Below are positions 1 to 64,000 of a stretch of DNA of 64,000 bases, one piece after another. The position numbers were made by a program, and so were the translations under genes. Below the pieces are notes generated by a model that was given only the letters and a program-made list of their open reading frames with translations, was not told where the DNA came from and ran no database searches. Numbering within the stretch: position 1 is the stretch's first letter; the number at the start of each line of letters is the position of its first letter. The stretch is taken from positions 1,901,954 through 1,965,953 of the forward strand of contig OX638350.1 in NCBI GenBank assembly GCA_951813325.1. Direction: 5' to 3'. This DNA comes from an uncultured Acidimicrobiales bacterium. Its GTDB lineage: Bacteria; Actinomycetota; Acidimicrobiia; Acidimicrobiales; Bin134.

Positions 1-165
1 GCACCGGTGGGGCTCCTGCTGTCGACGGAGACACCGTCTGAGGAGTTGGCGGCCCGGGGCCGTCGACACCTGGAAGCAGCCCGCGTGCTCGGCCGCATTG
101 CCCTGGGACACTCCCCTGTACCGCCTGATTCCCGCGCCGATCCTGCCGATCCGAAGCCGGGTTGA
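1..165 (+). CDS. C-terminal fragment of an upstream gene (partial at window edge), unknown function
   Basis: Open frame 1 from the window edge to TGA at 163-165; no recognisable domain. Confidence 0.25.
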   Translation, partial: APVGLLLSTETPSEELAARGRRHLEAARVLGRIALGHSPVPPDSRADPADPKPG

Positions 166-168
166 ACA

Positions 169-669
169 ATGAGCGAGCGGCCCAAAGACGGTTTGGCCCG
201 ACCAGCCCGCCCCGATGAGATCGGCGCGGCGGCTGAATTGGCCCGGGAGGCCCGTCGCGAGGCCCTTGCGTACCGGGGTGGAAAGCGGTGGATGGCCACC
301 GAGGCCGCTCCTGAGCCGCTGGAGGAGTATCTCGCCGGGCTTGTCGCTGACCCGAACGCCGTTTTGGTGACCGGCATTTGGGCTGACTCGGTCGTAGGGT
401 ATGGATGGGCGCGGCGGATTGTCCGTCTGGACGGATCGCTGATCGCTCGGATCGAGGAACTGTTCGTCACCCCCGAGGCTCGGTCGGTCGGAGTGGGGGA
501 GTCGCTGTTTGACGCCCTGAAGCAGTGGGCCCGAGATCGAGACCTGGTGGCGATCGACGCCTTCGTGCTGCCGGGCCACCGCGAGGCCAAGAACTTCTTC
601 GAGACGTTCAAGATGACGGCCCATGCTCTGATCGTGCACACCGAGCTCGACCAAGACCGGCAAGCATGA
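169..669 (+). CDS. GNAT-family N-acetyltransferase-like protein
   Basis: ORF track; GNAT motif-A-like segment 'RSVGVGESLFDALKQWARD' and overall size/pattern. Confidence 0.5.
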   Translation: MSERPKDGLARPARPDEIGAAAELAREARREALAYRGGKRWMATEAAPEPLEEYLAGLVADPNAVLVTGIWADSVVGYGWARRIVRLDGSLIARIEELFVTPEARSVGVGESLFDALKQWARDRDLVAIDAFVLPGHREAKNFFETFKMTAHALIVHTELDQDRQA

Positions 670-705
670 GCGGGGATCGGCGGATATGAGCAGAGATCCA
701 AACCC

Positions 706-1116
706 ATGACCGGACCGGAACTGTGCGTGGGCGCCGTGGTGGTACACGACGGCGCCATACTGCTCATCCGCCGGGGTAGCCCGCCGGGGGAGGGGCTGTG
801 GTCGGTGCCCGGCGGTCGGGTGCAGCGGGGAGAAACTCTGGCCGAGGCTGCCCGCCGTGAGCTGCGAGAGGAGACCTCCTTGGACGGGGAGGTGGGCGAG
901 GCCGTGGGCTGGACCGAGCTCATCGGCCGACGGCGCCACTACGTGATAGTGGATTTCTGGGTGACCGTGGCACCCGACGCGCTACCAAGGGCGGGCACCG
1001 ATGCCTCCGATGCGGCGTGGGTGGCCATCGGCGATTTAGAGAACTGGGACTTGGTGGGCGGCCTGCATCAGTTTCTGACCGACCACCAGGTGATACCTAG
1101 AGAGAAGCCCGACTAG
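706..1116 (+). CDS. NUDIX hydrolase
   Basis: Nudix box '[24 protein letters not shown]' (GX5EX7REUXEEXGU). Confidence 0.8.
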
Positions 1117-2614
1117 GAGTCGGGGCGCCGGAACCCCGTCGGGGGCGCTTCGGAGGAGGGGTGGGCTCTATGCCGAACAGGGCGGCAATATGGGGAACGC
1201 GCTCGGACAGCTTTGTGACCTCGGCCAGCAGCTCCTTGTCAGGATTCTCCGGGACACCCTGAGGCTGCACGGTTCGGCGTACCGGCGAGAACGCCACGGC
1301 AGCCAGCACCGCGATCCAGCGCTTGGTCGGCGTGTCACTGGCCAAGGCCGCGTTGGCCGCCTCGGTCAGCCGGGTGACCATGTCTTGGGGAAGGGGCACG
1401 CCGGCCTTCGGGGGACGGGAACTGAGCCTCAGGGCCCGGATCATTCGGCCGTCGGCCAGCGTGGCGGCCACCTCGGCCAGCCATCCGGCGTGCTCCCGAT
1501 CGACCCGCTCGGCGAGTTTGGCGCGCAGCTCTTCGGCCATGGCCTTGGCCTCGTCGTCGCCGGCTCCGGCCTCGGCAGCCACCACCACCGATCGAAGATC
1601 GCGCAGATCGATCTCGTCGACCTCGGCCAGTGCGGCCTCGACTCGGTCTCGCCATTCTGCGGCTCGCACCCGGGAAAGGAGTTTGCCCGCCGCTACCAGA
1701 AAGTCGTCGCCTGCCTCTTTTGAATCGGATTTCTCTTGCTCTTCGGCTTTGGGGCTGTCTGTGTCGGTTTGGACGGGGTCCTTTTCGGCATTAGCGGCGT
1801 CTGATTGGGACTTGGCCGCGTCCCTTTCGGCATTGGCGGCGTCTGATTGGGACCTGGCCGCGTCCCTTTCGGCATTGGCGGCGTCTGATTGGGACTTGGC
1901 CGCGTCCCTTTCGGCATTGGCGGCGTCTGATTGGGACTTGGCCGCGTCCTTTTCGGCATTGGCGGCGTCTGATTGGGACTTGGCCGCGTCCCTTTCGGCA
2001 TTGGCGGCGTCTGATTGGGACTTGGCCGCGTCCCTTTCGGCTTTCGCGGCGTCGCGGGCCTTCTTGCGCTGGATTTGGAGGGTCTTTTCCACCGAGCTGA
2101 TGCCGTCTCGAACCATCTTCTCGGCCACGGGCTTCTGCTCCTCGGGCAGGCTGTCTATCAACGCCTGACGGTGAGTTCGGCCGGGGCGCAGGCGCTTGGC
2201 TTTGGGGCGGTCGTCCTCGCGGCGAGGCTCCTGGCGATCACGGTCCTTTTGATCGCCTCGGCCGCGGCGATCCTGACGGCCCCTTCGGTCGTCCCGATCT
2301 CGATCCCGGCTTCCTTGCCGGTTCTTGCGGTTGGACACCAGCTGGGTGGTGACCAGCGGTTGATCCCGACCGGAGCCCAAAATCTCCAGCGTCTCGGGCA
2401 TGGGGCGCTTCTTTTTGGATTCAAAGGCCTCGATGATCTCGATACCGTCGATGTGGAACTCGGCCTCAACGGTCAACTCGTCGCCCACGCTGGCATCGAA
2501 GGCGATCAGGTCGCCGCCCATCTCGCCCTTCGGCTCTCGCGCACCGGCGGCTCTCCACGTCCAAGAGCCGTCGGGCCGCTGGCTGGTCAGCTCAATCTCA
2601 ATCCTGCGAGACAC
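1097..2614 (-). CDS. Conserved actinobacterial hypothetical protein with Arg/Asp-rich low-complexity region and 14-aa tandem repeats ([14 protein letters not shown])n
   Basis: Long ORF; structured N- and C-terminal domains with a central repeat array; no enzyme motif recognised. Confidence 0.6.
1780..2040. repeat. Intragenic 42-nt tandem repeat, ~6 near-identical copies (encodes [14 protein letters not shown] units)
   Basis: Unit 'ggcattggcggcgtctgattgggacttggccgcgtccctttc' visibly reiterated with single-nt variants. Confidence 0.85.
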
Positions 2615-2665
2615 CGGCGGTCACGCTACCGCATCAGGGCCCGAGTGCAGAACTGCAAGAACCCT

Positions 2666-3037
2666 TCAGCACCCTCCGAGTTCGGCGGCTGCGGAATGCC
2701 CGAAGCCGCCGAGCTCGACGGCAACCGCCCCCGTGGCCGGGGTGAGGTTGGTGAACACACGGGGCTGCCAGGCAAAGCTGGCGTCCACCCGAAGTACAGG
2801 ACCGCCTCCGGTTTGGTCGACGCAACCGGACAGCTTCGTCCCGTCAATTCGGATGGCATTCACCGTGCTTCGGTCACACCCCTGGCTGCCGCAACCGTCG
2901 ATGAACTTTGCCGCGGCCCTCTCGGCCCGGTCAGCCGCCAGATTGCTGTTGGTGATCAACTCGGCGTGGTCACCCAACGAGCCGGCCGTCACGGCCACCG
3001 CCAGACCCAGAGACAGCAGAACGATGGCGGTGTGCAT
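2666..3037 (-). CDS. TadE/TadG-like pilus assembly protein (N-terminal hydrophobic segment)
   Basis: Small protein with N-terminal TM segment immediately downstream of the other tadE-like genes in the same operon. Confidence 0.45.
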   Translation of the reverse strand: MHTAIVLLSLGLAVAVTAGSLGDHAELITNSNLAADRAERAAAKFIDGCGSQGCDRSTVNAIRIDGTKLSGCVDQTGGGPVLRVDASFAWQPRVFTNLTPATGAVAVELGGFGHSAAAELGGC

Positions 3038-3041
3038 CCGC

Positions 3042-3461
3042 CTAGCCCACCGGCTCGACGCTGGCGGCGACTATCCGGGTGGCTTTGAGCAGCCGGCCCA
3101 GCTCAACCGGGCAAATGACGACTGCGGCCACCGAAGGCGAAAACCTGGGATCATGGGAAGGGCGGGGCTGGGAGACCAAGCTGACATTGAAGGCGGCGTC
3201 GGTTTGGCTGCATACCCCAGCGGTGGCGGCCAAGCCGGACTGCTCCACCGCGGCAACCGCCTCAGCCCACCGAACCCGGTCCGAAGGCTCGGCACTGGCC
3301 GCGGGGGACCGGGTCAGAGTCTTGGCCGCGTTCACCGCGGCTGCTTCGGCGAACGTGGAGGTGCGATAGCGAGCCGTGCCCAGCGTCCCGGCGGCGTCGA
3401 GCACAACCACACCGAGCAGCAACCCGGGCAAAACCAACAGGAACGCGATGGCGTCGCTCAT
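3042..3461 (-). CDS. TadE/TadG-like Flp pilus assembly protein
   Basis: N-terminal hydrophobic helix 'AFLLVLPGLLLGVVVL'; position within the tad operon. Confidence 0.5.
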   Translation of the reverse strand: MSDAIAFLLVLPGLLLGVVVLDAAGTLGTARYRTSTFAEAAAVNAAKTLTRSPAASAEPSDRVRWAEAVAAVEQSGLAATAGVCSQTDAAFNVSLVSQPRPSHDPRFSPSVAAVVICPVELGRLLKATRIVAASVEPVG

Positions 3462-3471
3462 GGGAGTGCCA

Positions 3472-3873
3472 TCAACACGAGCTGGGGATGCTGAGTGCCG
3501 CTGCGCCGGCGGCCGATCGGCAGGCGACAGAGGTGGTGTGCAACGCCGATACCCGGGTATCCGACACCGCAGCGGTAACCGATACGATCAAGTTGCAGGC
3601 GTCGGCTCTCACCTCGACCGCCACCGGCTGCACCGCTAGATGCTGGATCTGGCTCAGCGCCGCTCGAGCCGCAGCCGCCTCGGCCTCTGATGGGGGAGGG
3701 GACTGGCACCGCCATCCCACCGCAGCAGCAGCCTGCGCGGCCGCGGCCGCGGCTGACTGGGCCGCAGCGTCCGCCGACAATCGAGTGATGTGGCGAACGT
3801 ACAGTCCGGTGATCAAAGCCAATAGGAGCATCAGCAGCATCGCAGTGCGCAGCACCACGAGAGAGGTGGCCAT
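3472..3873 (-). CDS. TadE-like Flp pilus assembly protein
   Basis: N-terminal hydrophobic helix then Ala-rich region; position right after the pilin-like gene in the tad operon. Confidence 0.5.
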   Translation of the reverse strand: MATSLVVLRTAMLLMLLLALITGLYVRHITRLSADAAAQSAAAAAAQAAAAVGWRCQSPPPSEAEAAAARAALSQIQHLAVQPVAVEVRADACNLIVSVTAAVSDTRVSALHTTSVACRSAAGAAALSIPSSC

Positions 3874-3879
3874 GGGCGG

Positions 3880-4047
3880 CTAGTGGTGTGTCGTGGGTTT
3901 AGCGCCGTGGATTGCGACGGCAGCGGCGTTCCTCGCAAGGCGCACTGACGCAGCCATACTTCCAGCGTACGGCAAGGAGGGGCAACGCCGCGAGGGGCGT
4001 CGATGCCTAGCAGGACACGCGCGAATAAACCCACGACACACCACTAG
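3880..4047. mobile_element. MITE-like element copy 1 (~160 bp, 22-bp perfect TIR ctagtggtgtgtcgtgggttta/taaacccacgacacaccactag, flanked by CTAG)
   Basis: Near-identical copies at 31131-31298 (same orientation, 1 mismatch) and 41901-42068 (inverted); terminal inverted repeats read directly. Confidence 0.8.
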
Positions 4048-4244
4048 CCGCAAGTACTCGTGCTCACTGTCCAGCTGCCCCCCACTGCCTCGCACAGCGT
4101 CTCGCTGGTGATCCGGGATTTGTCGATGTTGTCCCCTGTTTCAGGGGCGTTGTCGCTGAGTTGGGCGTAGACGATGATGGCCACGATGGCAGCAGCGGCG
4201 ATGCCAACCACGATCAAGATCATCTGGACGATTGCTGATTGCAT
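4044..4244 (-). CDS. Small hydrophobic membrane protein, candidate atypical Flp-type pilin
   Basis: 66 aa, TM helix, good RBS (gaggaag) right after tadC; lacks the canonical G/xxxxEY prepilin motif, so the pilin call is positional. Confidence 0.4.
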   Translation of the reverse strand: MQSAIVQMILIVVGIAAAAIVAIIVYAQLSDNAPETGDNIDKSRITSETLCEAVGGSWTVSTSTCG

Positions 4245-4277
4245 GTTTGTTCTTCCTCGGAGAAGCTGCCGATGGCC

Positions 4278-5030
4278 TCAGATCACGAAGATCACGGCAG
4301 CCATGACGACGAGACCAGCGATTCCAGCCACCAGAGTGACTGTGGTTCCGATAGCCCGGCTGAGCTGGTCGATCGCCAGGCGTCTTTCGGACTCCAAGGT
4401 CCGAACTGATCGGGACAGGGACTTGTCCAGCAAGTCCGATGACGCGGCTCCGGCCCTTTCGGCGGCCACCACCGACGCCAGCAGCGGCGCGGCGGGGGAA
4501 CCGGCGATGGCCTCGGTGACCGCGGGCAGCGGGTCTCGTCCAGCGTCCAGGGCCGCCCCAATGGCGCCCTGAGCCACGGAGAAAGCCTGGCCCGATACCT
4601 TCAGCGCGGCGTTGACCGCAGCGGCGTTGATGGGTTGGCCCGCCGAGGTCAACAGCCTCAGCTTCCGCATCCACTCGAGCATCTTCTGGTCCCGCTCACT
4701 GCGGTAGGCCGTGGCGACAAACGCCTGAATGGCGGCTGGCACCAGCCGGGGAAGCCACGTTCCGGCTATCACCGCCAGGGCCAATCCCGCGGCCCTCCCG
4801 GACATTGAAAGCCCCGTCAAACCACCGATAGCTGCCCCTGCGCCGGCCAGAAGCCAGCCTGTCAAAGAAATCCGACTGGGCGGCCATCCCATCGCAGCAG
4901 CTTGAATCGCGGTCCGGCTGTTGGTCTTGGGCGGGGTGAGCAGTAGAACGGCCACCACAGCCACCCCCGAAAACCCGGACAGCAAGATCATCGCCCCATC
5001 CGCCACGCGGGGGCCAGCACTCGGGCGCAC
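4278..5030 (-). CDS. tadC: Tad pilus assembly membrane protein TadC (T2SS-F domain)
   Basis: Polytopic membrane protein with GspF-like cytoplasmic domain; operon position. Confidence 0.7.
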   Translation of the reverse strand: MRPSAGPRVADGAMILLSGFSGVAVVAVLLLTPPKTNSRTAIQAAAMGWPPSRISLTGWLLAGAGAAIGGLTGLSMSGRAAGLALAVIAGTWLPRLVPAAIQAFVATAYRSERDQKMLEWMRKLRLLTSAGQPINAAAVNAALKVSGQAFSVAQGAIGAALDAGRDPLPAVTEAIAGSPAAPLLASVVAAERAGAASSDLLDKSLSRSVRTLESERRLAIDQLSRAIGTTVTLVAGIAGLVVMAAVIFVI

Positions 5031-5803
5031 AGCGCGGCGGTCAGCACCGCGACAAGAAGCATCAATTGCTGCCCCACCGGCGACGTCAGCCAGCGCCCCA
5101 CGTCTTTGGCAGCAAATCCGGCAATGGCCAGCATGCCGACGGCCATTGCCACAGTGACCGCGACTTGGGGCATGAGCGCGGCCACGTAGCGGTGGAAGTG
5201 GCGGGCAGTCTCGGCCGCCTCGGTGGCTTCATCAGCCAGCACGCCGGCCAAGCCCACCCACTGCGAACCACCCCGGAATGCCTCAGCCAGCACGGTGGCC
5301 AGCATCTCGGCAATCGGCCGCCCGATAGTGGCGGAAAAGCGGTTGGCCGCCTCCACAAGGCCGCCGGTCTCGCATTCAGAGGCCATCAGCCGGGCAGCGG
5401 CCCCGACCCGGCCGGGAATCAACGGGGCGGCTTGACGTACAGCTTCCACCACGGTGGGGGCCACCAATGCCTGGTTGGCCAATCCGTTGGTCAGCTGGGC
5501 AAGTTCGTCAGCCTCCCGCAGACTGCGAGAAGACCGGATCTGAACCGCCATGGCCCACACGCCTACGCCGCTCAGTACCATCACAGCCACACCGGTGGTC
5601 GCTCCCACCAGCACGAGCCCCGCGGTGAATACCGAAGCCGCCACAACGGCGGCCAGAAGCGGGCCGGCTGGAAGTGAGCGTCGCTGGGCCAGAACCAGGC
5701 TGCCCATCAGTAGAACTGAGGGACTCCCGGCCGACGTCGGCCACCAGACGATGGCCATCAATGCGAGCCCAGCGGCCAAGGCCACCGCGACCTGCGCACT
5801 CAC
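4988..5803 (-). CDS. tadB: Tad pilus assembly membrane protein TadB (T2SS-F domain)
   Basis: T2SS-F-like membrane protein; GTG start overlaps tadA stop (GTGA). Confidence 0.65.
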   Translation of the reverse strand: MSAQVAVALAAGLALMAIVWWPTSAGSPSVLLMGSLVLAQRRSLPAGPLLAAVVAASVFTAGLVLVGATTGVAVMVLSGVGVWAMAVQIRSSRSLREADELAQLTNGLANQALVAPTVVEAVRQAAPLIPGRVGAAARLMASECETGGLVEAANRFSATIGRPIAEMLATVLAEAFRGGSQWVGLAGVLADEATEAAETARHFHRYVAALMPQVAVTVAMAVGMLAIAGFAAKDVGRWLTSPVGQQLMLLVAVLTAALCARVLAPAWRMGR

Positions 5804-7428
5804 AGGATCCTCGCTGAAGAGGCCGCGCCCGATGAGAACGAAGCTGTCGACCCCCTGTCGGCGATCGCGTGCAGGTCCTCAGCTGAACAGGGATCGATCC
5901 CTACCGATTGGTACAACCGCTCGACCTGGCCGACTGGCCGGCTCATGGGAGTGGCCCACCGCTGGCCGGGGCGAAGCGTCCACAGGCACTCGGTGTCGAT
6001 GGTGTCATTGCGGTCGTCGTAGCTGACGATCTGGGTGACATCGGAGATCACCCGCTCTCCGTGCTCGTTGCGGCCCAGCCACACCAGCAGATGGACGGCG
6101 ATAGCGGTCTGCTGGCGGGCGAACCGGGGATCAGCACCCTCGCTGCACGCGTATGACAGCAGTTTGGCCAGCACCCCGGTCCCAGGCTGGCTGTGCAGGG
6201 TGACCAGGCAGCCGTTGAGCCCGCTGCTCATGGCGTCGAGCAGCGCGAGGGTGCCTTCGCCCCTGGTTTCGCCGATAACCAGCTTGGAGGAGTTGGCCCG
6301 CTTGGCGTCGCGGATGTGGTCGCTCATGGTGAGCTTGCCCACGCCGTCGTTGTTGGCATCCCGGGTGAGGCGCTCGTAGCTGTTGAAGTGGATGCCGTAC
6401 TGGGCCAACCGGAGCTCGGGGGTGTCCTCGATGGTGTCGATCCTCTCCGAGCCATCGACGGAGGCCAAGAGGGCCTGGCAGAGCGTCGTCTTGCCGCCCC
6501 CCATGGCCGCGGCAACCACGATGTTGGCCCGGATCGGTCCCGACACCGCTCCGAGGAGGATCTTCTGCAAACGCGGCCCGGCCACATGGAGGTCGTTCAA
6601 GGTGGCCTTTCCGGCCATATTCGACCTGAGCACCATGGTAGGCGGATGGCACATGAACGCCTCGGCATGGAGCCGCCACCGGTCGCCGAGTCGGATGTCC
6701 AGGCGACTGTCGAGCACATCGAATCGTTGAGGCTGTCCGCCGGAGAAGCTGGCCAGGTGCCGGGCTGTCTCGATCAGCTCGTCGTTGGACGAGAACGGTG
6801 AGTTGCGACGCTCCCGCTGACCCTCCGCTCGGTGGACGATCATGCACTCTCCCCCTCGAATCTGAAACTCCTCAACCCCGGTTTCATCCAGCAGGTCGGC
6901 TAGTCGGGTTTGAGCAGCTTGCGATGCCGACCACAGATGGGTCTCGCGGTCGAGCGGATCGAGCCGGCGGGGCGCGACCGCGGTCCACGCCAGCCTGCGC
7001 CCGAGCCGGTGCAGTCGGCGAAGGTGGTTTCGAGCCGGTTCGGGCGGCACCCAGAGGGTGAAGACCCTTTGGCGGCGCGAGCGTCCCGTGTCCGGCTGGT
7101 CGTCCGACACGACCACCGACACAATCGGGGTCGAGCGGCGCGATCCGGTGTCCATCCGCAGCAAGGAGCGCACGTCGGTGCTGTCGGAGATGGTGATCCA
7201 TAGCACCGCAGCGGCTGATGCGACCGCCGATTCCAGACGGAGCTCCGGCTCGTCGTCGCGCATAGACAGCACCGTGGGATGGCCGGCGGCCGACGCCTGG
7301 TCTACCTCAGCGGGAGAAGTGGCCAAGACCACGCCAGGGGCAGTGCTGGAGATCCCGTCCAACACCCCGTTCATCACCTGCTCAACAGCCTTGGCGTCGA
7401 GCCAGCGGTCTCCAATAGCCAAAAGCAT
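5800..7428 (-). CDS. tadA: Tad secretion ATPase TadA/CpaF with ~150-aa N-terminal extension
   Basis: Walker A 'AAAMGGGKTTLCQAL', VirB11/CpaF-like C-terminal half; start chosen at the ATG (7428) that overlaps the upstream gene stop (ATGA). The ORF track shows a longer 612-aa frame. Confidence 0.85.
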   Translation of the reverse strand: MLLAIGDRWLDAKAVEQVMNGVLDGISSTAPGVVLATSPAEVDQASAAGHPTVLSMRDDEPELRLESAVASAAAVLWITISDSTDVRSLLRMDTGSRRSTPIVSVVVSDDQPDTGRSRRQRVFTLWVPPEPARNHLRRLHRLGRRLAWTAVAPRRLDPLDRETHLWSASQAAQTRLADLLDETGVEEFQIRGGECMIVHRAEGQRERRNSPFSSNDELIETARHLASFSGGQPQRFDVLDSRLDIRLGDRWRLHAEAFMCHPPTMVLRSNMAGKATLNDLHVAGPRLQKILLGAVSGPIRANIVVAAAMGGGKTTLCQALLASVDGSERIDTIEDTPELRLAQYGIHFNSYERLTRDANNDGVGKLTMSDHIRDAKRANSSKLVIGETRGEGTLALLDAMSSGLNGCLVTLHSQPGTGVLAKLLSYACSEGADPRFARQQTAIAVHLLVWLGRNEHGERVISDVTQIVSYDDRNDTIDTECLWTLRPGQRWATPMSRPVGQVERLYQSVGIDPCSAEDLHAIADRGSTASFSSGAASSARIL

Positions 7429-8132
7429 CAGCTGGCCGTCGGGTCTTCGCGATCGCCGACAAGGGCGCCAGCGGTAGATCTGGGGTCGCATGGGGGCCAA
7501 CCGGCAGGCGGCGACTCCCAAATCCACCACTGCTGATCTGACAGCACGGCGGCCAGTTCGGAGCCGGCCTCTACGGTCACACTCGCTGTGGCGCCTTCGC
7601 CGGCCACCGACACCAAAGTCACAAGAGCGGCCGCACATCCCCCGGGCGAGGGAGAGAATACGGCTCGGTCACCTGCGACTGGACCGGGATCAGACCACAT
7701 CTCATCGCTCACCGTGACACTCATCAGCGTTGTCGTGCGGCGGTCATCACCGCTTTGGCGGCTGCGCAGCATCATGGGAGAGATCAGGGTTCCCTCGGGC
7801 ACGTCAACGGCCGCCACGGTTTCGGCCAGATCTAATGGATGGACAAAAAGAGCTGCCAAGTGGGCGGGAATGTGGACAACGGAGTGACCGCCCGGTGGAT
7901 GTCCCTCAGGCCAACGCTGGGCCGCGGCCACCACGGGCACTTCCACCGCAGCATCGCCGCCGCGGGACAACGCAGCAATCGCCGCGGCGGTGGCGACCAA
8001 GACTATGGCCGCGGCCAGCAAGCGCCACCGCAAGCTCACCGGCCAGGAGGTGGGCGACCACTGTTCGCTGCTGGGGCGGCTCACCACAGGGTTGCCTGCG
8101 GGCCGAGATACCCAGTCGGCTCGCGGAACCAA
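7428..8132 (-). CDS. CpaB/RcpC-like Flp pilus assembly protein (N-terminal TM, SAF-like domain)
   Basis: TM anchor 'LLAAAIVLVATAAAIAAL' followed by a soluble domain; translationally coupled to tadA. Confidence 0.45.
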   Translation of the reverse strand: MVPRADWVSRPAGNPVVSRPSSEQWSPTSWPVSLRWRLLAAAIVLVATAAAIAALSRGGDAAVEVPVVAAAQRWPEGHPPGGHSVVHIPAHLAALFVHPLDLAETVAAVDVPEGTLISPMMLRSRQSGDDRRTTTLMSVTVSDEMWSDPGPVAGDRAVFSPSPGGCAAALVTLVSVAGEGATASVTVEAGSELAAVLSDQQWWIWESPPAGWPPCDPRSTAGALVGDREDPTAS

Positions 8133-9424
8133 GACAGGTCAGAGGCGAGCACCTCGGTGTGCCGGCCACCCTGCCCAGAGGTGTACTTGACCTGCAACTG
8201 CCATTCCCAGAAGCCGCGGCGAGGGATCGCCCAGCGGCATCTTCCGTAGCGGTCCTCCCAGTCGGCGGTCAAAGAGAGCACCCTGTCGGCCGGAATGGTC
8301 CACGGTGGCAGATCAGCGGGCGAGCACCAGACAACCGGGGGGTCTGTGCGGGGAAAGGCCGCTTGGAACCACTGTTTGCGCTGCACGTCCAACCGATCCC
8401 ACAATGCGGCGGCTTGCTGAGCAGGTCCGGCGGCCGCCGAACTGCCGGGAGATCGGAGTTTGGCCAGATCAGAAGGCTCGTAGGGGAGCAGCTCTCGGAA
8501 CAACACGCCCACGGCTTTCGCCGTCCACCGGCAACCGCTCGCCGCGGCATCCACCACGTCGAGCGACTGCCCCGGCCGCTGAGCAATCCAATGTCGGACC
8601 GGGCTGCCAGCCGCCGAGGCCGCCGTCAAGAAGATCTGCCCTCCGGGAGTCTCCGGGTGGTGGTAGCCCGTGAACCCGCGTTCATAGGGAACGATCGACT
8701 CCCATCGCAGACTGCTCAGCAGCCTCTGGCGGGTGGCATCGCTCCACGCGGTGGTGCACACCTTGGGCTCGGGATTCGGATCGGACTCCCAAGGGCAGTT
8801 GCCGGGAATGCGGTCGGTCATGCACGGGGGCAGACAACCGCCGTTGGCGCACGGATTGGAGACGGGGGTGGGCTTGGGTTTCGGGGTGGCAGATGGCGTC
8901 GATTCCGGGGTCGGGGTTGCCGGGGTCGGGGTTGCCGGAGTCGAAGTCGGAGTCGAAGTCGGAGTCGCCGGGGGAGGGCTCTGTTGGCGGTGGTCGTGGT
9001 TGACGGGCACCCGCCGTTGCCCCGACCACCGGTAGTTGATATTCCGATGGCCGTTCCATCTGGTCCAAGTGCCTGGGCCAGTAGGCCGGGGCGTGCTGTC
9101 GTGGGGTCCGTGGGCGCAGTTGTCCGTATTCCGGCACCGACTCTTCGCCGCCGTGGCAATCACGGTTATTCCGCACTGGTCAATGATCTCCACCGTGCAG
9201 TTTGCAGGCACGCGGGCGCGGTAGTGGGTCCAGTAGTTGACGTGGGTCCACGTCTCTGTGCATCCCCGCACGCCGGAAGGGCACCTCCCAGCCCCGCTGG
9301 CGGGAACATCCGTGGTTTTGTCGTGGGCCAGAGCGGGCCGGGAGTCGGGGACCGAAAGCGCAATGCCGACAATGAGCAACACGGCAAGCGCCATCCCGAT
9401 CGCCGTCCGCAGTACCGCCGTCAT
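8081..9424 (-). CDS. Secreted Cys-rich protein with Pro/Thr-rich linker; unknown function, tad-operon associated
   Basis: Internal start at ATG 9424 (MTAVLRTAIGMALAVLLIVGIALS signal/TM) overlapping the upstream stop (ATGA); PT-repeat linker; many Cys. Confidence 0.5.
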   Translation of the reverse strand: MTAVLRTAIGMALAVLLIVGIALSVPDSRPALAHDKTTDVPASGAGRCPSGVRGCTETWTHVNYWTHYRARVPANCTVEIIDQCGITVIATAAKSRCRNTDNCAHGPHDSTPRPTGPGTWTRWNGHRNINYRWSGQRRVPVNHDHRQQSPPPATPTSTPTSTPATPTPATPTPESTPSATPKPKPTPVSNPCANGGCLPPCMTDRIPGNCPWESDPNPEPKVCTTAWSDATRQRLLSSLRWESIVPYERGFTGYHHPETPGGQIFLTAASAAGSPVRHWIAQRPGQSLDVVDAAASGCRWTAKAVGVLFRELLPYEPSDLAKLRSPGSSAAAGPAQQAAALWDRLDVQRKQWFQAAFPRTDPPVVWCSPADLPPWTIPADRVLSLTADWEDRYGRCRWAIPRRGFWEWQLQVKYTSGQGGRHTEVLASDLSWFREPTGYLGPQATLW

Positions 9425-10536
9425 CGGATCGCCTCGAAAGCCCGATAGCCACAGCCGGTGGCTGAATCGCTGGGCGGACGGCTTTCCCGTCCGGTCTGGC
9501 GGGCCCACACATAGCCCAAGAACGCGTGATAGCAGTCGTGGGGGCTGTCGGGGAGGCCGATACCGGCGCTCTCCGCGGCGTGAGCCTCCACGATTCCGAT
9601 GAGGGGTTCCCAGCACGAGGGAAGCGGGTTGCCGGATTCTTCCGAGTCGGTCGGATACCTCGGGTTGGGGTTGGCGGCCACAACCTCTGCGCAGCGATGC
9701 GCCAGCCAACCCGGCGGGCGGGGTGCTGCCGGGTCGTAGCCGACCGACGGGCACACGGCCAAGGGGCGGGCACGGGCATCTCCCTGGAGGGAGTGGGCCG
9801 TTACTGCATCGGCCACGCAGGCCACACCGTCATCGGTCCACCAGTACCGGGCAAAGATCTCGAAGAGGTGGGCGAGTCCGCCCAGACAGGAGTACACGCT
9901 TTGGGCGGACACTGCCCCGTACACCGCATCAGACGTGCTGAGAGCTGGTTCGACGTGGCGGCGAGCGCACCGCTGCACCCAGGAGCGGGATTCTGGGGTG
10001 TTCTCGATGTTCCCGTCCCAATGCCCCTGGAGATCCCTGACTTCATCCAGAGCCGGGTGGTCGACTGGCACCTTGAGGATGACGACTTTGCGGTTGCCGT
10101 CCCAGGTATACACATCGTCGCCGAACTGGTGGAACGTGCTGTTTTGGGCAGCCTCCAGGAGCGAGGCCGCTTCTGCCGGGACCACTTTGTCGGCCTCAGC
10201 GGACACGGCCTTCGGGGTCGCAGGCGGCGGCACGGGCGCAACGCCAGAGCCATTCCGATTTGCCCCAGCATTTGCCAGTGGAACCTCAACGGCATCTGGG
10301 ACCGCGGCCAACGAGGTGGCCGGGACAGGTGTGAGGGCAAGAGTCGGTTCGGATCGGTTGGCGGGCAGCCCCGCGGCGCCGGGCAGACGTGTGCCCGGGT
10401 CGACGGAGAACTCGCGGGGCACACCGCTGGGTGCAGTATTCGGCTCCGAACTCGACCCATTGGAGGCAGGACCGCAGCCCGTGTTGATCAGCAAGAGTGG
10501 GACAACCAAGAATTTGGCTCGCCAAAGGGCACCCAT
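9421..10536 (-). CDS. Putative secreted/lipoprotein, Cys-rich; unknown function, first gene of the tad operon
   Basis: Signal peptide 'FLVVPLLLINTGCG' with possible lipobox Cys; AT-rich promoter-like region upstream (10560-10680). Confidence 0.5.
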   Translation of the reverse strand: MGALWRAKFLVVPLLLINTGCGPASNGSSSEPNTAPSGVPREFSVDPGTRLPGAAGLPANRSEPTLALTPVPATSLAAVPDAVEVPLANAGANRNGSGVAPVPPPATPKAVSAEADKVVPAEAASLLEAAQNSTFHQFGDDVYTWDGNRKVVILKVPVDHPALDEVRDLQGHWDGNIENTPESRSWVQRCARRHVEPALSTSDAVYGAVSAQSVYSCLGGLAHLFEIFARYWWTDDGVACVADAVTAHSLQGDARARPLAVCPSVGYDPAAPRPPGWLAHRCAEVVAANPNPRYPTDSEESGNPLPSCWEPLIGIVEAHAAESAGIGLPDSPHDCYHAFLGYVWARQTGRESRPPSDSATGCGYRAFEAIR

Positions 10537-10674
10537 TTGCCCTCCGTTCGAAATGTCTCGATGGGGGCCTATGAGGCCGATAATCCTGGCTGCCGCACCA
10601 GTGGAGGTGACTTTACTTCATATCCACTCATATGTCTATAGCTAATTTTGATAATTATCATTCCCAACACCCAA

Positions 10675-10698
10675 GAAAAGCGTTGAGAATACATGAAC
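10675..10698. repeat. Left copy of an 18-bp direct repeat (aagcgttgagaatacatg) bounding a ~7.4-kb island
   Basis: Exact 18-nt match with 18089-18110; AT-rich motif in a high-GC background. Confidence 0.7.
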
Positions 10699-11216
10699 CG
10701 TGCTGTCGCTATCCCCGATGGGTTCCAGCGGGCTCAGCGGCTTCGGGATGTTCGTCGGTTTCGCCACTTTCTCACTGGTCATGGGGGTCGGCTCCATCAC
10801 GCGCCGACACTCAAACTAGTTAGAGCAACCGCCCCACTGCTCTGAAATCGCGGTCCTCACACCGTGGAGCGCGTCGTCTCTTGGGCGCGCAATACGGAAA
10901 TCTGCTGCCTGCTGCCTCTAGCTGAACAGCACCCAGGCGACCACGAGGAAGCTCGCCGCCTGGAACATCGTCTCTAAGTTGTCTAGCGCAAACCCGAGCA
11001 CCTGCATTTGCCTGCCTCTAGCGCTGGATGGGTGTTACAGCACCATTGTCCCCAACGCTGTGACAGTTCCCCGATGCCAGTGGCAGCGCCCTTCGAGGAC
11101 CGCGCCGCGGTCCAGAGGTGGATTTGGCGGCTGCTGGAATACTGCGTGCGACGTAGCGGGCACCCGCTGACGGCCTTGGTGAGGGGGTGCCCAGAGACGA
11201 GCAGGATTGACGGACC

Positions 11217-12706
11217 ATGGTCGAGTTGCGGGACTACCAGGTGAAGGCCATAGCCGACATCAACGCACTTTGGCCGTCTGCCAGATCGATCATCCTGCAG
11301 ATGGCGACCGGCGCCGGCAAGACGATCACGGCCTCGGCTTTGCTCAGGGGGAGTTCGAGTCCATTCCCAACCTTGTGGTCGGGTGGATGGTGCATACGGG
11401 CCACCTGCGGAAACAGGCAGCCGAGGCTTTAGATCTGCTCGGTGTGCAATGGGTTGACTGGTCCACTGTTCGTGCCTCACAGCGCCGTTGGGAACCAGGG
11501 CAAGCGCATTGCTTCGGCTCCACGATGTCCCTGCCGCCTGGCCCTGCCACCCGCGACGCATTGCTGATCGTGGACGAATGCCATCGCTCGGCGAGCGACA
11601 CCTACGCCAAGCAGATGAACCGGCGCGGCGGCAGGAACCGTCACCGCATATGGGGCCGGTGCCTGGGGCTGTCGGCGACTCCGGCCCGATACGGCTGGCC
11701 CGATGCAATCAGCCGCTCTCAGGGGTTGTTCGCGCGGCAGTGGGATGCGATGGTCTGCGGCCCGTCGCCCGCCGAACTGGTCGAGGCGGGCCACCTGGCC
11801 GACATTGTGGTGAAGTCCATAGACGAAGCGGGCGGCGACTGGGAGGTGCTGAGACCTGACCCGATGCGCGCCAGCGGGTTCTCGTCGGCATCGGAACAGA
11901 GATGGGAGCGCACGCTGTCGGTCGACGCGGCTGCGGCCATCATCAAGCGCGTGGAGCCGCGCCCGACCATTTGGTTCTGCGCGCCAACAGCGGCAGCAGC
12001 TCAAGTGGTGAAGCTGCTGGGGCGCAGCAGCGCCAAGATCCTCGCCGAAACGTCCTACAGCGAACGTCTGGACCTCTTCGACGCGTTCAGGGAAGGCAGC
12101 ATCGAGCACCTGGTGACCGTGCGGGCACTGCTGGAGGGTACCGATATCCCCGCAGCGAAGCGGATCGTCCAGCTAGCTCCGTCGCGCTCTCGGGTGCTGC
12201 TGTCTCAGGCGGCAGGCCGCGGAAGCCGACCGCCAGGCGTGATGGAGCTATGCGACTTCTCCCAAAGCTGGTCCCACATCGGAGCGCACCCGCTAGACGA
12301 CGTGCCATGGCACCTCTCCCTCGATCCGACTGCCGACTCTGAGCATGTCCATTCGGCCACAGCGCGCACCCGCACCTGCCCCACGCCAGGCTGCGGAACA
12401 GTCATATCGCCGCGCACGCAGCGCCTCTGCCCCACATGCAATTTTGAGGTAGTCCGCCGATGTACGGCGTGCTGGCAGCCCATGTCCGAGGACGCTGAGG
12501 ACGGCACTCACCGCCGCTGCCGCAAATGCGCCGCCGACGAGCGCTCCCTGCACACTGAATGGGCACGGCGCCACGGAACCGAGCCGCTGCCAGATCGCGA
12601 CATCACCGAGGATTCCGGCGGCGAGACGATCGCCGCTAGTTTGGAGGCCCTTGAATCTCTCCGAGCGGCGGCAGCGGTCCTTGAACAGCACACAGGACAG
12701 AGATGA
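11217..12706 (+). pseudogene. SF2 DEAD/DEAH-box helicase with C-terminal double Zn-ribbon, disrupted by a frameshift at a G5 run (~11346-11350)
   Basis: N-terminal motifs 'DYQ' and Walker A 'MATGAGKT' lie in frame 0 (ORF 11217-11432). DEAH 'DECH', 'SAT', 'QAAGRGSR' and a CxxC..CxxC tail lie in the frame of ORF 11207-12706. One extra G would restore ...ALLRGEFESIP... Confidence 0.7.
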
Positions 12707-12894
12707 CTCGCCAAACCGACTCTAAGAGAGGGGAGCAGCGCGTCTTGACCCAGGTCCGACTGCCGGTCGATCTTTGGGAGCAGCTCCGCTACGAGGCCGA
12801 CCAGCGGGACGTGTCGATGAATTTCCTGGTCGTGCGCGCCATCACCCGGTACCTGCCGACCTTGACCCCAGTGGAGGATTTCGTCGATGGCTGA
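12703..12894 (+). CDS. Ribbon-helix-helix (CopG/Arc/ParD-like) DNA-binding protein
   Basis: 'RVLTQVRLPVDLWEQLRYEADQRDVSMNFLVVRAI' RHH pattern; ATG overlaps helicase stop (ATGA). Confidence 0.5.
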   Translation: MTRQTDSKRGEQRVLTQVRLPVDLWEQLRYEADQRDVSMNFLVVRAITRYLPTLTPVEDFVDG

Positions 12895-12927
12895 CGTGCG
12901 CCGACACCGGGTGAATGCCGCGATCTG

Positions 12928-13113
12928 ATGCCCGGAGACCGCTTGGTGTCCCGCTGGCAGAACGGCAAGCGGGTGGCCATCCGAGAGAAGCGCAAAATCG
13001 TGGTGGCAGAGGTGAAGCCGTTGAACGGGAGGACACTCGTCGAACTGGACACAGGCGAGCAGTTCAACTGCCCGTCGGGGTTGATGTTCGGCGTGGACAG
13101 GGAAACGCCATGA
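12928..13113 (+). CDS. Small hypothetical protein
   Basis: ORF track only; basic N-terminus, no recognisable domain. Confidence 0.25.
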   Translation: MPGDRLVSRWQNGKRVAIREKRKIVVAEVKPLNGRTLVELDTGEQFNCPSGLMFGVDRETP

Positions 13114-13250
13114 GCAAACCGCTGGTCAGAGCATCCATCTCACGGGCGGCGCGCTGGTAGTTGAGCCCGAGGACGAGAACCCTCGCCGCCAGTACGCGGG
13201 AACACCACGAGGGAGGAATGCAGCCTTCGGCCAGTGGATGCTCGACACGT

Positions 13251-14711
13251 TCAGTATTTGTGCCATTGGTCGCCGTGAGGAGGTCGGGTACACCTTTTTT
13301 TGCTCTTGACGCCGATGTGCTGACAGCGGCCTGTGCTCGCCGCAGATGGTGGCGGTGCTATCGGCTTGATCTGGTCTGGCAAGTCGGAATCGAACGAATT
13401 GGGAGGCAGCGGGGGGACGCCGGCCATCTGCGACAGGCCAGCGCAATGGGACGCGCGGTATTCGATCCGGTCCGCCAGCTTCCGAATCACCTCGCTGCCA
13501 GCGAATTCAGCGGAAAGCGACTGGAGCGCCTGGTCTAAGGCAGATGGAGTCTGCCTGGCCATGTCCTCTGCCCTGGCAACGGCCTCCTCGCCGTCGCAAC
13601 CCATCGACTCCGCCGTCTCGTGCCATGCCGAATGCCTGTCGGCTTTGGCCACCGTGTACTTCTTCCCGATCTTCATGGCCAGCTTCGTCCTGTTGACCGA
13701 ATGCCAGTCAGGCTCGTAGGGGAGCACAGAGGTGATGTCGTACAGGGGGGCGAACCGCACCGTGCCCCCCCTCAACAGGAAAGAATAGTTCTTGGCGTGG
13801 GCATCGGTCCCGACGATGATCCAGTTGTAAATCAGAGCATCCAGGAACCTGTGGGCATCGCTGTCGGGTTGGGAGCTGTGCTTTCTGATCGACTCCGCGA
13901 TCTGTTGCGGCGAGGGGCCGCCGTCGCCTTGGTATTTGTCGTCGGGGTGGACCCCCAGTGCCTGGCACATGTCCTCTTGGTGGATTCTGGCCGTTTGCCC
14001 GTCCGCGCCAGCAAAGCGGTCGAAGCGACTGATGACGATGCTCTGGATCGGCCCGAAGCTGGCTATCTGGGTTTGAACCGCCAGCAGCCCCAGGTTCGAT
14101 GCTGTTTGCAGGCATACATGCTCATTCAACGCCTGGTCCGGCAAGTCCGGGTCATTCATCGTCGGCTTGATGATGTGCGTGCTCGGCTCCGCACCCATTG
14201 GAATTCCGTACTTCCCCCCAGAGAACACGACGGCCGTTTTCGCTTGAGCCCCAGAGAGGGAGAAACGCCCAAAGTTGCTGCTTTCTGGCCCGTGCCAAGT
14301 CGTTCTGTGGTCCCTGAGGCTCTTGATCAGAGTGACGAGCCGCTCCTCCGTCAGCCAGTCAACGCTGCCTCCTCGCCCCATCAGGCCACCGACTTCATCT
14401 GCTGAGCAGAACTGCACAGCGCCAGCGCAATCATGCCCCACTGGGCTGGCCAGTATCGCTATCGCGCTGCTGCCCTTGATGCCGAACTTGCGTCGCCACT
14501 CTCTCCGCACTTCCAGGTTGTCGGGCAACAGACCCTCCAGCCAGGAGTCAACATCGTGCTGGCCCGCCACAAGCGGAATGCTCACGGAGAGCGGGGTGGA
14601 GAGCGGGTCGGCCAGGTACTCGTCAAAGTAGGAGAACGTAGCTCGGCCCGCACGACCTCCGACTGCTGCGCCTGCGGGCTTGCCATGCACGATGACTTCA
14701 AGACGGGTCAT
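13251..14711 (-). CDS. hipA: HipA-family serine/threonine kinase toxin
   Basis: HipA N-terminal domain, 'SLSGAQAK' and catalytic 'GTDAHAKNYSFLL' motifs. Confidence 0.85.
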   Translation of the reverse strand: MTRLEVIVHGKPAGAAVGGRAGRATFSYFDEYLADPLSTPLSVSIPLVAGQHDVDSWLEGLLPDNLEVRREWRRKFGIKGSSAIAILASPVGHDCAGAVQFCSADEVGGLMGRGGSVDWLTEERLVTLIKSLRDHRTTWHGPESSNFGRFSLSGAQAKTAVVFSGGKYGIPMGAEPSTHIIKPTMNDPDLPDQALNEHVCLQTASNLGLLAVQTQIASFGPIQSIVISRFDRFAGADGQTARIHQEDMCQALGVHPDDKYQGDGGPSPQQIAESIRKHSSQPDSDAHRFLDALIYNWIIVGTDAHAKNYSFLLRGGTVRFAPLYDITSVLPYEPDWHSVNRTKLAMKIGKKYTVAKADRHSAWHETAESMGCDGEEAVARAEDMARQTPSALDQALQSLSAEFAGSEVIRKLADRIEYRASHCAGLSQMAGVPPLPPNSFDSDLPDQIKPIAPPPSAASTGRCQHIGVKSKKRCTRPPHGDQWHKY

Positions 14712-14997
14712 CTGGGCCCTTTGCGAATTGGTCCAGGTGGTCGTCCAGCTGGAACCCAGATCGGTCTATCGGGTGTATGGCTAGGTCGCAGTCAAGAGCC
14801 TTCAGCAGCTTCAGCAGCGTGGATGCCTTGAGGTCGGCCCTTGCAGACTCGACCGCGGAAATTTGCGGGCGGGAAACGCCGGACCTGTCTGACAGCTCTG
14901 CCTGATTCCACCCCAACTCCTTCCGCGCCTGCCTGAGGGCAGCGCCGAGCCGAGCCGCAGAACTAAGCCCAAGTTGCACACGACGAACAGGTGTCAT
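14698..14997 (-). CDS. hipB: HipB-like XRE-family HTH antitoxin
   Basis: HTH 'LRQARKELGWNQAELSDRSGVSRPQISAVE'; overlaps hipA start by 14 nt. Confidence 0.8.
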   Translation of the reverse strand: MTPVRRVQLGLSSAARLGAALRQARKELGWNQAELSDRSGVSRPQISAVESARADLKASTLLKLLKALDCDLAIHPIDRSGFQLDDHLDQFAKGPDDPS

Positions 14998-15197
14998 TGC
15001 TGTTCCTGCCCCCTTTGTCCCCTAAGGACTACATTTCACCATTCAACATGTTTTGTAGTCTGCACATTACAATACTGTCTGAACCGCAGAATGTAAAGAG
15101 AAAGCTACAACAGCGGCTTTGCCGCGCTCACCCTGTTCGTGCGAGATTGCCCGAGCCTGCTCTCTTGATTGCCCCGACAACAGCCGGGTACCCGCAA

Positions 15198-15380
15198 TCA
15201 CCTCGTCAGCCTCTTCCCGCTCAGCGCCAAAACCAGCCCGCACACGGCATTCTCCAAGCGGGCGTTAAATTCCTGGCCTTCTTCAGTTTCCTCGCCCTTC
15301 AACGGGATGTTGCAACTGTCCCGGTCCCACTGACCCACGATCACCTCTAGATCTTCAGGGTCTATTTTCAACTCGAACAT
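15198..15380 (-). CDS. Small acidic hypothetical protein (60 aa, MFELKIDPEDLEVIVGQWDRD...)
   Basis: Internal ATG of ORF 15198-15821 located in a lower-GC patch; speculative. Confidence 0.2.
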   Translation of the reverse strand: MFELKIDPEDLEVIVGQWDRDSCNIPLKGEETEEGQEFNARLENAVCGLVLALSGKRLTR

Positions 15381-15871
15381 TGTCCTCCTCCTTCGGTCAG
15401 GGCGGCTTCCCGCCATTGTCCCGACCGATCCCCCCACCACTCCGTCTCCCGACCCCTTTGCCGTCTCCGAGCCTCCGCCGCGGCTTTGCCCGCCGGACCA
15501 GATCGGCGTGGACGGCGACGGCGACGGGAAGATCGACGCCTGCCAGGACAGAGACGAAGAAACCGCCGAGCTGCTCGACGCCGGAGCGGGTCCCGGGACA
15601 CGACAGCGAGCACCCGCCATCCACCCCAGAGCCCGTCGAGCCCGGGAACCGCACCGTGTGGACCATAGACGCGGCGACGGGCGCGCCGGTCGTGTCGCGG
15701 CTGTCGCCGCAGGGCTCGACGATACTGGCGGGAACTCAGCCCGTCGACTACATACCCGCTGCCGACCCGGTGTGTTGCGTCTGACTTCGCGCGACGGTTT
15801 CCCGGTTTTTTCAGGCCGCATGTGGCAGGGTTGAGTCGCAGGCCAAGAATGTCGCCGTCGAGGCCGAGAGG

Positions 15872-17647
15872 GTGATGGGCTGCAGCAAGGAGATGTGGCA
15901 GATGTCGTGCCTGGCCCGCCAGGGCGACCTGGGCAGATTCTCCGAGCTGTCTCCTTCGCAGCGCCGCTCGGAGCTTGTCGACCCGCTGGTGGGGGACATG
16001 TTCGACGACCTCGTGTGCGAGGTGGACGAGCTTGTCGCCGAGGAGCGCGGGGCCAGCCTCGAAGCGGCGAGCAAGCTGGCGGACGCCGAGTCCGGTGCCG
16101 ACGACCGCGCTGACGCCGAGGCCGCGCTCAAGTCTGCTGCCGCCGAGGCGAAGAAGGCGGAATCGGACCTGGCGGAGATAATCGCTTTGAACGCCCGCGT
16201 AGCCGAGCACGAGGCGGACATCTGCAGGCTGGCCGAGGCCGAGCGGGCCGAAGATGAGCTGGCCGAGACAGCAGCCCGCAGAGAGCGGCGCAAGCGGGAA
16301 GCCGAGGAATTGGAGTAGTGCATCGAGGAGCGCACGGCGCTTCTGGCCGCGTCGGAGTCCGACGTGGAGAGGCTGGCCGAGGCCGAGCGCACAGCTGGCG
16401 AAGCCCATGCTTCCGCTGCCGCCGCCAGCGAGAAGGCTCTGCGGAGGGCTGCTGAGGCAGCGAGCCCTGCCGCGGCGGCCAAGCGGCGGCTGAAAGCGCT
16501 CGTGGCCGAAGACGGGTCTGAGTGCTGGGTGTGCGGGTCGGACCTGTCCGACGACCGCAAGGACGAGCTGGTGCGCGGGATGAAGCGGGACATCCTGGTG
16601 GCGAGGAAGCGGGACGAAGCGGCGAAAGCCGCCAGGCGCAGCGACCTCTCAGAAGCGGAGCGCGCCAGGTCTCGGAAGGAGCGGTCCGCACGCGATCTGG
16701 AGAGCGAGATCGCCGCAGCGGAGGCGAAGCTGGGCGCGCTGGCCGACGAGTCGGGCGAGGCGACTGTCGCATCCGAGCTGGCCGCGGGCGCGCCCGCGCT
16801 GCGCGAGAAGGTCTCGGCGATCCCCGAGGAGGTCCGGCGTGTGATCGGCGACGGGGGAGTGGACGACAAGGAACTAGAAGCGGCCCGCCGCCGCGCCGCT
16901 TCGGCCCAGCAGTGGGTGGGGCAGGCCAAGTCGGGGGTTTCGAAGGCGAGAGCTTCCGAGAAGTCCCTGCCCGCCCTGGGCGAGGCTGCGGACGAGGCCG
17001 GGGTGTCGGAGAAGGCGGCCGACCTGTTGAAGGACTTTCTGAGGCCCGCGGGGATACCCCACCTGCTGATGTCGCGCCGCACCGCCGAGATCGAGCGGAA
17101 AGTCAACGCAGTGCTCGCTTCGCTGAGGACGGCGGGGGAGGGACGGTCCCTGGAGATGCGGTTCCGCACGTCGATGCCGAACTCGGGGAACCCCGCGCTC
17201 GGCATCGAAGTCGATCTGGGCGACGACGGGTGGAGGGACTACGCGCAGATGTCGGGCGGGATGCGGGCGAGGGTGGACATCTCGCTGAGGGTCGGGCTGT
17301 CCCAGGCGGCCGGGGTCCGGTGCAGGATGTTGATCATCGACGAGGGCGCGGCCATGCTCGACGAGGAGGGAGTCGACTCGCTGCTGGAGGTGGTCAGGGT
17401 GCTCATCGACTCGGGTTTGGTGGACTTGGTGTTCCTGGTCACCCACGACGAGCGGTTGAAGGGGACTCTGCCTGCGACGGTGGAGGTCGGCACCGACGAG
17501 GGCGCGGCGGGCACGGCCGCCTGGTGGCCACGCACACGGAGGTCCCCCGCAGGAAGGCAGCAGCATGACGCGCAGCCGCCGCCCCGCGAAGTTCACCGCT
17601 CCCCGGCGCACAGAGCGCCGAATCTGTCGGTGGCGACAACGTGGTAG
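15872..17647 (+). pseudogene. SMC/SbcC/Rad50-like ATPase remnant: coiled-coil plus C-terminal ABC signature/Walker B/D-loop/H-loop only; N-terminal Walker A head absent; internal stop at 16316
   Basis: 'MSGGMRARVDISLRVGLSQAAGVRCRMLIIDEGAAMLD...VFLVTHDERL' in ORF 16364-17647; the upstream coiled-coil ORF 15872-16318 is separated by a TAG; no Walker A in any frame upstream. Confidence 0.55.
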
Positions 17648-18030
17648 AAGCTCCGCCACTTTCGACCATCTTGAGTCGCCACCTCGACTTCGAGCCCGCG
17701 GTCCAGCTTGAGGCCCTTGTCGTTCACGCGCACACCCCACTCCCCGTTGTCCAGCCGGGCGGTGGATCCATGCCAGAGGGCCATTCCAACACGGTAGATG
17801 CGGGCGCGGACCTCTTCGCCTGACGCCCTCTGAGCGACGCGTCGTGGACGCCGCCAGCAGCGCTGTGTCGAAGCAATCACAAGCACTCCGCTGTTATCCC
17901 AGGTCAGCGGCTCGCGCGCCGCCATCGTTTGACCGCTCGTGGACACCTGGTGGACAGGCTCCAAAACTGATGTGTGCTGCATCCTCACCTGAGTCGGCTG
18001 TAGTCCCCTGCTGCCGGGCTCTTCGCACAT
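17593..18030 (-). CDS. Hypothetical protein
   Basis: ORF track only. Confidence 0.25.
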   Translation of the reverse strand: MCEEPGSRGLQPTQVRMQHTSVLEPVHQVSTSGQTMAAREPLTWDNSGVLVIASTQRCWRRPRRVAQRASGEEVRARIYRVGMALWHGSTARLDNGEWGVRVNDKGLKLDRGLEVEVATQDGRKWRSFYHVVATDRFGALCAGER

Positions 18031-18088
18031 CCGAAACCGCGTTCAGAAGAGGAAAGGCCCGGGCCGCTGATGACTGCCGTAACGCCCG

Positions 18089-18110
18089 AGAGAAGCGTTG
18101 AGAATACATG
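18089..18110. repeat. Right copy of the 18-bp direct repeat (aagcgttgagaatacatg)
   Basis: Exact match to 10677-10694. Confidence 0.7.
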
Positions 18111-18208
18111 TTATGTAAAGTTAATGGGAAGTTTCATGGCGCAATCGGCTTCGTCTGGTGTCCGATCTCGTCGTAGTTGGCGAAATCTCACACCCTTGGC
18201 GAATCGTC

Positions 18209-18553
18209 TCAGACGAGTGTCGAGTTGTCGAATGTCGGCTCGTACTTGCACGACGAGTCGGCGTAGTAGATCACCACGTCGAACCCGAGCGCATGCGGCA
18301 ACACGAAAGACGGGCAACCGGCGTCTCCGGTGCGGATCAGGTGCTGGATGTCGTCGTCGATGATCTGGGCACAGTCAAAGGCGACGAACTCGCGAATTGT
18401 CACCGGGGGGTCGGCCGATGAGAGGTGTTCCACAAGAGGCTGGAACTCTTTAAGCTCTTCTGGTGGGACGTCCTCCATCGACTCAACCCATCCAACGGCT
18501 TCCCCAACGAGCCGCTGGCCGCCCTTGCAACCCCGGACCAAAAAGACGGCCAA
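18209..18553 (-). CDS. Hypothetical protein (acidic, Cys-containing)
   Basis: ORF track; lower-GC surroundings. Confidence 0.3.
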   Translation of the reverse strand: MAVFLVRGCKGGQRLVGEAVGWVESMEDVPPEELKEFQPLVEHLSSADPPVTIREFVAFDCAQIIDDDIQHLIRTGDAGCPSFVLPHALGFDVVIYYADSSCKYEPTFDNSTLV

Positions 18554-18617
18554 CTGATCCTCTCGCTATTTTGATACCGGCCATCATGGCCGATCTGTCG
18601 CGACACTCATACTGTTT

Positions 18618-19334
18618 GTGTTCTCCCGTCGGGGCGGGTCTGACCCGAGTCGCGACCGGCCTTTTGTGCCTTTCGGCGGAGTTCACCGACCCTTGGGAGG
18701 TTCTATGACACCGAGGGGGTATCCCGCAGAGTTCCGAAAGCGTGTGGTCGATCTGGTAGAGGCGGGCCGTCCGGTCGCCCAGGTCGCGGCGGAACTGGGG
18801 ATCAGCGATCAGTCGATCTACACGTGGCGGCGGCAGGCGCGTTTCGACGCCGGCGTTGAGCCGGGCATGAGCACGGAGGAGCATGCGGAGTCAGCGGCGC
18901 TGCGAAAGCGGGCTCGCGAGCTTGAGTGTGAGTTGGCGATTCACCGGCGGGCGACTGAGCTGTTGAAGGCCGATGTCGATTCAAAATGGTCCGCAGCCAT
19001 CCGAGTGATGGCCGCGGAAGGGCTTCCGATCGAGAAGGCATGTTCCGTGTTGGGAGTGTCGGTGTCTGGCTACTACAGCTGGCTGAGGCGCCCACCGTCG
19101 GCGCGATCGATCAGACATGCGTGGTTGAGTGAGGTGGTTGGGCAGGTCCACGCCAGCTCCCGTGAGACCAACGGGGCAAAGCGAGTTCACGCGGAGTTGA
19201 CCCCTGGCCTGGGGAGGGGCCGGAACGCCGACCTGGCTACCTACGATGACACAAATGGGGGTCAAACTGTCTCAAGAACGTGGCGAACCCCAGGACGCAT
19301 TCGCCAAGTGCCCGAGAGCGGACAATTTGGCTGA
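18618..19334 (+). mobile_element. IS3-family transposase remnant: OrfA (HTH) fused in-frame to the first ~65 aa of OrfB, DDE catalytic domain missing
   Basis: 'MTPRGYPAEFRKRVVDLVEAGRPVAQVAAELGISDQSIYTWRRQ' (IS3 OrfA) then 'CSVLGVSVSGYYSWLRR...GAKRVHAEL' (OrfB N-terminus), then unrelated tail and stop. Confidence 0.7.
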
Positions 19335-19460
19335 CCGGGTCTCGCCATCGCGCTTATCGACCTGTCGCCCTTGCATGACTGCTGCCGACGCGATCAGAGT
19401 TAGACTAGGCCCCGAATTCCGCTACCGTTGTCCGCTTGGCGGACAGATCATCGACAATTG

Positions 19461-20639
19461 ATGAAGACTCCCACCGACTACGACAACCCTGGCTACGCGC
19501 GAGCCCGTGCTCTCGAACCTAATATGGCCGAGAACTACGTCGCGCACACCATGATCGGCGACCCCCTGGCTGATGCAGCGGTCGAGGTTCTCGCCACACT
19601 GAAGCGTTCGGAATCCAGCCGGATTTTCTCGGCCTACATGAGCGTCCCCGACGGGAAAGAGCTTCCTGACGCGCCACCAGAGGTCCACGCGCTCATTGAC
19701 GATGTCATCACTCCACCAGACTGGCTCGATCTTCCCGCTTTGACTGCCGGCATTCACATGTTCCATCGGAATCGAAAGATGGTTGTGGCCGGGATGCTGG
19801 CCGGAGTTCTCGTGGAGGGCTTCTCCACCAACATCAGTGAGTCGTTCTTTATTACCGGCCGTCTGCGCGACCAGGGTGTGCGGCGCCTTCAGCAAAACAA
19901 CCGCCATATGGTGGATATCTTCCTTCCCGGCGGTATGGGCCCATACGGTGACGGGTGGAGGCTCTCCTTTCGGATCCGCCTCATCCATGCCCAGGTCAGG
20001 TACCTGCTCAAGAACTCAGAGGACTGGGACGTGGATGCTCTTGGCGTTCCTTTGAGCGCAGCCCATTGCGGCTACGCGATCACCGCGTTTTCCGCTCGGC
20101 TGCTCAAGCACATGAGGAGTCTGGGAGCAGTTTTCAGCGAGGAAGAGGCCGCGAGCTTCATGGCGACGTGGCGCTATTCGGGGCTTCTCATGGGGATTCC
20201 TGAGTCGATCCTCTTCCACGGCGAAGAAGACGCTCTGAAGCTCTACGAGATCGGCACCATGTGCGAGCCAGAGCCCGGCGCTTCCTCTGTCGTTCTGGCC
20301 AACTCGCTGGTCAACTCGGCGCCCCTCGTCGTTGGCATCAACGACTCTGCCAAGGGACAGAAACTCTCGCAGTACGTCTATAAGGTGTCGCGAGCGCTCA
20401 TCGGAGACACACTGGCCAATCAGTTGAACTATCCCAAGCAGTCCACCTTCGGCGTACTCCCTTGGTTCCGCGTACAGGCCAGGTACGACCGCTTCACTCT
20501 TCGGTTCTTCCCCAAGATGGCCCGCAAGAGCAACGTTTCCAACTTCACTACGCTTTTGTCAGGATCGTGGTTCCACGACGAGGGCATCACCTACCACTTG
20601 CCCGACCATGTCTACGCCGAGGAGTCCAGCGAATGGTGA
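19461..20639 (+). CDS. DUF2236 (MpaB/Lcp-like) oxygenase family protein
   Basis: Conserved 'FFITGRLRDQGVRRLQQNNRHMVDIFLPGGMGPYGDGWRLSFRIRLIHAQVR' block shared with its paralog at 23197-24366. Confidence 0.7.
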   Translation: MKTPTDYDNPGYARARALEPNMAENYVAHTMIGDPLADAAVEVLATLKRSESSRIFSAYMSVPDGKELPDAPPEVHALIDDVITPPDWLDLPALTAGIHMFHRNRKMVVAGMLAGVLVEGFSTNISESFFITGRLRDQGVRRLQQNNRHMVDIFLPGGMGPYGDGWRLSFRIRLIHAQVRYLLKNSEDWDVDALGVPLSAAHCGYAITAFSARLLKHMRSLGAVFSEEEAASFMATWRYSGLLMGIPESILFHGEEDALKLYEIGTMCEPEPGASSVVLANSLVNSAPLVVGINDSAKGQKLSQYVYKVSRALIGDTLANQLNYPKQSTFGVLPWFRVQARYDRFTLRFFPKMARKSNVSNFTTLLSGSWFHDEGITYHLPDHVYAEESSEW

Positions 20640-20707
20640 GCGCAATCTTCTCGGGGCGACCGACCCATTGGACCGGTCGCAAGGCGGGCTCGCACTAAGG
20701 TCAATTC

Positions 20708-23155
20708 ATGTTCCGCTGGCAGGCCCGCAGAATTCAGAAGTCTCCGAGACTTGCACTCGCGAGCATCATCGCTGTGACAATCCTTCTTCTCGCCGGTTTC
20801 CTCGTCCAGGAAGCCCCCGAGGTGCCCGACCCCCTTGGTGCCTTCCTACCGTCCGGCAGCGAGTTGGCTGTAGCCGTTGACGCCGTCCAGGAGAGCTTCC
20901 CGGCATCAGGTGACACCAGGACTGTCCAAGTTCTCGCCAAAGGGCGCATTCTCGACGCCGAGGCCATTCAGGAGATGAGGGAGCTTCAGGACAGGATTTT
21001 CAGCGATCCCGAAGTCGCTCCGTTCCTCGCCGACCATCCCGTGACGGGGTACGTCCAGATCATCGAGGGGGTACTGCTCTTACAGGGCCTCAACCCGGCC
21101 TCTGCTTCCGATGCCGATATTGGGGCAGCCCTCGACCTGATGGCCAGTTCGCCAGAACTTGCCGCCCCGAGCGATTTGTTCAACAGCATCGTCAACCGGG
21201 ATGCCGCCGGTGGGCAGTACTCCGGCCTTTCTCTGATCACCCTCAAATACACCGGCGACGACGTCGGTCTGCGAGACGCACAGCTGAGGATCCACGACAT
21301 AGCGGATGCTGCAAGCTCGACTTCATTGGAATTGGCGGTTGTCAGCACAGCGGGAAACGAAGACGAGATCAACGACGTCAACCGGGTAAGCACACCTGTG
21401 CTCACACTCGGCGCTCTGGCGCTGATCGCCCTTTTGCTCACAGCCTTCTACCGCACGCAGTCAGATGTCCACATCACGATGATTGGGCTAGGCATCACCC
21501 TGGCATGGACCCTCGGTGCTCAAGCATGGCTGTCGCCCGGTGGTGCGGGCATTCTCGACCCCGACAACATCTTCATTGCGATTGTGCTGGTCCTCCTCAT
21601 CAGCTTGAGTGTGGACTATGCGCTACAGATCACGAGCCGTTATCGAGAGGCGCTGGCGCTCGAAGCAGATGAGGACGCGCCCACCCGGTCCATCGGCCAC
21701 GCGGTCAGGGAATCGGGCGTGCCGGTACTGCTCGCGGCAGGCACGACCGCTGTCAGCCTCCTCATTAACCTCACCAGCAAGTTCAGGCCGATAGCCGAAT
21801 TCGGCATACTCGCCTCCATCGGAGTCATTTCGGGCTGGATCGTGATGACCACCTTCGTACCGGCTGCCCGGTTGCTGTTGGATCGCAAGCGCGCGGCCGA
21901 TGGCCGGGAGCTGATCACTAGGCCCGTCGCAGATACCGTCCCCGGTACCGCTGCGACCCTGTCCCGGACCGCAGCGGTGATTGTGCGCCGCCCGTGGTCG
22001 ATTTTGGGCGGCGCCGTCGTGGTGACGATCCTGGCTATCTTCGCGGCGACAAGCGTCGACACAACCACCACTCCCACTGATTTCCTCCCCCGCGACTCCG
22101 ACGCGCTCGAGAACATTACTTTCATCGAAGACAGCTTCGGAGCAGGCGCCTCCACGCTCACGGTTCTCATCGAGGCCGATCTCGACACTGCTCACTCCAC
22201 CCGTGATTTACTCGATTACTCTGCGTCCCTCTCCGCTCCCGAAACGCGCCCCGAGAGTATGGTGGGCCCTCCCATCAACTCAGCGGTGATGCTGCTCTCC
22301 GACTGGGCCGATGACAGCGGGCAACCGGGTGACAAGTACGACCCAGCCATCGCGGCGGCATTCGCCGATTTGAACTCCGGCTCATCGATACCTGACGACC
22401 GGGCCCTTAGTACCTGGACACTCCTGGAGGACATCGACCCCGCGAGCTTCGCATCGGTTGTCGATCTGCGTTCCGACGGCCCTGATCGCACCATTCTCCA
22501 GATCCCAGTGGCGGCCGACAGCGCCACGCTCCTTCCTCAGCTGCTCGACGAACTCGACGATCTATGGGGTGGCGATCCCGGGCAGACTACCGCAACAGGC
22601 GGCGACACTTTGGCCGCTCTAATCAACTCAGAGCTCGGTCGCAGCCAAACCCTGACCGTTCCCCTCACCATCGCTGCGGCCATGGCAATCCTATTGCTCT
22701 ACTTCGGCATCAGCGAACGCCGTCCCTCCCTTGGAGTGATCAGCGTTCTGCCCATAGCGATGGTGGTGTTTTGGCTGTTGGCCACCATGTGGGTATTTGG
22801 GATCTCATACAACTTGGCGACAGCCCTGGTGGTGGCACTGACGATCGGTATCGGTGTGGACTACACCATCCATCTCACGCACCGGTTCATCGAGGCTGAA
22901 AAGGAACTCCGTGATTCCTCCCTTGCGCTCAGGCGCGCTATGACGACGACGGGGGGAGCGCTCGTAGCAAGTGCTCTAACCACCGCCCTTGGACTCCTGG
23001 TCCTGCTCTTCTCCCCGCTCCGGCCGATTCAGGAACTGGGGGCACTCACCTCGGCCACCATCCTATTGACGCTCATTTCCACGTTCACCGTGCTGCCTCC
23101 GTTGCTGATCCTGTGGTCTAGGTACCACCACCGCAAGGCTGCGGCGTACCAATGA
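20708..23155 (+). CDS. MMPL-family RND-type membrane transporter
   Basis: 815 aa; two 6-TM bundles each followed by a large extracytoplasmic domain; MMPL-like sequence pattern. Confidence 0.8.
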   Translation: MFRWQARRIQKSPRLALASIIAVTILLLAGFLVQEAPEVPDPLGAFLPSGSELAVAVDAVQESFPASGDTRTVQVLAKGRILDAEAIQEMRELQDRIFSDPEVAPFLADHPVTGYVQIIEGVLLLQGLNPASASDADIGAALDLMASSPELAAPSDLFNSIVNRDAAGGQYSGLSLITLKYTGDDVGLRDAQLRIHDIADAASSTSLELAVVSTAGNEDEINDVNRVSTPVLTLGALALIALLLTAFYRTQSDVHITMIGLGITLAWTLGAQAWLSPGGAGILDPDNIFIAIVLVLLISLSVDYALQITSRYREALALEADEDAPTRSIGHAVRESGVPVLLAAGTTAVSLLINLTSKFRPIAEFGILASIGVISGWIVMTTFVPAARLLLDRKRAADGRELITRPVADTVPGTAATLSRTAAVIVRRPWSILGGAVVVTILAIFAATSVDTTTTPTDFLPRDSDALENITFIEDSFGAGASTLTVLIEADLDTAHSTRDLLDYSASLSAPETRPESMVGPPINSAVMLLSDWADDSGQPGDKYDPAIAAAFADLNSGSSIPDDRALSTWTLLEDIDPASFASVVDLRSDGPDRTILQIPVAADSATLLPQLLDELDDLWGGDPGQTTATGGDTLAALINSELGRSQTLTVPLTIAAAMAILLLYFGISERRPSLGVISVLPIAMVVFWLLATMWVFGISYNLATALVVALTIGIGVDYTIHLTHRFIEAEKELRDSSLALRRAMTTTGGALVASALTTALGLLVLLFSPLRPIQELGALTSATILLTLISTFTVLPPLLILWSRYHHRKAAAYQ

Positions 23156-23196
23156 CCCTGTTTCGGCACAACGCGTCCGCCCGAGACCTCAGCGGC

Positions 23197-24366
23197 TCAC
23201 CACGGAGTCGATGCTGTGTCCTTGACTGCGTCCGGCACGCGGTAGCTGATGCCGGTGTCATCGTACACCGATCGTTGCAGCAATCCAGCGAAGTTGTTGA
23301 AGTCATGCGATGAGGCTCCCGGCATGACTCTCGAGTAGAGGATCTTGGCCTTCCGCTGCGTCCGCACAAGTGCTAGGGCACCGAGTGTCGACTGTTTCGG
23401 ATAGCCGAGCCTGTCGGCCAACTCGTTTCCGATCAACGCTCGAGAGGTCCGGTACAGAGCGCTTACCAGCCTTTTCTGTTTTGCCGGTTCGGAGATCTCA
23501 AGCAGTTCGGGAACAGAGCCAATGAGCCCGTGGGCCACTTCAGCAGACGGCTTGTCAGGCAGCGGTTCCAACAGACTGGCAACCCCTCGCATGTTCATGG
23601 CGTCCTCTTCGGTCTCGCACAGCAACACCTCGGGCACACCGAACAGCCAGGAGACATACTGCCAGATGTGCATGAAGCCATCGCTCTCCTCCTCGGTCAG
23701 CGGAACCCCCAACTTGCGCACAGATTGGAGCTGTATGCCGGACAATGCGGTTGAAGCCAGCGCCAAGTGCGCCTTGTGAATTGGCGGTCCCTCCACTGGA
23801 ACATCCCATTCATTCGAATCGAGCAGCAACCGCCGCATCTGTGCATGGATCAACCGGATGCGAATCGTCAGCTTCCAACCGTCGCCCTGGCGATCCAACC
23901 CACCGGGCAAAGTCACCTCCACGAGGTGCCTGGTGGTCTGTTTGAGCCTGCGGAGGTTTCCTGCCGTACGCCCCGTGATCCAGAACGCTTTGCCTATTCC
24001 TCCTCCCAGTCCGGTGATGAGCGAGTCCAGCACAAGCCCAACGAAGAACAAATCCGAATACTTGTAGAAAACGCGGGAACCCGCCGCGGCCCTCTCCGGG
24101 TCGTACCCGAAAGGCGGCGGACGGCTGACTTCACTGAAGAACTCTCGCAGAGCATCCGGCGCCTCTCGCATCGTCTCCTCATCGCCATTCATCCCCGCCT
24201 CAATCAGACGATGTGACTGCCCTTGACTGAAATCGGCCAGAGCTGCCATGGCTGCATCCGCCGGAGGATCGCCAGCAAGGGTGTTCTCGACATAGGCCTC
24301 GGTGAGGTCTGGATCCACTGCCTTGGCTCTCTCATAGCCTTCGACGTACAAAGACGGCATCTCCAT
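23197..24366 (-). CDS. DUF2236 (MpaB/Lcp-like) oxygenase family protein, paralog of 19461-20639
   Basis: Shares 'WITGRTAGNLRRLKQTTRHLVEVTLPGGLDRQGDGWKLTIRIRLIHAQMR' and 'GYPKQST' blocks with the paralog. Confidence 0.7.
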   Translation of the reverse strand: MEMPSLYVEGYERAKAVDPDLTEAYVENTLAGDPPADAAMAALADFSQGQSHRLIEAGMNGDEETMREAPDALREFFSEVSRPPPFGYDPERAAAGSRVFYKYSDLFFVGLVLDSLITGLGGGIGKAFWITGRTAGNLRRLKQTTRHLVEVTLPGGLDRQGDGWKLTIRIRLIHAQMRRLLLDSNEWDVPVEGPPIHKAHLALASTALSGIQLQSVRKLGVPLTEEESDGFMHIWQYVSWLFGVPEVLLCETEEDAMNMRGVASLLEPLPDKPSAEVAHGLIGSVPELLEISEPAKQKRLVSALYRTSRALIGNELADRLGYPKQSTLGALALVRTQRKAKILYSRVMPGASSHDFNNFAGLLQRSVYDDTGISYRVPDAVKDTASTPW

Positions 24367-24490
24367 GAATCAGATCTTTCTGACAGATGTTGTTCTTCGC
24401 GCCCGATCACGAGGCACGATTCCAATGTTGGGACTCTCAACATTCTACAGCGATCCGGTGATCACTGCAGCTTAGAGCCACGTCGCGTGT

Positions 24491-25204
24491 TTACAGCGCG
24501 GCTCGGCCAGCGCTGAGGCCTCCGTCAACGTAGATGACTTGGCCGGTTACGTAGCGGGCGTCGTTGGAGGCCAAGAAACCCACCACATCGGCAATGTCTT
24601 CGGGGCGGCCAGTTCGGCCTAGGGGCACAGCGCGAGCCCGCAGCTCCCCCTTGTCGCCCTCGTAGTTCACCTGGGTGCCCTCGGTTTGGATCATTCCCGG
24701 GCCAACGGCGTTGGCCCGAATACCCCGAGAGGCCAACTCAAGGGCCGTCTGCTTGGTGAAGCTCTCCACTGCGGCTTTGGACGGCGGGTAGATGCCCACT
24801 CCCGGGGAGTTGGAATAGGCCGCATTCGACGAGAGGTTGACTATGGCCGAACCCGGCCCCATCAGCGGCGCCAATGCCTGCGTGCAGTTGAATACCCCCA
24901 TCACGTTCACCTCCAGCACTCGGCGCACATCGTGGGGCGTCATAGCGTCTAGCTTGGCGAAGATCCAGATGCCGGCGTTGTTCACCAGGACGTCCACATG
25001 ATCCAGCGACTGGGCCAGGGCGGCCACTGATTCGGGATCGGAAACATCGCACTGCCGCCATTGGCCGCCGAGCATTTCCGCGGTGGCCGCGGCGGTGTTC
25101 GGACTCTGATCCACCGCCACGATCTGGTGTCCATCGGCGGTCAGGCGCTTGGAGATCGCCCGCCCGAGCCCCTGTCCCGCACCGGTTACAACTGCTAATC
25201 CCAT
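24491..25204 (-). CDS. Short-chain dehydrogenase/reductase (SDR)
   Basis: 'VVTGAGQGLGRAIS' Rossmann motif, 'NNAGI', catalytic 'YPPSKAA'; start at the internal ATG (25204). Confidence 0.8.
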   Translation of the reverse strand: MGLAVVTGAGQGLGRAISKRLTADGHQIVAVDQSPNTAAATAEMLGGQWRQCDVSDPESVAALAQSLDHVDVLVNNAGIWIFAKLDAMTPHDVRRVLEVNVMGVFNCTQALAPLMGPGSAIVNLSSNAAYSNSPGVGIYPPSKAAVESFTKQTALELASRGIRANAVGPGMIQTEGTQVNYEGDKGELRARAVPLGRTGRPEDIADVVGFLASNDARYVTGQVIYVDGGLSAGRAAL

Positions 25205-25251
25205 CGAGCCAGCATGACAGATCGACTGCGGCAGGTTGATACGTTGCCGAC

Positions 25252-26466
25252 GTGCTCCACCACCGCCATCCCTACCGCTGGGTGATGCTGGGGGCACTGT
25301 GGCTGGTGTACTTCTCCTTCGGAATAGCGGTTTTCGGCATGACTCCGCTGGTGAACGTGATCCGAGAAGACTTGGATCTGAGCAAAGGGGCCATGGGAAC
25401 GATTCTGGGGGCTTGGCCTCTGGTGTTTCTCGTTGCGGCGATGCCAGCTGGAGCACTCGTCGATCGGCTCGGACTGCGCCGCTCTCTGGGAATCGCCACC
25501 GTGATCATCTCCGCCTCCGCGCTGTTGCGTCCGGTGGTCACCAACTTCATCGGCATGTTTGGCTCGGTGGCATTGTTTGGCCTCGGCGGGCCGCTGGTTT
25601 CGGTGGGGGCCCCAAAACTGATCAGCGTCTGGTTCGACGAGGAAGAGCGAGCGCTGGCCATGGGGATCACCATGTCTGCACCGGCCATCGGCGGAGTCTT
25701 GCCCCTGGTTACCGCCAACAGCCTCCTCATGCCGGCATTCGACCAGAGCTGGCGGGCGACGCTCATGGTTTACGCCCTCATCACCGTGGCGATCATCGCT
25801 GTCTGGTTGGTTGCTGCTTCCGCCGGAGAGAAGCTCGCTCCTGGAGTGGACCGCGATGCCAATCCCGACCACGGCTTCTCCGGTGCCAGGGGCCTGTTGC
25901 GCCATCGAGCCGTCCAGCTCATGCTGATCGTGGCCCTTGGCATGTTCTTCTTCAACCACGCCCTCAATGGATGGCTGCCAACCGTGATCGAAGACCGGGG
26001 ATTCTCCAGCTCAGCGGCGGGCTACCTCGCCGGTGCGGTCACTGCCCTCAGCATCGTCGGCGCGCTGCTGGGGCCGCGCCTGATCCCAGAAAGCAGCCGG
26101 ATTGCGGTTATGGCCGGGGTTTATGCCGTGTTCGCCGCCGCCTCCATTCTGCTGTATGTGGACGTCAAGGCAGCCACCTTGGCCGGGTTGGCCATAATCG
26201 GCATGAGCAGAGGGCTGGCTGTACCGATTGCCCTTGTGGTGATGATGCAGCTCCCCGGCGTTGCGCAGCGCAATATGGGAGCGGCCGGTGGATTGTTCTT
26301 CACAGTTGGTGAAGCCGGTGGCGTAACCGGACCGATCTTGTTCGGCGTTCTCGCCGACATCGGTGGTTTCGGTGCCGGGCTCGTGCTGCTTACTGGGGTA
26401 GCCGGCCTAACCGGAATCCTGACCCTGGGCCTTCGCTCGGCAATGGCCCGCGTGAGGGACTACTAG
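25252..26466 (+). CDS. MFS transporter
   Basis: 12 predicted TM helices; MFS-like loop motifs. Confidence 0.7.
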
Positions 26467-28733
26467 GCGCCCCGACCCTGGATGAGCTCCTGCAAGGCCT
26501 CGTCATCGCTCACCAGTTTGGTCACCACTGCCTCGTCGACGTCGGCGACGACGATCTCGCCCACCTCGTCGGACACCGACGCGAAGAAGCCCAGCTCCTT
26601 CATGCCCACGGCCTGGCGATAGTTGTCCTCGGTTGGTGTGAGGTATTGGATCGACACCGCGTTGTAGCGGCGGATGAGGTACAGGTGCATGAGGGCCATA
26701 AGCCGCTTGCGGCGCAGAGCGGGGCTGTGGGTGTTCTGGTCCCGCACGGAGAGGATGGCCCGGCCACGCCGGTCGTTCAGGACTCCGAAAACCACGTTGG
26801 CCAGGTCGTTCGTGCCGCTGTAGACCACCAACTCGAGGATCTCCGAACCGGCGGTGTAGGGCCGCAGCCGGACCTTCAACTCGGCGTCGACGCTGTTGTG
26901 GGCCGCCCAGCGCTCCAGCCAGGCCTCCAGCTCGCGGGTGGGAACCTCGGTCTGCACCAGGTGCTGGAACTGGGTTGAGCCCTTGCCCATGGCTCGGGTG
27001 GTGGCGGTGCGCCCCGAGCTGGCCATGAGCGCGGCGTCCAGGCGGGGTCCGCCCACCAGGGTTTGCGGTGTCCTGTAGGGAGAGTCCACCAGGCGGAACC
27101 TGCGCTGGAGCCGGGCCAGGGCCAGCATCCCGTCCTGTTGGAGGGACGCAGCGAACTCCTCCCCCGCCATGCCGTCCACCTGGTGGCCGCCGTAGGTGAT
27201 GAAGTTGAACACGAACCCCAGGCGCCCCAACTCGGCGGGGAATTGCCGCATCTCATCCTCGGTCATTCCGGTGGTGTCCCAGTTGAACGACGGCGACAGG
27301 TTGTAGGCCAGCATCTTGCCGGGATACACCGCGTGAACAGCCTCGGCGAACTCCCGGGCATCCTCCAGGTCGGCGGTCTTGGTCTCCATCCACAAGAGGT
27401 CGCAGTACGGGGCCACGGCCAAAGACTTGGCCACCGCATAGGGGATGCCTCCCTGCACCTGGTAGTACCCCTCAGTGGTGCGGGCCACCTCAGGATCCCA
27501 GGCCACGTCCAGGCCCATCTCGACAGCCCGTTCCCGGGCGGTGTCGGTGTCGACCGAGCGGGCGAAGCCGAGCCACTCGGCGGTGTGCATTCCGAAGCTC
27601 TCCCCCTCCGATGACCGCATCGCAATCTGGTCGGCTACCGCTTGGGCATAGGTGGCCAGCCCCGATGCCCGGTGCCATGCCTCGGCCAGCGCATCAGACA
27701 CCCGGTCTACCGCGTCGTCGGCCCGGGGATCCGGCGAGGAATGGTAGGTGACCGCCGTCTTCTCGATGATCTGGTTGACGCCGGTCTGATCGAGCCATCC
27801 CATGGCCCGCTTGTAGCGGCTCTCGGGCACCGCGTAGAGCAGGTGCCCGTTCACCCCCTCCACACCGACTTCGGCGAGCCGCCGCAAAACCGCCAGGTAG
27901 GCGTCCTTGTAGGAGGGGACCGACAGCTGGGTGGCGCCCATTATGAACGGCTGGTCGCGCTCGTCGGCGCCGCCGTCCAGCAAGTTGGCCGCCTCGGCGT
28001 CGGTGCGGGCCACGATGATGCCCGACACCCCCATCACGTCGAGCTGGAATCGAGCGGCGTTCAACCGCTTGATCTGCTCATCGCACGCCACCAGCACCTT
28101 TCCCCCTTGGTGGCCGCACTTTTTGACACCGGGCTTTTGGTCCTCGATGTGGTAGCCGGGAACCCCGGCCTCCACGAAGCGGCGGACCAGATTGCGAACG
28201 TGGGGATCGCCGCCGTGGCCGGTGTCGGCGTCGGCGATGATGCTGGGAGTGAAATCCACCTCCGGAATGAACTGGCGCTCCGATGGGCTCATCCGGGATC
28301 GGGCGAACCGCTGGTTGCGATCGGCGGTCAACAGTGCCCGCACCAGGCCGGCAGCCTCGTCGGGGACCATGCTCAACGGGTAGCTGGCCAAATCGGGGCC
28401 GGGATCCTCGTGCAAAGAGCCCTTGGCCGATGTGGCCCAGCCGCCCAGATAGATGCCCTCGATCCCCGCCCGCTTCATGGCCACGGCCTGGCCCGGCGAA
28501 TAGGGGCCGAACGTGGAAATGCACCGTCGCTGGTCGAACAGCTCCCGCAACCGGGTATAGAACCGCTCGGCCGCCATCCGGGCCACCGTGTAGTCCTGGT
28601 CGATCAGCCCGCGCTGCTCCACTACTTGGCGAGCCGAGTACAGGCGGGTCACCCCCTCGAAGCGGGGCGAGGCCATCCACGCGTGGGTGGATCGAACCTC
28701 GGCATCGAATGAACCGACAACGTTGGCGGCCAT
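26463..28733 (-). CDS. aceA: Isocitrate lyase, long (ICL2/AceAb-type) form
   Basis: 756 aa; ICL signature 'KKCGHQGGK', strong similarity pattern to mycobacterial ICL2. Confidence 0.85.
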
Positions 28734-28870
28734 GGTGATACCTCTTTGGTGATGCGAAAGCGGTTGACCGGGGACACTAGCAACCGCGCGGCGGCTAACT
28801 GCACCATTATTCGCGGGAATTGCGATCCTGCTTGAGAAAACAGGCTTTTGCGGCCCTACTCTGGCGGCGC

Positions 28871-31039
28871 GTGACCTACCAGACGTTTGGAAGTGTTGAG
28901 GTGGCCGGCCCTTTGGCCGAATTGGCCACCCGCCGGCTGGCGCCGGGCACCGGTGTGGACCCTGAAAGCTTTTGGGCGGCGTTTGCCGACATGGTCCACA
29001 GAACTCGGCCGCGAATTCAGGCCTGCCGCGACGTGCGGGACGACCTCCAAGCCCGCATCGACGCCTGGCACCAAGACCCCGAGAGCCAGCCCGAGGAGGC
29101 GGCCGCCTTTTTGCGGGCCATCGGCTATCTGGTCGACGAACCCGATCCGGTGCCGGTGGCCACCGCGGGGGTCGATCCCGAGATTGCCTCGCTGTCGGGG
29201 CCGCAGCTCGTGGTTCCGGTGGACAATGCCCGCTATGCCCTCAATGCGGCCAACGCCCGCTGGGGCAGCCTCTACGACGCCTTGTACGGCACCGACGCCA
29301 TCGACGAGTCCGAGGGCGCGGGGCGGGCCGGACCGTACAACCCGGTGCGGGGACAACGGGTGATCGACCGAGTCCGGGCCTTGTTGGACCGCCATTTTCC
29401 GCTGGCCTCAGGATCGCACGCCGACGCTGGGGCCTATGCGGTGTCCGACAGCGGATTGCGGGTGGAGCTGTCCGGCAACGCATCCAGCGGGCTAGCCGAT
29501 CCTGGGCAGTTCGCCGGCTACACCGGCGAGGCATCGGCCCCCGCCACCGTGCTGCTGCGCAAGCACGGACTCCACATGGAGCTGGCCATCGATCGCGGCC
29601 ACCGGATCGGCCGGAACGATCCCGCCGGAGTGGCCGACGTGATGATGGAGTCGGCTCTCACCACCATCATGGACTTGGAGGACTCGGTGGCCGCGGTGGA
29701 CGCCGACGACAAGACCTTGGCCTACAGCAACTGGCTGGGCCTGATGCAGGGCAACCTCGCGGCGTCTTTTGCCAAAGGCGGCCGGGCCACAACCCGTCGT
29801 TTGAACCCCGACACCGCGGCGATTTCCCCATCGGGGATGCCCATGACGGTGCGGCGGCGCAGCGTCATGCTGATCCGCAGCGTCGGCCTCCATATGGACA
29901 CCGACATCGTGCGGGTGGACGCCCAGCCCGTTCCCGAGACTCTCATCGATGTGGCGATGGCCGCCTGGTGCGCCATGCACGATCTCGTCGGAAGCGGCCC
30001 CCATCGAAACAGCCGTGCCGGGTCGGTCTACATCGTGATGCCGAAGCTGCACGGTCCCCGCGAGACCGCGCTGGTGAACGAGCTGTTCACGGCAATGGAG
30101 GACATTTTGGGAATGGCTCCCAACACGCTGAAGATGGGAATCATGGACGAGGAGCGCCGCACGTCGCTGAACTTGGCTGCCTGCATCGCCGAGGCCTCCG
30201 AGCGGGTGGTGTTCATCAACACCGGGTTCTTGGACCGCACCGGCGACGACATCCACACCAGCATGGACGCCGGCCCCATGATCCCCAAAGCGGAGATCAA
30301 GACCTCGGAGTGGCTGACCGCCTACGAACAGGCCAACGTGGCTGTCGGGCTGGCCTTGGGATTGCCGGGGCACGCGCAGATCGGCAAGGGCATGTGGGCC
30401 CGGCCCGACGACATGGCCGCCATGTTGGACGAGAAGATCGGCCATCCCCAAGCGGGGGCGTCCACCGCATGGGTCCCCTCCCCCACTGCGGCCACCCTTC
30501 ACTCGCTGCACTATCTCGAGACCGACGTGGCTGCTCGCCAGGCCGAGTTGGCGGCAACGCCATGCGACCGCGACGCCGCCGTGCAGGCCATGCTGACGCC
30601 GGCGGTGCTCCCGCCCGACCGCGAGCTGTCCCCCGCGGCGATCCAGCGGGAATTGGACAACAACGCCCAGGGCATTCTGGGCTACGTGACCCGGTGGGTG
30701 GGCCAAGGGGTGGGCTGCTCCAAGGTGCCCGACATCGACGACGTCGCCCTGATGGAAGACCGGGCCACGCTGAGGATCTCCTCCCAGCACATCGCCAACT
30801 GGCTCCACCACGGCCTGCTGTCCGAAGAGCAAGTTGTCGAGGCCATGCGGCGAATGGCCGCCGTGGTTGACGGCCAGAACGCCGACGACCCCGACTATGA
30901 CCCCATGAGCCGCGATTTCGCCGCCAGCATCCCGTTTCGCGCCGCCGTGGCCCTCGTGATCGAGGGCCGCGACCAGCCCAACGGCTACACCGAGCCCATC
31001 CTCACCGCGCACCGCCGCCGCCAGAAGGCTGCCGGCTAG
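28871..31039 (+). CDS. glcB: Malate synthase G
   Basis: '[24 protein letters not shown]' and overall GlcB pattern; likely GTG start ~28871 (the ORF track frame opens at 28820). Confidence 0.85.
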
Positions 31040-31130
31040 CAGAGCGCGCCAATGGGGAACACCACATGCCTTCCAGCCATTGGCTCCTCAACAGATTCGG
31101 CGATCCAGAGTTCACCTATCGGCCCGGGCC

Positions 31131-31298
31131 CTAGTGGTGTGTCGTGGGTTTAGCGCCGTGGATTGCGACGGCAGCGGCGTTCCTCGCAAGGCGCACCGAC
31201 GCAGCCATACTTCCAGCGTACGGCAAGGAGGGGCAACGCCGCGAGGGGCGTCGATGCCTAGCAGGACACGCGCGAATAAACCCACGACACACCACTAG
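31131..31298. mobile_element. MITE-like element copy 2 (same orientation as copy 1)
   Basis: One mismatch versus copy 1; CTAG at both ends; lies between convergent glcB and the flotillin gene. Confidence 0.8.
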
Positions 31299-31315
31299 TC
31301 GACGACCGGGATTTG

Positions 31316-32686
31316 TCAGTCCTCGCCTTTGACGGTGGCTTCATCATCGAGCTCACCGAGGTAGGCGGGCAGTTTGATTCCCACCTGAGCGGCCAAGTCG
31401 TGGATGGGGGGCAGGGAGCTGGCCAGGCCGGACAGGAAGTCAGCGGTGCTGCCGCCCTTGCCGGTGCTGCCGCTCCCCGAGTCCCATACCGTCACTTGGT
31501 CGATCTTCAGATTCGAGATGGCCTTGACCTGCTCGGCCACCAATGCCGGCATCTGCTCGGCGATCAACAGCAGGGCAGCCAGCTGGGGCTCGCCTCCAGC
31601 ATTGTCCACCATCGCCCCAAGGCCCTCGGCTCGGCGGCTCAGCAGAGCCAGCAACCCCAGCGCCTCGGCTTCCATGAGCAGGCGCTGACCGTCGGCCTCG
31701 CCGCCCTTTACCAGCCTGATCCGGTCGGCCTCGGCCTCGGCCAGAGTGCGGACCCGCTCCCGCTCCACTTCGGCGGGCACCACAATGTCGGCCTCCTGTG
31801 TGGCCTTGTCCCGGGAGGCCCGAGCCTGCTCGGCGCCGGCCTCGGCCGCGAATGAATCCTGGGCCGCTCGGGCTTGGGTGACTCGCTCGGCGGTGACGGC
31901 GGCCCGCTCAGCCTCGGCCTCCTGCTGGCGGCGCTCGCCGTCGGACTGGGCGATCACCACCTGAGATTCGTTCTCTCCCTCGGTGGCGGTGGCGTTGGCC
32001 TGGGCCACCTTGATACGCCGCTCCCGTTGGGCCTCGGCGGCCCCGATGTCGCCGTCGCGCTCCTGCTCGGCCACCTTGATCTTGGCCTCGTTGATGGCCC
32101 GGGCGGCCGCTTCCCGCCCCAACGCGTCGATATACCCCGACTCGTCGGTGATGTCCTGGATGTTCACGTTGATGAGCCGCAGCCCGACTTTGCGCAGCTC
32201 GATCTCCAGCGACTCGGTGATGTTGGTGATCAGCTTCTCCCGGTCGGCGTTGATCTCCTCGATGGGCATGGTGGCGATAACCACCCGCATCTGGCCGAAG
32301 ATGATGTCGCGGGCCAGGTTCTCGATTTCCACCAGGCTCAGCCCCAGCAGCCGTTCGGCGGCGTTCTGCATGACGCCGGGCTCGGTGGAGATCCCCACGG
32401 TGAACGTAGCCGGGGTATTCACCCTGATGTTCTGCTGGGAAAGCGCCCCTTGGAGCTTGATCTCGATGGGAATGGGGGTGAGATCCAAAAAGGCGTGGCC
32501 CTGGATGACCGGCCAAACCAGGGCGCCGCCGCCGTGGAGGCACCGGGCCGACTGGCCCTGCCCGCCTATCCGGCCGTAGATGACCAGCACGCGGTCGGAG
32601 GGGCAGCGCTTGTAGCGGGAAGAGATCCACAGCAGCGCGATGAGAAGTATGACAATGAGGCCGGCAACGAGGGCTATAACAGCCAT
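31316..32686 (-). CDS. Flotillin-like SPFH/band-7 protein
   Basis: N-terminal TM plus SPFH domain, long Ala/Glu-rich coiled coil. Confidence 0.8.
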   Translation of the reverse strand: MAVIALVAGLIVILLIALLWISSRYKRCPSDRVLVIYGRIGGQGQSARCLHGGGALVWPVIQGHAFLDLTPIPIEIKLQGALSQQNIRVNTPATFTVGISTEPGVMQNAAERLLGLSLVEIENLARDIIFGQMRVVIATMPIEEINADREKLITNITESLEIELRKVGLRLINVNIQDITDESGYIDALGREAAARAINEAKIKVAEQERDGDIGAAEAQRERRIKVAQANATATEGENESQVVIAQSDGERRQQEAEAERAAVTAERVTQARAAQDSFAAEAGAEQARASRDKATQEADIVVPAEVERERVRTLAEAEADRIRLVKGGEADGQRLLMEAEALGLLALLSRRAEGLGAMVDNAGGEPQLAALLLIAEQMPALVAEQVKAISNLKIDQVTVWDSGSGSTGKGGSTADFLSGLASSLPPIHDLAAQVGIKLPAYLGELDDEATVKGED

Positions 32687-32719
32687 TGGCGAGTCCTTTC
32701 GGGTCTATCTGGATATGGG

Positions 32720-33274
32720 TTACAGGGGTTTGACCAGGACGGTGGACCGATTCACCACCGACACCACGGTGACGCGGGTCTGAGCCGGCAGGTCGGCGTC
32801 CGAGCTGGTATAGGCGTCGACCACCCGGAGCCGCCCCTGGATGAGGATTTCGACTTTGCCGGGCATGGATCGGTTGGCCGGGATCGGCAGGTACACGGTG
32901 CCGATGATGCCGACCGCGCTCTGGTAGTCGACCGAGCCGCTCTCCTCCATCCGCGCGAATTTGTGCCACATGTAGGCCACGGCGAAGAACACCGCCAGCC
33001 CCACCGCGATGGCCACGATCACCGAGACCGGGGTGGAGCTGTCCGCCTCCTTCATCAAAACGCCGGTCCAGCCGAAGGCGAAGAAGAACGCCGTCAGGCT
33101 TCGCAGGGACAGAAATCCCGTTCCTGCTCCCTCGTCATCGAGGTCGATGTCGAGGTCGGATCCGACGCCGAAGCCCAAGAGCAGGAGCTGGAGAACGAGG
33201 AAGACGCCGGCGATGATGCCGATCAGATAGAACACCTGGAGGTCGCCGGTCAGGCCTTCCCACCAGTCGCCCAT
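32720..33274 (-). CDS. NfeD-family membrane protein (flotillin partner, C-terminal OB fold)
   Basis: TM helices plus C-terminal beta-rich domain; directly upstream of the flotillin gene. Confidence 0.65.
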   Translation of the reverse strand: MGDWWEGLTGDLQVFYLIGIIAGVFLVLQLLLLGFGVGSDLDIDLDDEGAGTGFLSLRSLTAFFFAFGWTGVLMKEADSSTPVSVIVAIAVGLAVFFAVAYMWHKFARMEESGSVDYQSAVGIIGTVYLPIPANRSMPGKVEILIQGRLRVVDAYTSSDADLPAQTRVTVVSVVNRSTVLVKPL

Positions 33275-33460
33275 CTATCGGTCCTCCCTGTCTTGTCTTC
33301 CTATGCGCAGTCCGACACTGGTACGGCGCTTCGAGCCTTCACAAGAGCCATCCTACCGGGTTCGCCGTCCATCTCCTCCTCGCCCCTTCTCCATGGCCTC
33401 TTGCTGGTGACATGGAGTTTGAATGACCACAGCCCGTGCTCGGCGTGGCAAAGTCTCCCC

Positions 33461-34591
33461 ATGGTCGAAGCCAAAGTTCGCTGGACCCACCAGTGGAAGG
33501 AGCTCTACGAGGAGGTCATCGACTCGGGGCTCTGCACCGGCTGCGCCGGCTGTGTGATCGCCTGTCCCCACGATGTGATCGGCTACAAGCACGAGCCCGG
33601 CCAGTACAAGCCCTTCCACCTCGAAGAGGATCTGGGCCTGTCCGACTGCATCCACGGCCAGAAGGGGTGCACCTCCTGCACCCGGGCGTGCCCCCGGTTT
33701 CGCACCTGGGAGGCCGAAGCCGACGAGCACCTGTTCGGCCGCATCCGCGCCGAGGACGAGGTGTCGGGCATCTACCGCGACATCTTGTTGGTGCGGGCCT
33801 CAGACGACTACGTCTACGAGGTGGGCCAAGACGGCGGACTGGTGTCGGCCATCTTGATCTGGTGTCTGGAGAACGAGGTGATCGACGGCGCCCTCACGTC
33901 ATTTCTGGAGAGGGGTGACGCCGACGGCTGGAAGGCGGTGCCCGGTCTGGCCGTCAATCGGGAGGAGGTGTTGCGGGGCGCAGGCAGCCGCTACACCTAC
34001 TCGGCCAATCCGCTGGCCTATCGGGAGGCCAAGGAGCAGGGACTGGAGCGCCTGGCCCTGGTGGGGATGAGCTGCCAGACCTCCATCGGCCCAGTGATGT
34101 GGAACCGCAAGGTGGGCAAGGTGGGCCGTCCCATAAAGCTGAACATCGGGCTGTTGTGCTCCAAGAGCTTCGACGACTCCATGTTCGAAGAGCTGTTCTG
34201 GGTGAAGTACGGGCTGCCCACCGACCAGATCGCCAAGATGAACATCAAGGGCGTGTTCCAGGTGTGGATGAAGAACGGCGACTACCACGAGATCAACCTC
34301 AAGGAGTGCCACGCCTGGACCCGGGAAGGCTGCACCCTCTGCCCCGACTTCGCCGCCGAGCACGCCGACATCTCCACCGGAGGCATCGGCGACGCCACCG
34401 ACTGGACCCTCACCGTGGTACGCACCGAGCTGGGCCGGGCTGTCATCAACGCCATGTTGGAAGACGGCGTGATCGAGGCCCGGCCGGGAGACGACGACCC
34501 CGGAGCAGTGGCCCTCATGCACAAGCTGGCCGCCAAGAGCCGCCAGCGCTGGCCCGACTGGGCCGAGAGCGCGGTCCGGGTGGGGGTCTGA
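33461..34591 (+). CDS. Coenzyme F420 hydrogenase/dehydrogenase beta-subunit family protein (FrhB/FdhB-like, 4Fe-4S)
   Basis: 'CTGCAGCVIACPHDVI' ferredoxin Cys cluster plus FrhB_FdhB-like N- and C-terminal blocks; internal ATG of the long ORF 31874-34591. Confidence 0.65.
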   Translation: MVEAKVRWTHQWKELYEEVIDSGLCTGCAGCVIACPHDVIGYKHEPGQYKPFHLEEDLGLSDCIHGQKGCTSCTRACPRFRTWEAEADEHLFGRIRAEDEVSGIYRDILLVRASDDYVYEVGQDGGLVSAILIWCLENEVIDGALTSFLERGDADGWKAVPGLAVNREEVLRGAGSRYTYSANPLAYREAKEQGLERLALVGMSCQTSIGPVMWNRKVGKVGRPIKLNIGLLCSKSFDDSMFEELFWVKYGLPTDQIAKMNIKGVFQVWMKNGDYHEINLKECHAWTREGCTLCPDFAAEHADISTGGIGDATDWTLTVVRTELGRAVINAMLEDGVIEARPGDDDPGAVALMHKLAAKSRQRWPDWAESAVRVGV

Positions 34592-34613
34592 GGGAGGCTC
34601 TGCGGCCTCTTGA

Positions 34614-35057
34614 TCACACCCCGGACAAATCCCGGATGCACTGGCGCAAAATCAGCTCCACCTCTTCGGGAAACCCGGCGTTGATGTCGCTGCGCAGGTC
34701 GTCGTCGAGCTCTTTGAATTCCTCGAATGTGAGCTCATCTTTGATCCTGTCGAAGCTGCACTTGCACACCGCAGCCAGATTTGCTTCCTCGCGCAGTCGC
34801 TCATCCAATCTCTCCGGATGCTCCTTGCCCACTTCCCAACAGCCACTGCGGTAGTTCCGCTCGGCTTGACCAACGTTTTCTTCTCTGATGTCCAGCTCTG
34901 GTATCTCAAAATCGGCGCGGTTGTCGTCATAGGAGGTGGGTGCGCCGGAATTGCCGCACGCGGCGGCCACCACTACCAGAGCAGCCACCACCGCCAGCAC
35001 ACGGGCCTTCGTCACGGCCCCAACGGTACCGCCCGATTCCCCTCGGTCGCGAACCAT
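34614..35057 (-). CDS. Putative lipoprotein
   Basis: Signal peptide 'VLAVVAALVVVAAACGN'. Confidence 0.45.
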   Translation of the reverse strand: MVRDRGESGGTVGAVTKARVLAVVAALVVVAAACGNSGAPTSYDDNRADFEIPELDIREENVGQAERNYRSGCWEVGKEHPERLDERLREEANLAAVCKCSFDRIKDELTFEEFKELDDDLRSDINAGFPEEVELILRQCIRDLSGV

Positions 35058-35065
35058 CCCCAGTC

Positions 35066-35734
35066 CTACGCCGAGTCGGCCAGCCCCAGCGCCCGGGCGA
35101 ACACTTCGTCGATCATGTCAGGGGTGAGCCGACCGGTGAACGTGTTCTGCTGGCTCACGTGGTACGAGCACACCACTGTGCGCCCGCCGGGTGCGGCTGC
35201 CTCCAGGCCATGGGCGAACTTCGGCCGGGGCCGCATCCCCAGCTCGGCGGCCACCGCCCCGTAGCCGATGGCCCCCAGAGCCACAAACACCCGGGCCCTG
35301 GTCAACAGGGCCAGCTCCCGCACCAAAAACGGGCGGCAGGCATCCCGCTCGGCTGGGGTCGGCTTGTTCTGGGGCGGGGCGCATCGCACCGGGGCGGTGA
35401 TGTACACATCGTTCAGTACCAGGCCGTCGTCCACATCGGTGGCCGTGGACTGGTTGGCCAGGCCCGTCCGGTGCAGCGAGGCATACAGGAAGTCGCCCGA
35501 CCGGTCGCCGGTGAACATGCGCCCGGTGCGGTTGGCCCCGTGGGCGGCCGGGGCCAGGCCCACCACCACGATGCGGGCCCCGGGGTCGCCGAACCCCGGC
35601 ACCGGCCGGCCCCAGTATGTCCAGTCCCGGTATGCTGCCCGCTTGACCGCGGCCACCTCCTCCCGCCAGGCCACCAGCCGGGGGCAGGCCCGACAGCCGA
35701 TAACATCGGCGGCCAACTCGTCAAATGAATCCAT
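35066..35734 (-). CDS. Uracil-DNA glycosylase family 5 (UdgB)
   Basis: 'GLAPAAHGANRTGRMFTGD' family-5 motif; start at the internal ATG. Confidence 0.75.
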   Translation of the reverse strand: MDSFDELAADVIGCRACPRLVAWREEVAAVKRAAYRDWTYWGRPVPGFGDPGARIVVVGLAPAAHGANRTGRMFTGDRSGDFLYASLHRTGLANQSTATDVDDGLVLNDVYITAPVRCAPPQNKPTPAERDACRPFLVRELALLTRARVFVALGAIGYGAVAAELGMRPRPKFAHGLEAAAPGGRTVVCSYHVSQQNTFTGRLTPDMIDEVFARALGLADSA

Positions 35735-35764
35735 CGCGGGCAAGCTAGAGGACGAGCGAAAGAG

Positions 35765-36430
35765 TTGCCTGCGAGTAAGAGAGCGATGGCTGGAAATCCC
35801 CGCAAACCCACCATGGTGTTGTTCGTGCGCCACGGTCAGACTCCCACCACCGGCGCGGTGCTGCCCGGGCGGGCGCCGGGGCTGCACCTCAGCGACCGGG
35901 GCCGGGAGCAGGCCGACCAGGCGGCGGCCCGCATCGCCGCTTTGGGCGCGGAGCGCATCGGAGCGGTGTACGCGTCTCCCATGGAGCGGGCCCGGGAGAC
36001 CGCCGCACCCATCGCCCGGGCCGTGGGACGGCGTGTGCGGGTGCTGGACAGCCTCAACGAGTGCGATTTCGGACAATGGACCGGACGCCGTCTCAGCGAC
36101 CTGCGCCGCCGCCGCGATTGGCGGCAGGTGCAACGCAGCCCCAGCAGCTTCCGCTTCCCCGATGGTGAGTCGTTCGCAGAAATGCAGACCAGGATTACCG
36201 GCGCGGCGCAGTCTCTGACCGCACGCCATCCCGGCTCAACGGTGGTGGCAGTGTCGCATGCCGACACCATCAAGGCCGCGGTGTCGCACGCCTCGGGCGC
36301 CCACTTGGACATGTTCCAGCGGATCGCGGTGTCGCCCTGCTCGATCACCGCCATCCTCTACAGCGTCGAAGGTCCGCTTGTGCTGGCCGTCAACAGCACC
36401 TCTGACCTCAAATCCCTGGTTCCATCATGA
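35765..36430 (+). CDS. Histidine phosphatase family protein (phosphoglycerate mutase-like)
   Basis: 'LVRHGQT' catalytic motif. Confidence 0.7.
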   Translation: MPASKRAMAGNPRKPTMVLFVRHGQTPTTGAVLPGRAPGLHLSDRGREQADQAAARIAALGAERIGAVYASPMERARETAAPIARAVGRRVRVLDSLNECDFGQWTGRRLSDLRRRRDWRQVQRSPSSFRFPDGESFAEMQTRITGAAQSLTARHPGSTVVAVSHADTIKAAVSHASGAHLDMFQRIAVSPCSITAILYSVEGPLVLAVNSTSDLKSLVPS

Positions 36431-36918
36431 GCGCCTCCTACGACCTCAACGACCTCGAGCACTTCACGGTGGGAACCATCGGCCCGACCGGCCAACGGGT
36501 TTTCTATCTCCAGGCAGGGGTCACCGGAACGCTGGTGTCGCTGAAGCTGGAGAAGCAGCAGGTGGCCGCGCTGGCCGAGTACCTGGCTGGGGCGCTCGGG
36601 GAGATCACCGACGATCCTGATGCCATCGTTCCTGAAGCCGATATCGGGCTGATCGAGCCGGTGGAAGCCGAGTGGACCGTGGGCGACATTGGCATCGGCT
36701 ACGACGCAGACGCCGATCTGATGCTGATCATGGCAACCGAGGCGCCGTCCCAAGACGACCCCGATGATCCAGCCACCGCCCGGTTCCACATCACCCGGGG
36801 CCAGGTTGCCGGGTTCGTGGCCCGGGCCCGAGAGGTAGTGGCCGCCGGTCGGCCGCCGTGCCGCTACTGCGGAGCCCCGCTCAACGACGACGGCACATGG
36901 TGCCCTTGCTCCAATTAG
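36427..36918 (+). CDS. DUF3090 domain protein
   Basis: Conserved actinobacterial family with C-terminal CxxC...CPC. Confidence 0.65.
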   Translation: MSASYDLNDLEHFTVGTIGPTGQRVFYLQAGVTGTLVSLKLEKQQVAALAEYLAGALGEITDDPDAIVPEADIGLIEPVEAEWTVGDIGIGYDADADLMLIMATEAPSQDDPDDPATARFHITRGQVAGFVARAREVVAAGRPPCRYCGAPLNDDGTWCPCSN

Positions 36919-36952
36919 CCGCGTGAGCACCTCCGAGCCCGACACCGGATCG

Positions 36953-37088
36953 CCGATACGAGCCATTCCCATGGTCGTTCCCCTGAAAACGTGAGCGCGA
37001 AAATGCCCCGAGGCGAGTCACCGATACGAGCCATTCCCATGGTCCTTCCCCTGAAAGCATGAGCGCGAAAGTGCCCCGAGGCGAGTCC
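36953..37088. repeat. 68-bp tandem duplication (2 copies, ~94% identical) spanning the start of the downstream gene
   Basis: ccgatacgagccattcccatggtc[g/c]ttcccctgaaa[ac/gc][g/a]tgagcgcgaaa[a/g]tgccccgaggcgagtc[a/c] repeated head-to-tail. Confidence 0.85.
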
Positions 37089-37814
37089 CCGTTCCGGGAG
37101 CGGCCCCCGCTTTGCGACAATCTGGCCGTCGATCTGCTGCAAGCAGGAGAGCTGGACGTACTGGGGAGGATGCCGTGGAGCTCCAATATGACTTTCTTGG
37201 TCGACGTTCACTCCCCCGACGCTTCCACCGTCCAGGGGGTGTACAAGCCAGTGCGGGGCGAGCGGCCCCTTTGGGACTTCCCAGCCGGGCTGCACAAGCG
37301 GGAGATCGCCGCCTTCGAGCTGTCGCTCGCGTTGGGCTGGAACCTGGTCCCGCCCACCGTCCTTCGGGATGGACCGCTGGGCGAGGGGTCGGTACAGCTC
37401 TACGTCCCCACCGACTACGACGAGCACTACTTCACCTTGCGGGAGGAGCCCGTCCACCATCGGTGGTTTCAGCGGCTGTGCGCGTTCGACTTCATCATCA
37501 ACAGCACCGACCGCAAGGGCGGCCACATCCTGCTCGGCGACGACGGGAGGCTCTACGCTATCGACAACGGGTTGTCATTCCACTGCGAGTTCAAGTTGCG
37601 CACCGTGATCTGGGAGTGGGCCGGCAATCGCCTGCCCGATGACCTGGCCGCCGACGTAGACCGACTGTTGGATGAGGGCCTGCCTCCCGGCGTGGCCAAC
37701 ATGCTGTCTTTGCTGGAACGAGACGCCCTGTTGACCCGGGCCGGCGCCCTGGTGGGCGAAGGCCGCTTCCCCACCGACCCCAGCGGCCGCCGCCACCCCT
37801 GGCCCTTGGTCTGA
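37059..37814 (+). CDS. SCO1664-family (PI3/4-kinase-like fold) protein
   Basis: 'IINSTDRKGGHILL...YAIDNGLSF' kinase-like motifs; conserved cluster with DUF3090 and the histidine phosphatase. Confidence 0.6.
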   Translation: MSAKVPRGESPFRERPPLCDNLAVDLLQAGELDVLGRMPWSSNMTFLVDVHSPDASTVQGVYKPVRGERPLWDFPAGLHKREIAAFELSLALGWNLVPPTVLRDGPLGEGSVQLYVPTDYDEHYFTLREEPVHHRWFQRLCAFDFIINSTDRKGGHILLGDDGRLYAIDNGLSFHCEFKLRTVIWEWAGNRLPDDLAADVDRLLDEGLPPGVANMLSLLERDALLTRAGALVGEGRFPTDPSGRRHPWPLV

Positions 37815-37821
37815 GACCGGC

Positions 37822-38784
37822 CTAGCTCCGGGCTTGCAGCGCCTCGATCAGCTTGGGGAGCACCTTGTGGACGTCGCCCACCACACCAAGATCGGCGATT
37901 CCGAAGATGGGGGCCTCGGCATCCTTGTTGATGGCAATGATGTTCTTGGAGCCCTTCATGCCCACCATGTGCTGGGTGGCTCCGGAGATGCCGCACGCCA
38001 CATAGACGTCGGGCTTGACCACCTTGCCGGTCTGGCCCACCTGGTGGGAGTAGGGAACCCAGCCCGCATCCACGATGGCTCGCGACGCGCCGGCCGCACC
38101 CCTGAGGAGTCTGGCCAAGTCCTCGATCATCGAGTACTTCCCGGCCTCGCCCAAGCCTCGCCCGCCGGAGACCACCACCCCGGCCTCGTCCAACTTGGGA
38201 CCGCTGGACTCCTCGGCGAAGCGGTCCACCACCCGGGCCGCCCCGGTTGCCCCCAAATCGGGCACCGGCAGGGCCGACACCGCCGCCGGTGCCCCGCCGG
38301 ACTCCTCGGCGGCGAACGACTTGGGGCGGACCAGGAACAGGCCGGCGCCCGAACCGCTGAACCGGGTGCTGACGTTGACCGTCCCGCCGAATACCGGCTC
38401 AGTCCCCACCAACGAGCCGTTGGCCTGCTCCAGTTCGACAATGTTGGTGATGACCGGCGCGCCCAGCTTGACCGAGAGCCGCCCAGCCACGTCGCGGCCG
38501 TCGTAGGTGGTGCCGAACAGCACTGCGTCGGGAGCGGCCCCGCCCTCGAGGGCCGCGGCTATGGCTGAGGCCACCGCCGGGCCGGCCAGACCGTCGCCCA
38601 GATCACCGGTGGCGTGGACCACGGTCGCCCCGTGGGCCCCGAGCTCGGCGGCCAGCGGCTCGCCGTCTGTGCCCACCACTGCTTCCACGGTGTCGGCCAG
38701 CTCTCGGGCCCTGGTCAACAACTCGAGGCTGATCGAGGCGACCTTGCCGCCCGAGGCTTCAGCAAACACCCAAATGGTTCCCAT
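37822..38784 (-). CDS. etfA: Electron transfer flavoprotein alpha subunit
   Basis: 'MGTIWVFAE...' start plus FAD-binding C-terminal domain; internal ATG start. Confidence 0.85.
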
Positions 38785-38792
38785 GGCGCCTC

Positions 38793-39572
38793 CTAAACGA
38801 TCCTCAGCTCTTCGAGCAGGGCGATGATGCGCTCGTGGGCGTCGCCCTCGTCGGTGATGATCTCGCCCGCCTCCCGCTCGGGTGCGGGGCTGACATCGGT
38901 AATCTGCTGGCCGCCGCCGGCCCAGCCCACCTGGTCGGCGCCGATGCCCAGATCGCCGATCCCCACCTGGTCCATGGGCTTGGACTTGGCTGCCATGATG
39001 CCCTTGAACGACGGGTAGCGGGGCTCGACCACCCCGGCGGTGACCGATACCACCGCGGGCATCGGGCATCGGACCTCGTCATAGCCGGCCTCGGTCTGGC
39101 GCTTCACGACCACCTCGCCGCCCTCGGCCTGGATCTCCTTGGCGAAGGTGACCGAGGGAAGCTCCAGCAGCTCGGCCACCTGCTCGGGAACCGTGCCGGT
39201 GTAGCCGTCGGACGACTCGGTGGCGGCCAAAATCAGATCCGCTTGGGCTCGGCCGATGGCCGCGGCCAGAACTCGGGCGGTGCCCAGGGCGTCGGTTCCG
39301 GCCAATGCCTCGTCGCTCACCAGTATGGCCTTGTCGGCCCCCATGGCCAGCGCGGAGCGCAGCCCGTTCACCTCTTCGTGAGGGGCCATCGACACCAGGG
39401 TCACCTCGCCCTCGCCGGCGGCATCGCGCAGCTGGAGGGCCATCTCCACCCCATAGGAGTCCGACTCGTCCATGATGAGCTTCATGTCCCGCTTGAGGGT
39501 GTTGGTCTCCGGATCGAGCTCCCCGGGATCGGCCGGATCGGGGATTTGCTTCACGCAGACGACAATGTCCAT
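38793..39572 (-). CDS. etfB: Electron transfer flavoprotein beta subunit
   Basis: 'MDIVVCVKQIPD' start; internal ATG start. Confidence 0.85.
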   Translation of the reverse strand: MDIVVCVKQIPDPADPGELDPETNTLKRDMKLIMDESDSYGVEMALQLRDAAGEGEVTLVSMAPHEEVNGLRSALAMGADKAILVSDEALAGTDALGTARVLAAAIGRAQADLILAATESSDGYTGTVPEQVAELLELPSVTFAKEIQAEGGEVVVKRQTEAGYDEVRCPMPAVVSVTAGVVEPRYPSFKGIMAAKSKPMDQVGIGDLGIGADQVGWAGGGQQITDVSPAPEREAGEIITDEGDAHERIIALLEELRIV

Positions 39573-39748
39573 AGCGCACAAGTCTCCCACCACGCTCCGG
39601 GCTCGCAAAACCAAACGAGGGGGAACTGAGGGCAATTGCCGACAGCCGCGTTTCTTTCCTCAAACAGGCAAGCGGTAGCGTAGAAAGCCTGAAAGTCCTG
39701 CTTCTCGTCAACCCCCACGCATCCTCGGTCACCGCCCGGACCCAGGTC

Positions 39749-40606
39749 GTGATTCAAAAGGCACTGTCAGCTGACCACGAGGTGACCCTCGCGGCCACCC
39801 ACCGGAGGGGACACGCCTCGCGCCTGGCCCACGGAGCGGTGGCCGATGGCTGCGACGTGGTGGCGGTGCTGGGCGGCGACGGCACGCTCAACGAGGCAGT
39901 CAACGGGCTGGCTGCCTCCAACGTTGCGCTGGCTCCGCTTCCCGGAGGGTCGACCAACGTGTTCGCCCGAACCATCGGTCTGCCCGACGACCCCGTAGAG
40001 GCGGCCGCCATGCTGCTGGAAACGCTGGCCGTCGGCAATATCCGGCGTGTGGGGCTGGGACAGGTGAACGGACGGTATTTCATCTTCCACACCGGGGTGG
40101 GATATGACGCCGCCGTGGTGCAACAGGTGGAGCGACGGGCCGGGCTGAAGCGATACGCCAACCACGCCCTGTTCGCCTTCGCAGCCGTGGACACTTGGAT
40201 GCGCCAATACGACCGGTCGCGCCCCCGGTTCACCGTCTATCACGCCGACGGCGAGGCGGTGACCGGCCAGTTCGCCATCTGCCTCAACACCGATCCCTAC
40301 ACCTATCTGGGGTCGCGCCCGTTCACCGTCATTCCCGAGACCACCTTGGATGGGCCCCTGTCCTTGGTGACCCTGCGGTCGCTGCGGGCCAACCGGCTCC
40401 TGCGGGTGGCGGCCAGCGCCCTCGGCTACGGCCCTCCGGTGACCGCTCACCGCCACGTCCACTCCCGCACCGAGGTGGCCAGCGCCGTGGTGGCCAGCGA
40501 CACCTCCTTCCCCTATCAACTCGACGGCGACTACCTCGGCGAAACCACCCGCCTAGAGTTCCACCACGCCCCCGACGCTCTCGCCCTCGCCCTGCCTGTC
40601 CTGTGA
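39749..40606 (+). CDS. Diacylglycerol kinase catalytic-domain lipid kinase (YegS-like)
   Basis: 'GGDGTLNEAVNGL...PLPGGSTNVFAR'; true start probably upstream. Confidence 0.7.
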   Translation: MIQKALSADHEVTLAATHRRGHASRLAHGAVADGCDVVAVLGGDGTLNEAVNGLAASNVALAPLPGGSTNVFARTIGLPDDPVEAAAMLLETLAVGNIRRVGLGQVNGRYFIFHTGVGYDAAVVQQVERRAGLKRYANHALFAFAAVDTWMRQYDRSRPRFTVYHADGEAVTGQFAICLNTDPYTYLGSRPFTVIPETTLDGPLSLVTLRSLRANRLLRVAASALGYGPPVTAHRHVHSRTEVASAVVASDTSFPYQLDGDYLGETTRLEFHHAPDALALALPVL

Positions 40607-40757
40607 ATCCTGCCGCCATCCAGGACTCTGCGGCATCGAGCCCAAGCCCGGCTCGGTGAGATCCGATGACGGGCACACCTGGCTCATGCTCTTCGAAACG
40701 CCGCTGGCCGACGGGCTGTTCGAGGCCCATTGGCGAGTGGCAGCAGTCAAGTGTCCC

Positions 40758-41471
40758 TCAGTCTTTTTCATGCAACACCGAACGAGCCACATCGGGCACG
40801 TCGGTGATCACCGCATCAACGCCCATAGCGGCCAGTTGGGCGATTTGGCCGGGGTCGTTGACGGTCCAGACGTTGACCTCGAGACCGGCGGCGTGGGCGG
40901 TGTCGATGAGGGTTCGGCTGGTGGAGGCAAAGTAGGGGTGGATGGCGGTGTGGCCGGCGGCGACAACCCGGCCCACCAGCAGATCGGAGGCCAGCACCTC
41001 GAAGGTCAGATACGCCGTTGCAATCCCGGGATCGATAGCCCGGATCCGGTTGAGGGCTTCCATGTCGAACGACGAGATGATCACCTCTTTTCCGATCTCA
41101 TCGATACCCCAGCCCAGAACCAGCCCGGCCACCGCGGCCGAAACCTGGTGCTCGGCGTCGTAGTCGGGATCCCCGGGCGCGCTCTTGATCTCGATGTTGA
41201 TCACAAACTCCCGGCCCACCGCCGGGTCCCGACACACGTCCATGACCTCGGCCAGTGTCGGAACCCAGTCGGGCAGCTCGTCATCCTGCATATCGACGAT
41301 GGCCCGACCGTCGGGCAGATGGGCGTCGTGGTGAACCACCAGCACGTCGTTGGCCGTACGCCTCACGTCCAGTTCCACGCCGTCGGCATTCAACCGCACC
41401 GCGGCACGGAACGCATCCAGGGTGTTTTCCCGCTCGGCCGCCGATGCCCCCCGATGGGCGATAACCCTCAC
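40758..41471 (-). CDS. Glycerophosphodiester phosphodiesterase
   Basis: 'VIAHRGAS...ENTL.AF...GVELDV' GDPD motifs. Confidence 0.8.
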   Translation of the reverse strand: MRVIAHRGASAAERENTLDAFRAAVRLNADGVELDVRRTANDVLVVHHDAHLPDGRAIVDMQDDELPDWVPTLAEVMDVCRDPAVGREFVINIEIKSAPGDPDYDAEHQVSAAVAGLVLGWGIDEIGKEVIISSFDMEALNRIRAIDPGIATAYLTFEVLASDLLVGRVVAAGHTAIHPYFASTSRTLIDTAHAAGLEVNVWTVNDPGQIAQLAAMGVDAVITDVPDVARSVLHEKD

Positions 41472-41598
41472 GGGACCAATCTTGCCTTTCCGCTTACAAG
41501 ACCCATACTCACAGGACTAACAGCATTATCAACAATAGACACATTCACCACTAGCCCCTCTTGCCACACCACTTGAGCACCTCTATCCTTATCCCCAC

Positions 41599-41904
41599 GT
41601 GATTTCCAAAAGCTTGCTAGAAAAACTCGAGAACGCGGCGGATGATTGGCGGTGCCAGGCGGCCTGCCGCGATACCGACCCAGATCTCTTCTTCCCCGTA
41701 GGCAGCACAGGCTTGGCTCTAGAGCAGATCGAGTCGGCCAAGGTGGTGTGCCAGACCTGCCTCGCCCTGGACGATTGCCTGGAGTTCGCCTTGGCCACCA
41801 ACCAGGACTCCGGCATCTGGGGCGGCACATCAGAAGAAGAGCGACGCATGCTCCGCCGCCGACGGGTGGCAGAGCAGCGCGAAGCCGCTATCATCTCGGC
41901 CTAG
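41599..41904 (+). CDS. whiB1: WhiB-family transcriptional regulator (WhiB1-like)
   Basis: 4-Cys cluster 'CQAAC...C..C' plus 'GIWGG' turn; convergent with pdtaS as in M. tuberculosis. Confidence 0.8.
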   Translation: MISKSLLEKLENAADDWRCQAACRDTDPDLFFPVGSTGLALEQIESAKVVCQTCLALDDCLEFALATNQDSGIWGGTSEEERRMLRRRRVAEQREAAIISA

Positions 41905-42068
41905 TGGTGTGTCGTGGGTTTATTCGCGCGTGTCCTGCTAGGCAGCGACGCCCCTCGCGGCGTTGCCCCTCCTTGCCGTACGCTGGAAGTATGGCTGCGT
42001 CGGTGCGCCTTGCGAGGAACGCCGCTGCCGTCGCAATCCACGGCGCTAAACCCACGACACACCACTAG
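41901..42068. mobile_element. MITE-like element copy 3 (inverted orientation)
   Basis: Reverse complement of copy 2; its terminal CTAGs supply the TAG stops of whiB1 (41902-41904) and pdtaS (42065-42067). Confidence 0.8.
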
Positions 42069-43552
42069 CTGCCGGTAGGGGCGCGGCCCCCAAGAAGAGG
42101 GATCGCCACCTCCACCACGGTCCCGGGGCGGGGCGGATCCCCCTCGCCGTCGCTCATAGTGATGCTCCCCCGAAGGTCGGCGCCCACCAGATTCCCTACG
42201 ATGGCGATTCCCAGCCCATTGGCGTTGTCCACGTTGAACCCGGGCGGCAGTCCAACCCCATCGTCGGTCACCCGCACCTCCAACCAGTCGCCGTCGTTGT
42301 CCAATTCGATCAGCACCTGCCCGCCGGGCGGCTCGGGATAGGCATGGTCCATGACGTTTTGCAGGCATTCGTTGAGCACCACTGCCAGGGGCGTGGCCAC
42401 ATCGGCAGCCAGTTCCCCGGCATCGCCGGTCACTTTGAACTCCACCGGCCGGTCGGGACCAGTCAGCCCCTCCTCCACCATCCGCACCAGCGACCGCACG
42501 ATCTCCACGAACGGCACGTCGCTGCTGGCGTCGCGCGACAAGATCTCGTGAACGATGGCGATCGCCCGAATGCGCCTCACCGACTCCTCGATGGCGTCCC
42601 GAGCCTCCGCGGCAACGGCCCGGCGACCTTGCAGGCGCAGCAGCGAGGACACCGTCTGAAGGTTGTTCTTCACCCGGTGGTGTATCTCGGCGATGGTGGC
42701 GTCCTTGGACATCAGCAGGCGATCCCGGCGGCGAAGCTCGGAGATGTCCCGCACCAACACCAACGCGCCGGTCAGCTCTCCCCTGCCGATCAGGGGCAGA
42801 CAGCGCAGCACCACCGTGCCCCGATCGCCGTGCTGGATCTCCTCGGTCTGGGGCAGTCGAGAGGCGAACGCGGCCCGGATGGCCCGCTGCTCCAGGCCGA
42901 TCTCCGCCAGTCGGCGGCCCTCCACGTCGCTGTGGAGACCGATGCGGTGCAGGGCCGAGGCGGCATTGGGAGAAATCAGCCGAACTCGGCCTGATGCGTC
43001 CAACAGCATCAAACCGTCGCCCACCCGGGGAGACTCCTCTGTCTCGATGTCATCCACTGGGAAGGGGTACTCCCCTTCGGCAATCATGGCCGCCAGCCGC
43101 CGGAACAGCTTGAAGTAGCTCATCTCCAACTCGCCGGGGTTGCGCTGGATATCGGGATCGAACTCCCGAGCCATCACCGCGATCACCTCCCCGTGACAGC
43201 TGACCGGCACGGTGAGCGTGCGGATGCGGGGTTGGTCGGCGTGGCCGATGCGCCCGCCGTCGATGATGCGGCCCTCCCGGTAGGCCACGTCCACGAGCGG
43301 ACGCTGGTCAGGGGTGAAGCGAGCCCCCACCAAGTTGTTGCGATGGACAGACCGAGCTGTGGTGGGCCGGATCTGCCCCGCAATGGCATAGCTCTCCGGA
43401 CTGCGAATCCTGCGGCCGGCGGGCACGTACAGGAGCAAGTCGGCAAAGGAAATGTCGGCCAGCGGGGCCCACGTCCGCATGAGCCTCTGGAGATGGTTCA
43501 GGCGCGACTTGGGAAGGCCGGGTGCCAATTCCTCCAGGCTCGCCATCGTCAA
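42065..43552 (-). CDS. pdtaS: PdtaS-type sensor histidine kinase (GAF/PAS plus HisKA_2)
   Basis: H-box 'EIHHRVKNNLQTVSSLLRLQ', C-terminal HATPase; synteny with whiB1. Confidence 0.8.
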   Translation of the reverse strand: MTMASLEELAPGLPKSRLNHLQRLMRTWAPLADISFADLLLYVPAGRRIRSPESYAIAGQIRPTTARSVHRNNLVGARFTPDQRPLVDVAYREGRIIDGGRIGHADQPRIRTLTVPVSCHGEVIAVMAREFDPDIQRNPGELEMSYFKLFRRLAAMIAEGEYPFPVDDIETEESPRVGDGLMLLDASGRVRLISPNAASALHRIGLHSDVEGRRLAEIGLEQRAIRAAFASRLPQTEEIQHGDRGTVVLRCLPLIGRGELTGALVLVRDISELRRRDRLLMSKDATIAEIHHRVKNNLQTVSSLLRLQGRRAVAAEARDAIEESVRRIRAIAIVHEILSRDASSDVPFVEIVRSLVRMVEEGLTGPDRPVEFKVTGDAGELAADVATPLAVVLNECLQNVMDHAYPEPPGGQVLIELDNDGDWLEVRVTDDGVGLPPGFNVDNANGLGIAIVGNLVGADLRGSITMSDGEGDPPRPGTVVEVAIPLLGGRAPTGS

Positions 43553-43613
43553 AGTCTACGGGGTTCGGATCTGCCCCTTGGAGGCTGATCCAAGGGGATA
43601 GCCAGGGAGCGGC

Positions 43614-43844
43614 TCAGCTTCCGAATCCGATGGAACGACCGGCTGATGAGGGGTCCAACTCCACATAGGCCACGCTGGAGGCCGGAACCCCCACCTCGCG
43701 CCCTCGATTGTCGGTCAGCCACAGCATTTCGCCAGAGGCCAGACCCGAGGTGATGGCCTTCTTCACCGTCCCCACATCAGATTCGGGATCCAATTCCACC
43801 TCGATCTCCTTTTGGCTTCGGATTACGCCGATTCGGACGTGCAT
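43614..43844 (-). CDS. DUF3107-family protein
   Basis: 76-aa conserved actinobacterial protein pattern. Confidence 0.55.
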   Translation of the reverse strand: MHVRIGVIRSQKEIEVELDPESDVGTVKKAITSGLASGEMLWLTDNRGREVGVPASSVAYVELDPSSAGRSIGFGS

Positions 43845-43870
43845 GCATTGTCTCCTTGGGGTCGAGCTTG

Positions 43871-44713
43871 CTAGTTGATTTTGAGCTCGGGGCTGTAGAT
43901 CCGCCGGGGCGGGGGGTTGTCCACCAGGTGGGCGGCCATCGCCGAGAATGCCCGGCCGGCCTCAGAGTCAGGGGCCTCTGCTGCGATGGGGCGGCCTTGG
44001 TCAGCCCCCTCACGGAGGGCGGGCAGCAGCGGCACCTGCCCGATCAGGGGCACCTCCAGCCGGTCGGCCAGCTCCTGTCCTCCCCCGGCGCCGAACAGCT
44101 CATACCGCTTGCCGTCGTCGCCGGTGAACCAGCTCATGTTCTCGATCACTCCGCGAACGGTGAGGTTTACCTTCTCGGCCATGAACGCGGCCCGCTGGGC
44201 CACCCGCTGGGCGGCGGGCTGGGGGGTGGTCACCACATACACCTCAGAGCGAGGCAGGAACTGGGCCAGAGAAATGGAGATGTCCCCGGTGCCCGGCGGC
44301 AGGTCCACCAACAAGAAGTCGGGGTCGTCCCAGGCCACATCGGTAAGGAACTGCTCCAGCGCCTTGTGGAGCATCGGACCCCGCCAGATCACAGCCTGGT
44401 CCTCCTCGGCGAAGAACCCCATGGAAATGCACCGCACACCGTGGGCCTCAGGGGGAACGATCATCTCGTCGACCATCTGCGGGAGCTGGTTGATCCCCAG
44501 CATTTTGGGGACGGAGAAGCCCCAAACGTCAGCGTCCACCACCGCGGCGCGATGCCCAGCCGCGGCGAGGGCCACTCCCAGGTTCACTGTGACCGACGAC
44601 TTGCCCACGCCGCCCTTGCCGGAGGCGATCAGCATCACCCGCGTCGAGGAGCCGGGATCGGCGAAGGAGATGGTCCGGCCCGGCGGTGCGGGTGTGTCGC
44701 CTGCGGGAGCCAT
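43871..44713 (-). CDS. mrp: Mrp/ApbC-family Fe-S cluster carrier ATPase
   Basis: Deviant Walker A 'SGKGGVGKSSVTVNLG' plus CxxC. Confidence 0.8.
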   Translation of the reverse strand: MAPAGDTPAPPGRTISFADPGSSTRVMLIASGKGGVGKSSVTVNLGVALAAAGHRAAVVDADVWGFSVPKMLGINQLPQMVDEMIVPPEAHGVRCISMGFFAEEDQAVIWRGPMLHKALEQFLTDVAWDDPDFLLVDLPPGTGDISISLAQFLPRSEVYVVTTPQPAAQRVAQRAAFMAEKVNLTVRGVIENMSWFTGDDGKRYELFGAGGGQELADRLEVPLIGQVPLLPALREGADQGRPIAAEAPDSEAGRAFSAMAAHLVDNPPPRRIYSPELKIN

Positions 44714-44752
44714 GCCGGTAGATTACGGCATCGACTCAGAAATCCCTGTGCC

Positions 44753-45904
44753 GTGACCGGTCGCCACTATCTCGACCATGCCTCTACCTCGCCCATCCGG
44801 CCGGAGGCGGTGGCGGCCATGGACCGCTGGTGGGCCGCGGGCCACGGCGACCCCTCCCGGATGCACACTGAGGCGATGGCGGCCCGCTACGAGATCGAGG
44901 AAGCCCGTCAACAGGTGGCCGACTGCTTCGGCGCCCGGTCCCGCGAGGTTGTTTTCACCAGCGGGGCCACCGAGTCGATCGCCGCCGCGGTTCGAGGGGC
45001 GTCTCACCGGGGCGCCCACCAGGTGCTCAGCGCGGTGGAGCACTCCGCAGTGCGCCTGTCGGCGCAACGGCTCGGGGGTCGAAGCTCCTCTGGCCAAAGA
45101 CATCAGAGCACCGTGGTCGGGGTGGACAGCACCGGGCGGGTGGACCCCGACGAGATGGCGGCGGCCATCCAAGCTGACACCGCCGCGGTCCACTGCCAGT
45201 GGGCCAACCACGAGGTGGGCACAGTGCAGCCGGTGGCCGAAGTGGTCGCCGCCTGCCGAGAGCGGTTCCCCGATGTGCTAATCCATGTGGACGCGGCGGC
45301 AGCCGCGGGCCGGGTCCCAATCGACTTTGCCGAGACCGGTGCTGATCTGATGTCGATCAGCGCCCACAAATTCGGCGGCCCTCCGGGCATCGGCGCCCTT
45401 TTGGTGCGCCGGGGACTGCGCCTAGTGCCGCTGCTGGAGGGCGGTGACCAAGAACGGGCCCGGCGGGCGGGACTGGAGAACGGCGCGGCCATCGCCGGTT
45501 TCGCCGCGGCCTGCGCGGTGCTTGATGACGACGGATCGGAACAAGAGGCCAGCCGAGCTCAAACTCAAACCAACACGCTCCGCGACCGGGCTCAACGCCT
45601 CGAGGGCGTCGTGCTCTACGGCCATCGCACCCATCGCCTGCCCCACCTGGTGTGCCTGGGCATCAGCGACGTGGAGCCCCAAGCCGTGTTGATCGCCCTG
45701 GATCGGGCCGGCGTGGCCGCCCACTCCGGCAGTTCCTGCGCCTCTGAGTCGCTGGAGCCGTCCCCGGTGCTAGAGGCCATGGGGCTCGACGCCCACCACT
45801 CGCTGCGTCTCTCGGTGGGCTGGTCCACTGTCGACGAAGACGTGGATGCCGCCGCCCAGGCCTTGGAAGAAGCGCTGGCTGACCTGCGGCGCCTGCGGGC
45901 TTAG
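44753..45904 (+). CDS. Cysteine desulfurase (class V aminotransferase)
   Basis: PLP-lysine motif 'SISAHKFGGP', catalytic Cys 'HSGSSCAS'; GTG start. Confidence 0.8.
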   Translation: MTGRHYLDHASTSPIRPEAVAAMDRWWAAGHGDPSRMHTEAMAARYEIEEARQQVADCFGARSREVVFTSGATESIAAAVRGASHRGAHQVLSAVEHSAVRLSAQRLGGRSSSGQRHQSTVVGVDSTGRVDPDEMAAAIQADTAAVHCQWANHEVGTVQPVAEVVAACRERFPDVLIHVDAAAAAGRVPIDFAETGADLMSISAHKFGGPPGIGALLVRRGLRLVPLLEGGDQERARRAGLENGAAIAGFAAACAVLDDDGSEQEASRAQTQTNTLRDRAQRLEGVVLYGHRTHRLPHLVCLGISDVEPQAVLIALDRAGVAAHSGSSCASESLEPSPVLEAMGLDAHHSLRLSVGWSTVDEDVDAAAQALEEALADLRRLRA

Positions 45905-46266
45905 CCCAGCCAGTCGAAGAAGTCAGTACCGGCCAACGCGTTGGACATGCCCTGCAATTCCTCCACATGCAAGAACTCGAAGCCGGCAGCTTCGGCGTAG
46001 TAGCGGTCGACATCGGTGTCGCCGATGTGGATATAGCGGGTGGCCTCAAACTGGTTCCGCACCTCGTCCAAATGGTGCTTGCCCCCAACGAAATCAACGT
46101 CGATCCCGTGGATGTCCCAGAGGCGCTGCTGATCGGAGCGCACCCGGTCAGAGCCGCTGCCCACCACATAGCCCCTGGCCTTGGCCTGCCGCATGGCCTC
46201 CAGCAAGATCGGCCCCGGCGGATCCCCGCACTCCAGCGTGCCATCGATGTCGAACGAGATCAGGAT
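45901..46266 (-). CDS. Small HAD-like hydrolase, non-canonical start
   Basis: HAD motif I 'FDIDGTL' lies just upstream of the ORF-track TTG start, with no ATG in frame after the preceding stop. Confidence 0.4.
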   Translation of the reverse strand: MLISFDIDGTLECGDPPGPILLEAMRQAKARGYVVGSGSDRVRSDQQRLWDIHGIDVDFVGGKHHLDEVRNQFEATRYIHIGDTDVDRYYAEAAGFEFLHVEELQGMSNALAGTDFFDWLG

Positions 46267-46280
46267 TTAGGCAGGTTAGT

Positions 46281-46355
46281 TGGCTCGGGAGGGAGGACTC
46301 GAACCCCCAATGACGGGACCAGAACCCGGTGTGTTGCCAATTACACCACTCCCGA
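46281..46355 (-). tRNA. tRNA-Gln (anticodon CTG, inferred)
   Basis: Cloverleaf folded by hand: acceptor TCGGGAG/CTCCCGA, D arm GTGT-AATTGGCA-ACAC, anticodon loop TTCTGGT, T-loop GGTTCGAGTCC, encoded CCA; sits beside gltX. Confidence 0.65.
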
Positions 46356-46584
46356 AGGCAGGGGCCAGTGTACTCCCCTGTTCTCACAGGGGGGCAACGC
46401 TTTCTTAGCACCGGATCAGCACGTCGCCCGTCGCTTCCACCAACCTGACGGTTTGGCTCAGATCAGGTGGACCAACCTCAGGGGGTCACGCCACTTGCTC
46501 TATTGACAACTTCGGCTCGCCTCTACGGGCTGTTTCGCAACCACAAGGCGCGAATGCGAGGCAACGAAAGGCTTCTGGCCAGGC

Positions 46585-47937
46585 TCAGAGCTGCGAGCGG
46601 GCGTCTCGCAGCCGGCGGAGCACCTCTTCGCGGCTGAGATGCTGCACCATGGGCTCGAACAGCGGGGGGCCTACTGATCGGCCGGTGACGGCGACTCGGA
46701 CGGGGGCCTGGGATTTGGAGCGGTTGACGCCGTTGGCCTCGCCCACTGCGAACACGGCGTCTTTGACTGATTCGGAGTCCCAGGGGCAGTCGGCCAGTGC
46801 GGCGATGGCGCCGTCGAGGATCTCGGCTGAGGCCCTGCCCCGGACCACTGCCTTGTCCCACGATGCCTCGTCCATGGGGGGGTCGGGGCAGAACAGCCAG
46901 TCCACTTGGCGCTCGATGTCCGACAGGGTGCGAAGTTTCTCCTGCACGAGCGGGGCCATGGCGGCGACGACTTCGGGGCGATAGCGCTCTGTCGGCCAGG
47001 GCATCTGGTCGGATTCCAGATAGGGGGTTAGGGCCTCCAGCAGCTCCTCCGGGCTCAGCTCCCGGATGTACACCCCGTTGAAGTGCTCCAGCTTGGCTCG
47101 GTCGAAAAAGGCCGGTGCCTTGTTCACGTCCTCCAACCGGAACTGCTCGATGATCTCGGCCATGGGCCGAATCTCCACCCCGTCGCGCGGCCCCCAGCCC
47201 AGAAGGGCTAGGTAGTTGGCCATCGCCGGAGCCAAGAATCCCCGCTGCTGGTAGCTCTCCAACGACACGTCGTCGCGACGCTTGGACAACTTCTTGCGCT
47301 GCTCGTTCACCAGCAGCGGCAGATGGGCATAGATCGGAGGCGTCGCGCTCAATGCCTCGGACACCAATACCGCCCGGGGGGTGCTCGACAGCAGGTCCTC
47401 GCCCCGGATGGCGTGGGTGATGGCCATGTCGGCATCGTCGGCCGCATTGGCCAGCACGAAGGTGGGCGAGCCGTCAGAGCGCCAGATCACGAAGTCGCCC
47501 AGTTGGGCGTGGTCCACGGCGACCTCGCCCCGGATCACGTCGTCGATCACCGTGGTCCCCTCCGGGGTCCGGAACCGCACTGCCCGACCGTCGGCCATCT
47601 CGGTGCCGGGAATCTCGTTGTCGTCAGCATCGCACAGATAGGCCCGGCCGTCTCCCAACAACTGCTGGACTGCCTCGCGGTGTCGCTCACGGCGCTCCGA
47701 CTGGTACAGCGGCCCCTCGTCGTAGTCGATGCCTAGCCACTCCAGGTATTCGAAGATGGCTTGGGTCAGCTCCGGGCGGTTGCGGCTCTCATCGGTGTCT
47801 TCGATCCGCAGCACCATGGTCCCGCCAGTGGAGCGGGCGTACAGCCAGTTGAACAGGGCCGTTCGCGCCGAGCCGACATGGAGGTAGCCGGTAGGCGACG
47901 GTGCGAACCGCACCCGCGGCTGGTGAGTCGGGCTCAC
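46585..47937 (-). CDS. gltX: Glutamyl-tRNA synthetase
   Basis: 'SPTGYLHVGSARTALFNWLYAR' HIGH-region and 'KLSKR' class I motifs. Confidence 0.9.
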   Translation of the reverse strand: MSPTHQPRVRFAPSPTGYLHVGSARTALFNWLYARSTGGTMVLRIEDTDESRNRPELTQAIFEYLEWLGIDYDEGPLYQSERRERHREAVQQLLGDGRAYLCDADDNEIPGTEMADGRAVRFRTPEGTTVIDDVIRGEVAVDHAQLGDFVIWRSDGSPTFVLANAADDADMAITHAIRGEDLLSSTPRAVLVSEALSATPPIYAHLPLLVNEQRKKLSKRRDDVSLESYQQRGFLAPAMANYLALLGWGPRDGVEIRPMAEIIEQFRLEDVNKAPAFFDRAKLEHFNGVYIRELSPEELLEALTPYLESDQMPWPTERYRPEVVAAMAPLVQEKLRTLSDIERQVDWLFCPDPPMDEASWDKAVVRGRASAEILDGAIAALADCPWDSESVKDAVFAVGEANGVNRSKSQAPVRVAVTGRSVGPPLFEPMVQHLSREEVLRRLRDARSQL

Positions 47938-48482
47938 TGGTGAGTCAGCAGCTTGGATCTGTCCGCGGCGCAGGCGGTCTCAACCTCGCTGGGCGCCATC
48001 CGCAGAACCGCTTCCGGAACCAGGCCCACCAGGTGCCGGGCCTCGGCATAATGGTGGGGATGGCTGACGCCGGCGAACAAATCCTTGCGCCAGCCCACCA
48101 GCATCTCGTCGGGAACAGGGGGAAGAAAGCCGAATACCCGGAAAGCCACCTCTAGATCGGCGGTCACCGGAGCCCGACCGAAGCAGGCCGCCCGCTTCAA
48201 AGCCACTCCCAAGCAGCCGGCAATGGCATCGGCGGCGTGCTCTCCCGGACCCAGCAGCAACTGGCCTTCAAATCGCCGGGCCAGCCGCAGGGCATACCCC
48301 TGATCGGGTCCGGGCACGCCCCGCCCGGCACCCGTGGGCTGCCCTTCAGTCAGCTCCGCCGGCCGGTCAGCCAACCATGGTTGGGGCCGCCGCGGCGGCG
48401 AGACGTAGTGGCGGTCGGCTACCGCGGTGTCGTTGGGGACATAGTCAGGCGCGGCCATCACTGTCCTCCGAATCTCTGACAT
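47934..48482 (-). CDS. Conserved hypothetical protein
   Basis: ORF track; start region tandemly duplicated. Confidence 0.4.
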   Translation of the reverse strand: MSEIRRTVMAAPDYVPNDTAVADRHYVSPPRRPQPWLADRPAELTEGQPTGAGRGVPGPDQGYALRLARRFEGQLLLGPGEHAADAIAGCLGVALKRAACFGRAPVTADLEVAFRVFGFLPPVPDEMLVGWRKDLFAGVSHPHHYAEARHLVGLVPEAVLRMAPSEVETACAADRSKLLTHQ

Positions 48483-48506
48483 AGTCAGGCGCGGCCATCA
48501 CTGTTC
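48443..48506. repeat. 26-bp unit 'acatagtcaggcgcggccatcactgt' duplicated with 38-bp period over the start codon of 47934-48482
   Basis: Two exact copies read directly. Confidence 0.8.
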
Positions 48507-50174
48507 TCAGCTTTCCTTGTCGCCGTGATCGCCGTGGAGCAGGCCGTAGACCAGGCTGTCCACCAAGGCCTGCCAGCTGGCTTCCACGATGTTGGCGGAC
48601 ACGCCGATTGTGGTCCAGACCCGGTCGCCGTTGGTGGAGTCGATGATCACCCGAGTCACCGCCGCGGTACCCGCGGCGGTGTCCAATACCCGCACCTTGT
48701 AGTCGATGAGACCGATCGACCGGAAGGCCGGATAGCGGTCGCCCAATGCCATCATCAGGGCCGCATGCAGGGCGTTGACCGGGCCGTTGCCCTCGCCGGT
48801 GGCCACTTTGCGCTCGCCCCCCACCTGGAGCTTCACGGTGGCCTCGGTGTCCATTTCCACCGCCACCTCGTTCCAGGCCCGGGCCCCGGTGCCCGACCGG
48901 TGCTCGGTGGACACCTTGAACGACTCCAGCTCAAAGAATGGCTGCGTCCACCCCGAAGCCCCCCGCATCAGCAGCTCCAAAGAGGCATCGGCCACCTCGA
49001 AGTGGTACCCGGCGTGCTCCAACTTCTTCAGGGTGTCCACGATCTCGCCGACAGCCTTGCCGTCGAGGTCGAGCCCCAATTCCCGGGCCTTTATCTCCAC
49101 CGTCGAGCGTCCGGCCATCTCCGACACCACGAATCGGGTGCCGTTGCCCACCGCGGCCGGATTGATGTGCTCGTAGGCGTCGGGGCGCCGGGCGATGGCG
49201 CTGATGTGGAGGCCGGCCTTGTGGGCGAAAGCCGACGAGCCCACATAGGCCTGCTGGGGATCGGGCGTGAAGTTCACCAACTCCGCCACGTGGTGCGACA
49301 CCGCGGTGAGCCGCTCCAACCGATCGGGGGGAACGGTCTGCACCCCCATCTTCAAGCTGAGGTTGGCGATGATGGGCACGAGGTTGCAGTTGCCGGTGCG
49401 CTCGCCGTAGCCGTTGATGGTGCCCTGCACCTGGATGGCTCCTCCCCGCACCCCGGCCAGGGCATTGGCCACTCCGCACCCGGTGTCGTCGTGGAGGTGG
49501 ACCCCCACCGGGGTGTCCAGGTAGTCCACCACCGCGCCCACGATGTCCTCCACCCGGGCAGGCAGCGAGCCCCCGTTGGTGTCGCACAGCACCAGCCGGT
49601 CGGCTCCGGCCACCGCAGCCGCTTCCAGCACCGCCAGGCTGTACTCAGAGTTGTCCTGGTAGCCGTCAAAGAAGTGCTCGGCGTCGAAGAACACCCGCAT
49701 GCCGTTATCCTTCAAGAACTTCACCGAGTCGGCCACCATGGCCACCCCTTCGTCCAGGGTGGTCCGTAGGGCCTCGAGGACGTGGTAGTCCCAGCACTTG
49801 CCCACAATGCACGCCACCTCGGTGCCCGAGGCCACCAGATTGGCCAGCGTGAGATCCACATCGGTTTGCCCCTTGACCCGGCGGGTGGAGCCGAAAGCCA
49901 CCAGGGTGCTCGTCTCCAAAGCGAGTTCGTCGCGGGCTCGGGAGAAAAACTCGTCGTCTTTGGGATTGGAACCGGGCCAGCCGCCCTCGATGTAGTGGAC
50001 GCCGAGAGAATCGAGCTGGCGGGCGATGCGCAGCTTGTCCTCCACCGTGAGGGATATCCCCTCGAGCTGGCTCCCGTCGCGAAGCGTGGTGTCGTAGATC
50101 TCCACCGAAGCGGGGAGGGGTCGCCTTTTCCCCGGGTCAGCAGGGCCGGCCGGCCCTGCCTCAGCGGTCGACAT
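48507..50174 (-). CDS. 2-isopropylmalate/citramalate synthase family protein (CimA/LeuA-like, second paralog)
   Basis: 'IYDTTLRDGSQ' plus TIM-barrel DRE-TIM motifs and LeuA-dimer-like C-terminus. Confidence 0.75.
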   Translation of the reverse strand: MSTAEAGPAGPADPGKRRPLPASVEIYDTTLRDGSQLEGISLTVEDKLRIARQLDSLGVHYIEGGWPGSNPKDDEFFSRARDELALETSTLVAFGSTRRVKGQTDVDLTLANLVASGTEVACIVGKCWDYHVLEALRTTLDEGVAMVADSVKFLKDNGMRVFFDAEHFFDGYQDNSEYSLAVLEAAAVAGADRLVLCDTNGGSLPARVEDIVGAVVDYLDTPVGVHLHDDTGCGVANALAGVRGGAIQVQGTINGYGERTGNCNLVPIIANLSLKMGVQTVPPDRLERLTAVSHHVAELVNFTPDPQQAYVGSSAFAHKAGLHISAIARRPDAYEHINPAAVGNGTRFVVSEMAGRSTVEIKARELGLDLDGKAVGEIVDTLKKLEHAGYHFEVADASLELLMRGASGWTQPFFELESFKVSTEHRSGTGARAWNEVAVEMDTEATVKLQVGGERKVATGEGNGPVNALHAALMMALGDRYPAFRSIGLIDYKVRVLDTAAGTAAVTRVIIDSTNGDRVWTTIGVSANIVEASWQALVDSLVYGLLHGDHGDKES

Positions 50175-51081
50175 GCTCGTTCCAGTGCCGGTACTGGGCT
50201 TGGCGGCCCCTCACCGCGTCCTGGAACACCTCTTGGATCTTGCGGGTGATCGGGCCGGGATCGCCGATCTCGCGGTCGTCCACCGATCGGATGGGAACCA
50301 CCTCGGCCGCAGTCCCCGACAAAAAGGCCTCGTCGGCCAGGTATAGATCGCTGCGCAAGAGGTTGTCGGCCACATACGGGATGCCCAGGTCGGAGGCCAT
50401 AGTGCGGATGGCGTCTTGGGTTATGCCCTCCAATGCCCCCACTGAGGTGGGCGGGGTGATGATGGTGCCGTCGCGCACCACGAACAGGTTCTCTCCGGTG
50501 CACTCGCTGACATAGCCCTGGGACGACAACAAGATGGCCTCGTCGTAGCCGGCCTTTACCGCCTGCACCTTGGCCAGCTGGCTGTTGATGTAGTGCCCGC
50601 AACCCTTGGCCGCAGTGGGCATCGAGTTGGGATCGTGGCGCTGCCAAGAGCTGACCATCAGCCGCACACCGCGGCTGACTCCCTCGTCGCCCAGGTAGGT
50701 GCCCCACGGCCACACCGCGATGGCCACGTTCACCGTACACGGCAAGGGGTTCAGCCCCATCTCGCCGTAGCCCAGATAGGCCAGCGGGCGGATGTAGCAG
50801 CTCTTCATGCCGTTCACCCGCACGGTCTGCTTGGTGGCGGCCACCAACTCTTCCACCGTGTAGGGAATATCGATCTGGAGGATCTTGGCGCTGGCGAACA
50901 GCCGGCGGATGTGGGGGGTTAGCCGGAACACCGCGGCGCCCTCGTCGGTCTCATATGCCCTGATGCCCTCGAAAACGCCGTTGCCATAGTGGAGCGTGTG
51001 GGTGAGCACGTGCACGGTGGCGTCGGCCCAATCCACCAGCTCGCCGTCCATCCACACCTTCTGAGTGGTCTCGATTGGCAT
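50161..51081 (-). CDS. ilvE: Branched-chain amino acid aminotransferase
   Basis: Class IV aminotransferase pattern; internal ATG start. Confidence 0.85.
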   Translation of the reverse strand: MPIETTQKVWMDGELVDWADATVHVLTHTLHYGNGVFEGIRAYETDEGAAVFRLTPHIRRLFASAKILQIDIPYTVEELVAATKQTVRVNGMKSCYIRPLAYLGYGEMGLNPLPCTVNVAIAVWPWGTYLGDEGVSRGVRLMVSSWQRHDPNSMPTAAKGCGHYINSQLAKVQAVKAGYDEAILLSSQGYVSECTGENLFVVRDGTIITPPTSVGALEGITQDAIRTMASDLGIPYVADNLLRSDLYLADEAFLSGTAAEVVPIRSVDDREIGDPGPITRKIQEVFQDAVRGRQAQYRHWNEHVDR

Positions 51082-51127
51082 CGTGCTCAGTTCCTTTCTG
51101 GAATCGCAGCTGTGCTCTTGACCGGGC

Positions 51128-52111
51128 TCACACTCGCTCAGCGATGGCGTCGCCGATGTCGGTGGTCGTCCCGTATTGGGTTGTCGGGTCGGCGCAGGCA
51201 GACCGAATCCGGTTGGCGGCTTCGGTTTCGCCCAGAAATTCAACCATCATGGCAGCCGACAAGATAGCGGCCGTGGGATTGGCCCGGCCGGTCCCCACAA
51301 TATCGGGCGCCGAGCCGTGCACCGGCTCGAACATCGACGGACCGGTGCGATCGGGGTTCAAGTTGGCCGAGGCGGCCAGCCCGATGCCGCCGGAGACCGC
51401 CCCACCCAAGTCGGTGAGAATGTCGCCGAACAGGTTGTCGGTCACGATCACGTCGAAGCCCTTGGGGTCTTCCACGAAGTAGATGCACGCGGCGTCCACA
51501 TGGTTGTAGGCCGTGGCCACATCGGGATACTCCTCGGCCACCTCGTTGAACGTCCGCTCCCAGAGGTCTCCGGCAAAAGTCAAGACGTTGGTCTTGTGCA
51601 CCAAGGTGAGGTGGCGGCCTGCACGGCTGCGGGCCAGCTCGAAGGCATAGCGGACACAGCGCTCCACCCCGAAGCGGGTGTTTACCGATCCCTGGGTGGC
51701 CACCTCCGCGGGGGTGTGGCGCCGAAGGAACCCGCCCTCACCCGCATAGGCGCCCTCGGTGTTCTCCCGGATCACCTCGAAATCATGAGATCCGTCGGGA
51801 GCGCGGAACGGCCGGCGGTTCACGTACAAGTCGAGCTCGAAGCGCATCCGCAGCAACAGCCCTCGCTCGATGACGCCGGGGGGCACGTCGGGACTCCCCA
51901 CCGCCCCCAGGTAGAGAGCGTCCAGCCCCCGCCACTCTTCCAGGATCTCGTCGGTCAAAACCGTGCCGTCGCGCTGGTAGCGGGCGCCCCCGAGGTCGTA
52001 TGAAACCGTGTCAAGCTCCACGCCGGCCGCGCCCATTGCTTTCAATCCCTCGGCGACAACCTCGGGGCCGATGCCGTCGCCGCCTATGACTCCGATGACG
52101 TGGTGTGACAT
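51128..52111 (-). CDS. leuB: 3-isopropylmalate dehydrogenase
   Basis: '[13 protein letters not shown]' plus isocitrate/IPMDH signature. Confidence 0.85.
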
Positions 52112-52203
52112 AGATCGCAGCCAGTGTGAACGCTGGACCCCATAGGAGTCAATGCAGATACCAATTCCGATGGGCAGATGCCAGAGCACTAAAATGACCT
52201 GCT

Positions 52204-52677
52204 ATGCCAGAAACCCATGAGCTGTCCCAGACGGCGCACGATCGGCTGAGGTCCGAGTTCGAGCAGCTCACCACGGTCGGACGGGTGGATATCGCCCGCA
52301 AGATCGAAGCAGCTCGCGAGTTGGGTGATCTGAGCGAGAACGGCGATTACCACGCGGCCAAAGACGAGCAGGGGAAGATGGAGACTCGAATCGCCCAGCT
52401 CAGCGCACTTCTGAACAACTGTCGGATCGTGGAAGCGGGCGACGGATCGTCGGTGGCCGTGGGCTCGGTGGTGACCGTGGCCCACGGCGGCGACCCCGAC
52501 GACGTCGAGACCTACCTGGTGGGATCGATCGAGGAGCGCCATGACGGCCTCGACGTGATCTCCCCGGCCTCGCCGATGGGGACAGCCATCATGGGGGCGA
52601 GGATCGGAGACACCCTGTCGTTTGAGAGTCCCGCCGGCGGGACGTTGACCGTCCAAATCGTGTCCCTTGAGCAATAG
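52204..52677 (+). CDS. greA: Transcription elongation factor GreA
   Basis: Coiled-coil N-terminus with 'DLSENGDY' acidic tip motif plus FKBP-like C-terminus. Confidence 0.85.
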   Translation: MPETHELSQTAHDRLRSEFEQLTTVGRVDIARKIEAARELGDLSENGDYHAAKDEQGKMETRIAQLSALLNNCRIVEAGDGSSVAVGSVVTVAHGGDPDDVETYLVGSIEERHDGLDVISPASPMGTAIMGARIGDTLSFESPAGGTLTVQIVSLEQ

Positions 52678-53575
52678 CGGGGCGCCGGTTGGCCCCAGCC
52701 TTCCGCCGGGAGAGTTCATCGATCTGCCCGGACGGGGTCAGCTGTTCGTGCGCCGGACCGTCGGACCCCCGGGATCACCCACGGTCGTCCTGCTGCACGG
52801 TTGGACGGTTACCGCCGATTTGAACTGGTATCCGGCCTTCGAGCCGCTGTCACAGCGGGCATCAGTCGTGGCGTTCGACCACCGGGGCCACGGCCAGGGC
52901 CTACCCACCCGGCGGTTCAAGTTCTCCGACTGCGCGTCCGACGTGCTGGCCGTGGCCGACGCCCTGGGCATCGACCGCTTCGTGTGCGCGGGCTACTCCA
53001 TGGGCGGCGCCATCGCCCAGCTGACCGCCCGGGCCGCGCCCGACCGGATCGCCGGCCTGGTCCTGGGGGCCACCTCCACCAGCTTTCGGGGCCGGGGACT
53101 GCGAGCCGTCCGCTTCGCGCTGCTTCCCGTGGTCGCCGCCGCCTCCCGTCTCGCCCCGGTCAAGCTGCGGTACTGGGGCTGGGAGCAGACCGTATTCAAC
53201 GTTATCGGCACCAACATCGGAAGGTGGGCGCAGACAGAGATCCTCAAGGGCGACCCCCAGGCGCTGCTGGACGCCGGCACCGAGTTGTTCAACTTCGACT
53301 CGTCGCCTTGGCTCGCCAATTTGTCCATGCCGATCGCCCAGGTGCGCACGGTCGGCGACCTGGTGGTGCCCGACGATCTCCAGCAGAATCTGACTGACGC
53401 CATCGATGACATGGGCGCCTACTCCTATCGGGGGGGCCACGCGTCGGTGGTTACCGACTTCGACAGCTTCTGGGACTGCATGAGCAAGGCTTTGGACTCG
53501 GTTGGGGTGCCCGCCCATTCCCAGCCGGAGAGCAGAGTTGCCCCCGACCAATCCCCGACAGAGGCCACCAGATAG
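52667..53575 (+). CDS. Alpha/beta-fold hydrolase
   Basis: Nucleophile elbow 'GYSMGG'. Confidence 0.65.
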
Positions 53576-53607
53576 CCTCAGTTCCACCACGAGAAATCGG
53601 AGCGCAA

Positions 53608-55008
53608 ATGGGCCGAACCCTCAGTGAGAAAGTCTGGGACCGCCACGTCGCACACCAAGCCGACGGCGAGCCCGATCTGCTGTATATCGATCTGCACCTC
53701 ATCCACGAGGTCACGTCGCCGCAGGCCTTCGACGGTCTCCGCATGAACGGCCGGCCGGTGCGTCGACCCGACCTCACCGTGGCCACCGAGGATCACAACG
53801 TCCCCACTGACGACATCTCCTGGCCCATCGCCGATCCTGTCTCACGCCAGCAGGTGGAGACGCTGCGGTCCAACTGCGAGGAGTTTGGCATCACCCTTTT
53901 CCCAATGGGCCGCCCCGGCCAGGGCATCGTGCACGTGATCGGACCGGAGATGGGCCTCACCCAGCCGGGCATGACCATCGTGTGCGGCGACAGCCACACC
54001 TCCACCCACGGGGCGTTCGGGGCGTTGGCCTTCGGCATCGGCACCAGCGAGGTGGAGCACGTGCTGGCCACCCAGACTCTGCCTCAGCAACGGCCCGGCA
54101 CCATGTCGGTAACCGTGGACGGCGCTCTGCCGGTGAGCTGCACCGCCAAAGACGTGATTCTGGCCATCATCGGGCGCATCGGCACCGGCGGGGGCATCGG
54201 CTCGGTCATCGAGTACCGGGGGTCGATCATCCGATCGCTGTCTGTGGAGGGGCGGATGACGGTGTGCAACATGTCCATCGAAGCCGGGGCCCGGGCCGGT
54301 TTGATCGCCCCCGACGACACCACCTTCGAGTACCTCGAGGGGCGGCCCTATGCCCCCACGGGAGCGGAGTGGGACGCCGCACTGGACGACTGGCGCAAGC
54401 TCTACAGCGACGGCAACGCCGCTTTCGACAAAGAGGTGGTGATCGACGGATCGGAGCTGGTGCCCCATGTCTCGTGGGGCACGAACCCATCTCAAGTGGC
54501 CCCTATCAACGGCACCGTGCCCCATCCCGACAGCTTTGCCGAGAGCAGCGGGCGGGAGTCGGCCGCCCGAGCCCTCGACTACATGGATCTGACGCCGGGT
54601 ACCCCGCTCAAAGAGGTCCCCGTGGACGCCGTGTTCATCGGCTCCTGCACCAACAGCCGCATCGAGGATCTGCGTATTGCCGCCACCGTGGTGGAGGGTC
54701 GCCGGGTGCGCCCCGGCGTCCGCACCTTCGTGGTCCCCGGCTCCGGCGCGGTCAAGGCCCAAGCCGAATCTGAAGGACTTCACGAGATTTTCAAGACCGC
54801 CGGGTTCGACTGGCGGGAACCGGGCTGCTCCATGTGTTTGGCCATGAACCCCGACAAGCTGGCCCCCGGCGAGCGGTGTGCCAGCACCTCCAACCGCAAC
54901 TTCGAAGGCCGCCAGGGCAAAGGGGGCCGAACCCACTTGGTATCGCCCGCGGTGGCCGCCGCCACCGCGGTGGCCGGCACCTTCGCCACTCCGGGGGATT
55001 TGTCATGA
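53608..55008 (+). CDS. leuC: 3-isopropylmalate dehydratase large subunit
   Basis: Aconitase-family Cys motifs 'GSCTNS', 'CGPC-like'. Confidence 0.9.
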
Positions 55009-55598
55009 AGCCGGTTCGGACTATCACCGCCACGGCACTGCCGTTGGACCGCAGCGACGTGGACACCGATCAAATCATCCCCAGCGACTGGCTCAAGCGG
55101 GTGGAGCGCACCGGTTTCGAACAGGGGTTGTTCTCGGAGTGGCGCGAAGATCCCGACTTTGTGCTGAACGATCCCCGCTTCGCTGAAGCCCGTATCCTGG
55201 TGGCCGGCCCCAACTTCGGCACCGGCTCCTCCCGGGAGCATGCGGTGTGGGCCATACAGCAGTACGGTTTCGAGGCGGTCATCTCCCCCCGCTTCGGCGA
55301 TATCTTCCGCAACAACTCCGCCAAGAACGGACTGGTGCCGGTACAGGTGAGTGAGCAGGTAGCCCGCTCCCTGCTGAAATGGGTGGCCAGCTATCCCGAC
55401 ATTGAGATCATCATTGATGTCGAAGAACTGATCGTTGTGTGCCCCGTCGCCGGCATCAAGGCCGACTTCCCTCTCGACCGCGCCGTTCAGCACCGTCTTC
55501 TGGGGGGCCTCGACGACATCGGCCTCACCCTGGCCCACTCCGACGCTATCGCCTCCTTCGAAGCCATCCGCCCCGATTGGATGCCGTCTTTGGCGTAG
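55005..55598 (+). CDS. leuD: 3-isopropylmalate dehydratase small subunit
   Basis: Aconitase swivel domain; ATGA overlap with leuC. Confidence 0.9.
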
Positions 55599-55613
55599 TG
55601 GCTCCTCGGCAAT

Positions 55614-56192
55614 TCAGGCCAGGCCGACGGCCAGGATGGTGCCCAAGATCGGCACTGCGAGCCCTATCAGCGTGAACACCGTGGTGCGCATCTGCTTGGC
55701 GAGCTGAAGCGCTATCTCACCCTGAAATTCCTTGTTCTCGGCGCGAAGCGTCTTGAACTCGGCGGTCATCTCGGTACGGATATTGGCGAACTCGGCATAG
55801 ACCTTGGCGAACTCGGCATGCACCTTGGCGAACTCGGCGTGCACCTTGGAGAATTTGCTGTTCATCTCGGTGCGGAGGCGGTCTTCGCCGGCTCTGACAT
55901 CGTCTTTGGTGGCGAGATCGTGCCAGTAAACGGGGGGCAGGCTCTCCATGAGGGTTCTGGCCTCCTCTTTTCCCAGCACCTCGCTCAAACGGTTTATGAG
56001 CACCACGCGCCGTTCCTCGCCGATTGGCTCACTCGCGGGCATTGCCAGCCTCCTCGGATGATCTTGTCTCTTGGAGGAGGACTGATCCACGTCCCCGAGT
56101 GGCTTGCCCAGCACTCTACCGTTCGCCTTCTTGCCCTGCAACAGCTTCGTGTCGGTAGTAGCTATCGTCAGGTTCAGCAGGGTACCGGGCAT
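55614..56192 (-). CDS. DUF1640-like coiled-coil membrane protein with 7-aa tandem repeats (AEFAKVH)
   Basis: 21-nt tandem repeats at ~55786-55860; C-terminal TM helix. Confidence 0.45.
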   Translation of the reverse strand: MPGTLLNLTIATTDTKLLQGKKANGRVLGKPLGDVDQSSSKRQDHPRRLAMPASEPIGEERRVVLINRLSEVLGKEEARTLMESLPPVYWHDLATKDDVRAGEDRLRTEMNSKFSKVHAEFAKVHAEFAKVYAEFANIRTEMTAEFKTLRAENKEFQGEIALQLAKQMRTTVFTLIGLAVPILGTILAVGLA

Positions 56193-56246
56193 GAATTTCT
56201 TTGCCGAATGGGAACCGGGCGGCGCTGTGCCGTCGTCATAAGGGCC

Positions 56247-58541
56247 ATGATGAAGCTCTTGAAAGCCGCCCTCGTTGCGCTGGCATTGCTAGCTGGGGCC
56301 TGCTCGTCCGATTCCGCTGATTCGCCGGGAATCACTGGGGGACCTTCGGGCCAACCAGCAGGAGAGGCCACCGGAGAGCAAGGCGGTGAGGCAGCTGGTG
56401 AGCCAGATGGCACGTCGGTACCGACGGTGGTGCTCGACGACATCGAGCTGTTGTCGGCGCTGCGGAGCTTTGGGGATTGCGCCATGCTGCTCGACTATCT
56501 GCGAACCGAGACCGTCGCCCGGGTGGGCCCCTACGGGCTTGATGACGGACCTCGCTTCGGCATTCCCGAGCGAATGATGGTGGAAGAACCCGAGATGATG
56601 GCCGACGATTCCGCGGCCCAGTCGGCCCCGACCGCCGGCAGCGACGGCGATTTCTCCAGCACCAACGTGCAGGTGGCCGGGGTGGACGAGCCCGACATCA
56701 TCAAAACCGACGGCAACCGCATCCTGGCCGTGGCCCAGGGCCGGCTCCACTACGTGGACGTATCCGGCGACCAGCCTCGGTACCTTGGCAGCGTCGATTT
56801 GGTGGGCGAGTCGGGCTCAGGCTGGGGCCAGGAGATCTTTATCCGGGGCGACCGGGCCATGGTGTTCTCCACCAGCTACGCCGACTGGCTGGAACCGGTG
56901 GCGGCCAGCGATCTTGAAGGCGACAACGTGATCGCCGAGGACATCATGTTCCGAGGCATCCCGGTGTCGCTGATCCAAGAGGTGGACCTGTCCAACCCGG
57001 CATCCATGGACGTGGTGTCCGAGCTTCGGGTGGAGGGCAACTACCTGAGCGCCCGGGCGGTGGGCGACGTGGTGTGGATGTCGATGTCCAGCCATCCCGC
57101 ACAGTTCCAGTTCGTGTACCCCAGCGGCCCCGCTGCCGAAGCCGCCGCCGAAGCAGCCAACAAGCAGATCGCGGCCACCGCCAACTTGGGCGCCTGGCTG
57201 CCGGCTTACCGCTTCGACGGTCCCGACGGCACCCGAGCCGGACTGCTGCTGGAGTGCGAACAGCTCTACACCCCCGCCGAGTTCGACGGCTTCACCGTGC
57301 TGTCGGTGCTGAGCTTCAACTTGGACGAGCCGCTGGGCACCGGCGACGCCGCCTCGGTGCTGGCTGATGGCCACACTCTCTACGGCTCCGGCCAATCGCT
57401 CTACCTGGCCTCCAGCACGCCGGTGTGGGCCGAGCCCGTGGACGACGGAGACTCAGTCAGCATCCCAGCACCGACGGAGTGGACCACCGTCGTACACAAG
57501 TTCTCGGTGTCGACCGACGGCCCGGCCCGCTACGAGGCCACCGGTACGGTGGAGGGCCACCTGCTCAACCAATTCTCCATGGACGAGCACAACGGCTACT
57601 TCCGAGTGGCCACCACCATAGGCGAGCCGTGGGACAGCGAAACCTCCGAGAGTCAGGTGGTGGTGCTTGAACAGCAGGGCCGGCGGCTCACCGAGGTGGG
57701 AAAGGTCGGCAACTTGGGCCGAGGCGAGCGCATCTTCTCGGTCCGTTTCGCCGGCGACACCGGCTATGTGGTCACCTTCCGCCAGGTCGACCCCCTCTAC
57801 GTGCTCGATCTTTCCGATCCCGTTGCGCCGACAGTGGCCGGCGAGCTGAAGATTCCCGGCTTCTCCACCTACCTGCACCCCATAGGCGATGGCCTGCTAA
57901 TCGGAGTGGGCCAAGACGCCGACGACACCGGCCGCACCCGCGGCACCAAGGTGTCGCTGTTCGACGTGAGCGACCCAGCCGACCCAACCGAGCTAGACGT
58001 GATCGTGTTCCCCAACGCCCACAGCGAAGCCGAATGGGACCACCGGGCCTTCCTCTACTGGGCCCCCGAGGAGATGGTGGCCATCCCCTTAACCCGCTAT
58101 GACTACGACGACAGCGAGGAGAGCTTTTTCGGTGCAGTGGCCCTACGGGTGAACCGCGACGGCGTGGCCGAGCTCGGCCGGGTGTCACACCGAGAGCAGC
58201 AGATCACCTTCGAGGGCTGCCGCCCGGTGGACACCGACGAGCTCGACCGAGCCTTCAGCGGCGAGAGCGAGATCCGTATCTGCCCCCTCGACGCCCCCGA
58301 CCGCTACGGCAATCAAGACTGCGAGCCCATGAAGCCGGAATGGGCTCGGGAAGAATGGCCCTCCATCGACATCGCCGACGACGAGAAACTGATCATCTGC
58401 TGGATCTGGACCCCACCCATCCAACGCCTACTGGTAATCGGCGAAACCCTCTGGACCATGTCCGAACACGCCCTCCAAGCGAATCACCTAACGACATTCG
58501 CCTACAAGGACCGGTTCACCCTCACTTCTTCTTCAAACTAA
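56247..58541 (+). CDS. Beta-propeller domain lipoprotein
   Basis: Lipobox 'LLAGACSS'; large beta-rich secreted domain; internal ATG of ORF 55818-58541. Confidence 0.6.
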   Translation: MMKLLKAALVALALLAGACSSDSADSPGITGGPSGQPAGEATGEQGGEAAGEPDGTSVPTVVLDDIELLSALRSFGDCAMLLDYLRTETVARVGPYGLDDGPRFGIPERMMVEEPEMMADDSAAQSAPTAGSDGDFSSTNVQVAGVDEPDIIKTDGNRILAVAQGRLHYVDVSGDQPRYLGSVDLVGESGSGWGQEIFIRGDRAMVFSTSYADWLEPVAASDLEGDNVIAEDIMFRGIPVSLIQEVDLSNPASMDVVSELRVEGNYLSARAVGDVVWMSMSSHPAQFQFVYPSGPAAEAAAEAANKQIAATANLGAWLPAYRFDGPDGTRAGLLLECEQLYTPAEFDGFTVLSVLSFNLDEPLGTGDAASVLADGHTLYGSGQSLYLASSTPVWAEPVDDGDSVSIPAPTEWTTVVHKFSVSTDGPARYEATGTVEGHLLNQFSMDEHNGYFRVATTIGEPWDSETSESQVVVLEQQGRRLTEVGKVGNLGRGERIFSVRFAGDTGYVVTFRQVDPLYVLDLSDPVAPTVAGELKIPGFSTYLHPIGDGLLIGVGQDADDTGRTRGTKVSLFDVSDPADPTELDVIVFPNAHSEAEWDHRAFLYWAPEEMVAIPLTRYDYDDSEESFFGAVALRVNRDGVAELGRVSHREQQITFEGCRPVDTDELDRAFSGESEIRICPLDAPDRYGNQDCEPMKPEWAREEWPSIDIADDEKLIICWIWTPPIQRLLVIGETLWTMSEHALQANHLTTFAYKDRFTLTSSSN

Positions 58542-58738
58542 GAGAGGGGCCCAAGATAGGCGGGGCGGCGGGCCACAAAATTGGGTCGTGGTGGGGGGTG
58601 GCCCGGCTCAGGGCGCCCGCCGCCCGGAGCTTGTCGAGGACGGCGGGCTGGGCCGGGACAGGACCCGCCACCACGACCCCATCAAAACAGCCCGCCGCCC
58701 CGCCGGAGGCTGGTAACGACCGAATCCGCCAATAGAAG

Positions 58739-60448
58739 TCAGCCCAACCCCGCGCAAGCCCGGTTCAAAGCACTAACGATGGCCCGCATAGAGGCTGTCG
58801 TTATGTCGGTGTGGATACCGCACCCCCATAACTCCCGCCCGTCAACCAGCAGCTCGATGTAGGCCACCGCTTCGGCGTCGGTCCCCCCGCCCCGGGCGTG
58901 CTCGCTGTAGTCCACCACCTTGACCGGGGAGTCGATGATCTCGTTTAGCCCGCTCACAAAGGCATCCAGGGAACCAGCCCCCTCGCCGTGGACCACCACT
59001 TGGTCGTTGCCGGTGGTCAGCCGGGCCGTCACCACAGTGCGGTCGGCCCCCCGGGCGTTCTGGGCTGACTCGTAGCCGTTCAGCCGGTAGGGCTCGTCCA
59101 GGTCGAGGTACTCGGTGGCGAACTCGTTGTAGATCTGGTCGGCGGTGATCTCCTCGCCGGTCTCGTCGGCGATCTGCTGGATGACCCGGCTGAACTCGAT
59201 CTGCATGCGCCGGGGCAGGTCGAGCTGCACTTCATTTTGGAGCAGATACGACACTCCTCCCTTGCCCGACTGACTGTTCACCCGTACCACGTCCTGGTAG
59301 CTGCGGCCCACGTCTTTGGGGTCGATGGGGATATAGGGCACCTCGAACAGGGTCTGGCCCGTCTCCTCCATGGCCTCGAACCCCTTCTTGATGGCATCCT
59401 GATGAGACCCGGAGAAGGCGGTGTACACCAGATCGCCCACATACGGGTGGCGGGGGTGGATGGGAAGCTGGTTGCAGTCCTCGGCCACCCGGCGCAGCCC
59501 GTTGATGTCGGATATGTCCAGCTCGGGATCCACCCCCTGGCTGAACAGGTTCATGGCCAGGTTCACCACATCCACGTTGCCGGTGCGCTCCCCGTTGCCG
59601 AACAGGGTGCCCTCCACCCGGTCGGCGCCGGCCATGAGCCCGAACTCGGCCGCGGCCACCGCGGTCCCCCGGTCGTTGTGGGGGTGCAGGCTCAACACGA
59701 TCCGGTCCCGGCGGGCCAGGTTGCGGTGCATCCACTCGATCATGTCGCCGTAGATGTTGGCGGTGGACATCTCCACGGTGGCCGGCAGGTTGATGATCAC
59801 CGGCTTGTCATGGCCGTCGGCCAAGATATCGGTCACCTCGTCGCACACCCGCTTGGCAAACGGCAGCTCGGTGCCGGTGAACGACTCGGGCGAGTACTCG
59901 TAGAACACCTCCGTGGCAGGAACCTGCGACTCCAGCGACCGGCACCACTCCGATGCCTGGGTGGCGATCTTGGTGATCCCGTCCATGTCGAGACCGAACA
60001 CCACCCGGCGCTGGACGGTAGAAGTGGAGTTGTACAGGTGGACGATGGCGTCGGCCGCCCCGTCGATGGCCTCGTAGGTGCGCTCGATGAGCTCCCTGCG
60101 GGCCTGGGTGAGCACCTGGATGCGGACATCGGAGGGGATGGCCTTCTGCTCGATGATCTCCCGCACGAACCCGAAGTCGGTCTCCGACGCCGAGGGGAAG
60201 CCCACCTCGATCTCTTTGAATCCGGCCTCCACCAGCGCGGTGAACATCTTCCACTTCCGCTCGGAGTTCATGGGCTCGATAAGGGCCTGGTTGCCGTCCC
60301 GCAGGTCTACCGAGCACCACCGGGGGGCACCGGTCAGCACCGCGTTGGGCCAGGTCCGGTCAACCAGCTCGATCGGCTCGAACGGCTGGTACTTGTGGAT
60401 CGGCATTCCCGACGGCTGTTGGGGGTGTAGTCCGGTTTTCATGGGCAT
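58739..60448 (-). CDS. leuA: 2-isopropylmalate synthase (actinobacterial long form)
   Basis: 'CSVDLRDGNQ' plus full-length LeuA pattern. Confidence 0.9.
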   Translation of the reverse strand: MPMKTGLHPQQPSGMPIHKYQPFEPIELVDRTWPNAVLTGAPRWCSVDLRDGNQALIEPMNSERKWKMFTALVEAGFKEIEVGFPSASETDFGFVREIIEQKAIPSDVRIQVLTQARRELIERTYEAIDGAADAIVHLYNSTSTVQRRVVFGLDMDGITKIATQASEWCRSLESQVPATEVFYEYSPESFTGTELPFAKRVCDEVTDILADGHDKPVIINLPATVEMSTANIYGDMIEWMHRNLARRDRIVLSLHPHNDRGTAVAAAEFGLMAGADRVEGTLFGNGERTGNVDVVNLAMNLFSQGVDPELDISDINGLRRVAEDCNQLPIHPRHPYVGDLVYTAFSGSHQDAIKKGFEAMEETGQTLFEVPYIPIDPKDVGRSYQDVVRVNSQSGKGGVSYLLQNEVQLDLPRRMQIEFSRVIQQIADETGEEITADQIYNEFATEYLDLDEPYRLNGYESAQNARGADRTVVTARLTTGNDQVVVHGEGAGSLDAFVSGLNEIIDSPVKVVDYSEHARGGGTDAEAVAYIELLVDGRELWGCGIHTDITTASMRAIVSALNRACAGLG

Positions 60449-60473
60449 GGCCTCTATTGGAATTGACTCACGA

Positions 60474-60568
60474 AAAAACCCCCTGCCCTTGCGGGTTCAG
60501 GGGGTCGGGGCGAGCACCTCTGGGTGCTCGCCCTACAAGAGCAGCAGGTGGGTGTGGATGCGGCTCAT
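60474..60568 (-). promoter_or_regulatory. leuA transcription attenuator: 11-aa Leu-rich leader peptide (MSRIHTHLLLL), 10-bp hairpin, then a Rho-independent terminator with T6
   Basis: Leader ORF atgagccgcatccacacccacctgctgctcttgtag (60568 to 60533), hairpin ggcgagcacc-caga-ggtgctcgcc, terminator ccccctg..cagggggtttttt ending ~25 nt before the leuA start. Confidence 0.6.
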
Positions 60569-60622
60569 CGGGTTAATCCTACGCAGAGTTCATAGCAGTT
60601 ACAAAACACCGGGCCGTATCGA

Positions 60623-62203
60623 TCAAGCCTCAGCCCGGGCCAGTCCCAGATAGCGGGCGGCCTGCACGCCGTCGAGGGCCACCAGGGCATCGGCCACTGC
60701 TTTGGGCACCGGCTGGGACGTGGCGATCACCATAGAGGCCCCCTCTCCGGAGGGCGACTGGCCCACGTCCATGTCGTCGATGTTGATACCGGCGTTGCCC
60801 AGCAGGGTGCCCACCGCGCCGATCACGCCGGGACGGTCTTCGTTGGCGAGCAAGATCATGTGCTGGGCGGGCGGCATGTGCAGGCTGTGGTCATCGGCCA
60901 GCACCAGTACCGGCTCTTGGCGCGCCCCGGTCAGCCGCCCACCGAGGCTGTGTCCTCCGCCCCGCACCGTGAGCAGGTTCACGTGGTCTTTCGAGGTGGG
61001 CGTGCTGATCGCCCGCACTTCCATCCCCCGCTCGGTGGCCATTGTCAGGGCGTTCACATAGCTGACCTGCATGTCCGACACCGCGCTCAGCAAGCCCTTG
61101 ACCACCGACATCACCGCCACCGTGTTGTCGGGCTTGCCGATCTCGCCGATGAGCTCCACTTCCAATACCTCGGGCAGGCGGTCGCACAGGTTCCCGAACA
61201 GGCGTCCGAGCTGTTCGGCCAGCGGCAGATAGGGCCGCAGCACGTCGGGAACGTTCTTGGCCGGAACGTTCACCGCGGCGGGCACGAACTCCCCGGCCAA
61301 CGCCAACAGCACCTGCTCGGCAATGGCGTCGCCCGCCTTGCTCTGAGCCTCTTCGGTACTGGCCCCCAGATGGGGGGTGACCACCACCGAGTCGAGGTCG
61401 AACAGCGGCGATTCGGTGATGGGCTCGCCGTCGAACACGTCCAAGGCGGCGCCGGCGATACGCCCCGAGGCCACTGCTTCGGCCAAATCGGCCTCGTCCA
61501 CGATCCCGCCTCGCGACACGTTGACGATCCGCAAGTTGGGTTTGGCCAGCTCGAGCAGCTCGGAGTTGATCAGCCCAATGGTCTCGGGGGTGCGGGCCAC
61601 ATGGATGGTGATGAAGTCGGACTGGGCTATCAGCTCCTCCAGCGATACCAGCGCCATCACGCTGTGGAGGGCCACCTCCTCGGACACATAGGGATCGCTG
61701 GCAATCACGCGCATGGCGAAGCCCATCGCCCGTTCGGCCACCAGCCGGCCGATGCGGCCCAGCCCGATGATGCCCAGGGTCTTGTCGCTCAGCTCGATCC
61801 CCTCCCAGCGACCGCGCTCCCAGCGACCATCGGTCAGCGCGGCATGGGCCTGGGGAATGTTGCGAGCCTGGGACAAGATCAGGGCCATGGTGTGCTCGGC
61901 GGCCGAGATGATGTTGGACAAGGTGTCGTTCACCACCAGCACCCCGTGCTCGGTGGCGGTGTCCACGTCCACGTTGTCCAAGCCCACTCCGGCTCGGCCC
62001 ACGATCACCAGATCGCGGCCCGCGTCAAACACCTCGGCGGTCACTTGGGTGGCCGACCGGATGATCAGCCCGTGGACCCCCGAGACCGCCTCCAACAGCT
62101 CGCCCGGAGACATCCCGGTGCGGACCTCCACGTCATGGCCCGCGTGGCGGAGTTTGGCCACCCCGATGTCGGCGATCTTCTCTGCAACAAGGACCCTGGC
62201 CAT
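60623..62203 (-). CDS. serA: D-3-phosphoglycerate dehydrogenase (with ACT domain)
   Basis: NAD-binding 'GLGRIG', catalytic His/Glu, C-terminal ACT. Confidence 0.9.
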   Translation of the reverse strand: MARVLVAEKIADIGVAKLRHAGHDVEVRTGMSPGELLEAVSGVHGLIIRSATQVTAEVFDAGRDLVIVGRAGVGLDNVDVDTATEHGVLVVNDTLSNIISAAEHTMALILSQARNIPQAHAALTDGRWERGRWEGIELSDKTLGIIGLGRIGRLVAERAMGFAMRVIASDPYVSEEVALHSVMALVSLEELIAQSDFITIHVARTPETIGLINSELLELAKPNLRIVNVSRGGIVDEADLAEAVASGRIAGAALDVFDGEPITESPLFDLDSVVVTPHLGASTEEAQSKAGDAIAEQVLLALAGEFVPAAVNVPAKNVPDVLRPYLPLAEQLGRLFGNLCDRLPEVLEVELIGEIGKPDNTVAVMSVVKGLLSAVSDMQVSYVNALTMATERGMEVRAISTPTSKDHVNLLTVRGGGHSLGGRLTGARQEPVLVLADDHSLHMPPAQHMILLANEDRPGVIGAVGTLLGNAGINIDDMDVGQSPSGEGASMVIATSQPVPKAVADALVALDGVQAARYLGLARAEA

Positions 62204-62281
62204 CGGGCCTCACGATAGACCGCGCTCTGGGGCCAGGATGGGACCAATTTGCAACGGGAAAGTTAATTCCGGCGATGCCTC

Positions 62282-63988
62282 TCAGCGGCGTATGTCTAAA
62301 GCCGGTATGTCATCGGCCAGTTCAAAACCCAATATTTCCGCAAAGAAGGCCAATTCCGCCTCCAATGCGGCCACGATGTTCTCAGCCCGGCGGAATCCGT
62401 GCTGTTCGCCCTCGAATAGCAGGTAGGCCACGGGGATCGACCGCTGCTGGAGGGCGGCCACGATCATCTCAGCCTGGTTGGGGGGCACCACCACGTCTTC
62501 GGAGCCTTGGAGCACGATCATGGGGGCCTCGAAATCGTCCACGAAGTGGATAGGCGAACGGGCCCTGTACACCTCTTCGTCTTCGGGGAACAGCCCCACC
62601 AGGCTGTCCATGTAGCGGGCTTCGAACTTGTGGGTATCGATGGCCAGGGCGGCCAGATCGGCGATGCCGTAGCGGCTGGCCCCGGCCGCGAACACCTTGT
62701 GGAAGGCCAGCGCGCACAAGGTGGTGTAGCCGCCGGCGCTGGAGCCCCGGATGATGAGCCGGTCGCCGTCCACCTCTCCGGTGCGCACCAAGTGGCGGGC
62801 CGCGGCCACGCAGTCGTCCACGTCGCTCACCCCCCAAAGTCCCTGGAGCGCCTCCCGGTAGGCGGTGCCGTAGCCGGTGCTGCCCCGGTAGTTCACGTCC
62901 ACCACTGCGATTCCCCGGCTGGTCCAGTACTGGATGCCGAGCTGGAGCTGGCTGCGAGCCGCACCGGTGGGCCCGCCGTGGCCCAGAACTAGCAGCGGCG
63001 GGCGCTCGCCGGGCGGAGCTTGAACGGTGGGGTGAGTGGGCGGGTAATACAGCCCGTGGGCCTCGGCTCCATCTGTGGTGGGGAAGCTGATCGGTCGAGG
63101 ACTCGACAGATACGCCGGATCAACCGCAGCCCGACCTGGTGGGCGGATGACCTCGAACGACCCGTCGGCCACGTCGATGCGTACGGCAGTGGGCTCTTGG
63201 GACGGCGAGGCGGCAATGGCGCACACAGTATGGGGCCCGACAGGACGGACGCTGGCGTACGACGTCCAAGGCAGATCCAAGTGCTGGGGATCCGATCCGT
63301 CGGGGGGAACAGCCCAAAGCTCGGCCAGCGATCCCCGCATGGCCGCCACCACCACCGTGTTGTCGCCGCATACCGCGTAGCTGGGGTCGTCGAAAACCCA
63401 GGCCGGGCGGTGCATCTCGGCGTCGAGCTCTAGAACCGGAACGAGGTCGCCGCCGTCCAGCCAATAGAGGTTCCACCAGCCGTTGTGGTCGCTCACCACG
63501 TAGAGGCGGCCGTCGGGACCCCACTGGGGCTCCACGACCGAGCCGATGCCCGATATCGCGCACTGGCCGTCTACCCACAGCTCGGTGTGGTCCCAGGGCA
63601 TGTTGGGGTGGTTCCACTGCACCCACGCCAGCCGCTGGCCATCGGGGCTAGGTCGGGGCCAAGCGTAGAAGTCAGCCCTGGTGGCCACGATCTCGGGCTC
63701 GACCGATCCGTCGCCGCTCAGCCGCACGATTTGATTGGCCTCTTCCAAGATGCGGCCCTCTTGTTGGGCCGCCCGGGCCGCGTGGTGGTCTTCCCCAACG
63801 CACACCGTGGCATCGCCGAGGGCCCGACCGTCGGCGTAGCGCCAGCCGTGGGCGAAGGCGGGCTCGGGGGTTACCGGGCGGGCTGCACCGTCGGCCGACA
63901 CATGCCACAGGCGGCCGTCGGCGTCGTCGCAGGCGTAAACCCCGTCGGCGCCGTCGGGCCACCAGGCGCCGCCGCCGTAGCTGTGCAC
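62282..63988 (-). CDS. S9-family serine peptidase (prolyl oligopeptidase/DPP-like), N-terminus may extend past the window
   Basis: Beta-propeller N-terminal domain plus catalytic 'GSSAGG'. Confidence 0.7.
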   Translation of the reverse strand: MHSYGGGAWWPDGADGVYACDDADGRLWHVSADGAARPVTPEPAFAHGWRYADGRALGDATVCVGEDHHAARAAQQEGRILEEANQIVRLSGDGSVEPEIVATRADFYAWPRPSPDGQRLAWVQWNHPNMPWDHTELWVDGQCAISGIGSVVEPQWGPDGRLYVVSDHNGWWNLYWLDGGDLVPVLELDAEMHRPAWVFDDPSYAVCGDNTVVVAAMRGSLAELWAVPPDGSDPQHLDLPWTSYASVRPVGPHTVCAIAASPSQEPTAVRIDVADGSFEVIRPPGRAAVDPAYLSSPRPISFPTTDGAEAHGLYYPPTHPTVQAPPGERPPLLVLGHGGPTGAARSQLQLGIQYWTSRGIAVVDVNYRGSTGYGTAYREALQGLWGVSDVDDCVAAARHLVRTGEVDGDRLIIRGSSAGGYTTLCALAFHKVFAAGASRYGIADLAALAIDTHKFEARYMDSLVGLFPEDEEVYRARSPIHFVDDFEAPMIVLQGSEDVVVPPNQAEMIVAALQQRSIPVAYLLFEGEQHGFRRAENIVAALEAELAFFAEILGFELADDIPALDIRR

Positions 63989-64000
63989 CCGGGTCCGAAC

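Follow-up and report, generated by a model that had tools for sequence, protein, structure and literature searches.

Two genes for putative haem oxygenases of one family lie around a large membrane permease in an uncultured representative of Acidimicrobiales, and the question arises whether the three products constitute a functional unit and, if so, for which compounds and in which metabolic direction it would operate. The locus belongs to a stretch of 64,000 nucleotides analysed here as a whole (further referred to as the window), for which a first-pass annotation proposed two DUF2236 paralogues flanking an 815-aa MMPL transporter, with SDR and MFS genes next door, and interpreted them as an uncharacterised unit for oxidative remodelling and export of lipids. 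The reading frames of the paralogues and the transporter were recovered where they had been placed, and the adjoining SDR and MFS genes were confirmed by their Pfam domains (Table 1). The idea that oxygenases and transporter make up an uncharacterised unit stands as well: the pairing is undescribed so far, no account of it being found in the literature on DUF2236, on MpaB with RND or MMPL proteins, on Poriferisocius or on Hopanoidivorans, and exact-sequence look-up of the transporter returned no identical record.

Table 1. Features of the oxygenase-transporter locus and of its surroundings; positions are those of the window.
Feature	Coordinates	Strand	Description
Insertion, 10.7 kb	about 8780-19460		IS3 remnant at right end; defined by comparison with locus L075
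IS3-family transposase remnant	18706-19230 (about)	+	Outside the module; NCBIfam IS3 model, 97 bits
DUFa	19461-20639	+	392 aa, MpaB/Lcp family (PF09995), "type I" paralogue
RND'	20708-23155	+	815-aa RND-superfamily permease, MMPL Pfam domain
RND'-DUFb cassette	20708-24370		Block
DUFb	23197-24366	-	389 aa, second MpaB/Lcp-family paralogue, convergent with RND'
SDR	24491-25204	-	237 aa from ATG 25204; Pfam adh_short_C2, 202 bits
MFS transporter	25252-26466	+	Divergent from SDR; Pfam MFS_1, 120 bits
Isocitrate lyase, long form	26463-28733	-	756 aa; Pfam ICL 408 bits, NCBIfam isocitrate lyase 427 bits
Malate synthase G	28820-31039	+	Pfam MS_TIM-barrel 194 bits, plus MSG insertion domain

The family assignment of both oxygenases holds, as DUFa and DUFb score 50.9 and 65 bits, respectively, against the cutoff of 23 for PF09995 (MPAB_Lcp_cat, formerly DUF2236), in agreement with the earlier call of MpaB/Lcp-type haem oxygenase homologues. 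Over their full lengths the two proteins are 39% identical (BLASTP, E = 4e-85); the open reading frame of DUFa opens at TTG 19428, while its homologues begin at the ATG at 19461. PDB sequences matched by DUFa are Lcp K30 entries only, and HMMER alignment to 5O1L superimposes H176, R173 and R142 of DUFa on H198, R195 and R164 of Lcp K30, the proximal haem-ligand His and the two Arg being invariant in alignments of 26 and 21 sequences (A2 and A3). The AF2 model of DUFa (pLDDT 87.8) adopts the all-helical, globin-like Lcp fold (Foldseek against Lcp: E = 4e-8, TM 0.63-0.67 over 353-368 columns), and the next match, anethole oxygenase (TAO, 8S1J), is far more remote (E = 3e-3, TM 0.45). At the distal side of the haem, the positions of Lcp Lys167 and Thr168 are taken by Q145 and N146 in DUFa and, by alignment to DUFa, by Q and T of the motif RRLKQTTRH in DUFb. 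Since Lys is thus absent from both proteins and Thr is kept in DUFb only, their active site differs from that of Lcp, and their chemistry could likewise depart from it. Neither twin-arginine nor hydrophobic signals are present in the N-termini of DUFa (MKTPTDYDNPGY...) and DUFb (MEMPSLYVEGYE...); the hydropathy scan detected neither a signal peptide nor a TM-like segment in DUFa and a single internal hydrophobic helix in DUFb, an N-terminal hydrophobic segment being absent from both. A conserved tail specific to the subfamily (...PDH..AE.S..W) closes the C-terminus with an invariant Trp. DUFa is regarded as a putative cytoplasmic haem-b alkene-cleaving oxygenase. The intact DUFa, RND' and DUFb genes are under purifying selection (dN/dS 0.13-0.26; 0.13-0.18 for DUFa). 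Exhaustive search returned 2,642 representative clusters of the MpaB/Lcp family at E <= 1e-3. GC content of DUF2236 genes is 3-5 points below that of their flanks in 16 of the 16 loci tabulated, so that low GC is a constant trait of the family.

As for the transporter, its annotation as an MMPL protein is valid at the level of the fold: Pfam MMPL (PF03176) matches RND' in two stretches (135 bits), together with a sterol-sensing domain, and the hydropathy scan outlines about 12 TM-like segments with large loops at residues ~35-228 and ~451-649. The Asp-Tyr proton-relay pairs of TM4 and TM10 correspond to D303-Y304 (SVDYALQ) and D718-Y719 (GVDYTIH), both without variation among 26 homologues. 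The best NCBIfam model is HAE3 (TIGR00921; 197 bits, E = 4e-58, cutoff 352), whereas the models for MMPL (TIGR00833; 135 bits against 875), MmpL3 (35 against 1400) and HpnN (125 against 752 and 80 against 1100) are not reached, and the best PDB match, MmpL3, gives 39 bits only. By these comparisons of sequence, RND' is nearest to HAE3 and is not an orthologue of MmpL; probably it is a proton-driven transporter of hydrophobic molecules. Mycobacterial MmpL proteins and HpnN resemble RND' in their 12 TM segments, in two large loops that face outward and in the Asp-Tyr proton relay; they remove bulky lipids from the cytoplasmic membrane, and some MmpLs work with cytoplasmic partner enzymes or proteins. 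RND' is unlike them in that it misses their curated models by wide margins, shares 25-40 bits of similarity with their PDB entries, has no mmpS beside it (its neighbours are DUF2236 genes) and resides in a host that does not produce mycolate. The mycobacterial mmpL/mmpS frame, with which the first-pass annotation had compared the locus, therefore does not fit, all close homologues being from sponge-associated Acidimicrobiia. Mycobacterial origin was rejected on the same ground, and the source genome is that of a Candidatus Poriferisocius-like sponge symbiont.

Conservation of the linkage was assessed in a set of 53 Acidimicrobiia loci with a related RND, 40 of which contain a DUF2236 gene within 3 kb (in 29 cases within 150 bp, in 11 within 1.2-2.8 kb), and the remaining 13 RNDs stand alone amid housekeeping genes. 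Among metagenome loci with sufficient flanks, linkage was observed in 18 of 38. Such recurrence places the pairing far beyond chance and demonstrates that it is kept outside of the source genome, which the first-pass annotation had put forward as the point on which its proposal depended. Distances between RNDs correlate with those between the nearest DUF2236 proteins (Mantel r = 0.90, with 0 of 2000 permutations as high), although shared species history accounts for part of this mirror-tree correlation; the coefficient of 0.90 is obtained when DUFb is taken as the partner of RND', and it falls to 0.48 when DUFa is put in its place. In the trees, the DUFb clade follows the RND' clade, and oxygenase and RND trees are congruent at the level of paralogues. 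DUFa orthologues, 82-90% identical, occupy about 23 loci, in most of which a 42-bp gap separates the gene from a type I RND, and the DUFa/SDR/MFS/isocitrate lyase backbone is syntenic in about 28 genomes; most type I loci represent one family-level clade with strong synteny. Close homologues of RND' and of both oxygenases all belong to Acidimicrobiia MAGs, many of them named Candidatus Poriferisocius.

The same oxygenase subfamily also adjoins unrelated RND subfamilies in other lineages, with partners of HAE3/Ame-like, high-scoring MMPL and AcrB type; at least three unrelated subfamilies are involved, in genomes with GC content from 0.56 to 0.69, some of which have outer-membrane genes. Trios composed of DUFa-like, RND and DUFb-like genes were revealed in L080, L082, L083, L084 and L088, and of 14 loci with a DUFb-like gene, 12 also contain a DUFa-like one; in L081, L085 and L163, DUF2236 genes have no RND beside them. 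In L080 homologues of AmeA (DUF1302) and AmeB (DUF1329) lie next to the DUF2236-RND-DUF2236 trio, and its RND type shares only about 23-24% identity with RND'; the taxonomy of L080, L082 and L163 is based on gene content alone (DUF1302/DUF1329, an outer-membrane-like protein, Tol-Pal genes). When ORFs of the neighbourhoods were clustered all against all, RND genes came out as the most recurrent neighbour, in a clustering made noisy by antisense ORFs in GC-rich DNA. In a tblastn search of plasmids with DUFb, matches did not exceed 30% identity and came from other subfamilies, so that the search supplied no annotated example from a cultured organism.

Flanking of one transporter by both paralogues, as the first-pass annotation had it, is correct with respect to position and misleading with respect to their equivalence. 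In the window and in three relatives the type I RND that follows DUFa has been swapped for the RND'-DUFb cassette: RND' shares 54-56% identity with its positional counterpart in most relatives, against 75-77% with the RNDs of L002, L003, L004 and L042. In blastn the cassette block aligns as one unit with 75-77% nucleotide identity between flanks of 86-95%, and it is encountered in three arrangements; in addition, L005 shows the order RND then DUF. Repeats at its borders that could point to inversion or transposition were limited to short matches of chance level. The usual partner RND of DUFa is absent from the source genome; thus the window combines a resident oxygenase with an incoming oxygenase-transporter pair, and the functional pair, as judged from alignments and trees, is RND'-DUFb with DUFb as the cognate partner.

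An IS3 fragment indeed exists upstream; it covers positions 1-160 of 369 in the NCBIfam IS3 transposase model (97 bits, cutoff 160), comprising the OrfA HTH and the N-terminal part of OrfB with no DDE domain. As a hint to acquisition of the cluster it fails, being part of the separate 10.7-kb insertion. A recent horizontal origin of the cluster as a whole, which the IS3 remnant and the GC dip might have suggested, was rejected in view of the synteny of the backbone and of the dip being present in 16 of 16 loci. Within 19200-25400, the scan for promoters and terminators gave no signal above shuffled expectation; the hairpin in the DUFa-RND' spacer (20656-20680) is as stable as shuffled sequence (z = 0.01), and Rfam and tRNA scans had no match in the region, the sole match being tRNA-Gln at 46281-46355.

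The genes further downstream are stable companions of the module. The SDR, whose start was deduced and agrees with the 237-aa gene call in L075, is kept beside the RND in nearly every type I locus (L038 is without it) and is a candidate carbonyl/alcohol oxidoreductase acting on cleavage products. The MFS gene is a conserved, syntenic member of the type I locus with unusually low divergence from L002, L003 and L022 (dS 0.13-0.19). In every type I locus that extends far enough, isocitrate lyase adjoins the module, and malate synthase G, divergent from it and with its synteny kept, completes an adjacent glyoxylate-shunt pair. Pfam tests of the neighbours identified neither shc nor hpn genes, and the same approach revealed no Ame-type partners (DUF1302, DUF1329, BNR-COG4447) among the ORFs tested next to the module.

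Known systems resemble this locus in parts. The latex-clearing protein Lcp, a rubber oxygenase, cleaves C=C bonds of isoprenoids, leaving aldehyde and ketone ends. No pairing of Lcp genes with RND transporters is known, and literature search found no paper describing one. The Lcp of Streptomyces sp. K30 (PDB 5O1L/5O1M) has in common with DUFa and DUFb the PF09995 domain, the globin-like fold and the proximal His with two Arg at only 16% identity; as a secreted enzyme it degrades a polymer outside the cell, whereas DUFa and DUFb are devoid of signal peptides, lack its distal Lys167 and carry the extra conserved C-terminal tail. Fungal MpaB/MpaB' of mycophenolic acid synthesis, TAO and Nro1 of Gordonia belong to the same superfamily of haem-b proteins cleaving alkenes in lipophilic substrates, small or polymeric, but MpaB' is ER-anchored and biosynthetic while DUFa and DUFb are devoid of an N-terminal membrane anchor, TAO and Nro1 (~300-320 aa) are without the N- and C-terminal extensions of DUFa and DUFb, and none of the three has been described in a transporter module. 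On the side of the transporter, a precedent is AmeABCD of Castellaniella defragrans, an HAE3-type RND system located amid isoprenoid-catabolic genes in a monoterpene-catabolism island and required for terpene tolerance and growth, with no DUF2236 oxygenase mentioned in its cassette (PMC6394551). L080-type relatives approach it by carrying AmeA-like DUF1302 and AmeB-like DUF1329 beside the trio, and the window differs from it in belonging to an actinobacterium with no outer-membrane or periplasmic partners found beside the module.

Based on these data, we regard it as about an even chance that the locus encodes a cleave-and-transport module for the catabolism or detoxification of olefins of hydrophobic nature, probably terpenoids. 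DUFa and DUFb would act as cytoplasmic haem-b oxygenases performing O2-dependent cutting of C=C bonds in a lipophilic compound available in the sponge, for which terpenoids or other isoprenoid lipids are the likeliest candidates, and thus would produce aldehyde and ketone fragments. RND' would handle the same class of compounds in the membrane at the expense of the proton gradient, either limiting the membrane load of toxic substrate and product or shuttling compounds between membrane and enzyme. The SDR may interconvert the resulting carbonyls and alcohols, and the fragments, once oxidized to acids, could enter beta-oxidation with assimilation of acetyl-CoA via the adjacent glyoxylate shunt. 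RND pumps as a rule export their substrates, and this normal direction suits detoxification or export more than nutrient acquisition. All characterised relatives found (Lcp, MpaB', TAO and Nro1) cleave C=C bonds (PMC12724181; PMC5522427). The paralogous (type II) operon has the order sCache-ALDH-DUF2236-ACAD-RND, with HIBADH-like, YceI and ECH genes nearby, and isocitrate lyase with malate synthase G adjoin the locus in the window. It is this combination, cleaving relatives, ALDH, ACAD and ECH in the paralogous operon and the glyoxylate-shunt genes here, that favours cleavage for catabolism or detoxification over the remodelling and export assumed in the first-pass annotation: the context is catabolic rather than biosynthetic, though export may still be a part of the process. 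ALDH, ACAD and acyl-CoA ligase are missing from the locus in the window; the argument leans on the paralogous operon and on the shunt genes next door, and the adjacency to the latter, documented only within one family-level clade, could be historical.

The opposite direction of metabolism, in which the oxygenases tailor the bacterium's own isoprenoid or envelope lipid, such as a carotenoid or polyprenyl chain, and the RND exports the product to the surface, seems unlikely to us, albeit less so than the other alternatives. RND/MMPL proteins characterised to date do carry lipids outward (HpnN; MmpL3/4/5 among the PDB matches), MpaB' itself is a biosynthetic tailoring enzyme (PMC12724181), the tight operon linkage with its 42-bp gap would suit coupled synthesis and export, and the clade of stand-alone RNDs amid housekeeping genes suggests an ancestral role in the envelope. 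Nevertheless, about 150 loci yielded no recurrent prenyltransferase, terpene cyclase, carotenoid, PKS or acyltransferase neighbour, the neighbours that do recur are catabolic (ALDH, ACAD, ECH, HIBADH-like, isocitrate lyase and malate synthase), and multiple paralogous pairs in close genomes together with swapped cassettes look more like adaptation to varied external substrates.

It is improbable that DUF2236 proteins are non-catalytic, that is, haem- or lipid-binding accessory subunits or sensors loading or gating the RND, even if strong co-divergence with the RND, the conserved tail with its invariant final Trp as a possible docking peptide and the lack of conservation of Lcp distal-site residues would be compatible with such a role, and mycobacterial MmpLs are known to have cytoplasmic accessory partners, MmpL5-AcpM being an example. 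Conservation of the proximal His, of both Arg and of the whole catalytic-domain fold argues against this, as do the many homologues without a nearby RND and the position of the type II gene between ALDH and ACAD, which is that expected for an aldehyde-producing enzyme. Least of all do we believe, considering it highly improbable, that the adjacency is functionally meaningless, the genes being neighbours by descent in one clade and the sandwich a by-product of rearrangement. Origin of most type I loci from one strongly syntenic family-level clade and the solitary state of 13 related RNDs and several DUF2236 genes agree with it, but the pairing outlasts rearrangement (three cassette arrangements and, besides these, the RND-then-DUF order of L005), involves no fewer than three unrelated RND subfamilies across genome GC of 0.56-0.69 and leaves congruent paralogue-level trees of both genes.

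The cleave-and-transport interpretation may be extended to a more speculative one, clearly unlikely at present, according to which haem dioxygenases, often as a DUFa/DUFb-type pair, are a new class of RND accessory enzymes docked on the transporter, perhaps through the C-terminal ...PDH..AE.S..W tail. The coupled machine would extract an olefinic lipid from the membrane, cleave it and dispose of the fragments; it would be employed with various RND subfamilies across several phyla and, in sponge symbionts, would have diversified by cassette swapping against host terpenoids.

The bacterial MpaB/Lcp family is large, with a handful of members of known substrate, and HAE3-type RNDs are mostly uncharacterised, so that their conserved and co-evolving linkage offers each family a functional setting open to test: the oxygenase is expected to attack the very lipid that the pump handles. 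Enzymes of the DUFa/DUFb type could also serve as alkene-cleaving biocatalysts. Acidimicrobiia living in sponges have the pair in several paralogous loci and exchange it as cassettes, which points to the handling of host-derived terpenoids or sterol-like lipids, a side of the chemistry between sponges and microbes that has been suspected for long and is poorly defined.

The gene order described in the first-pass annotation, with two DUF2236 (now PF09995) paralogues flanking an MMPL-domain gene and an SDR and an MFS transporter alongside, was recovered with all named ORFs in place. The paralogues, DUFa and DUFb, align over their full length with 39% identity (E = 4e-85), and both pass the threshold of PF09995, the MpaB/Lcp catalytic domain. 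The ORF of DUFa opens with TTG at 19428, and its start was taken at the downstream ATG where all homologues begin; a longer SDR ORF, extending to 25456, was rejected as having no support from homologues.

Features of the window (positions in nt)
Feature	Position	Strand	Description
Helicase-C ORF	11207-12706		helicase-like; within upstream insertion
hipA	13251-14711	-	hipB/hipA toxin-antitoxin pair; within insertion
hipB	14698-14997	-	hipB/hipA toxin-antitoxin pair; within insertion
GC-rich ORFs	15.3-17.7 kb		no Pfam match; within insertion
IS3 fragment	~18706-19230		upstream of DUFa
DUFa	19461-20639	+	392 aa, PF09995
DUFa C-terminal tail	20574-20636		conserved motif
RND'-DUFb block	20708-24370		replacement cassette
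RND'	20708-23155	+	815 aa, MMPL and sterol-sensing domains (Pfam)
DUFb	23197-24366	-	389 aa, PF09995
DUFb C-terminal tail	23200-23262		conserved motif
SDR	24491-25204	-	right of DUFb
MFS transporter	25252-26466	+	divergent from SDR
Isocitrate lyase	26463-28733	-	long form; beyond SDR/MFS
Malate synthase G	28820-31039	+	beyond SDR/MFS
Band_7/SPFH ORF	31316-32686	-	overlaps the 905-aa ORF
905-aa ORF	31874-34591		downstream of malate synthase; FrhB/FdhB N- and C-terminal domains, 4Fe-4S dicluster domain

As for the permease RND', its best NCBIfam model is HAE3, scored under the cutoff (197 versus 352 bits), while it falls far short of the MMPL/actII, MmpL3 and HpnN models; in PDB the top sequence match is MmpL3 at merely 39 bits, with Patched and HpnN on a par, and assignment of RND' as an MmpL orthologue was thus rejected. 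With its some 12 hydrophobic segments, its two large loops and the Asp-Tyr pairs that are invariant in the motifs of TM4 and TM10, the protein does resemble a functional RND permease. The mycobacterial framing of the module also had to be abandoned, since the close homologues, at 54-79% identity for RND' and 59-92% for DUFa, all come from metagenome-assembled genomes of Acidimicrobiia instead, many of them sponge-derived or named Candidatus Poriferisocius (family Candidatus Hopanoidivoransaceae, order Acidimicrobiales, according to NCBI).

Conservation of the pairing was assessed by scanning one genome per GTDB species with the RND alignment, followed by mapping of the window proteins onto the 73 loci obtained, labelled nearly all as Acidimicrobiia or unclassified bacterium. 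About 23 type I loci combine DUFa, a gap of usually 42 bp, RND, SDR(-), MFS(+), isocitrate lyase(-) and malate synthase(+). In 12 type II loci the codirected genes encode an sCache-like protein, aldehyde dehydrogenase, DUF2236, acyl-CoA dehydrogenase and RND; after them come genes for a protein resembling 3-hydroxyisobutyrate dehydrogenase, for YceI, for a two-component system and for enoyl-CoA hydratase. On the upstream side there is often a Rieske oxygenase of KshA-like type, together with a second RND and a P450 fused to GPP34. This upstream set is found ahead of the type II loci in L076 (1-5085) and L078 (1-2141), the second RND being 35% identical and the fusion 675 aa long, with an additional CMAS/sterol-methyltransferase-like gene in L078; this unusual combination hints at sterol or cyclic-lipid metabolism. 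A stand-alone clade (13 loci) has its RND amid housekeeping genes with no DUF2236 nearby, and a more distant RND (~35% identity) is bordered by SDRs. Among the 53 loci with RND identity of at least 53% and adequate flanks, a DUF2236 gene lies within 150 bp of the RND in 29 and at 1.2-2.8 kb in 11 more, being absent from the neighborhood in 13. The pairing is consequently conserved outside this genome (40 of 53 loci within 2.8 kb), as compared with a roughly estimated 2% chance of meeting a DUF2236 gene in a random 8-kb window, assuming ten such genes per ~3.5-Mb genome.

The partners also diverged together. Neighbor-joining trees of RND and DUF2236 proteins agree in their paralogous clades: type I RNDs pair with DUFa, those of type II with the type II oxygenases, and RND' with DUFb, and their distance matrices correlate with r = 0.90 (none of 2000 permutations as high), dropping to 0.48 when RND' is partnered with DUFa. 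Part of this correlation must be due to shared species history, paralogue structure being dominant. The window itself is divided into three blocks with edges at gene borders: nucleotide identity to L002 and L003 is 86-88% for DUFa, merely 75-77% for RND'-DUFb and 93-95% for SDR-MFS. Beside one common backbone the middle block adopts three arrangements, DUFa> RND'> <DUFb <SDR in the window, DUFa> DUFb> <RND' <SDR in L003 and L004, and RND'> <DUFb DUFa> <SDR in L002, while in L042 and L083 the RND'-DUFb pair is located in a type II locus. For the middle block dS to L002/L003 (0.7-1.2) exceeds that of DUFa (0.39-0.48), and DUFa, RND' and DUFb are all under purifying selection (dN/dS 0.13-0.26). 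Our conclusion from these sequence comparisons is that the resident RND of type I, the usual partner of DUFa, was swapped out for the RND'-DUFb cassette with DUFa surviving intact; repeats sought at the cassette ends were not found. In L009 the 3' end of a type I DUFa gene survives as a 420-bp remnant (8121-8540, 88% identical to the window) directly upstream of a divergent DUF2236 gene, whose protein is 67% identical to DUFa, implying that oxygenase genes were exchanged at the type I site repeatedly. As a separate observation, the MFS protein is 98-100% identical to those of L002, L003 and L022, and dS to several relatives is as low as 0.13-0.19; for the adjacent isocitrate lyase dS to the same genomes is ~0.5. 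Low divergence of the MFS gene suggests that an allele swept recently or that recombination acted locally.

The IS3 remnant upstream of DUFa had been taken as a hint of module acquisition. Typical left-flank genes (the T2SSE/pilus-like cluster of the Candidatus Poriferisocius locus L075) map to 2006-8779, where the last of them, a 464-aa pilus-cluster gene, is truncated at ~8779 and the next is missing, so that ~8780-19460 represents a 10.7-kb insertion relative to L075. The remnant is a part of it, thus marking an insertion beside the module rather than acquisition of the module, and a dip in GC characterizes the DUF2236 genes as a family.

DUFb-like proteins are also present in other genomic backgrounds. 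A metagenome scan with the DUFb-family alignment gave 80 loci, 38 of them with at least 3 kb on each side; an RND-superfamily gene lies within 3 kb in 18 of these and within 300 bp in 10, the partners belonging to at least three subfamilies (HAE3/sterol-sensing, high-scoring MMPL and AcrB types). Of the 14 loci that have usable flank and a genuine DUFb-type gene, 12 also hold one of DUFa type, and the trio of two paralogues and RND is therefore a recurring architecture. Thus, L080 (6.4-Mb genome, GC 0.58) carries DUFa-like > RND > DUFb-like > DUF1329 > DUF1302, and L082 a probable outer-membrane protein, DUFa-like and DUFb-like genes and RND, both RNDs being just ~23% identical to RND'. The linkage is not universal: DUF2236 genes have no RND in L081, L085 and L163, and merely an MMPL fragment in L164. 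In L163 (2.5-Mb genome) three tandem DUF2236 genes, two DUFb-like and one DUFa-like (8001-11664), adjoin a Tol-Pal cluster with no RND within 8 kb.

In a sequence search of PDB DUFa matched only the Lcp rubber oxygenase. Its H176 aligns with the proximal haem ligand H198 of Lcp, R173 and R142 with R195 and R164, these His and Arg residues of the haem site being invariant throughout the subfamily; distal K167/T168 of Lcp are replaced by Q145/N146 in DUFa and by Q and T in DUFb (aligned via DUFa). The AlphaFold model of DUFa (pLDDT 87.8) matches Lcp (TM 0.63-0.67) and next trans-anethole oxygenase (8S1J). All characterized relatives found, namely Lcp, MpaB', anethole oxygenase and Nro1, are haem-b enzymes cleaving C=C bonds to carbonyl products (PMC12724181; PMC5522427). 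The sequence scan detected neither signal peptide nor N-terminal anchor in DUFa and DUFb, which places them in the cytoplasm, unlike secreted Lcp and ER-bound MpaB'. The subfamily, including homologues in L080-L162, shares a C-terminal tail, Y.(L/M)PDH..(A/D)E.S..W-stop, ending exactly at the stop codon; its model confidence is lower (pLDDT 60-73), and it may serve as a docking peptide. In one DUFa homologue (P0200, 451 aa) ~60 residues across the RRL...RIRxxHA haem-ligand region are duplicated, the repeat being either genuine or an artefact of assembly.

What the pairing does may be considered in several ways. That the adjacency is meaningless is hardly credible, being contradicted by its recurrence across RND subfamilies and rearrangements. 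A role of DUF2236 proteins as non-catalytic accessory or sensor would explain both co-divergence and the conserved tail, yet appears improbable as poorly fitting the conserved haem site and the context of aldehyde and acyl-CoA dehydrogenases. The remodelling-and-export unit initially proposed, with biosynthetic tailoring and export of the cell's own lipid, agrees with known RND lipid transporters, which work outward, but we consider it doubtful, as the examined loci hold no recurrent biosynthetic genes.

We give about even credence to cleavage of a hydrophobic olefin, probably isoprenoid, with RND controlling the membrane load; chemistry, substrate and transport direction are those we infer. 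Oxidative cleavage would yield aldehyde and ketone fragments, to be oxidized and directed via beta-oxidation to acetyl-CoA and, from methyl-branched chains, also to propionyl-CoA, while RND would control the load of substrate or its fragments. This catabolic route is consistent with the C=C-cleaving chemistry of the superfamily and cytoplasmic enzymes, with the type II oxygenase lying between aldehyde dehydrogenase and acyl-CoA dehydrogenase and adjacent to enoyl-CoA hydratase, to a hydroxyacid dehydrogenase of branched-chain type and to YceI, a polyisoprenoid-binding fold, and with the glyoxylate shunt adjoining the type I locus. The nearest precedent is AmeABCD of Castellaniella defragrans, an HAE3 pump in a monoterpene-catabolic island required for terpene tolerance (PMC6394551); AmeA- and AmeB-like genes occur in L080. 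In Pseudomonas DUF1302, DUF1329, BNR and RND genes show co-fitness with fatty esters, their role being still disputed. DUFa, DUFb and RND' belong to known families, and the closest known kind are catabolic or tolerance islands with an HAE3-type pump; no description of a co-evolving MpaB/Lcp-type oxygenase-RND pairing or of the trio was found in the literature. The presence of several paralogous oxygenase-RND pairs across closely related genomes and the swapping of cassettes fit adaptation to varied host-derived terpenoids of sponges.

Follow-up and report, generated by a model that had tools for sequence, protein, structure and literature searches.

A probable CTAG-targeting MITE of Acidimicrobiales, recently mobile and with a core apparently related to Correia elements

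The window analyzed here is a 64,000-nucleotide stretch from an uncultured Acidimicrobiales bacterium, with a G+C content of 65%. A 168-bp unit occurs in it three times between genes (copies A, B, and C; Table 1), and direct reading and alignment place the copies, the third of them inverted, exactly where the original prediction had put them. A T2SSF protein is encoded upstream of copy A, in the Tad-pilus-like cluster. The closest homologues of the histidine kinase beside copy C are from Candidatus Poriferisocius sp. (90% and 86% identity), a genus of Acidimicrobiales. Exact-protein look-ups found the window's species in several ENA metagenome assemblies; the look-ups of an 815-aa MMPL protein and of the 133-aa ORF beside copy A returned no exact record.

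Each copy starts with CTAGTGGTGTGTCGTGGGTTTA and ends with its exact reverse complement, giving 22-bp perfect terminal inverted repeats that include the flanking CTAGs, as predicted; this 22-mer has six exact matches in the window, against none in 100 shuffles. Depending on the length assigned to the target duplication, the outermost bases of the element are GTGG or TGGT, and its ends can also be written GTGGTGTGTCGTGGGTTTA, GTGGTGTGTCGTGGG, or GTGGTGTGTCGTGG. The element itself is 160-162 bp plus the duplicated target, for a net insertion of 164 bp, and has no coding capacity. Copies A and B differ by one base, as do B and C, while A and C differ by two (alignment columns 77 and 134); the earlier statement that the copies differ by at most one base is accurate relative to the consensus and for the pairs A-B and B-C, but not for A versus C. 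A window-wide repeat search found no copies beyond these three. Their flanks are mutually unrelated and do not align, in agreement with the unrelated contexts that had been described, and the same is true of the further copies found elsewhere.

Table 1. Coordinates of the element copies, their parts, and neighboring features in the window.
Feature	Position	Strand	Remarks
MITE copy A, including both flanking CTAGs	3880..4047	+	Inside a Tad-pilus-like operon, between the 66-aa pilin-like gene and the next gene
MITE copy B (flagged copy)	31131..31298	+	Between convergent malate synthase G and SPFH/Band-7 genes; filled also in L014
MITE copy C (inverted)	41901..42068	-	Between convergent PdtaS-like histidine kinase and WhiB genes
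Left terminal inverted repeat CTAGTGGTGTGTCGTGGGTTTA, copy B	31131..31152	+	Target comprises either the first 3 nt (C + duplicated TA) or the full CTAG
Right terminal inverted repeat, copy B	31277..31298	-	Exact reverse complement of the left repeat
Correia-like core, apical part of the predicted hairpin	31175..31246; equivalents 3923-3995 and 41953-42024	+; + and -	Profile search, shuffles, alignment
66-aa pilin-like ORF	4044..4244	-	TAG stop lies in the CTAG to the right of copy A
133-aa membrane ORF	3472..3873	-	Starts 6 nt past CTAG; in the empty allele, 6 nt past the pilin stop
PdtaS-like sensor histidine kinase	42065..43546	-	TAG stop inside the CTAG beside copy C
WhiB-family gene (PF02467)	41599..41904	+	TAG stop inside the other CTAG beside copy C
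Malate synthase G	28820..31039	+	Ends 91 nt before copy B
SPFH/Band-7 gene	31316..32686	-	Ends 17 nt past copy B
Truncated IS3-family transposase remnant	18618-19334		Ends not matching the MITE; unrelated to it

Two of the sites have an empty counterpart. At the copy A site, same-species contigs from two other samples (L051 and L052) carry a single CTAG at the junction of the pilin gene and the next gene. Over 2.6 kb these contigs are 99.7% identical to the window as far as the pilin stop and 99.9-100% identical beyond it, beginning with the CTAG; the left and right alignments share exactly 4 nt, CTAG, and 164 bases of the window have no counterpart in the contigs. The empty site reads ...ACTTGCGGCTAGCCGCCCATGGCC... 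and the filled site ...GCGGCTAG[160 nt]CTAGCCGCCC..., with CTAG present once when empty and twice when filled. The site is filled in a contig from a third sample (L053). Both alleles occur in one species, a presence/absence polymorphism, and because genomes of this species that are otherwise identical lack copy A, the element is, or was very recently, mobile in this Ca. Poriferisocius-like sponge symbiont. In principle, precise excision or recombinational loss could also produce such a polymorphism, instead of new insertion. At the copy C site, the kinase and WhiB genes of a sister species (L022/L023), whose histidine kinase is 90% identical, overlap at one CTAG, after which comes the identical GCCGAGATGAT. 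A 2-bp duplication of TA and a 4-bp duplication of CTAG give the same product at a CTAG target and are indistinguishable here because CTAG is palindromic.

The original prediction had itself raised the possibility that the three copies are assembly artefacts. A chimeric or misassembled origin would agree with a contig that continues into different DNA past copy B, an alternative junction (L015), and with the breaking of short-read contigs within the element. We consider such an origin practically negligible, since the same sites are filled in independent ENA assemblies or samples (L014, L018, L019, and L053) and full copies lie inside complete long-read MAG chromosomes of other species. The breaks themselves are explained by the element being a dispersed repeat: they are found in same-species short-read contigs over copies B and C (L016, L017, L020, and L021), and many LXNJ01 contigs terminate near position 96 of the element, which is the center of the predicted hairpin described below. 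The window's genome holds at least three copies, and the L015 junction would imply a fourth.

The insertion target is narrow. Among approximately 30 independent ends, the triplet immediately outside GTGG is CTA in all but four, and those four have CCA, a transition from CTA. CTAG is four-fold depleted in the window (52 observed versus 205 expected from base composition), and nine of the 52 belong to the three copies. At copy C, the TAG stop of the kinase lies in one flanking CTAG and that of WhiB in the other. More generally, the flanking TAG ends a long ORF with high GC3 at copies A and C and at L003, L011 (on both sides), L028, and L039. These ORFs are the pilin ORF at copy A, the kinase at copy C (496 codons, GC3 0.84), and ORFs of 671 codons at L003 (0.88), 509 codons on one side (0.84) and 561 codons on the other (0.71) at L011, 143 codons at L028 (0.83), and 592 codons at L039 (0.93). 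The duplication leaves a TAG on both sides, and stops are kept both in convergent abutting genes (copy C, L011) and in coupled cistrons (copy A). Insertions would land at gene ends because CTAG is depleted and many of the remaining CTAGs contain TAG stops, and they would be tolerable between abutting convergent or translationally coupled genes because the duplication restores the stop on both sides. We infer that this regeneration of stops is the reason such insertions persist.

We scanned for further copies and for a parent element with the exact 19-nt end, using one genome per species (185,579 species genomes), JGI metagenomes, and IMG/VR. The species genomes gave 13 loci, consisting of MITE copies, remnants, and three short unrelated matches. 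Full copies are present at eight of them (L001-L004, L006, L007, L011, and L013; L004 also has a solo end) and remnants at two (L008 and L009). The eight full copies represent seven distinct sites, as L001 and L007 correspond to one orthologous site that is filled in both genomes. All ten MITE-bearing loci are in MAGs of Acidimicrobiales, Ca. Poriferisocius, or 'marine group Sva0996', which we take to be sponge symbionts. Within the element, identity to the window copies is 95-100%, and outside it nothing aligns with the window. The JGI metagenomes gave 15 loci, with one more full copy (L031) and about 12 further ends; two loci (L034 and L038) are duplicates of L003 and L008. IMG/VR gave no match to the exact 19-nt end. 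In total, at least 20 further insertion sites with distinct flanks were found in sponge-associated Acidimicrobiia genomes and metagenomes. A search of related genomes for further copies and empty sites had been proposed as a check of the original prediction, and both were found.

Several of the additional loci are truncated. L039 is a 44-nt remnant, L030 and L033 are further truncations, and L029 is a 66-bp mini-palindrome in which the left arm is joined to an inverted copy of itself. We considered L008, L009, L033, and L039 as possible ends of an insertion sequence and rejected them, as they are truncated copies with no transposase. Complete MAG chromosomes carry one or two exact-end copies per 3-4 Mb, a low copy number that is unusual for a thriving MITE. 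We note that L010 and L012 have 23 nt, TGTCGTGGTGTGTCGTGGGTTTA, in common, and that no transposase is found there by Pfam.

The original prediction had described the interior as rich in nested palindromes and highly structured. The predicted fold is indeed very stable, but it is one long imperfect hairpin that runs from end to end of the element, with 64 pairs; its energy is -106 kcal/mol on the plus strand (z = -11) and -97 kcal/mol on the other strand (z = -8). Variation among the 12 full copies is concentrated in the apical loop and bulges, with variable columns at 9 of 40 unpaired versus 7 of 120 paired positions (Fisher p = 0.005). In L004, a substitution in one terminal repeat is accompanied by its complement in the other; this is the only compensated pair, and there is too little variation for a covariation test. 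Mini-palindromes like L029 are the kind of product that hairpins generate. Together, these observations suggest that hairpin formation takes place and is of consequence, whether in DNA, RNA, or both.

A structured element of this kind could be read in other ways. The original prediction had offered a structured small RNA gene family as its alternative, and a family of small-RNA genes or cis-regulatory RNAs, kept by selection and not mobile, would account for the very stable hairpin, for substitutions that avoid paired positions, for 95-99% identity across species between flanks that do not align, and for a conserved core common to different phyla. We searched Rfam 15 and found no match either at the gathering score or at E<=10. 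Simple scans in and beside copies A and B found no U-tract terminator and no sigma-70-type promoter, the promoter scan being crude and not tuned to Actinomycetota. The target duplication, the two empty sites, and the polymorphism within a species argue against an immobile RNA family, as do the occurrence of the element in both orientations relative to its neighbors, the many truncated remnants, and the lack of an Rfam match and a promoter-like site. Conservation among copies is, moreover, highest in the terminal repeats, as in transposons. We therefore regard an RNA family as very unlikely. A REP/BIME-like or IS200/IS605-derived palindromic element (PATE), moved as single-stranded DNA by a tyrosine (Y1) transposase, would explain why the whole element is a hairpin, and the L029 mini-palindrome and the compensated change in L004 suggest that a hairpin forms in vivo. 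Elements mobilized by Y1 enzymes have neither repeats to their very ends nor a target duplication, in contrast to the 22-bp perfect repeats and duplicated CTAG or TA seen here, and no RAYT or TnpA gene lies near any examined copy; we find this origin hardly credible.

A MITE, in contrast, agrees with inverted repeats that run to the very ends and are retained in more than 20 other copies, a duplication visible between filled and empty sites, and a small non-coding unit that recurs at non-homologous sites. We conclude, with a probability of roughly 0.9, that the element is a non-autonomous DNA transposon (MITE) that targets CTAG, has recently been mobile, and has a core related to that of Correia elements. 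It is a new MITE family in a little-studied lineage, and the kind of biology is already known.

The relationship to Correia elements, which does not appear in the original prediction, concerns the apical part of the hairpin. A sensitive BLAST search against plasmid records (7.3 Gb) matched positions 44-116 of the element to intergenic multi-copy sequences at approximately 75% identity (E 0.01-0.04) in a Ralstonia syzygii megaplasmid and in Eleftheria terrae. These sequences are palindromic MITE-like units of about 115 bp with ends GAGCGGCTAACAAAAC...GTTTTGTTAGCCGCTC and TAA or TTA direct repeats. A search with one such unit returned more than 100 records in Ralstonia, Cupriavidus (14 places), Paraburkholderia, and Massilia, and also matched Neisseria gonorrhoeae (E 6e-4). 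The gonococcal locus, TATAGTGGATTAACAAAAATCAGGACAAGGCG...GTACGGCAAGGCGGGGCAACGCCGTACTGG...AATCCACTATA, is a textbook Correia element.

We compared these elements by pairwise alignment and by profile search. The Smith-Waterman score of the window element is 45 against Correia (1000 dinucleotide shuffles, 16.8 +/- 2.3, maximum 29) and 58 and 55 against the Eleftheria and Ralstonia units (shuffle maxima 32 and 31), for z scores of 12-15; 0 of 1000 shuffles reached the real score. An nhmmer profile built from eight betaproteobacterial elements, with none from Acidimicrobiia, detected exactly the three copies in the 64-kb window in the correct orientation (E = 5e-5), and its next match had E = 0.77. 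With this profile the real element scores 18.7 bits, against maxima of 8.2 for dinucleotide and 11.6 for palindrome-preserving shuffles (2000 each). In the reverse direction, a profile of the Acidimicrobiia copies matched Ralstonia (1.6e-8) and Eleftheria (2.4e-6), and in 49 kb of gonococcal DNA its best two matches were two Correia elements (0.0045 and 0.16). The direct core match to Correia (E 0.0045 in 49 kb) is weaker than that to the Burkholderiales relatives. A degenerate core pattern searched in IMG/VR picked out a hairpin (L054) that consists of the core and has no terminal repeats. It lies downstream of a gene on a 37-kb contig of 62-68% G+C, and its core is intermediate between those of Correia and the window element; another match to the pattern (L055) was rejected as a chance coding match. 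A five-way alignment has the invariant blocks AGGCG, CGCAG.CA, GTACGGCAAGG.GG, and CAACG.CG. From these comparisons we conclude that the core is homologous with those of the Correia and Burkholderiales elements, and that the ends are not.

The likeness to Correia elements (CREE/NEMIS) extends beyond the core, ...AGGCG..CGCAGnCAnTAC..GTACGGCAAGGnGGnGCAACGnCG...: both are small non-coding palindromic MITEs with a terminal hexamer TAGTGG, TA at the insertion junction, and length variants with internal deletions. The 26-bp Correia repeat TATAGTGGATTAACAAAAATCAGGAC is, however, absent here, and beyond TAGTGG the inverted repeats are unrelated. Insertion of the present element is confined to CTAG, its host is a 65% G+C actinobacterium, copies number a few per genome as opposed to more than 100 in Neisseria, and no insert with an IHF site is evident. 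A promoter role of the Correia type is not supported in this element, because the simple scans find no sigma-70-type promoter. The Burkholderiales units of about 115 bp, in Ralstonia, Cupriavidus, Eleftheria, and Paraburkholderia, for which we found no name, give the best core match (about 75% over 72 nt) and have the same hairpin layout with the core at the apex, but they have GAGCGGCTAACAAAAC-type ends that resemble Correia repeats and 3-bp TAA/TTA duplications, not CTAG. ERIC and REP sequences of enterobacteria are likewise hairpin-forming repeats at gene ends and between cistrons, where they affect mRNA stability (PMC10969869); they have no sequence relationship to the element, and REPs have neither inverted-repeat termini nor a target duplication.

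The window has no transposase that could be cognate, as the original prediction had stated; it contains only the unrelated IS3-family remnant (Table 1). No autonomous insertion sequence with matching ends was found in the 185,579 species genomes, JGI metagenomes, IMG/VR, PLSDB plasmids, or INPHARED phages, and BLAST searches against plasmids and phages gave no matches to the element ends. To our knowledge, no transposase has been identified for Correia-type elements in the time since 1988, and we know of no cognate autonomous insertion sequence for either Correia or ERIC. Because none with matching ends was found here, mobilization in trans and the family of the transposase rest on analogy. 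The original prediction of recent mobilization in trans at CTAG is therefore borne out for mobility and target, by the two empty sites, the polymorphism, more than 20 CTAG sites, and the truncated derivatives, whereas its trans part is argued from known systems.

We rejected one apparent parent, L005, in which a 21-nt match lies beside a degraded DDE transposase in a Latescibacterota MAG. The transposase is of the IS3 family (NCBIfam NF033516, 180 bits versus a cut-off of 160), and the real ends of the insertion sequence are TGTGCC.../...GACACA. The match lies inside the coding sequence about 60 nt from the right end, where it encodes ...INKPTTH..., and intact relatives (L026 and L027) have orfA/orfB and ends TGTGCCTATATTA.../...TACTTGACACA. 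The match is possibly a coincidence. With L005 rejected, the argument that TG...CA ends and a 4-bp duplication indicate the IS3 family has no support.

The target offers a guide to the enzyme. IS630 and IS870 insert into CTAG and duplicate TA, and IS870 uses the TAG of its target as its own stop codon, a parallel to the landing on stop codons here; both are autonomous elements, unlike the one described here. IS1301, of the IS427 group, duplicates TA in AYTAG, and the ends of the IS5/IS427 group are G(A/G). A CTAG target would suit an IS5-family parent without singling it out, since IS630-type elements are just as classical in targeting CTAG/TA, and the MITE termini (GT... or TG...) do not fit G(A/G) or GAG ends. 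IS5 duplicates YTAR, mostly CTAG (PMC5493358), and MITEPsy1 of Pseudomonas syringae, which derives from the IS5-family element ISPsy2, duplicates CTAG/YTAA (PMC3189936); in both, the insertion site resembles that seen here, the duplication is of 4 nt, and CTAG is an under-represented tetranucleotide. MITEPsy1 has no sequence similarity to our element, its parent is known, and its ends are of the GGAAGG type, whereas the ends here are not GG or GA. Subgroups of the IS5 family with 3-nt targets occur in Actinomycetota (PMC2516522).

Mobilization by an IS630/Tc1-mariner-type transposase, with TA duplicated inside CTAG, and not by an IS5-family enzyme, would fit the strict CTAG target and the possible 2-bp duplication, as for IS630 and IS870. 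Correia elements, with their related core, also duplicate TA, on the evidence of a comparison of filled and empty sites (PMC2229807), and no mobilizing mechanism is established for them in the literature we searched (PMC2649163). The Burkholderiales core relatives, with 3-bp TAA/TTA repeats and a GAG start, point instead to an IS5-family (IS1031-like) enzyme, and no IS630-type element with these ends was found. We consider an IS630-type enzyme possible but doubtful. The same relatives, with their 3-bp duplications and GAG termini, tip the balance toward the IS5 family, even though the ends of the element are not IS5-like, and we tentatively favor an enzyme of the IS427/IS1031/IS5 type at a little below even odds; other families account for the remainder. 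The IS5-family (IS427/IS1031) parent proposed in the original prediction accordingly keeps its compatible CTAG target, but finds no insertion sequence with matching ends and no IS5-like termini, and stays a tentative assignment.

With the MITE reading as a basis, the following course can be proposed. The element inserts into the palindromic 5'-CTAG-3', with a duplication of either its central TA or all four bases; by analogy with known systems, a DDE transposase acting in trans would recognize the GTGGTGTGTCGTGGGTTTA ends. Once inserted, it would form a hairpin with a 64-bp stem in DNA and in any read-through transcript. Protection of transcript 3' ends, termination, or cleavage by RNase III would be likely effects, as with Correia, ERIC, and REP. 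At copy A, analogy leads us to expect that the next cistron would lose its 6-nt coupling to the pilin gene, and because copy A is polymorphic this effect would differ between cells of one species. The apical ~72 nt go back to one ancestral module, which also gave rise to the core of the Correia elements of Neisseria and of the Correia-like MITEs of Burkholderiales.

The core-bearing elements now include the actinobacterial MITE, the Burkholderiales MITEs, the hairpin on the L054 viral contig, and the Correia elements of Neisseria. We speculate, and hold it rather unlikely, that the ~72-nt core is a functional, transferable module that was re-capped, receiving different terminal repeats from phylum to phylum, maybe as a binding site for an enzyme or host factor or as a hairpin required for transposition. 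If so, the polymorphic sponge-symbiont population could identify the Correia-type transposase by co-occurrence.

As a MITE, the element is a clean case, with strict CTAG targeting, regeneration of both stops, and a live polymorphism, and the evidence of current mobility is unusually complete. In the literature we searched, no MITE has been reported for sponge-associated Acidimicrobiia, a host group that has barely been studied. The main interest lies in a core that is homologous across a phylum boundary while ends and duplication lengths differ. Correia elements are treated as specific to Neisseria in the literature we searched, where we found no 'Correia-like' element from outside that genus. 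A superfamily spanning two phyla would narrow the search for the enzyme that mobilizes Correia elements, and it prompts one to ask why a MITE should be better conserved in its interior than at its ends. For the symbionts themselves, short-read assemblies break at the element, which can also give rise to chimeric joins, as in L015. The polymorphic copy A in the Tad-pilus operon is a candidate for a natural switch of pilus gene expression.

In relatives without the MITE at the copy C site (L022, a contig of a sister species, and L025), the genes for the PdtaS-like kinase and WhiB are convergent and overlap by 4-14 nt. This pair is syntenic across Ca. Poriferisocius species, together with its ParA-like, DUF3107 and GDPD neighbors. 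At copy B, the comparison is with L015, a contig of the same species that is 99.96% identical to the window as far as the MITE; past it, L015 (4557-7371) diverges and carries a small membrane ORF and a xanthine/uracil permease. The junction could come from a rearrangement mediated by the MITE or from a chimeric assembly; both readings imply one more MITE copy elsewhere. One kilobase further along, L015:5550-5601 holds a 52-nt fragment that is 88% identical to MITE positions 94-145.

We also looked at copies at two further loci. L029:1830-1895 is a perfect 66-bp mini-palindrome, flanked by CTAG on both sides, in which the MITE left arm (positions 1-42) is fused to its own reverse complement; it looks like a hairpin-templated deletion product. 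At L004, the full copy at 1137-1304 has complementary substitutions in both terminal repeats (GTCTTGGG and CCCAAGAC), and 60 nt from it (1364-1387) is the solo left end of another copy, in inverted orientation.

Correia-type relatives were found in two other settings. A 37-kb viral contig with a G+C content of 62-68% (L054, IMGVR_UViG_2843690924_000003) carries a Correia-type core hairpin at 5665-5775, directly past a stop codon, with no terminal repeats of Correia or MITE type around it. Its sequence is intermediate between the Correia and Acidimicrobiia cores. The second is a widespread Burkholderiales MITE family (>100 PLSDB records), with members in Eleftheria, Ralstonia, Cupriavidus and Paraburkholderia (L043, L044, L046 and L048-L050). 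Both its ends (GAGCGGCTAACAAAAC) and its core are like those of Correia elements, and its target duplications are 3 bp (TAA/TTA). A literature search gave no description of this family as a Correia relative.

The other repeats and genes of the window are listed in the table. The stretch between the 30-nt repeats has a lower G+C content (0.60-0.63) and could represent an integrated island whose flanking repeats are att-like; the HipA-like toxin and helicase-C genes lie inside it. The 68-nt tandem unit looks as if it contains a gene start (CCAT on the plus strand), the 21-nt arrays are probably heptad-type coding repeats, and the 31-nt direct repeat sits where two minus-strand ORFs meet. The tRNA gene is the sole Rfam gathering-score match in the window.

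Other repeats and genes in the window
Feature	Position	Strand	Details
30-nt direct repeats	10666-10695, 18081-18110		90% identical, 7.4 kb spacing
Helicase-C protein	11207-12706
HipA-like toxin	13251-14711	-
IS3-family transposase remnant	18618-19334	+	truncated
68-nt tandem unit	36950-37085		two copies, 93% identical
WhiB	41599-41904
PdtaS-like kinase	42065-43546
tRNA gene	46284-46355	-
31-nt direct repeat	48438-48468, 48478-48508		97% identical, 40 nt apart
21-nt arrays	1700-2095, 55770-55853		11 and 3 registers

The IS3-family remnant retains an orfA-type HTH_Tnp_1 and the beginning of orfB; the rve domain and MITE-like ends are absent from it. Outside Acidimicrobiia, a 23-mer, TGTCGTGGTGTGTCGTGGGTTTA, of which 19 nt match the MITE end, is common to L010:5311-5333 (Verrucomicrobiaceae) and L012:2571-2593 (the same as L041; Paceibacterota). 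These two loci share no similarity beyond the 23-mer, and neither has a transposase close to it. In a Latescibacterota MAG, the 21 nt at L005:2855-2875 match the right end of the MITE without a mismatch. They belong to the 3' part of the coding sequence (...INKPTTH...) of an IS3-family IS that has degraded, and in the frame of this IS the MITE end reads NKPTTHH-stop. Relatives of this IS occur in the same ENA assembly series as the Poriferisocius genomes. The match to the right end is probably a coincidence; on the other reading, the MITE ends may have been derived from sequence like this IS3-family coding region.

Follow-up and report, generated by a model that had tools for sequence, protein, structure and literature searches.

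Tandemly duplicated gene starts between the DUF3090 and SCO1664-family genes of an Acidimicrobiia bacterium probably persist as a ribosome relay

Between its DUF3090 gene and its SCO1664-family gene, an uncultured Acidimicrobiales bacterium carries 136 nt made of two 68-nt units, which are inserted between ancestral codons 11 and 12 of the SCO1664-family gene and form a chain of mini-ORFs, each stopping on the next start codon. Comparison with related loci indicates that these are probably tolerated tandem duplications, filtered by selection so that a relay of termination and reinitiation into the SCO1664-family gene was kept. The window, i.e. the whole stretch of 64,000 nucleotides that was analysed (GCA_951813325.1, OX638350.1:1901954-1965953), provides the coordinates used below, and all the features of the gene cluster lie on its + strand.

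The host cluster comprises three genes. The first (35786-36430, 214 aa) encodes a putative phosphomutase of the MSMEG_4193 family (His_Phos_1); it matched TIGR03848 with 211 bits when scored on a longer ORF (35765-36430), and the 214-aa call was found at the equivalent position in the conspecific contigs L149-L152. Its stop overlaps the start of the DUF3090 gene as ATGA (spacing -4). The DUF3090 gene (36427-36918, 163 aa; TIGR03847 with 137.6 bits, PF11290) ends with TAG at 36916-36918, and its exact protein was present on 14 contigs. The third, the SCO1664-family gene (37059-37814, 251 aa), encodes a protein which scored 252.2 bits against TIGR03843 (cut-off 172.4), with model positions 1-253 aligned to residues 27-251, and which returned no record in an exact-match look-up. 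As the TIGR03843 match begins at residue 27, the 11 duplicated N-terminal codons lie outside the conserved domain. Most of its close homologs, from Acidimicrobiia (Ca. Poriferisocius) and at about 87% identity, are 251 aa long and begin with M-x7-ESPFRERP; the ESPFRERP motif, conserved among orthologs, resumes in the window exactly where the second unit ends.

The lone tandem array of this region was detected by TRF at 36953-37091 (period 68, 2.0 copies, 92% matches, 0% indels, score 243), and a repeat alignment of 36950-37017 with 37018-37085 gave 93% identity with 5/68 positions differing, which bears out the two head-to-tail 68-bp units described in the initial annotation. Two sub-patterns of the unit occurred 2 times each in the 64-kb window against 0 expected from 100 shuffles. 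Each unit consists of a 35-nt spacer, a new start codon and 10 codons. Unit 1 (36956-37023) has its spacer at 36956-36990 and GTG with 10 codons at 36991-37023; unit 2 (37024-37091) has its spacer at 37024-37058, followed by the ATG and 10 codons of the functional gene, the change of start codon from GTG to ATG being among its five differences from unit 1.

ORF0 (36923-36994, 23 codons, GTG start) is composed of the ancestral N-terminus (11 codons, 36923-36955) and the 35-nt spacer read in frame, and its TGA (36992-36994) overlaps GTG 36991 as GTGA. ORF1 (36991-37062, 23 codons, GTG start) terminates with TGA at 37060-37062, which overlaps ATG 37059 as ATGA. Each truncated copy is read as a 23-codon ORF with its TGA on the next start because 68 is 2 mod 3 and the starts are of the form NTG-A. 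The uORF that had been proposed from GTG 36991 agrees with the ORF list and the translations in length, stop and overlap with the main ATG; the upstream ORF0 had been missed, so there are two chained uORFs and a third, older copy of the gene start. The chain runs from DUF3090 through a 4-nt gap without overlap to ORF0 (23 aa), through GTGA to ORF1 (23 aa) and through ATGA to the SCO1664 gene (251 aa). A systematic walk over 144 loci gave the spacings of the window as +4, -4 and -4, all of them within termination-reinitiation geometry (a 4- or 1-nt overlap, or a gap of up to about 10 nt; distance limits from PMC10666635).

Translation gave VSTSEPDTGSPIRAIPMVVPLKT as the product of ORF0 (VSTSEPDTGSP followed by IRAIPMVVPLKT, then the stop) and VSAKMPRGESPIRAIPMVLPLKA as that of ORF1 (VSAKMPRGESP followed by IRAIPMVLPLKA, then the stop). 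The SCO1664 gene opens with MSAKVPRGESPFRERPPL and its N-terminus reads MSAKVPRGESP followed by FRERPPL...; the N-terminal peptide predicted for a start at ATG 37059 is (M)SAKVPRGESPFR, and STSEPDTGSP belongs to the ORF0 product. The starts at 36427, 36923, 36991 and 37059 each continue into AGC (ATGAGC, GTGAGC, GTGAGC and ATGAGC, respectively), so that each of these is able to form an NTGA stop/start overlap. Among the copies of the SCO1664 start, ATG in place of the ancestral GTG was seen only in the last, functional copy (37059). A gene with such relic starts upstream may lead gene callers to pick wrong starts or to miss the mini-ORFs.

We compared seven of the 14 contigs with the exact DUF3090 protein, originating from ENA, JGI (PetF) and NCBI samples. 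The gap from the DUF3090 stop to the gene was 140 nt long in all seven, as in the window, and over 36900-37110 six of them were base-identical to the window while the seventh carried a single substitution. No copy-number polymorphism was found among the 8 assemblies of the window's population, all of which have two extra units. An assembly artefact had been named in the initial annotation, and it would be a collapsed or expanded repeat; short tandem repeats may be mis-assembled and the window is metagenomic in type, but the copies differ at 5 positions, the other assemblies agree, and a homologous one-unit version occurs in a complete-chromosome MAG (L003). The presence of the structure in the seven other assemblies therefore speaks against both an artefact, to which we give practically no weight, and a fresh slippage event. 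The contig with the single substitution (L155), compared over 36403-37926, follows the window up to about 37530 and is about 20% diverged thereafter, the break inside the 3' part of the SCO1664 gene being either a recombination breakpoint or a chimeric assembly. L155 was considered as an independent diverged strain conserving the junction and this was rejected; it is a mosaic contig and so adds no independent information.

The closest single-copy locus, L001, reads TAG-CCGC-GTGAGCACTTCC...GAGTCCCCA continued directly by TTCCGAGAA, with no insertion. When the junctions are compared, L001 has TAG-CCGC-GTGAGCACTTCCAAGCCCAGCACCGAGTCCCCA followed by TTCCGAGAACGG, and the window has TAG-CCGC-GTGAGCACCTCCGAGCCCGACACCGGATCGCCG followed by ATACGAG.... 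The segment 36923-36955 of the window (N0) is identical to the N-terminus of L001 at 25/33 positions (p=0.0005). This likeness and the L001 junction identify GTG 36923 as the ancestral SCO1664 start, 4 nt past the DUF3090 stop. The coding part of the unit (N1) is identical to the N-termini of L001 and L002 at 21/33 positions (p=0.003-0.005). The uninterrupted ancestral junction was found in L001, L080-L083 and others, and a metagenome scan for nearer relatives returned four L001-like single-copy loci and distant ones, and nothing else. One extra unit, 68 nt long and with the same 33+35 partition, is present in L003 (OX638344.1), where a 23-aa uORF (2933-3004) is joined by a GTGA overlap to a gene of 251 aa. 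Comparison of the orthologous loci for single versus double copy showed no extra unit in most relatives, one in L003 and two in the window.

The spacers of the window and L003 are identical at 21/35 positions (p=0.008). The 14/35 differing positions (0.40) equal the divergence at fourfold sites between the two (0.42), so that the uORF tail evolves at the neutral rate with its length and open frame retained; over the 12 codons of this tail there were 3 synonymous-only changes, 8 amino-acid changes and 1 unchanged codon. The fourfold-site difference of the window was 0.011 from the conspecific L149 and 0.25-0.31 from L002 and L001, and units 1 and 2 differ by 0.074 over all sites. As the units are 7.4% apart against a fourfold diversity of about 1% in the population, the second duplication is much older than the sampled population; this, along with the older homologous 68-nt duplication in L003, speaks against the earlier suggestion of a recent slippage event. 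Judged from these comparisons, the second duplication is specific to the window's lineage and younger than the split between the species, and we infer that the first was already present in the common ancestor of the window and L003, its spacer having evolved neutrally since then.

In a protein-distance tree L001 and L002 group with the window, and L030 groups with L003. Under this topology the first duplication, if ancestral to the window, L001, L002, L003 and L030, was lost at least 2 times or was transferred by recombination. Exact loss via recombination between the repeated cores is plausible. L030, the sister of L003 without the duplication, has at about 2933-2960 an N-terminus 4 codons shorter (MTTPQSPFRE..., 247 aa), which may be the scar of an imprecise repeat deletion. 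The 35-nt spacer showed no similarity to the DUF3090 3' end or to codons 12-23 of the gene (p = 0.8-0.96), hence the first event is not reconstructable as a simple duplication of present-day sequence.

Similar duplications recur in relatives at three junctions of the cluster, namely A (phosphomutase to DUF3090, ancestrally ATGA), B (DUF3090 to SCO1664) and C (downstream of SCO1664). The distance from the DUF3090 stop to the conserved GRMPWSSN anchor is 95-122 nt in most relatives and several are expanded. Apart from the 68 + 68 nt of the window (GTGA and ATGA overlaps) and the 68 nt of L003 (GTGA overlap), junction B carries 56 nt in L156 (chain of 3, 22 and 251 aa), 56 nt in L025 (no clean relay, the first copy being without a start codon), 65 nt in L026 (TGATG overlap), and 14 and 17 nt in L092/L093 (57% identical; two mini-ORFs and three TGATG overlaps). 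Junction A carries 38 nt x2.1 in L009/L018/L032 (about 2463-2540; uORF MSASFDLNDLEPS), 65 nt x 2.5 in L025 (2283-2445; TAATG overlaps) and 44 nt x 4.7 in L026 (2207-2412; four uORFs MKTNSTADLKALVPS, all ATGA-linked). The repeated sequence at junction A joins the upstream gene's last codons to the initial codons of DUF3090 and yields chains of ORFs 13-21 codons long, the units in L009, L025 and L026 being copies of the flanking gene ends. At junction C a 50-nt unit is repeated x 5.5 in L090 (2249-2521) and x 2.5 in L091 (2249-2371), with the uORF MNAACRTLRASASENEQ and ATGA overlaps, so that copy number differs between two related metagenome contigs. The copies of this 50-nt unit follow directly on the SCO1664 stop, are 100% identical and are joined by ATGA to one another and, at the end of the array, to the next gene (MNADALVSAGDLDEIL...).

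The spacers of L156, L025 and L026 have no significant similarity to the spacer of the window and L003 or to each other, and the junction B duplications of these three are therefore treated as separate events. A single ancient origin for all junction B duplications was considered and is disfavoured by these dissimilar spacers; the duplications of L156, L025, L026 and L092/L093 at this junction apparently arose independently of that shared by the window and L003. In L156 (2419-2530), L025 (2924-3030) and L026 (2898-3010) the two copies of the core, a start with some 9 codons, match at 100% over 26-30 nt, and the other 14-26 nt of the unit are unrelated to either flank. As plain tandem duplication predicts identity over the whole period, these units do not resemble plain duplications; their identical cores could have been homogenised by gene conversion or selected, or filler DNA could have been inserted. 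Besides, junction A of L038/L145, L050, L054, L076 and L094/L095/L100 holds interposed ORFs of 4 to 75 codons with -4 overlaps and no detectable repeat, which in these distant Acidimicrobiia may be old decayed relay units.

The unit lengths at the coupled junctions (68, 68, 56, 56, 65, 14, 17, 38, 65, 44 and 50 nt) are 2 mod 3 in 11/11 cases, a pattern with p of about 5e-4 under equiprobable residues for at least 7 independent events; some of the events may share ancestry (L025/L026), which would lower this number. A length of 2 mod 3 is the arithmetic condition for the stop of an ORF (TGA/TAA) to overlap the next start in NTGA or TRATG junctions. Among the long-period arrays not assigned to coupled junctions, a set confined to periods not divisible by 3, those of 37, 52, 46 and 55 are 1 mod 3 and that of 38 is 2 mod 3; direct reading of the gene context covered one of them, the 37-nt array of L025, which is flanked by convergent genes and contains stops in every frame. 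Nearly all the expanded junctions elsewhere among the 144 loci are tiled by short ORFs with -4 or -1 overlaps, the untidy exception being junction B of L025. To judge the context of other arrays, five array listings from four loci were read directly, since stop-to-stop ORF lists gave too much noise at this GC content.

These regularities bear on whether the mini-ORFs matter at all, since the 136 nt could be an untranslated spacer, with the gene at 37059 translated independently through an internal promoter, a leaderless transcript or direct ribosome binding. Leaderless or SD-poor initiation is common in Actinobacteria, which counts for this reading. The senX3-regX3 spacers of M. tuberculosis with MIRU show promoter activity (PMC4213456), and the promoter scan used here was simple and may misfit Acidimicrobiia promoters. 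With that scan, no sigma-70-like promoter was found in 35500-38000; no SD-like 4-mer was present within 20 nt upstream of the DUF3090, ORF0, ORF1 or SCO1664 starts, a result of little weight, given that such a 4-mer occurs in only about 12% of random 15-nt windows of this sequence. The duplicated RBS/promoter segment proposed in the initial annotation is thus not borne out, as neither an SD-like 4-mer before the three starts nor a sigma-70-like site was seen, and this counts also against the untranslated spacer. Moreover, junctions indifferent to frame should not give unit lengths that are all 2 mod 3, and there would be no reason for the spacers to remain without in-frame stops. We regard an irrelevance of the mini-ORFs as improbable.

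In the favoured relay, the first 33 nt of the SCO1664 gene together with a 35-nt spacer would have been tandemly duplicated twice, the second event having simply repeated the 68-nt unit in tandem within the window's lineage. Coupling by termination-reinitiation works across overlaps or very short gaps only and is nearly lost once the gap reaches about 20-38 nt (PMC10666635), and a coupled gene can have its ribosomes 'delivered' by a short ORF upstream of it (PMC12548453). If translation of the SCO1664 gene depends on ribosomes coming from DUF3090, as we infer, the ribosomes ending DUF3090 would reinitiate 4 nt downstream at GTG 36923 and translate ORF0, its termination would lead to reinitiation at GTGA and translation of ORF1, and the ATGA overlap would then pass them to the SCO1664 gene. 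ORF0 and ORF1 would thus carry ribosomes over 136 nt which, without them, would break the coupling of the genes, and an insertion of 68 or 136 nt would be tolerated only as each unit supplies a start and readthrough to a stop on the next start. The neutral evolution of the uORF tail suggests that the ORF0 and ORF1 peptides are by-products. The likely net effect would be that SCO1664 translation is kept, perhaps at a somewhat lower level. Duplications would arise repeatedly in this lineage, with only those keeping the relay geometry persisting. Of the functions raised in the initial annotation, translational coupling is the one that the comparative data favour.

The same relay may instead be an adaptive rheostat, in which the number of units is selected, or varies, to tune the ratio of SCO1664 to DUF3090 protein; every added reinitiation step would lower the downstream output, and the array would act as a regulatory VNTR-like device. 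It would fit with the 0, 1 and 2 extra units of L001, L003 and the window, with the 5.5 and 2.5 copies of L090 and L091, with the retention of both extra units of the window undeleted to a divergence of 7.4%, and with the use of ATG rather than GTG in the last copy alone. However, the population of the window showed no copy-number polymorphism among 8 assemblies, and neutral turnover would explain just as well why gains and losses are scattered over the tree; we hold selected tuning to be rather unlikely.

A regulatory role of the peptides themselves, with ORF0 and ORF1 as arrest or attenuator leader peptides or as functional small proteins, would draw on the two nearly identical 23-aa products that would arise and on known cases of bacterial uORF control such as iraD (PMC5574718). 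The tail of the uORF, however, differs between the window and L003 at the neutral rate, the uORF peptides of the other lineages are unrelated, and neither a terminator nor an alternative hairpin was found; the scan returned no terminator-like site in 36900-37100, and the RNA fold of 36900-37120 was no better than shuffles (z = +0.81), with no stable or alternative structure. Such a role thus has little to recommend it, and attenuation, as raised earlier, finds no footing in these results. A search of Rfam at a permissive threshold placed no family at the junction, and an RNA element there was rejected on this result and the fold. The sole Rfam match, nhaA-I at 36811-36860 inside DUF3090, was sub-threshold (19 bits against a gathering value of 37, E=0.4) and is most likely due to chance. 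The class of leader-peptide attenuators and cis-regulatory RNAs was likewise set aside, the junction having no terminator, alternative structure or Rfam family.

The known repeats that come closest are the MIRU of mycobacteria, units of 40-100 bp that are arranged in tandem within operon spacers and whose internal ORFs are coupled at -4 (PMC3184786, PMC12548453), as in the 77-bp and 53-bp MIRU-VNTR units between senX3 and regX3 (Supply et al. 1997, summarised in PMC3184786, PMC4213456 and PMC12548453). Like these, the window has tandem units of 40-100 bp between co-directional operon genes of an actinobacterium, with one short ORF per unit in the orientation of the genes whose ends overlap the neighbouring stop or start (-4). 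By our own arithmetic, the MIRU lengths of 77 and 53 are 2 mod 3, as is 68 here, and the overlapping ORFs of MIRU are believed to allow such an insertion to be kept at little cost to the expression of the genes behind it. MIRU are dispersed (about 40-50 loci per genome), have a common consensus and bear signs of transposition, whereas the unit of the window was found at one locus in the DNA searched (about 2% of the genome) and units from different genomes have no consensus in common. What the window units copy in their coding part is the start of the interrupted gene itself, and the junction A units copy flanking gene ends; the host belongs to the Acidimicrobiia (sponge-associated Ca. Poriferisocius group) and not to Mycobacterium; and, unlike in MIRU-VNTR, strain copy-number variation is lacking among the 8 assemblies of the window's population, the variation being between species (0, 1 or 2) and, at junction C, between L090 and L091.

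An inserted MIRU-like mobile repeat carrying its own coupled ORF, in place of a local duplication, would account for this matching architecture, in which units lie at start codons with an internal ORF and -4 coupling (PMC12548453, PMC3184786), and for the 35-nt spacer without a detectable local source, the spacers of L156, L025 and L026 being also unrelated to their flanks. Against it stand the homology of the unit's coding part to the gene's own N-terminus (21/33, p=0.003-0.005), the junction A units plainly copied from flanking gene ends, and the units of different genomes without a common consensus. Pattern searches and blastn-short, which covered about 2% of the genome, recovered the unit at this locus alone, both in the 64-kb window and in roughly 774 kb of DNA from related loci. 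We therefore consider a mobile origin very unlikely. Since the coding part is the gene's own, there is no cross-genome consensus and the unit was not seen elsewhere in the DNA searched, membership of MIRU is not supported; the sequences rather suggest a MIRU-like relay-ORF repeat, at least partly of local origin, in Acidimicrobiia. In the literature searched we found no report of such relay repeats for Poriferisocius or Acidimicrobiia.

The junction types (GTGA, ATGA, TGATG and TAATG) are those of termination-reinitiation coupling (Huber et al. 2019, PMC6728339; PMC10666635; PMC12548453), and as in coupled gene pairs there is no SD-like motif and the ancestral pair is coupled at -1/-4 or over a few nt; a short ORF delivering ribosomes has already been proposed for coupled pairs. 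Unlike a single overlap between genes, this would be a multi-step relay of two mini-ORFs (up to four in relatives) born by tandem duplication. Regulatory uORFs such as the iraD leader ORF (PMC5574718) also terminate on or next to the main start, and translation of their main gene depends on that of the uORF, a dependence that the mini-ORFs of the window would share. While uORFs of the iraD type lie in 5' leaders, have their own ribosome-binding site and are targets of regulators, those of the window lie inside an operon, show no obvious binding site and are what is left of earlier starts of the gene itself.

Tandem arrays were also observed away from these junctions. High-identity minisatellites occur in L025 (3763-3949, 5761-5924), L026 (1333-1540, 5646-5899) and L010 (4143-4321, 5196-5957). 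The arrays of these three loci include 37 nt x5.1, 38 x4.3, 52 x4.0 and 46 x5.5 as well as multiple-of-3 arrays (24 x7.5, 36 x7.9, 78 x6.3), a richness that suggests a lineage-wide bent toward tandem-repeat expansion. In the window itself, a 42-nt x6.6 array (1778-2053, 96% identity) encodes an in-frame 14-residue repeat within a 505-aa ORF on the - strand (1097-2614), unrelated to the 68-bp units.

The single locus is a small structural variant, and the recurrent, frame-constrained pattern around it provides testable comparative evidence on coupling and on the origin of MIRU-like repeats. If the relay is true, this locus and its relatives would form a natural mutagenesis series for translational coupling, in which insertions of 14-68 nt (arrays to about 200 nt) survive only with a mini-ORF stopping on the next start, and they would lend comparative support, from uncultured bacteria, to measurements in E. 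coli and Haloferax by which termination-reinitiation depends strictly on distance, besides representing a non-mobile route to a MIRU-like architecture. More tentatively, with odds that we put on the low side, Acidimicrobiia of the Poriferisocius group and distant relatives may carry unrecognised, self-generated 'relay-ORF' minisatellites, i.e. tandem duplications of gene starts or ends, sited at translationally coupled junctions and held to unit lengths of 2 mod 3, which would hand ribosomes on from one gene to the next and could vary in copy number, as a locally born counterpart of MIRU. Such a class, if true, could show how MIRU-type repeats originate and could act as copy-number rheostats of operon stoichiometry.

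What the first reader, a model, noticed from the sequence alone, without database searches (positions are those of the whole stretch)
41901..42068. MITE insertion supplies the TAG stop codons of both convergent genes whiB1 and pdtaS
The left CTAG (41901-41904) ends whiB1 with TAG. The right CTAG (42065-42068) read on the minus strand ends pdtaS with TAG. The simplest history is insertion into a single CTAG shared by overlapping convergent stop codons, with CTAG duplicated as the target-site duplication. A present-day empty site of exactly this kind exists at 26463-26466, where the MFS and aceA stops share CTAG. The element now lies in the 3'-UTRs of both regulators and could affect convergent transcription, termination or mRNA stability of whiB1 and pdtaS.
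Basis: partly seen in the sequence, partly recalled or inferred. Interest (0 to 1): 0.7.

Follow-up and report, generated by a model that had tools for sequence, protein, structure and literature searches.

The report
MITE inserted at shared stop codons
A 160-bp non-coding mobile element (a MITE) that targets the sequence CTAG landed exactly where two tail-to-tail regulator genes (a WhiB-family gene and pdtaS) shared their stop codons, and duplication of its target left both genes intact; this is a neat but ordinary outcome of a known kind of transposition.

Summary
CTAG at 41901-41904 ends a WhiB-family ORF with TAG. CTAG at 42065-42068 ends pdtaS on the minus strand with TAG. Between them lies a 160-bp element with perfect 18-bp terminal inverted repeats.

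Two further copies, 99% identical and also flanked by CTAG, lie at 3884-4043 and 31135-31294. More occur in metagenome contigs.

The host is not a mycobacterium. It is an Acidimicrobiia bacterium close to the genus Candidatus Poriferisocius.

Eight related lineages (80-84% nt identity) all lack the element. In three of them the two stops share one tetranucleotide (CTAA, CTAG or TTAA). In one, both proteins end at the same residue positions as here. That supports insertion into a shared CTAG with target-site duplication.

Same-species contigs from several metagenomes (99.8-99.9% identical) all carry the insertion, so it is fixed and I found no same-species empty allele.

The duplicated unit (TA or CTAG) and the parent insertion sequence are unresolved. 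Any effect on expression is untested. The element folds into a very stable hairpin but has no U-tract.

One sister species carries CTAG plus the first 10 nt of the repeat at the same site, possibly a remnant.

Verdict: a new member of a known kind, of modest interest.

The parts
41599..41904 (+). WhiB-family transcription factor gene ('whiB1' by synteny with pdtaS). Its stop TAG is at 41902-41904.
   Evidence: ORF. Pfam PF02467 E 7.6e-23. The convergent whiB-pdtaS pairing is seen in 77 of 80 actinobacterial loci.
41901..41904 (.). Left CTAG: one copy of the duplicated target, containing the whiB stop codon.
   Evidence: The same flank ATCATCTCGGCCTAG occurs in relative L081, which has no element.
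41905..42064 (-). MITE copy C, 160 bp, non-coding, in the opposite orientation to copies A and B.
   Evidence: 98.8-99.4% identical to A and B. Hairpin folds at -111 and -120 kcal/mol, z -9.3 and -12.5. No credible Rfam family.
41905..41922 (+). Terminal inverted repeat, left arm: TGGTGTGTCGTGGGTTTA.
42047..42064 (-). Terminal inverted repeat, right arm.
42065..42068 (.). Right CTAG: second copy of the duplicated target. CTA at 42065-42067 is the pdtaS stop (TAG) on the minus strand.
   Evidence: A same-species variant, L117, reads CTAA here, which leaves the stop intact.
42065..43552 (-). pdtaS-type sensor histidine kinase. The probable start is the ATG at 43546.
   Evidence: Pfam GAF_PdtaS, PAS_4, HisKA_2 and HATPase_c. 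Homologues are named PdtaS by their sources.
3880..4047 (+). MITE copy A (element 3884-4043) with its flanking CTAGs. The right CTAG supplies the TAG stop of a 66-aa minus-strand ORF (4044..4244). The left CTAG lies 6 nt upstream of the ATG (3873) of the next minus-strand ORF.
31131..31298 (+). MITE copy B (element 31135-31294) with its flanking CTAGs, between convergent malate synthase G and a Band-7/flotillin gene. It does not touch a stop codon.
   Evidence: Also present in related strain L114.
26463..26466 (.). Unoccupied CTAG shared by the convergent stops of an MFS transporter gene and a long isocitrate lyase gene.
   Evidence: It is not shared in the ~95% identical strain L114.

Best explanation
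The element is a non-autonomous transposon (MITE). A transposase encoded elsewhere, not yet identified, mobilises it by recognising the 18-bp terminal inverted repeats.

The element integrates at the palindrome CTAG. Staggered cleavage and repair duplicate either TA or the whole CTAG. In the ancestor of this species the WhiB-family gene and pdtaS converged on a single CTAG. That CTAG read TAG on the plus strand for whiB and TAG on the minus strand for pdtaS.

Insertion there, followed by the duplication, left one complete CTAG on each side. Neither protein changed by a single residue. The insertion could therefore spread to fixation as a neutral or nearly neutral event.

CTAG is about four-fold depleted in this genome, and roughly one CTAG side in seven is the stop of a credible gene. 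Landing on stop codons is therefore expected for this family, not exceptional.

Shown: the anatomy, the copy family, absence from all related lineages, shared-stop junctions in relatives, and fixation in the species. Inferred: the transposition chemistry, the selective neutrality, and any consequence for expression.

The most likely consequence is passive. The 3' ends of the two genes move from a 4-nt overlap to 160 bp of spacer (stop codons 164 bp apart). Each mRNA gains a very stable 3' hairpin, which may slow 3' exonucleases or attract RNase III. The hairpin is unlikely to be an intrinsic terminator because no U-tract follows it.
For: - Anatomy and copy number.
- Further copies, a 58-bp mini derivative and truncated copies in metagenome contigs, all with CTAG flanks.
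- All eight related lineages lack the element. Three have a 4-nt shared stop, and L001 has the same protein lengths at both ends.
- Shared CTAG or TTAG stops at this gene pair recur in more distant actinobacteria: L009, L014, L056.
- Copy C is 99% identical to the other copies, while flanking DNA is only 80-84% identical to relatives. The insertion therefore post-dates speciation.
- Same-species contigs at 99.8-99.9% identity all carry it.
- CTAG count: 52 observed against 205 expected from base composition.
- 7 of 22 element flanks are TAG stops of credible ORFs, against 12 of 84 background CTAG sides.
- Hairpin energies and z-scores.
- Precedents: MITEPsy1 duplicates CTAG or YTAA (PMC3189936). 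IS630 inserts at TA within CTAG (Tenzen and Ohtsubo 1991, cited in PMC2170065). [quoted passage not shown]
Against: - No empty allele was found in the same species. An exact search for the predicted empty site in metagenome contigs found nothing, and all same-species contigs are occupied.
- The relative closest by PdtaS identity (L081, 90%) has the 14-nt overlap state, not the shared stop. The ancestral state therefore rests on L001, L111 and L084 and on frame and length arguments.
- No autonomous partner with matching ends was found in the window, in the loci held or in plasmid records. The length of the duplication cannot be decided.
- Enrichment of element flanks at stop codons over background is only marginal (Fisher p = 0.067).
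- L107/L108 carry what looks like a remnant of the repeat at the same site. The history of this junction may therefore include more than one event.
Confidence: 0.82

Rival explanations
1. The element has been recruited as a functional module. Its long hairpin would act in both directions as a terminator, an insulator or an mRNA-stability element. It would uncouple two convergent regulators whose transcripts previously had to run into each other. Its fixation would then reflect selection rather than drift.
For: - Very stable hairpin on both strands.
- The insertion is fixed in all same-species contigs from several samples.
- In relatives the genes overlap by 4-14 nt, leaving no room for any 3' signal.
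- Hairpins of Neisseria MITEs are processed by RNase III (PMC2229807).
Against: - No U-tract follows the hairpin, and no terminator-like site was found in the element.
- RNA polymerase from mycobacteria, which are only distant actinobacterial relatives of this host, does not terminate at hairpins lacking U-tracts in vitro (PMC3993855).
- The other two copies sit in unrelated contexts.
- Fixation of a neutral insertion in a symbiont population is unremarkable.
- No expression data exist.
Confidence: 0.2
2. The insertion at this junction is ancient, predating the split of the sister species, and was later lost from relatives by precise or imprecise deletion. The shared stops seen in relatives would then be secondary.
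For: - L107/L108 have CTAG plus the first 10 nt of the repeat (13 of 14 nt) exactly at the whiB stop.
- This is the only occurrence of that 14-mer outside real element ends in 1.2 Mb of sequence held.
- The background maximum is 7 of 10 and 9 of 14.
Against: - Copy C is 99% identical to copies A and B, whereas flanking DNA differs by 16-20% from relatives.
- Seven other lineages show no remnant.
- Part of the L107 match (CGACAC, coding R-H) lines up with homologous codons in L109 (R-Q) and L111 (A-H). Some of the similarity may therefore be ancestral coding sequence.
Confidence: 0.08
3. The CTAGs are the outermost bases of a 22-bp inverted repeat and nothing is duplicated. The element brought two new stop codons with it and replaced or truncated the original gene ends.
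For: CTAG is palindromic, so it extends the inverted repeat perfectly to 22 bp. No empty site for any copy was recovered that could prove a duplication.
Against: - Both proteins end at exactly the positions seen in L001, and the whiB end is identical to L081 up to and including CTAG. The stops were therefore already there.
- An element carrying its own CTAGs and inserting into that CTAG would leave three copies or require an exact replacement.
Confidence: 0.04

Closest known systems
MITEPsy1 of Pseudomonas syringae pv. phaseolicola (thought to derive from ISPsy2)
   Same: A short non-coding element (100 nt) with 18-nt terminal inverted repeats. It inserts at CTAG or YTAA and duplicates the four bases (PMC3189936).
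   Different: There is no sequence similarity. Its repeats start GGAAGG, whereas this element starts TGGTG. The host phylum differs. Here the length of the duplication is unresolved and no parent insertion sequence was found.
IS630 / Tc1-mariner elements and their MITEs (for example RUP of Streptococcus pneumoniae)
   Same: IS630 inserts preferentially at TA within 5'-CTAG-3' and duplicates TA (Tenzen and Ohtsubo 1991, cited in PMC2170065). RUP is a MITE mobilised in trans at TA sites (PMC2229807). With a TA duplication this element would have exactly that target.
   Different: No IS630-type transposase with matching ends was found. No similarity of the repeats to a known IS630 member could be tested.
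Correia / NEMIS elements of Neisseria and ERIC elements of enterobacteria
   Same: These are abundant palindromic MITEs that are co-transcribed with neighbouring genes. They fold into long hairpins that affect mRNA processing, for example through RNase III cleavage (PMC2229807).
   Different: There is no sequence relationship, and no expression data exist here. Any effect on the mRNAs is inference.
Four-nucleotide convergent gene overlaps (CTAG, CTAA, TTAG, TTAA)
   Same: The inferred ancestral junction and the unoccupied site at 26463 belong to this common class (PMC2174442).
   Different: In this case the overlap has been split by a mobile element whose target is the overlap tetranucleotide itself.

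Membership tests
Bacterial MITE | Terminal inverted repeats | tested here: met
   Perfect 18-bp repeats, 22 bp with CTAG included.
Bacterial MITE | Short, with no transposase gene | tested here: met
   The element is 160 bp. Only incidental ORFs of 54 aa or less, with poor codon statistics, cross it.
Bacterial MITE | Multiple nearly identical copies at unrelated sites | tested here: met
   Three copies in 64 kb at 99% identity. At least 14 more ends or copies occur in metagenome contigs.
Bacterial MITE | Flanking target-site duplication | tested here: met
   22 flanks are CTAG. One flank has mutated to CCAG and one to CTAA. Whether TA or CTAG is duplicated cannot be told, because CTAG is a palindrome.
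Bacterial MITE | Presence/absence polymorphism at orthologous sites | tested here: met
   Absent from eight related lineages. Not polymorphic within the species.
Bacterial MITE | An autonomous insertion sequence with matching ends | tested here: inconclusive
   None was found in the window, the loci held or plasmid records. The IS3-family remnant at 18618..19334 has no matching end. Whole genomes could not be scanned.
IS630-derived MITE | TA duplication, with preference for CTAG | tested here: inconclusive
   The flanks are compatible with this, but no copy at a non-CTAG site was found that could separate TA from CTAG.
IS5-group-derived MITE (MITEPsy1-like) | Four-bp YTAR duplication | tested here: inconclusive
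   The flanks are compatible with a 4-bp CTAG duplication, but no copy at a non-CTAG site was found that could separate CTAG from TA.
IS5-group-derived MITE (MITEPsy1-like) | Ends starting GG or GA | tested here: not met
   The ends start TGGTG, or GTGGTG if TA is the duplication. The rule for IS5-group ends is from my own recollection of ISfinder.
Known RNA family (Rfam) | A match at the gathering score | tested here: not met
   The only hit is a spurious one to a plant miRNA precursor, 24.9 bits against a cut-off of 142.
PdtaS sensor kinase | GAF_PdtaS, PAS, HisKA_2 and HATPase_c domains | tested here: met
.
WhiB1 orthologue | WhiB domain, plus convergent synteny with pdtaS | tested here: met
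   PF02467. Synteny holds in 77 of 80 loci. No equivalog model exists in NCBIfam, so 'whiB1' is a positional label.

The most novel reading that the evidence does not exclude
The shared stop of whiB and pdtaS is a recurrent landing pad for this MITE family in sponge-associated Acidimicrobiia. In a sister species (L107/L108) an earlier insertion was deleted imprecisely. That left 10-14 nt of the terminal repeat, which now encodes the last residues of PdtaS (…RHTTRPR*). In the present species the intact element acts as a two-way hairpin barrier that uncouples convergent transcription of the two regulators.
Probability: 0.15. Interest if true: 0.5.

Novelty: new member of a known kind. Interest (0 to 1): 0.3.

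Why it matters
This is a clean natural example of how a target-specific transposon can insert at the very end of a gene, here of two genes at once, without changing either protein. The duplicated target contains the stop codon on both strands. That explains why CTAG-targeting elements can accumulate at gene ends in compact, high-GC genomes where CTAG is rare.

It also documents a previously undescribed MITE family in an uncultivated symbiont lineage. The whiB-pdtaS junction turns out to be a small hot spot of structural change among sister species, with shared stops, 14-nt overlaps, tandem duplications and a MITE.

It does not open a new mechanism or a long-standing question.

Tried and rejected
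- **Predicted empty site.** An exact search for ATCATCTCGGCCTAGCTGCCGGTAGG in metagenome contigs found nothing.
- **Terminal repeat in viral contigs.** No matches.
- **The element against plasmid records.** Only weak partial hits, which I judged meaningless.
- **Autonomous partner.** I screened all YTAR-flanked inverted-repeat pairs up to 3.5 kb in the window and in large related loci. Only the three MITEs turned up.
- **IS3-family transposase remnant at 18618..19334.** Considered as a possible partner because the MITE ends read TG...CA, but I saw no resemblance to the MITE repeat in the sequence upstream of it.
- **Seven metagenome matches to the 18-mer without CTAG flanks (L086, L087, L096, L097, L102-L104).** Set aside as unrelated. 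I suspected tRNA 3' ends, but ARAGORN found no tRNA genes.
- **Rfam.** No real family.
- **Copy-to-copy variation.** Too slight to test RNA covariation.
- **Mycobacterial origin.** Rejected. The best relatives are Acidimicrobiales and Ca. Poriferisocius.
- **Assembly artefact.** Rejected.
- **Enrichment of element flanks at stop codons.** Only marginal, so I do not claim it as a preference beyond CTAG itself.

Full report
**Observation.** CTAG at 41901-41904 contains the TAG stop of a 101-aa ORF on the plus strand (41599..41904). CTAG at 42065-42068 contains, on the minus strand, the TAG stop of a 495-aa ORF (42065..43552). The 160 bp between them begin and end with a perfect 18-bp inverted repeat, TGGTGTGTCGTGGGTTTA. 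The palindromic CTAG extends this to 22 bp. Pfam identifies the short ORF as a WhiB-family protein and the long one as a PdtaS-type histidine kinase with GAF_PdtaS, PAS, HisKA_2 and HATPase_c domains. CTAG 26463-26466 is shared by the stops of an MFS transporter gene and a long isocitrate lyase gene.

**More than chance, and a repeat family.** The 18-mer occurs six times in the window, against 0.04 expected. It forms three 160-bp elements: 3884-4043, 31135-31294 and 41905-42064. The third is in the opposite orientation. They are 98.8-100% identical, and all are flanked by CTAG on both sides. A scan of metagenome contigs for the 18-mer found 21 loci. Fourteen are real copies or ends with CTAG flanks. 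These include full copies at 98% and 95% identity (L090, L093), many contigs that break inside the repeat, a 58-bp palindromic mini derivative (L088) and two truncated copies (L099, L100). Seven matches lack CTAG flanks and look unrelated. The element has no credible coding capacity and matches no Rfam family. On these features it is a MITE.

**Whose genome.** The gene names suggested a mycobacterium, but the window comes from an Acidimicrobiia bacterium. The best PdtaS relatives are Acidimicrobiales genomes assembled from metagenomes, and proteins that their sources name Candidatus Poriferisocius sp.. These relatives are 82-90% identical in PdtaS and 80-84% identical in DNA over the shared region. 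Contigs of the same species (99.8-99.9% identity) occur in several ENA metagenome assemblies. The convergent whiB-pdtaS pair is conserved across Actinomycetota, in 77 of 80 loci. 'whiB1' is therefore a reasonable positional label.

I recovered the orthologous junction from eight related lineages. None has the element. Written in window orientation, the junctions fall into four states.
- Shared stop: L001 reads ...TCGGTCTAATCGGCC.... CTAA holds the whiB stop TAA and the pdtaS stop TAG. L111/L112 share CTAG and L084 shares TTAA.
- 14-nt overlap: in L081/L082, L106 and L107/L108 the tetranucleotide is still the whiB stop (CTAG in L081/L082 and L107/L108, GTAG in L106). pdtaS is shifted in frame and reads 14 nt further, to a TGA inside the conserved whiB codons ATCATC.
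- Gap: L109/L110 have a 12-nt gap created by a short local duplication.
- Tandem duplication: L083 has a 39-bp unit repeated 2.8 times that copies the whiB end.

No relative has a normal spacer. If the element and one CTAG are removed, the window reads ...ATCATCTCGGCCTAGCTGCCGG.... The whiB side is then identical to L081. The PdtaS tail GGRAPTGS* has the same length and frame as GGRSPMAD* in L001. The same shared-stop arrangement recurs at this gene pair in distant actinobacteria: L009 and L014 with CTAG, L056 with TTAG. Four-nt convergent overlaps of exactly these tetranucleotides are a well-known common class (PMC2174442). The reconstruction is the same whether TA or CTAG was duplicated.

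**Age and population status.** Copy C differs from copies A and B at one or two positions, whereas the flanking DNA differs from relatives by 16-20%. The insertion therefore post-dates the species split. Three same-species scaffolds (L115-L117) contain the identical occupied junction, and three contigs (L118-L120) end inside the element. The insertion is thus fixed in the populations sampled, and it is not an assembly artefact. An exact search for the predicted empty site found nothing. Direct proof from a same-species empty allele is therefore missing. One scaffold (L117) has CTAA on the pdtaS side, which leaves the stop (CTA) intact.

**Why stop codons.** CTAG is strongly depleted in the window, with 52 sites against 205 expected from base composition. 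Nine of the 52 belong to the three MITEs. Among the remaining CTAG sides, 12 of 84 are the stop of a credible gene. Among element flanks the figure is 7 of 22 (Fisher p = 0.067). Copy A is a second example in this window. Its right CTAG is the stop of a 66-aa minus-strand ORF (4044..4244). Its left CTAG lies 6 nt before the ATG of the next ORF, so it split a tightly packed gene pair without altering either ORF. A CTAG-targeting element is thus expected to land on TAG stops fairly often. The duplication regenerates the stop each time. Landing on a double stop is the same event at a site where both strands happen to use it.

**Mechanism.** The element most likely moves by a transposase supplied in trans that binds the terminal repeats and integrates at CTAG. 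Two known paradigms fit. IS630 inserts at TA within CTAG and duplicates TA (Tenzen and Ohtsubo 1991, cited in PMC2170065). MITEPsy1, thought to derive from ISPsy2, duplicates the four bases CTAG or YTAA (PMC3189936). I could not decide between them, because CTAG is a palindrome and no copy at a variant target was found. No autonomous partner was found. The ends read TG...CA if four bases are duplicated, which also recalls IS3-type ends. That is a recollection, not a test.

**Consequences.** On either strand the element folds into an almost perfect hairpin (-111 and -120 kcal/mol, z -9.3 and -12.5). Both mRNAs now begin their 3' untranslated regions with it. The gene ends have gone from a 4-nt overlap to 160 bp of spacer, with the stop codons 164 bp apart. 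No U-tract follows the hairpin, and the consensus scan found no terminator or promoter in the element. RNA polymerase from mycobacteria, which are only distant actinobacterial relatives of this host, needs a U-tract to terminate in vitro (PMC3993855). An intrinsic-terminator role is therefore unlikely. A role as an exonuclease barrier or RNase III substrate, as described for Neisseria MITEs (PMC2229807), is possible but untested. My best estimate is a neutral or nearly neutral passenger.

**An unexpected detail.** In L107 and L108, two independent assemblies of one sister species, the whiB stop is followed by TGGTGTGTCGGGGG. This is CTAG plus the first 10 nt of the repeat, or 13 of 14 nt. The 14-mer CTAGTGGTGTGTCG occurs nowhere else in the 1.2 Mb held except at real element ends. 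Among 1,652 CTAG sides the best other matches are 7 of 10 and 9 of 14, and the 9 of 14 cases are probably the same site in L111/L112. A deletion between GGG microhomologies in an occupied allele would give exactly this sequence. There it now encodes the PdtaS tail ...RHTTRPR*. Against this reading, part of the match (CGACAC, coding R-H) lines up with homologous codons in L109 and L111. I regard a remnant of an independent earlier insertion as plausible but unproven.

**Verdict.** This is a new MITE family of a known kind in an uncultivated lineage. The double-stop insertion is an elegant but predictable outcome of CTAG targeting.

Noticed in passing
L107:4373-4386 and L108:4362-4375 (orthologous whiB/pdtaS junction in a sister species): CTAG plus the first 10 nt of the MITE terminal repeat (13 of 14 nt) sits exactly at the whiB stop in a genome without the element. 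It now codes for the PdtaS tail RHTTRPR*. It is the only non-MITE occurrence of this 14-mer in 1.2 Mb held. It may be a deletion remnant of an earlier insertion at the same site.
   Followed up: partly
L083:11510-11620 and L083:11977-12084: In another relative the whiB 3' end, including its stop, is tandemly duplicated (39 bp x 2.8, 100% identical). A second tandem array (36 bp x 3) lies upstream of whiB. L109 has a shorter local duplication, roughly 24 nt by eye, at the same junction. The junction is a hot spot of small structural change.
   Followed up: partly
window 3880-4244: MITE copy A sits inside a run of minus-strand genes. Its right CTAG is the stop of a 66-aa ORF and its left CTAG is 6 nt upstream of the next ORF's ATG. 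It therefore pushed apart two genes that were 6 nt apart, which may disturb translational coupling or ribosome binding. Neither ORF matches Pfam or NCBIfam.
   Followed up: partly
window, whole: CTAG is about four-fold under-represented (52 observed, 205 expected from base composition, 87 from a second-order model). GATC occurs 455 times.
   Followed up: yes
window 41890-41895 (whiB codons ATCATC); compare L081, L106, L107: The conserved whiB codons ATCATC read TGA on the opposite strand. They serve as a back-up stop for pdtaS whenever its tail is frameshifted past the CTAG, giving a recurrent 14-nt convergent overlap.
   Followed up: yes
window 18618-19334: Truncated IS3-family transposase. 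It has the OrfA HTH_Tnp_1 domain, and its C-terminal part looks by eye like the start of OrfB, with no integrase core. I saw no resemblance to the MITE repeat in the sequence upstream of it.
   Followed up: partly
L114:7600-7660 versus window 26440-26490: In a ~95-99% identical strain the MFS and isocitrate lyase stops are not shared (AGCTAGCCGCTACGCG). The 'empty' shared CTAG at 26463 is therefore itself a recent, strain-level state. A segment of that contig also aligns to the window in inverted orientation at only 75% identity.
   Followed up: no
L088:1830-1895; L099:2088-2138; L100:1777-1824: Derivatives of the MITE: a 58-bp palindromic mini copy, a solo end next to what looks like an antitoxin gene, and a 37-nt fragment followed by an 11-nt repeat of its left flank (CCGCGGCCTAG).
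   Followed up: no
L096:602-718, L097:1309-1425 and five other metagenome loci: The 18-mer of the repeat also occurs without CTAG flanks, in same-strand copies about 100 nt apart, in unrelated contigs. They are not tRNA genes. Their nature is unknown.
   Followed up: partly
L121 (1x long-read contig): A same-species contig diverges from the window inside pdtaS and continues into ribonucleotide reductase genes and an IS110-family transposase. This is either a rearrangement or a chimeric low-coverage read.
   Followed up: no
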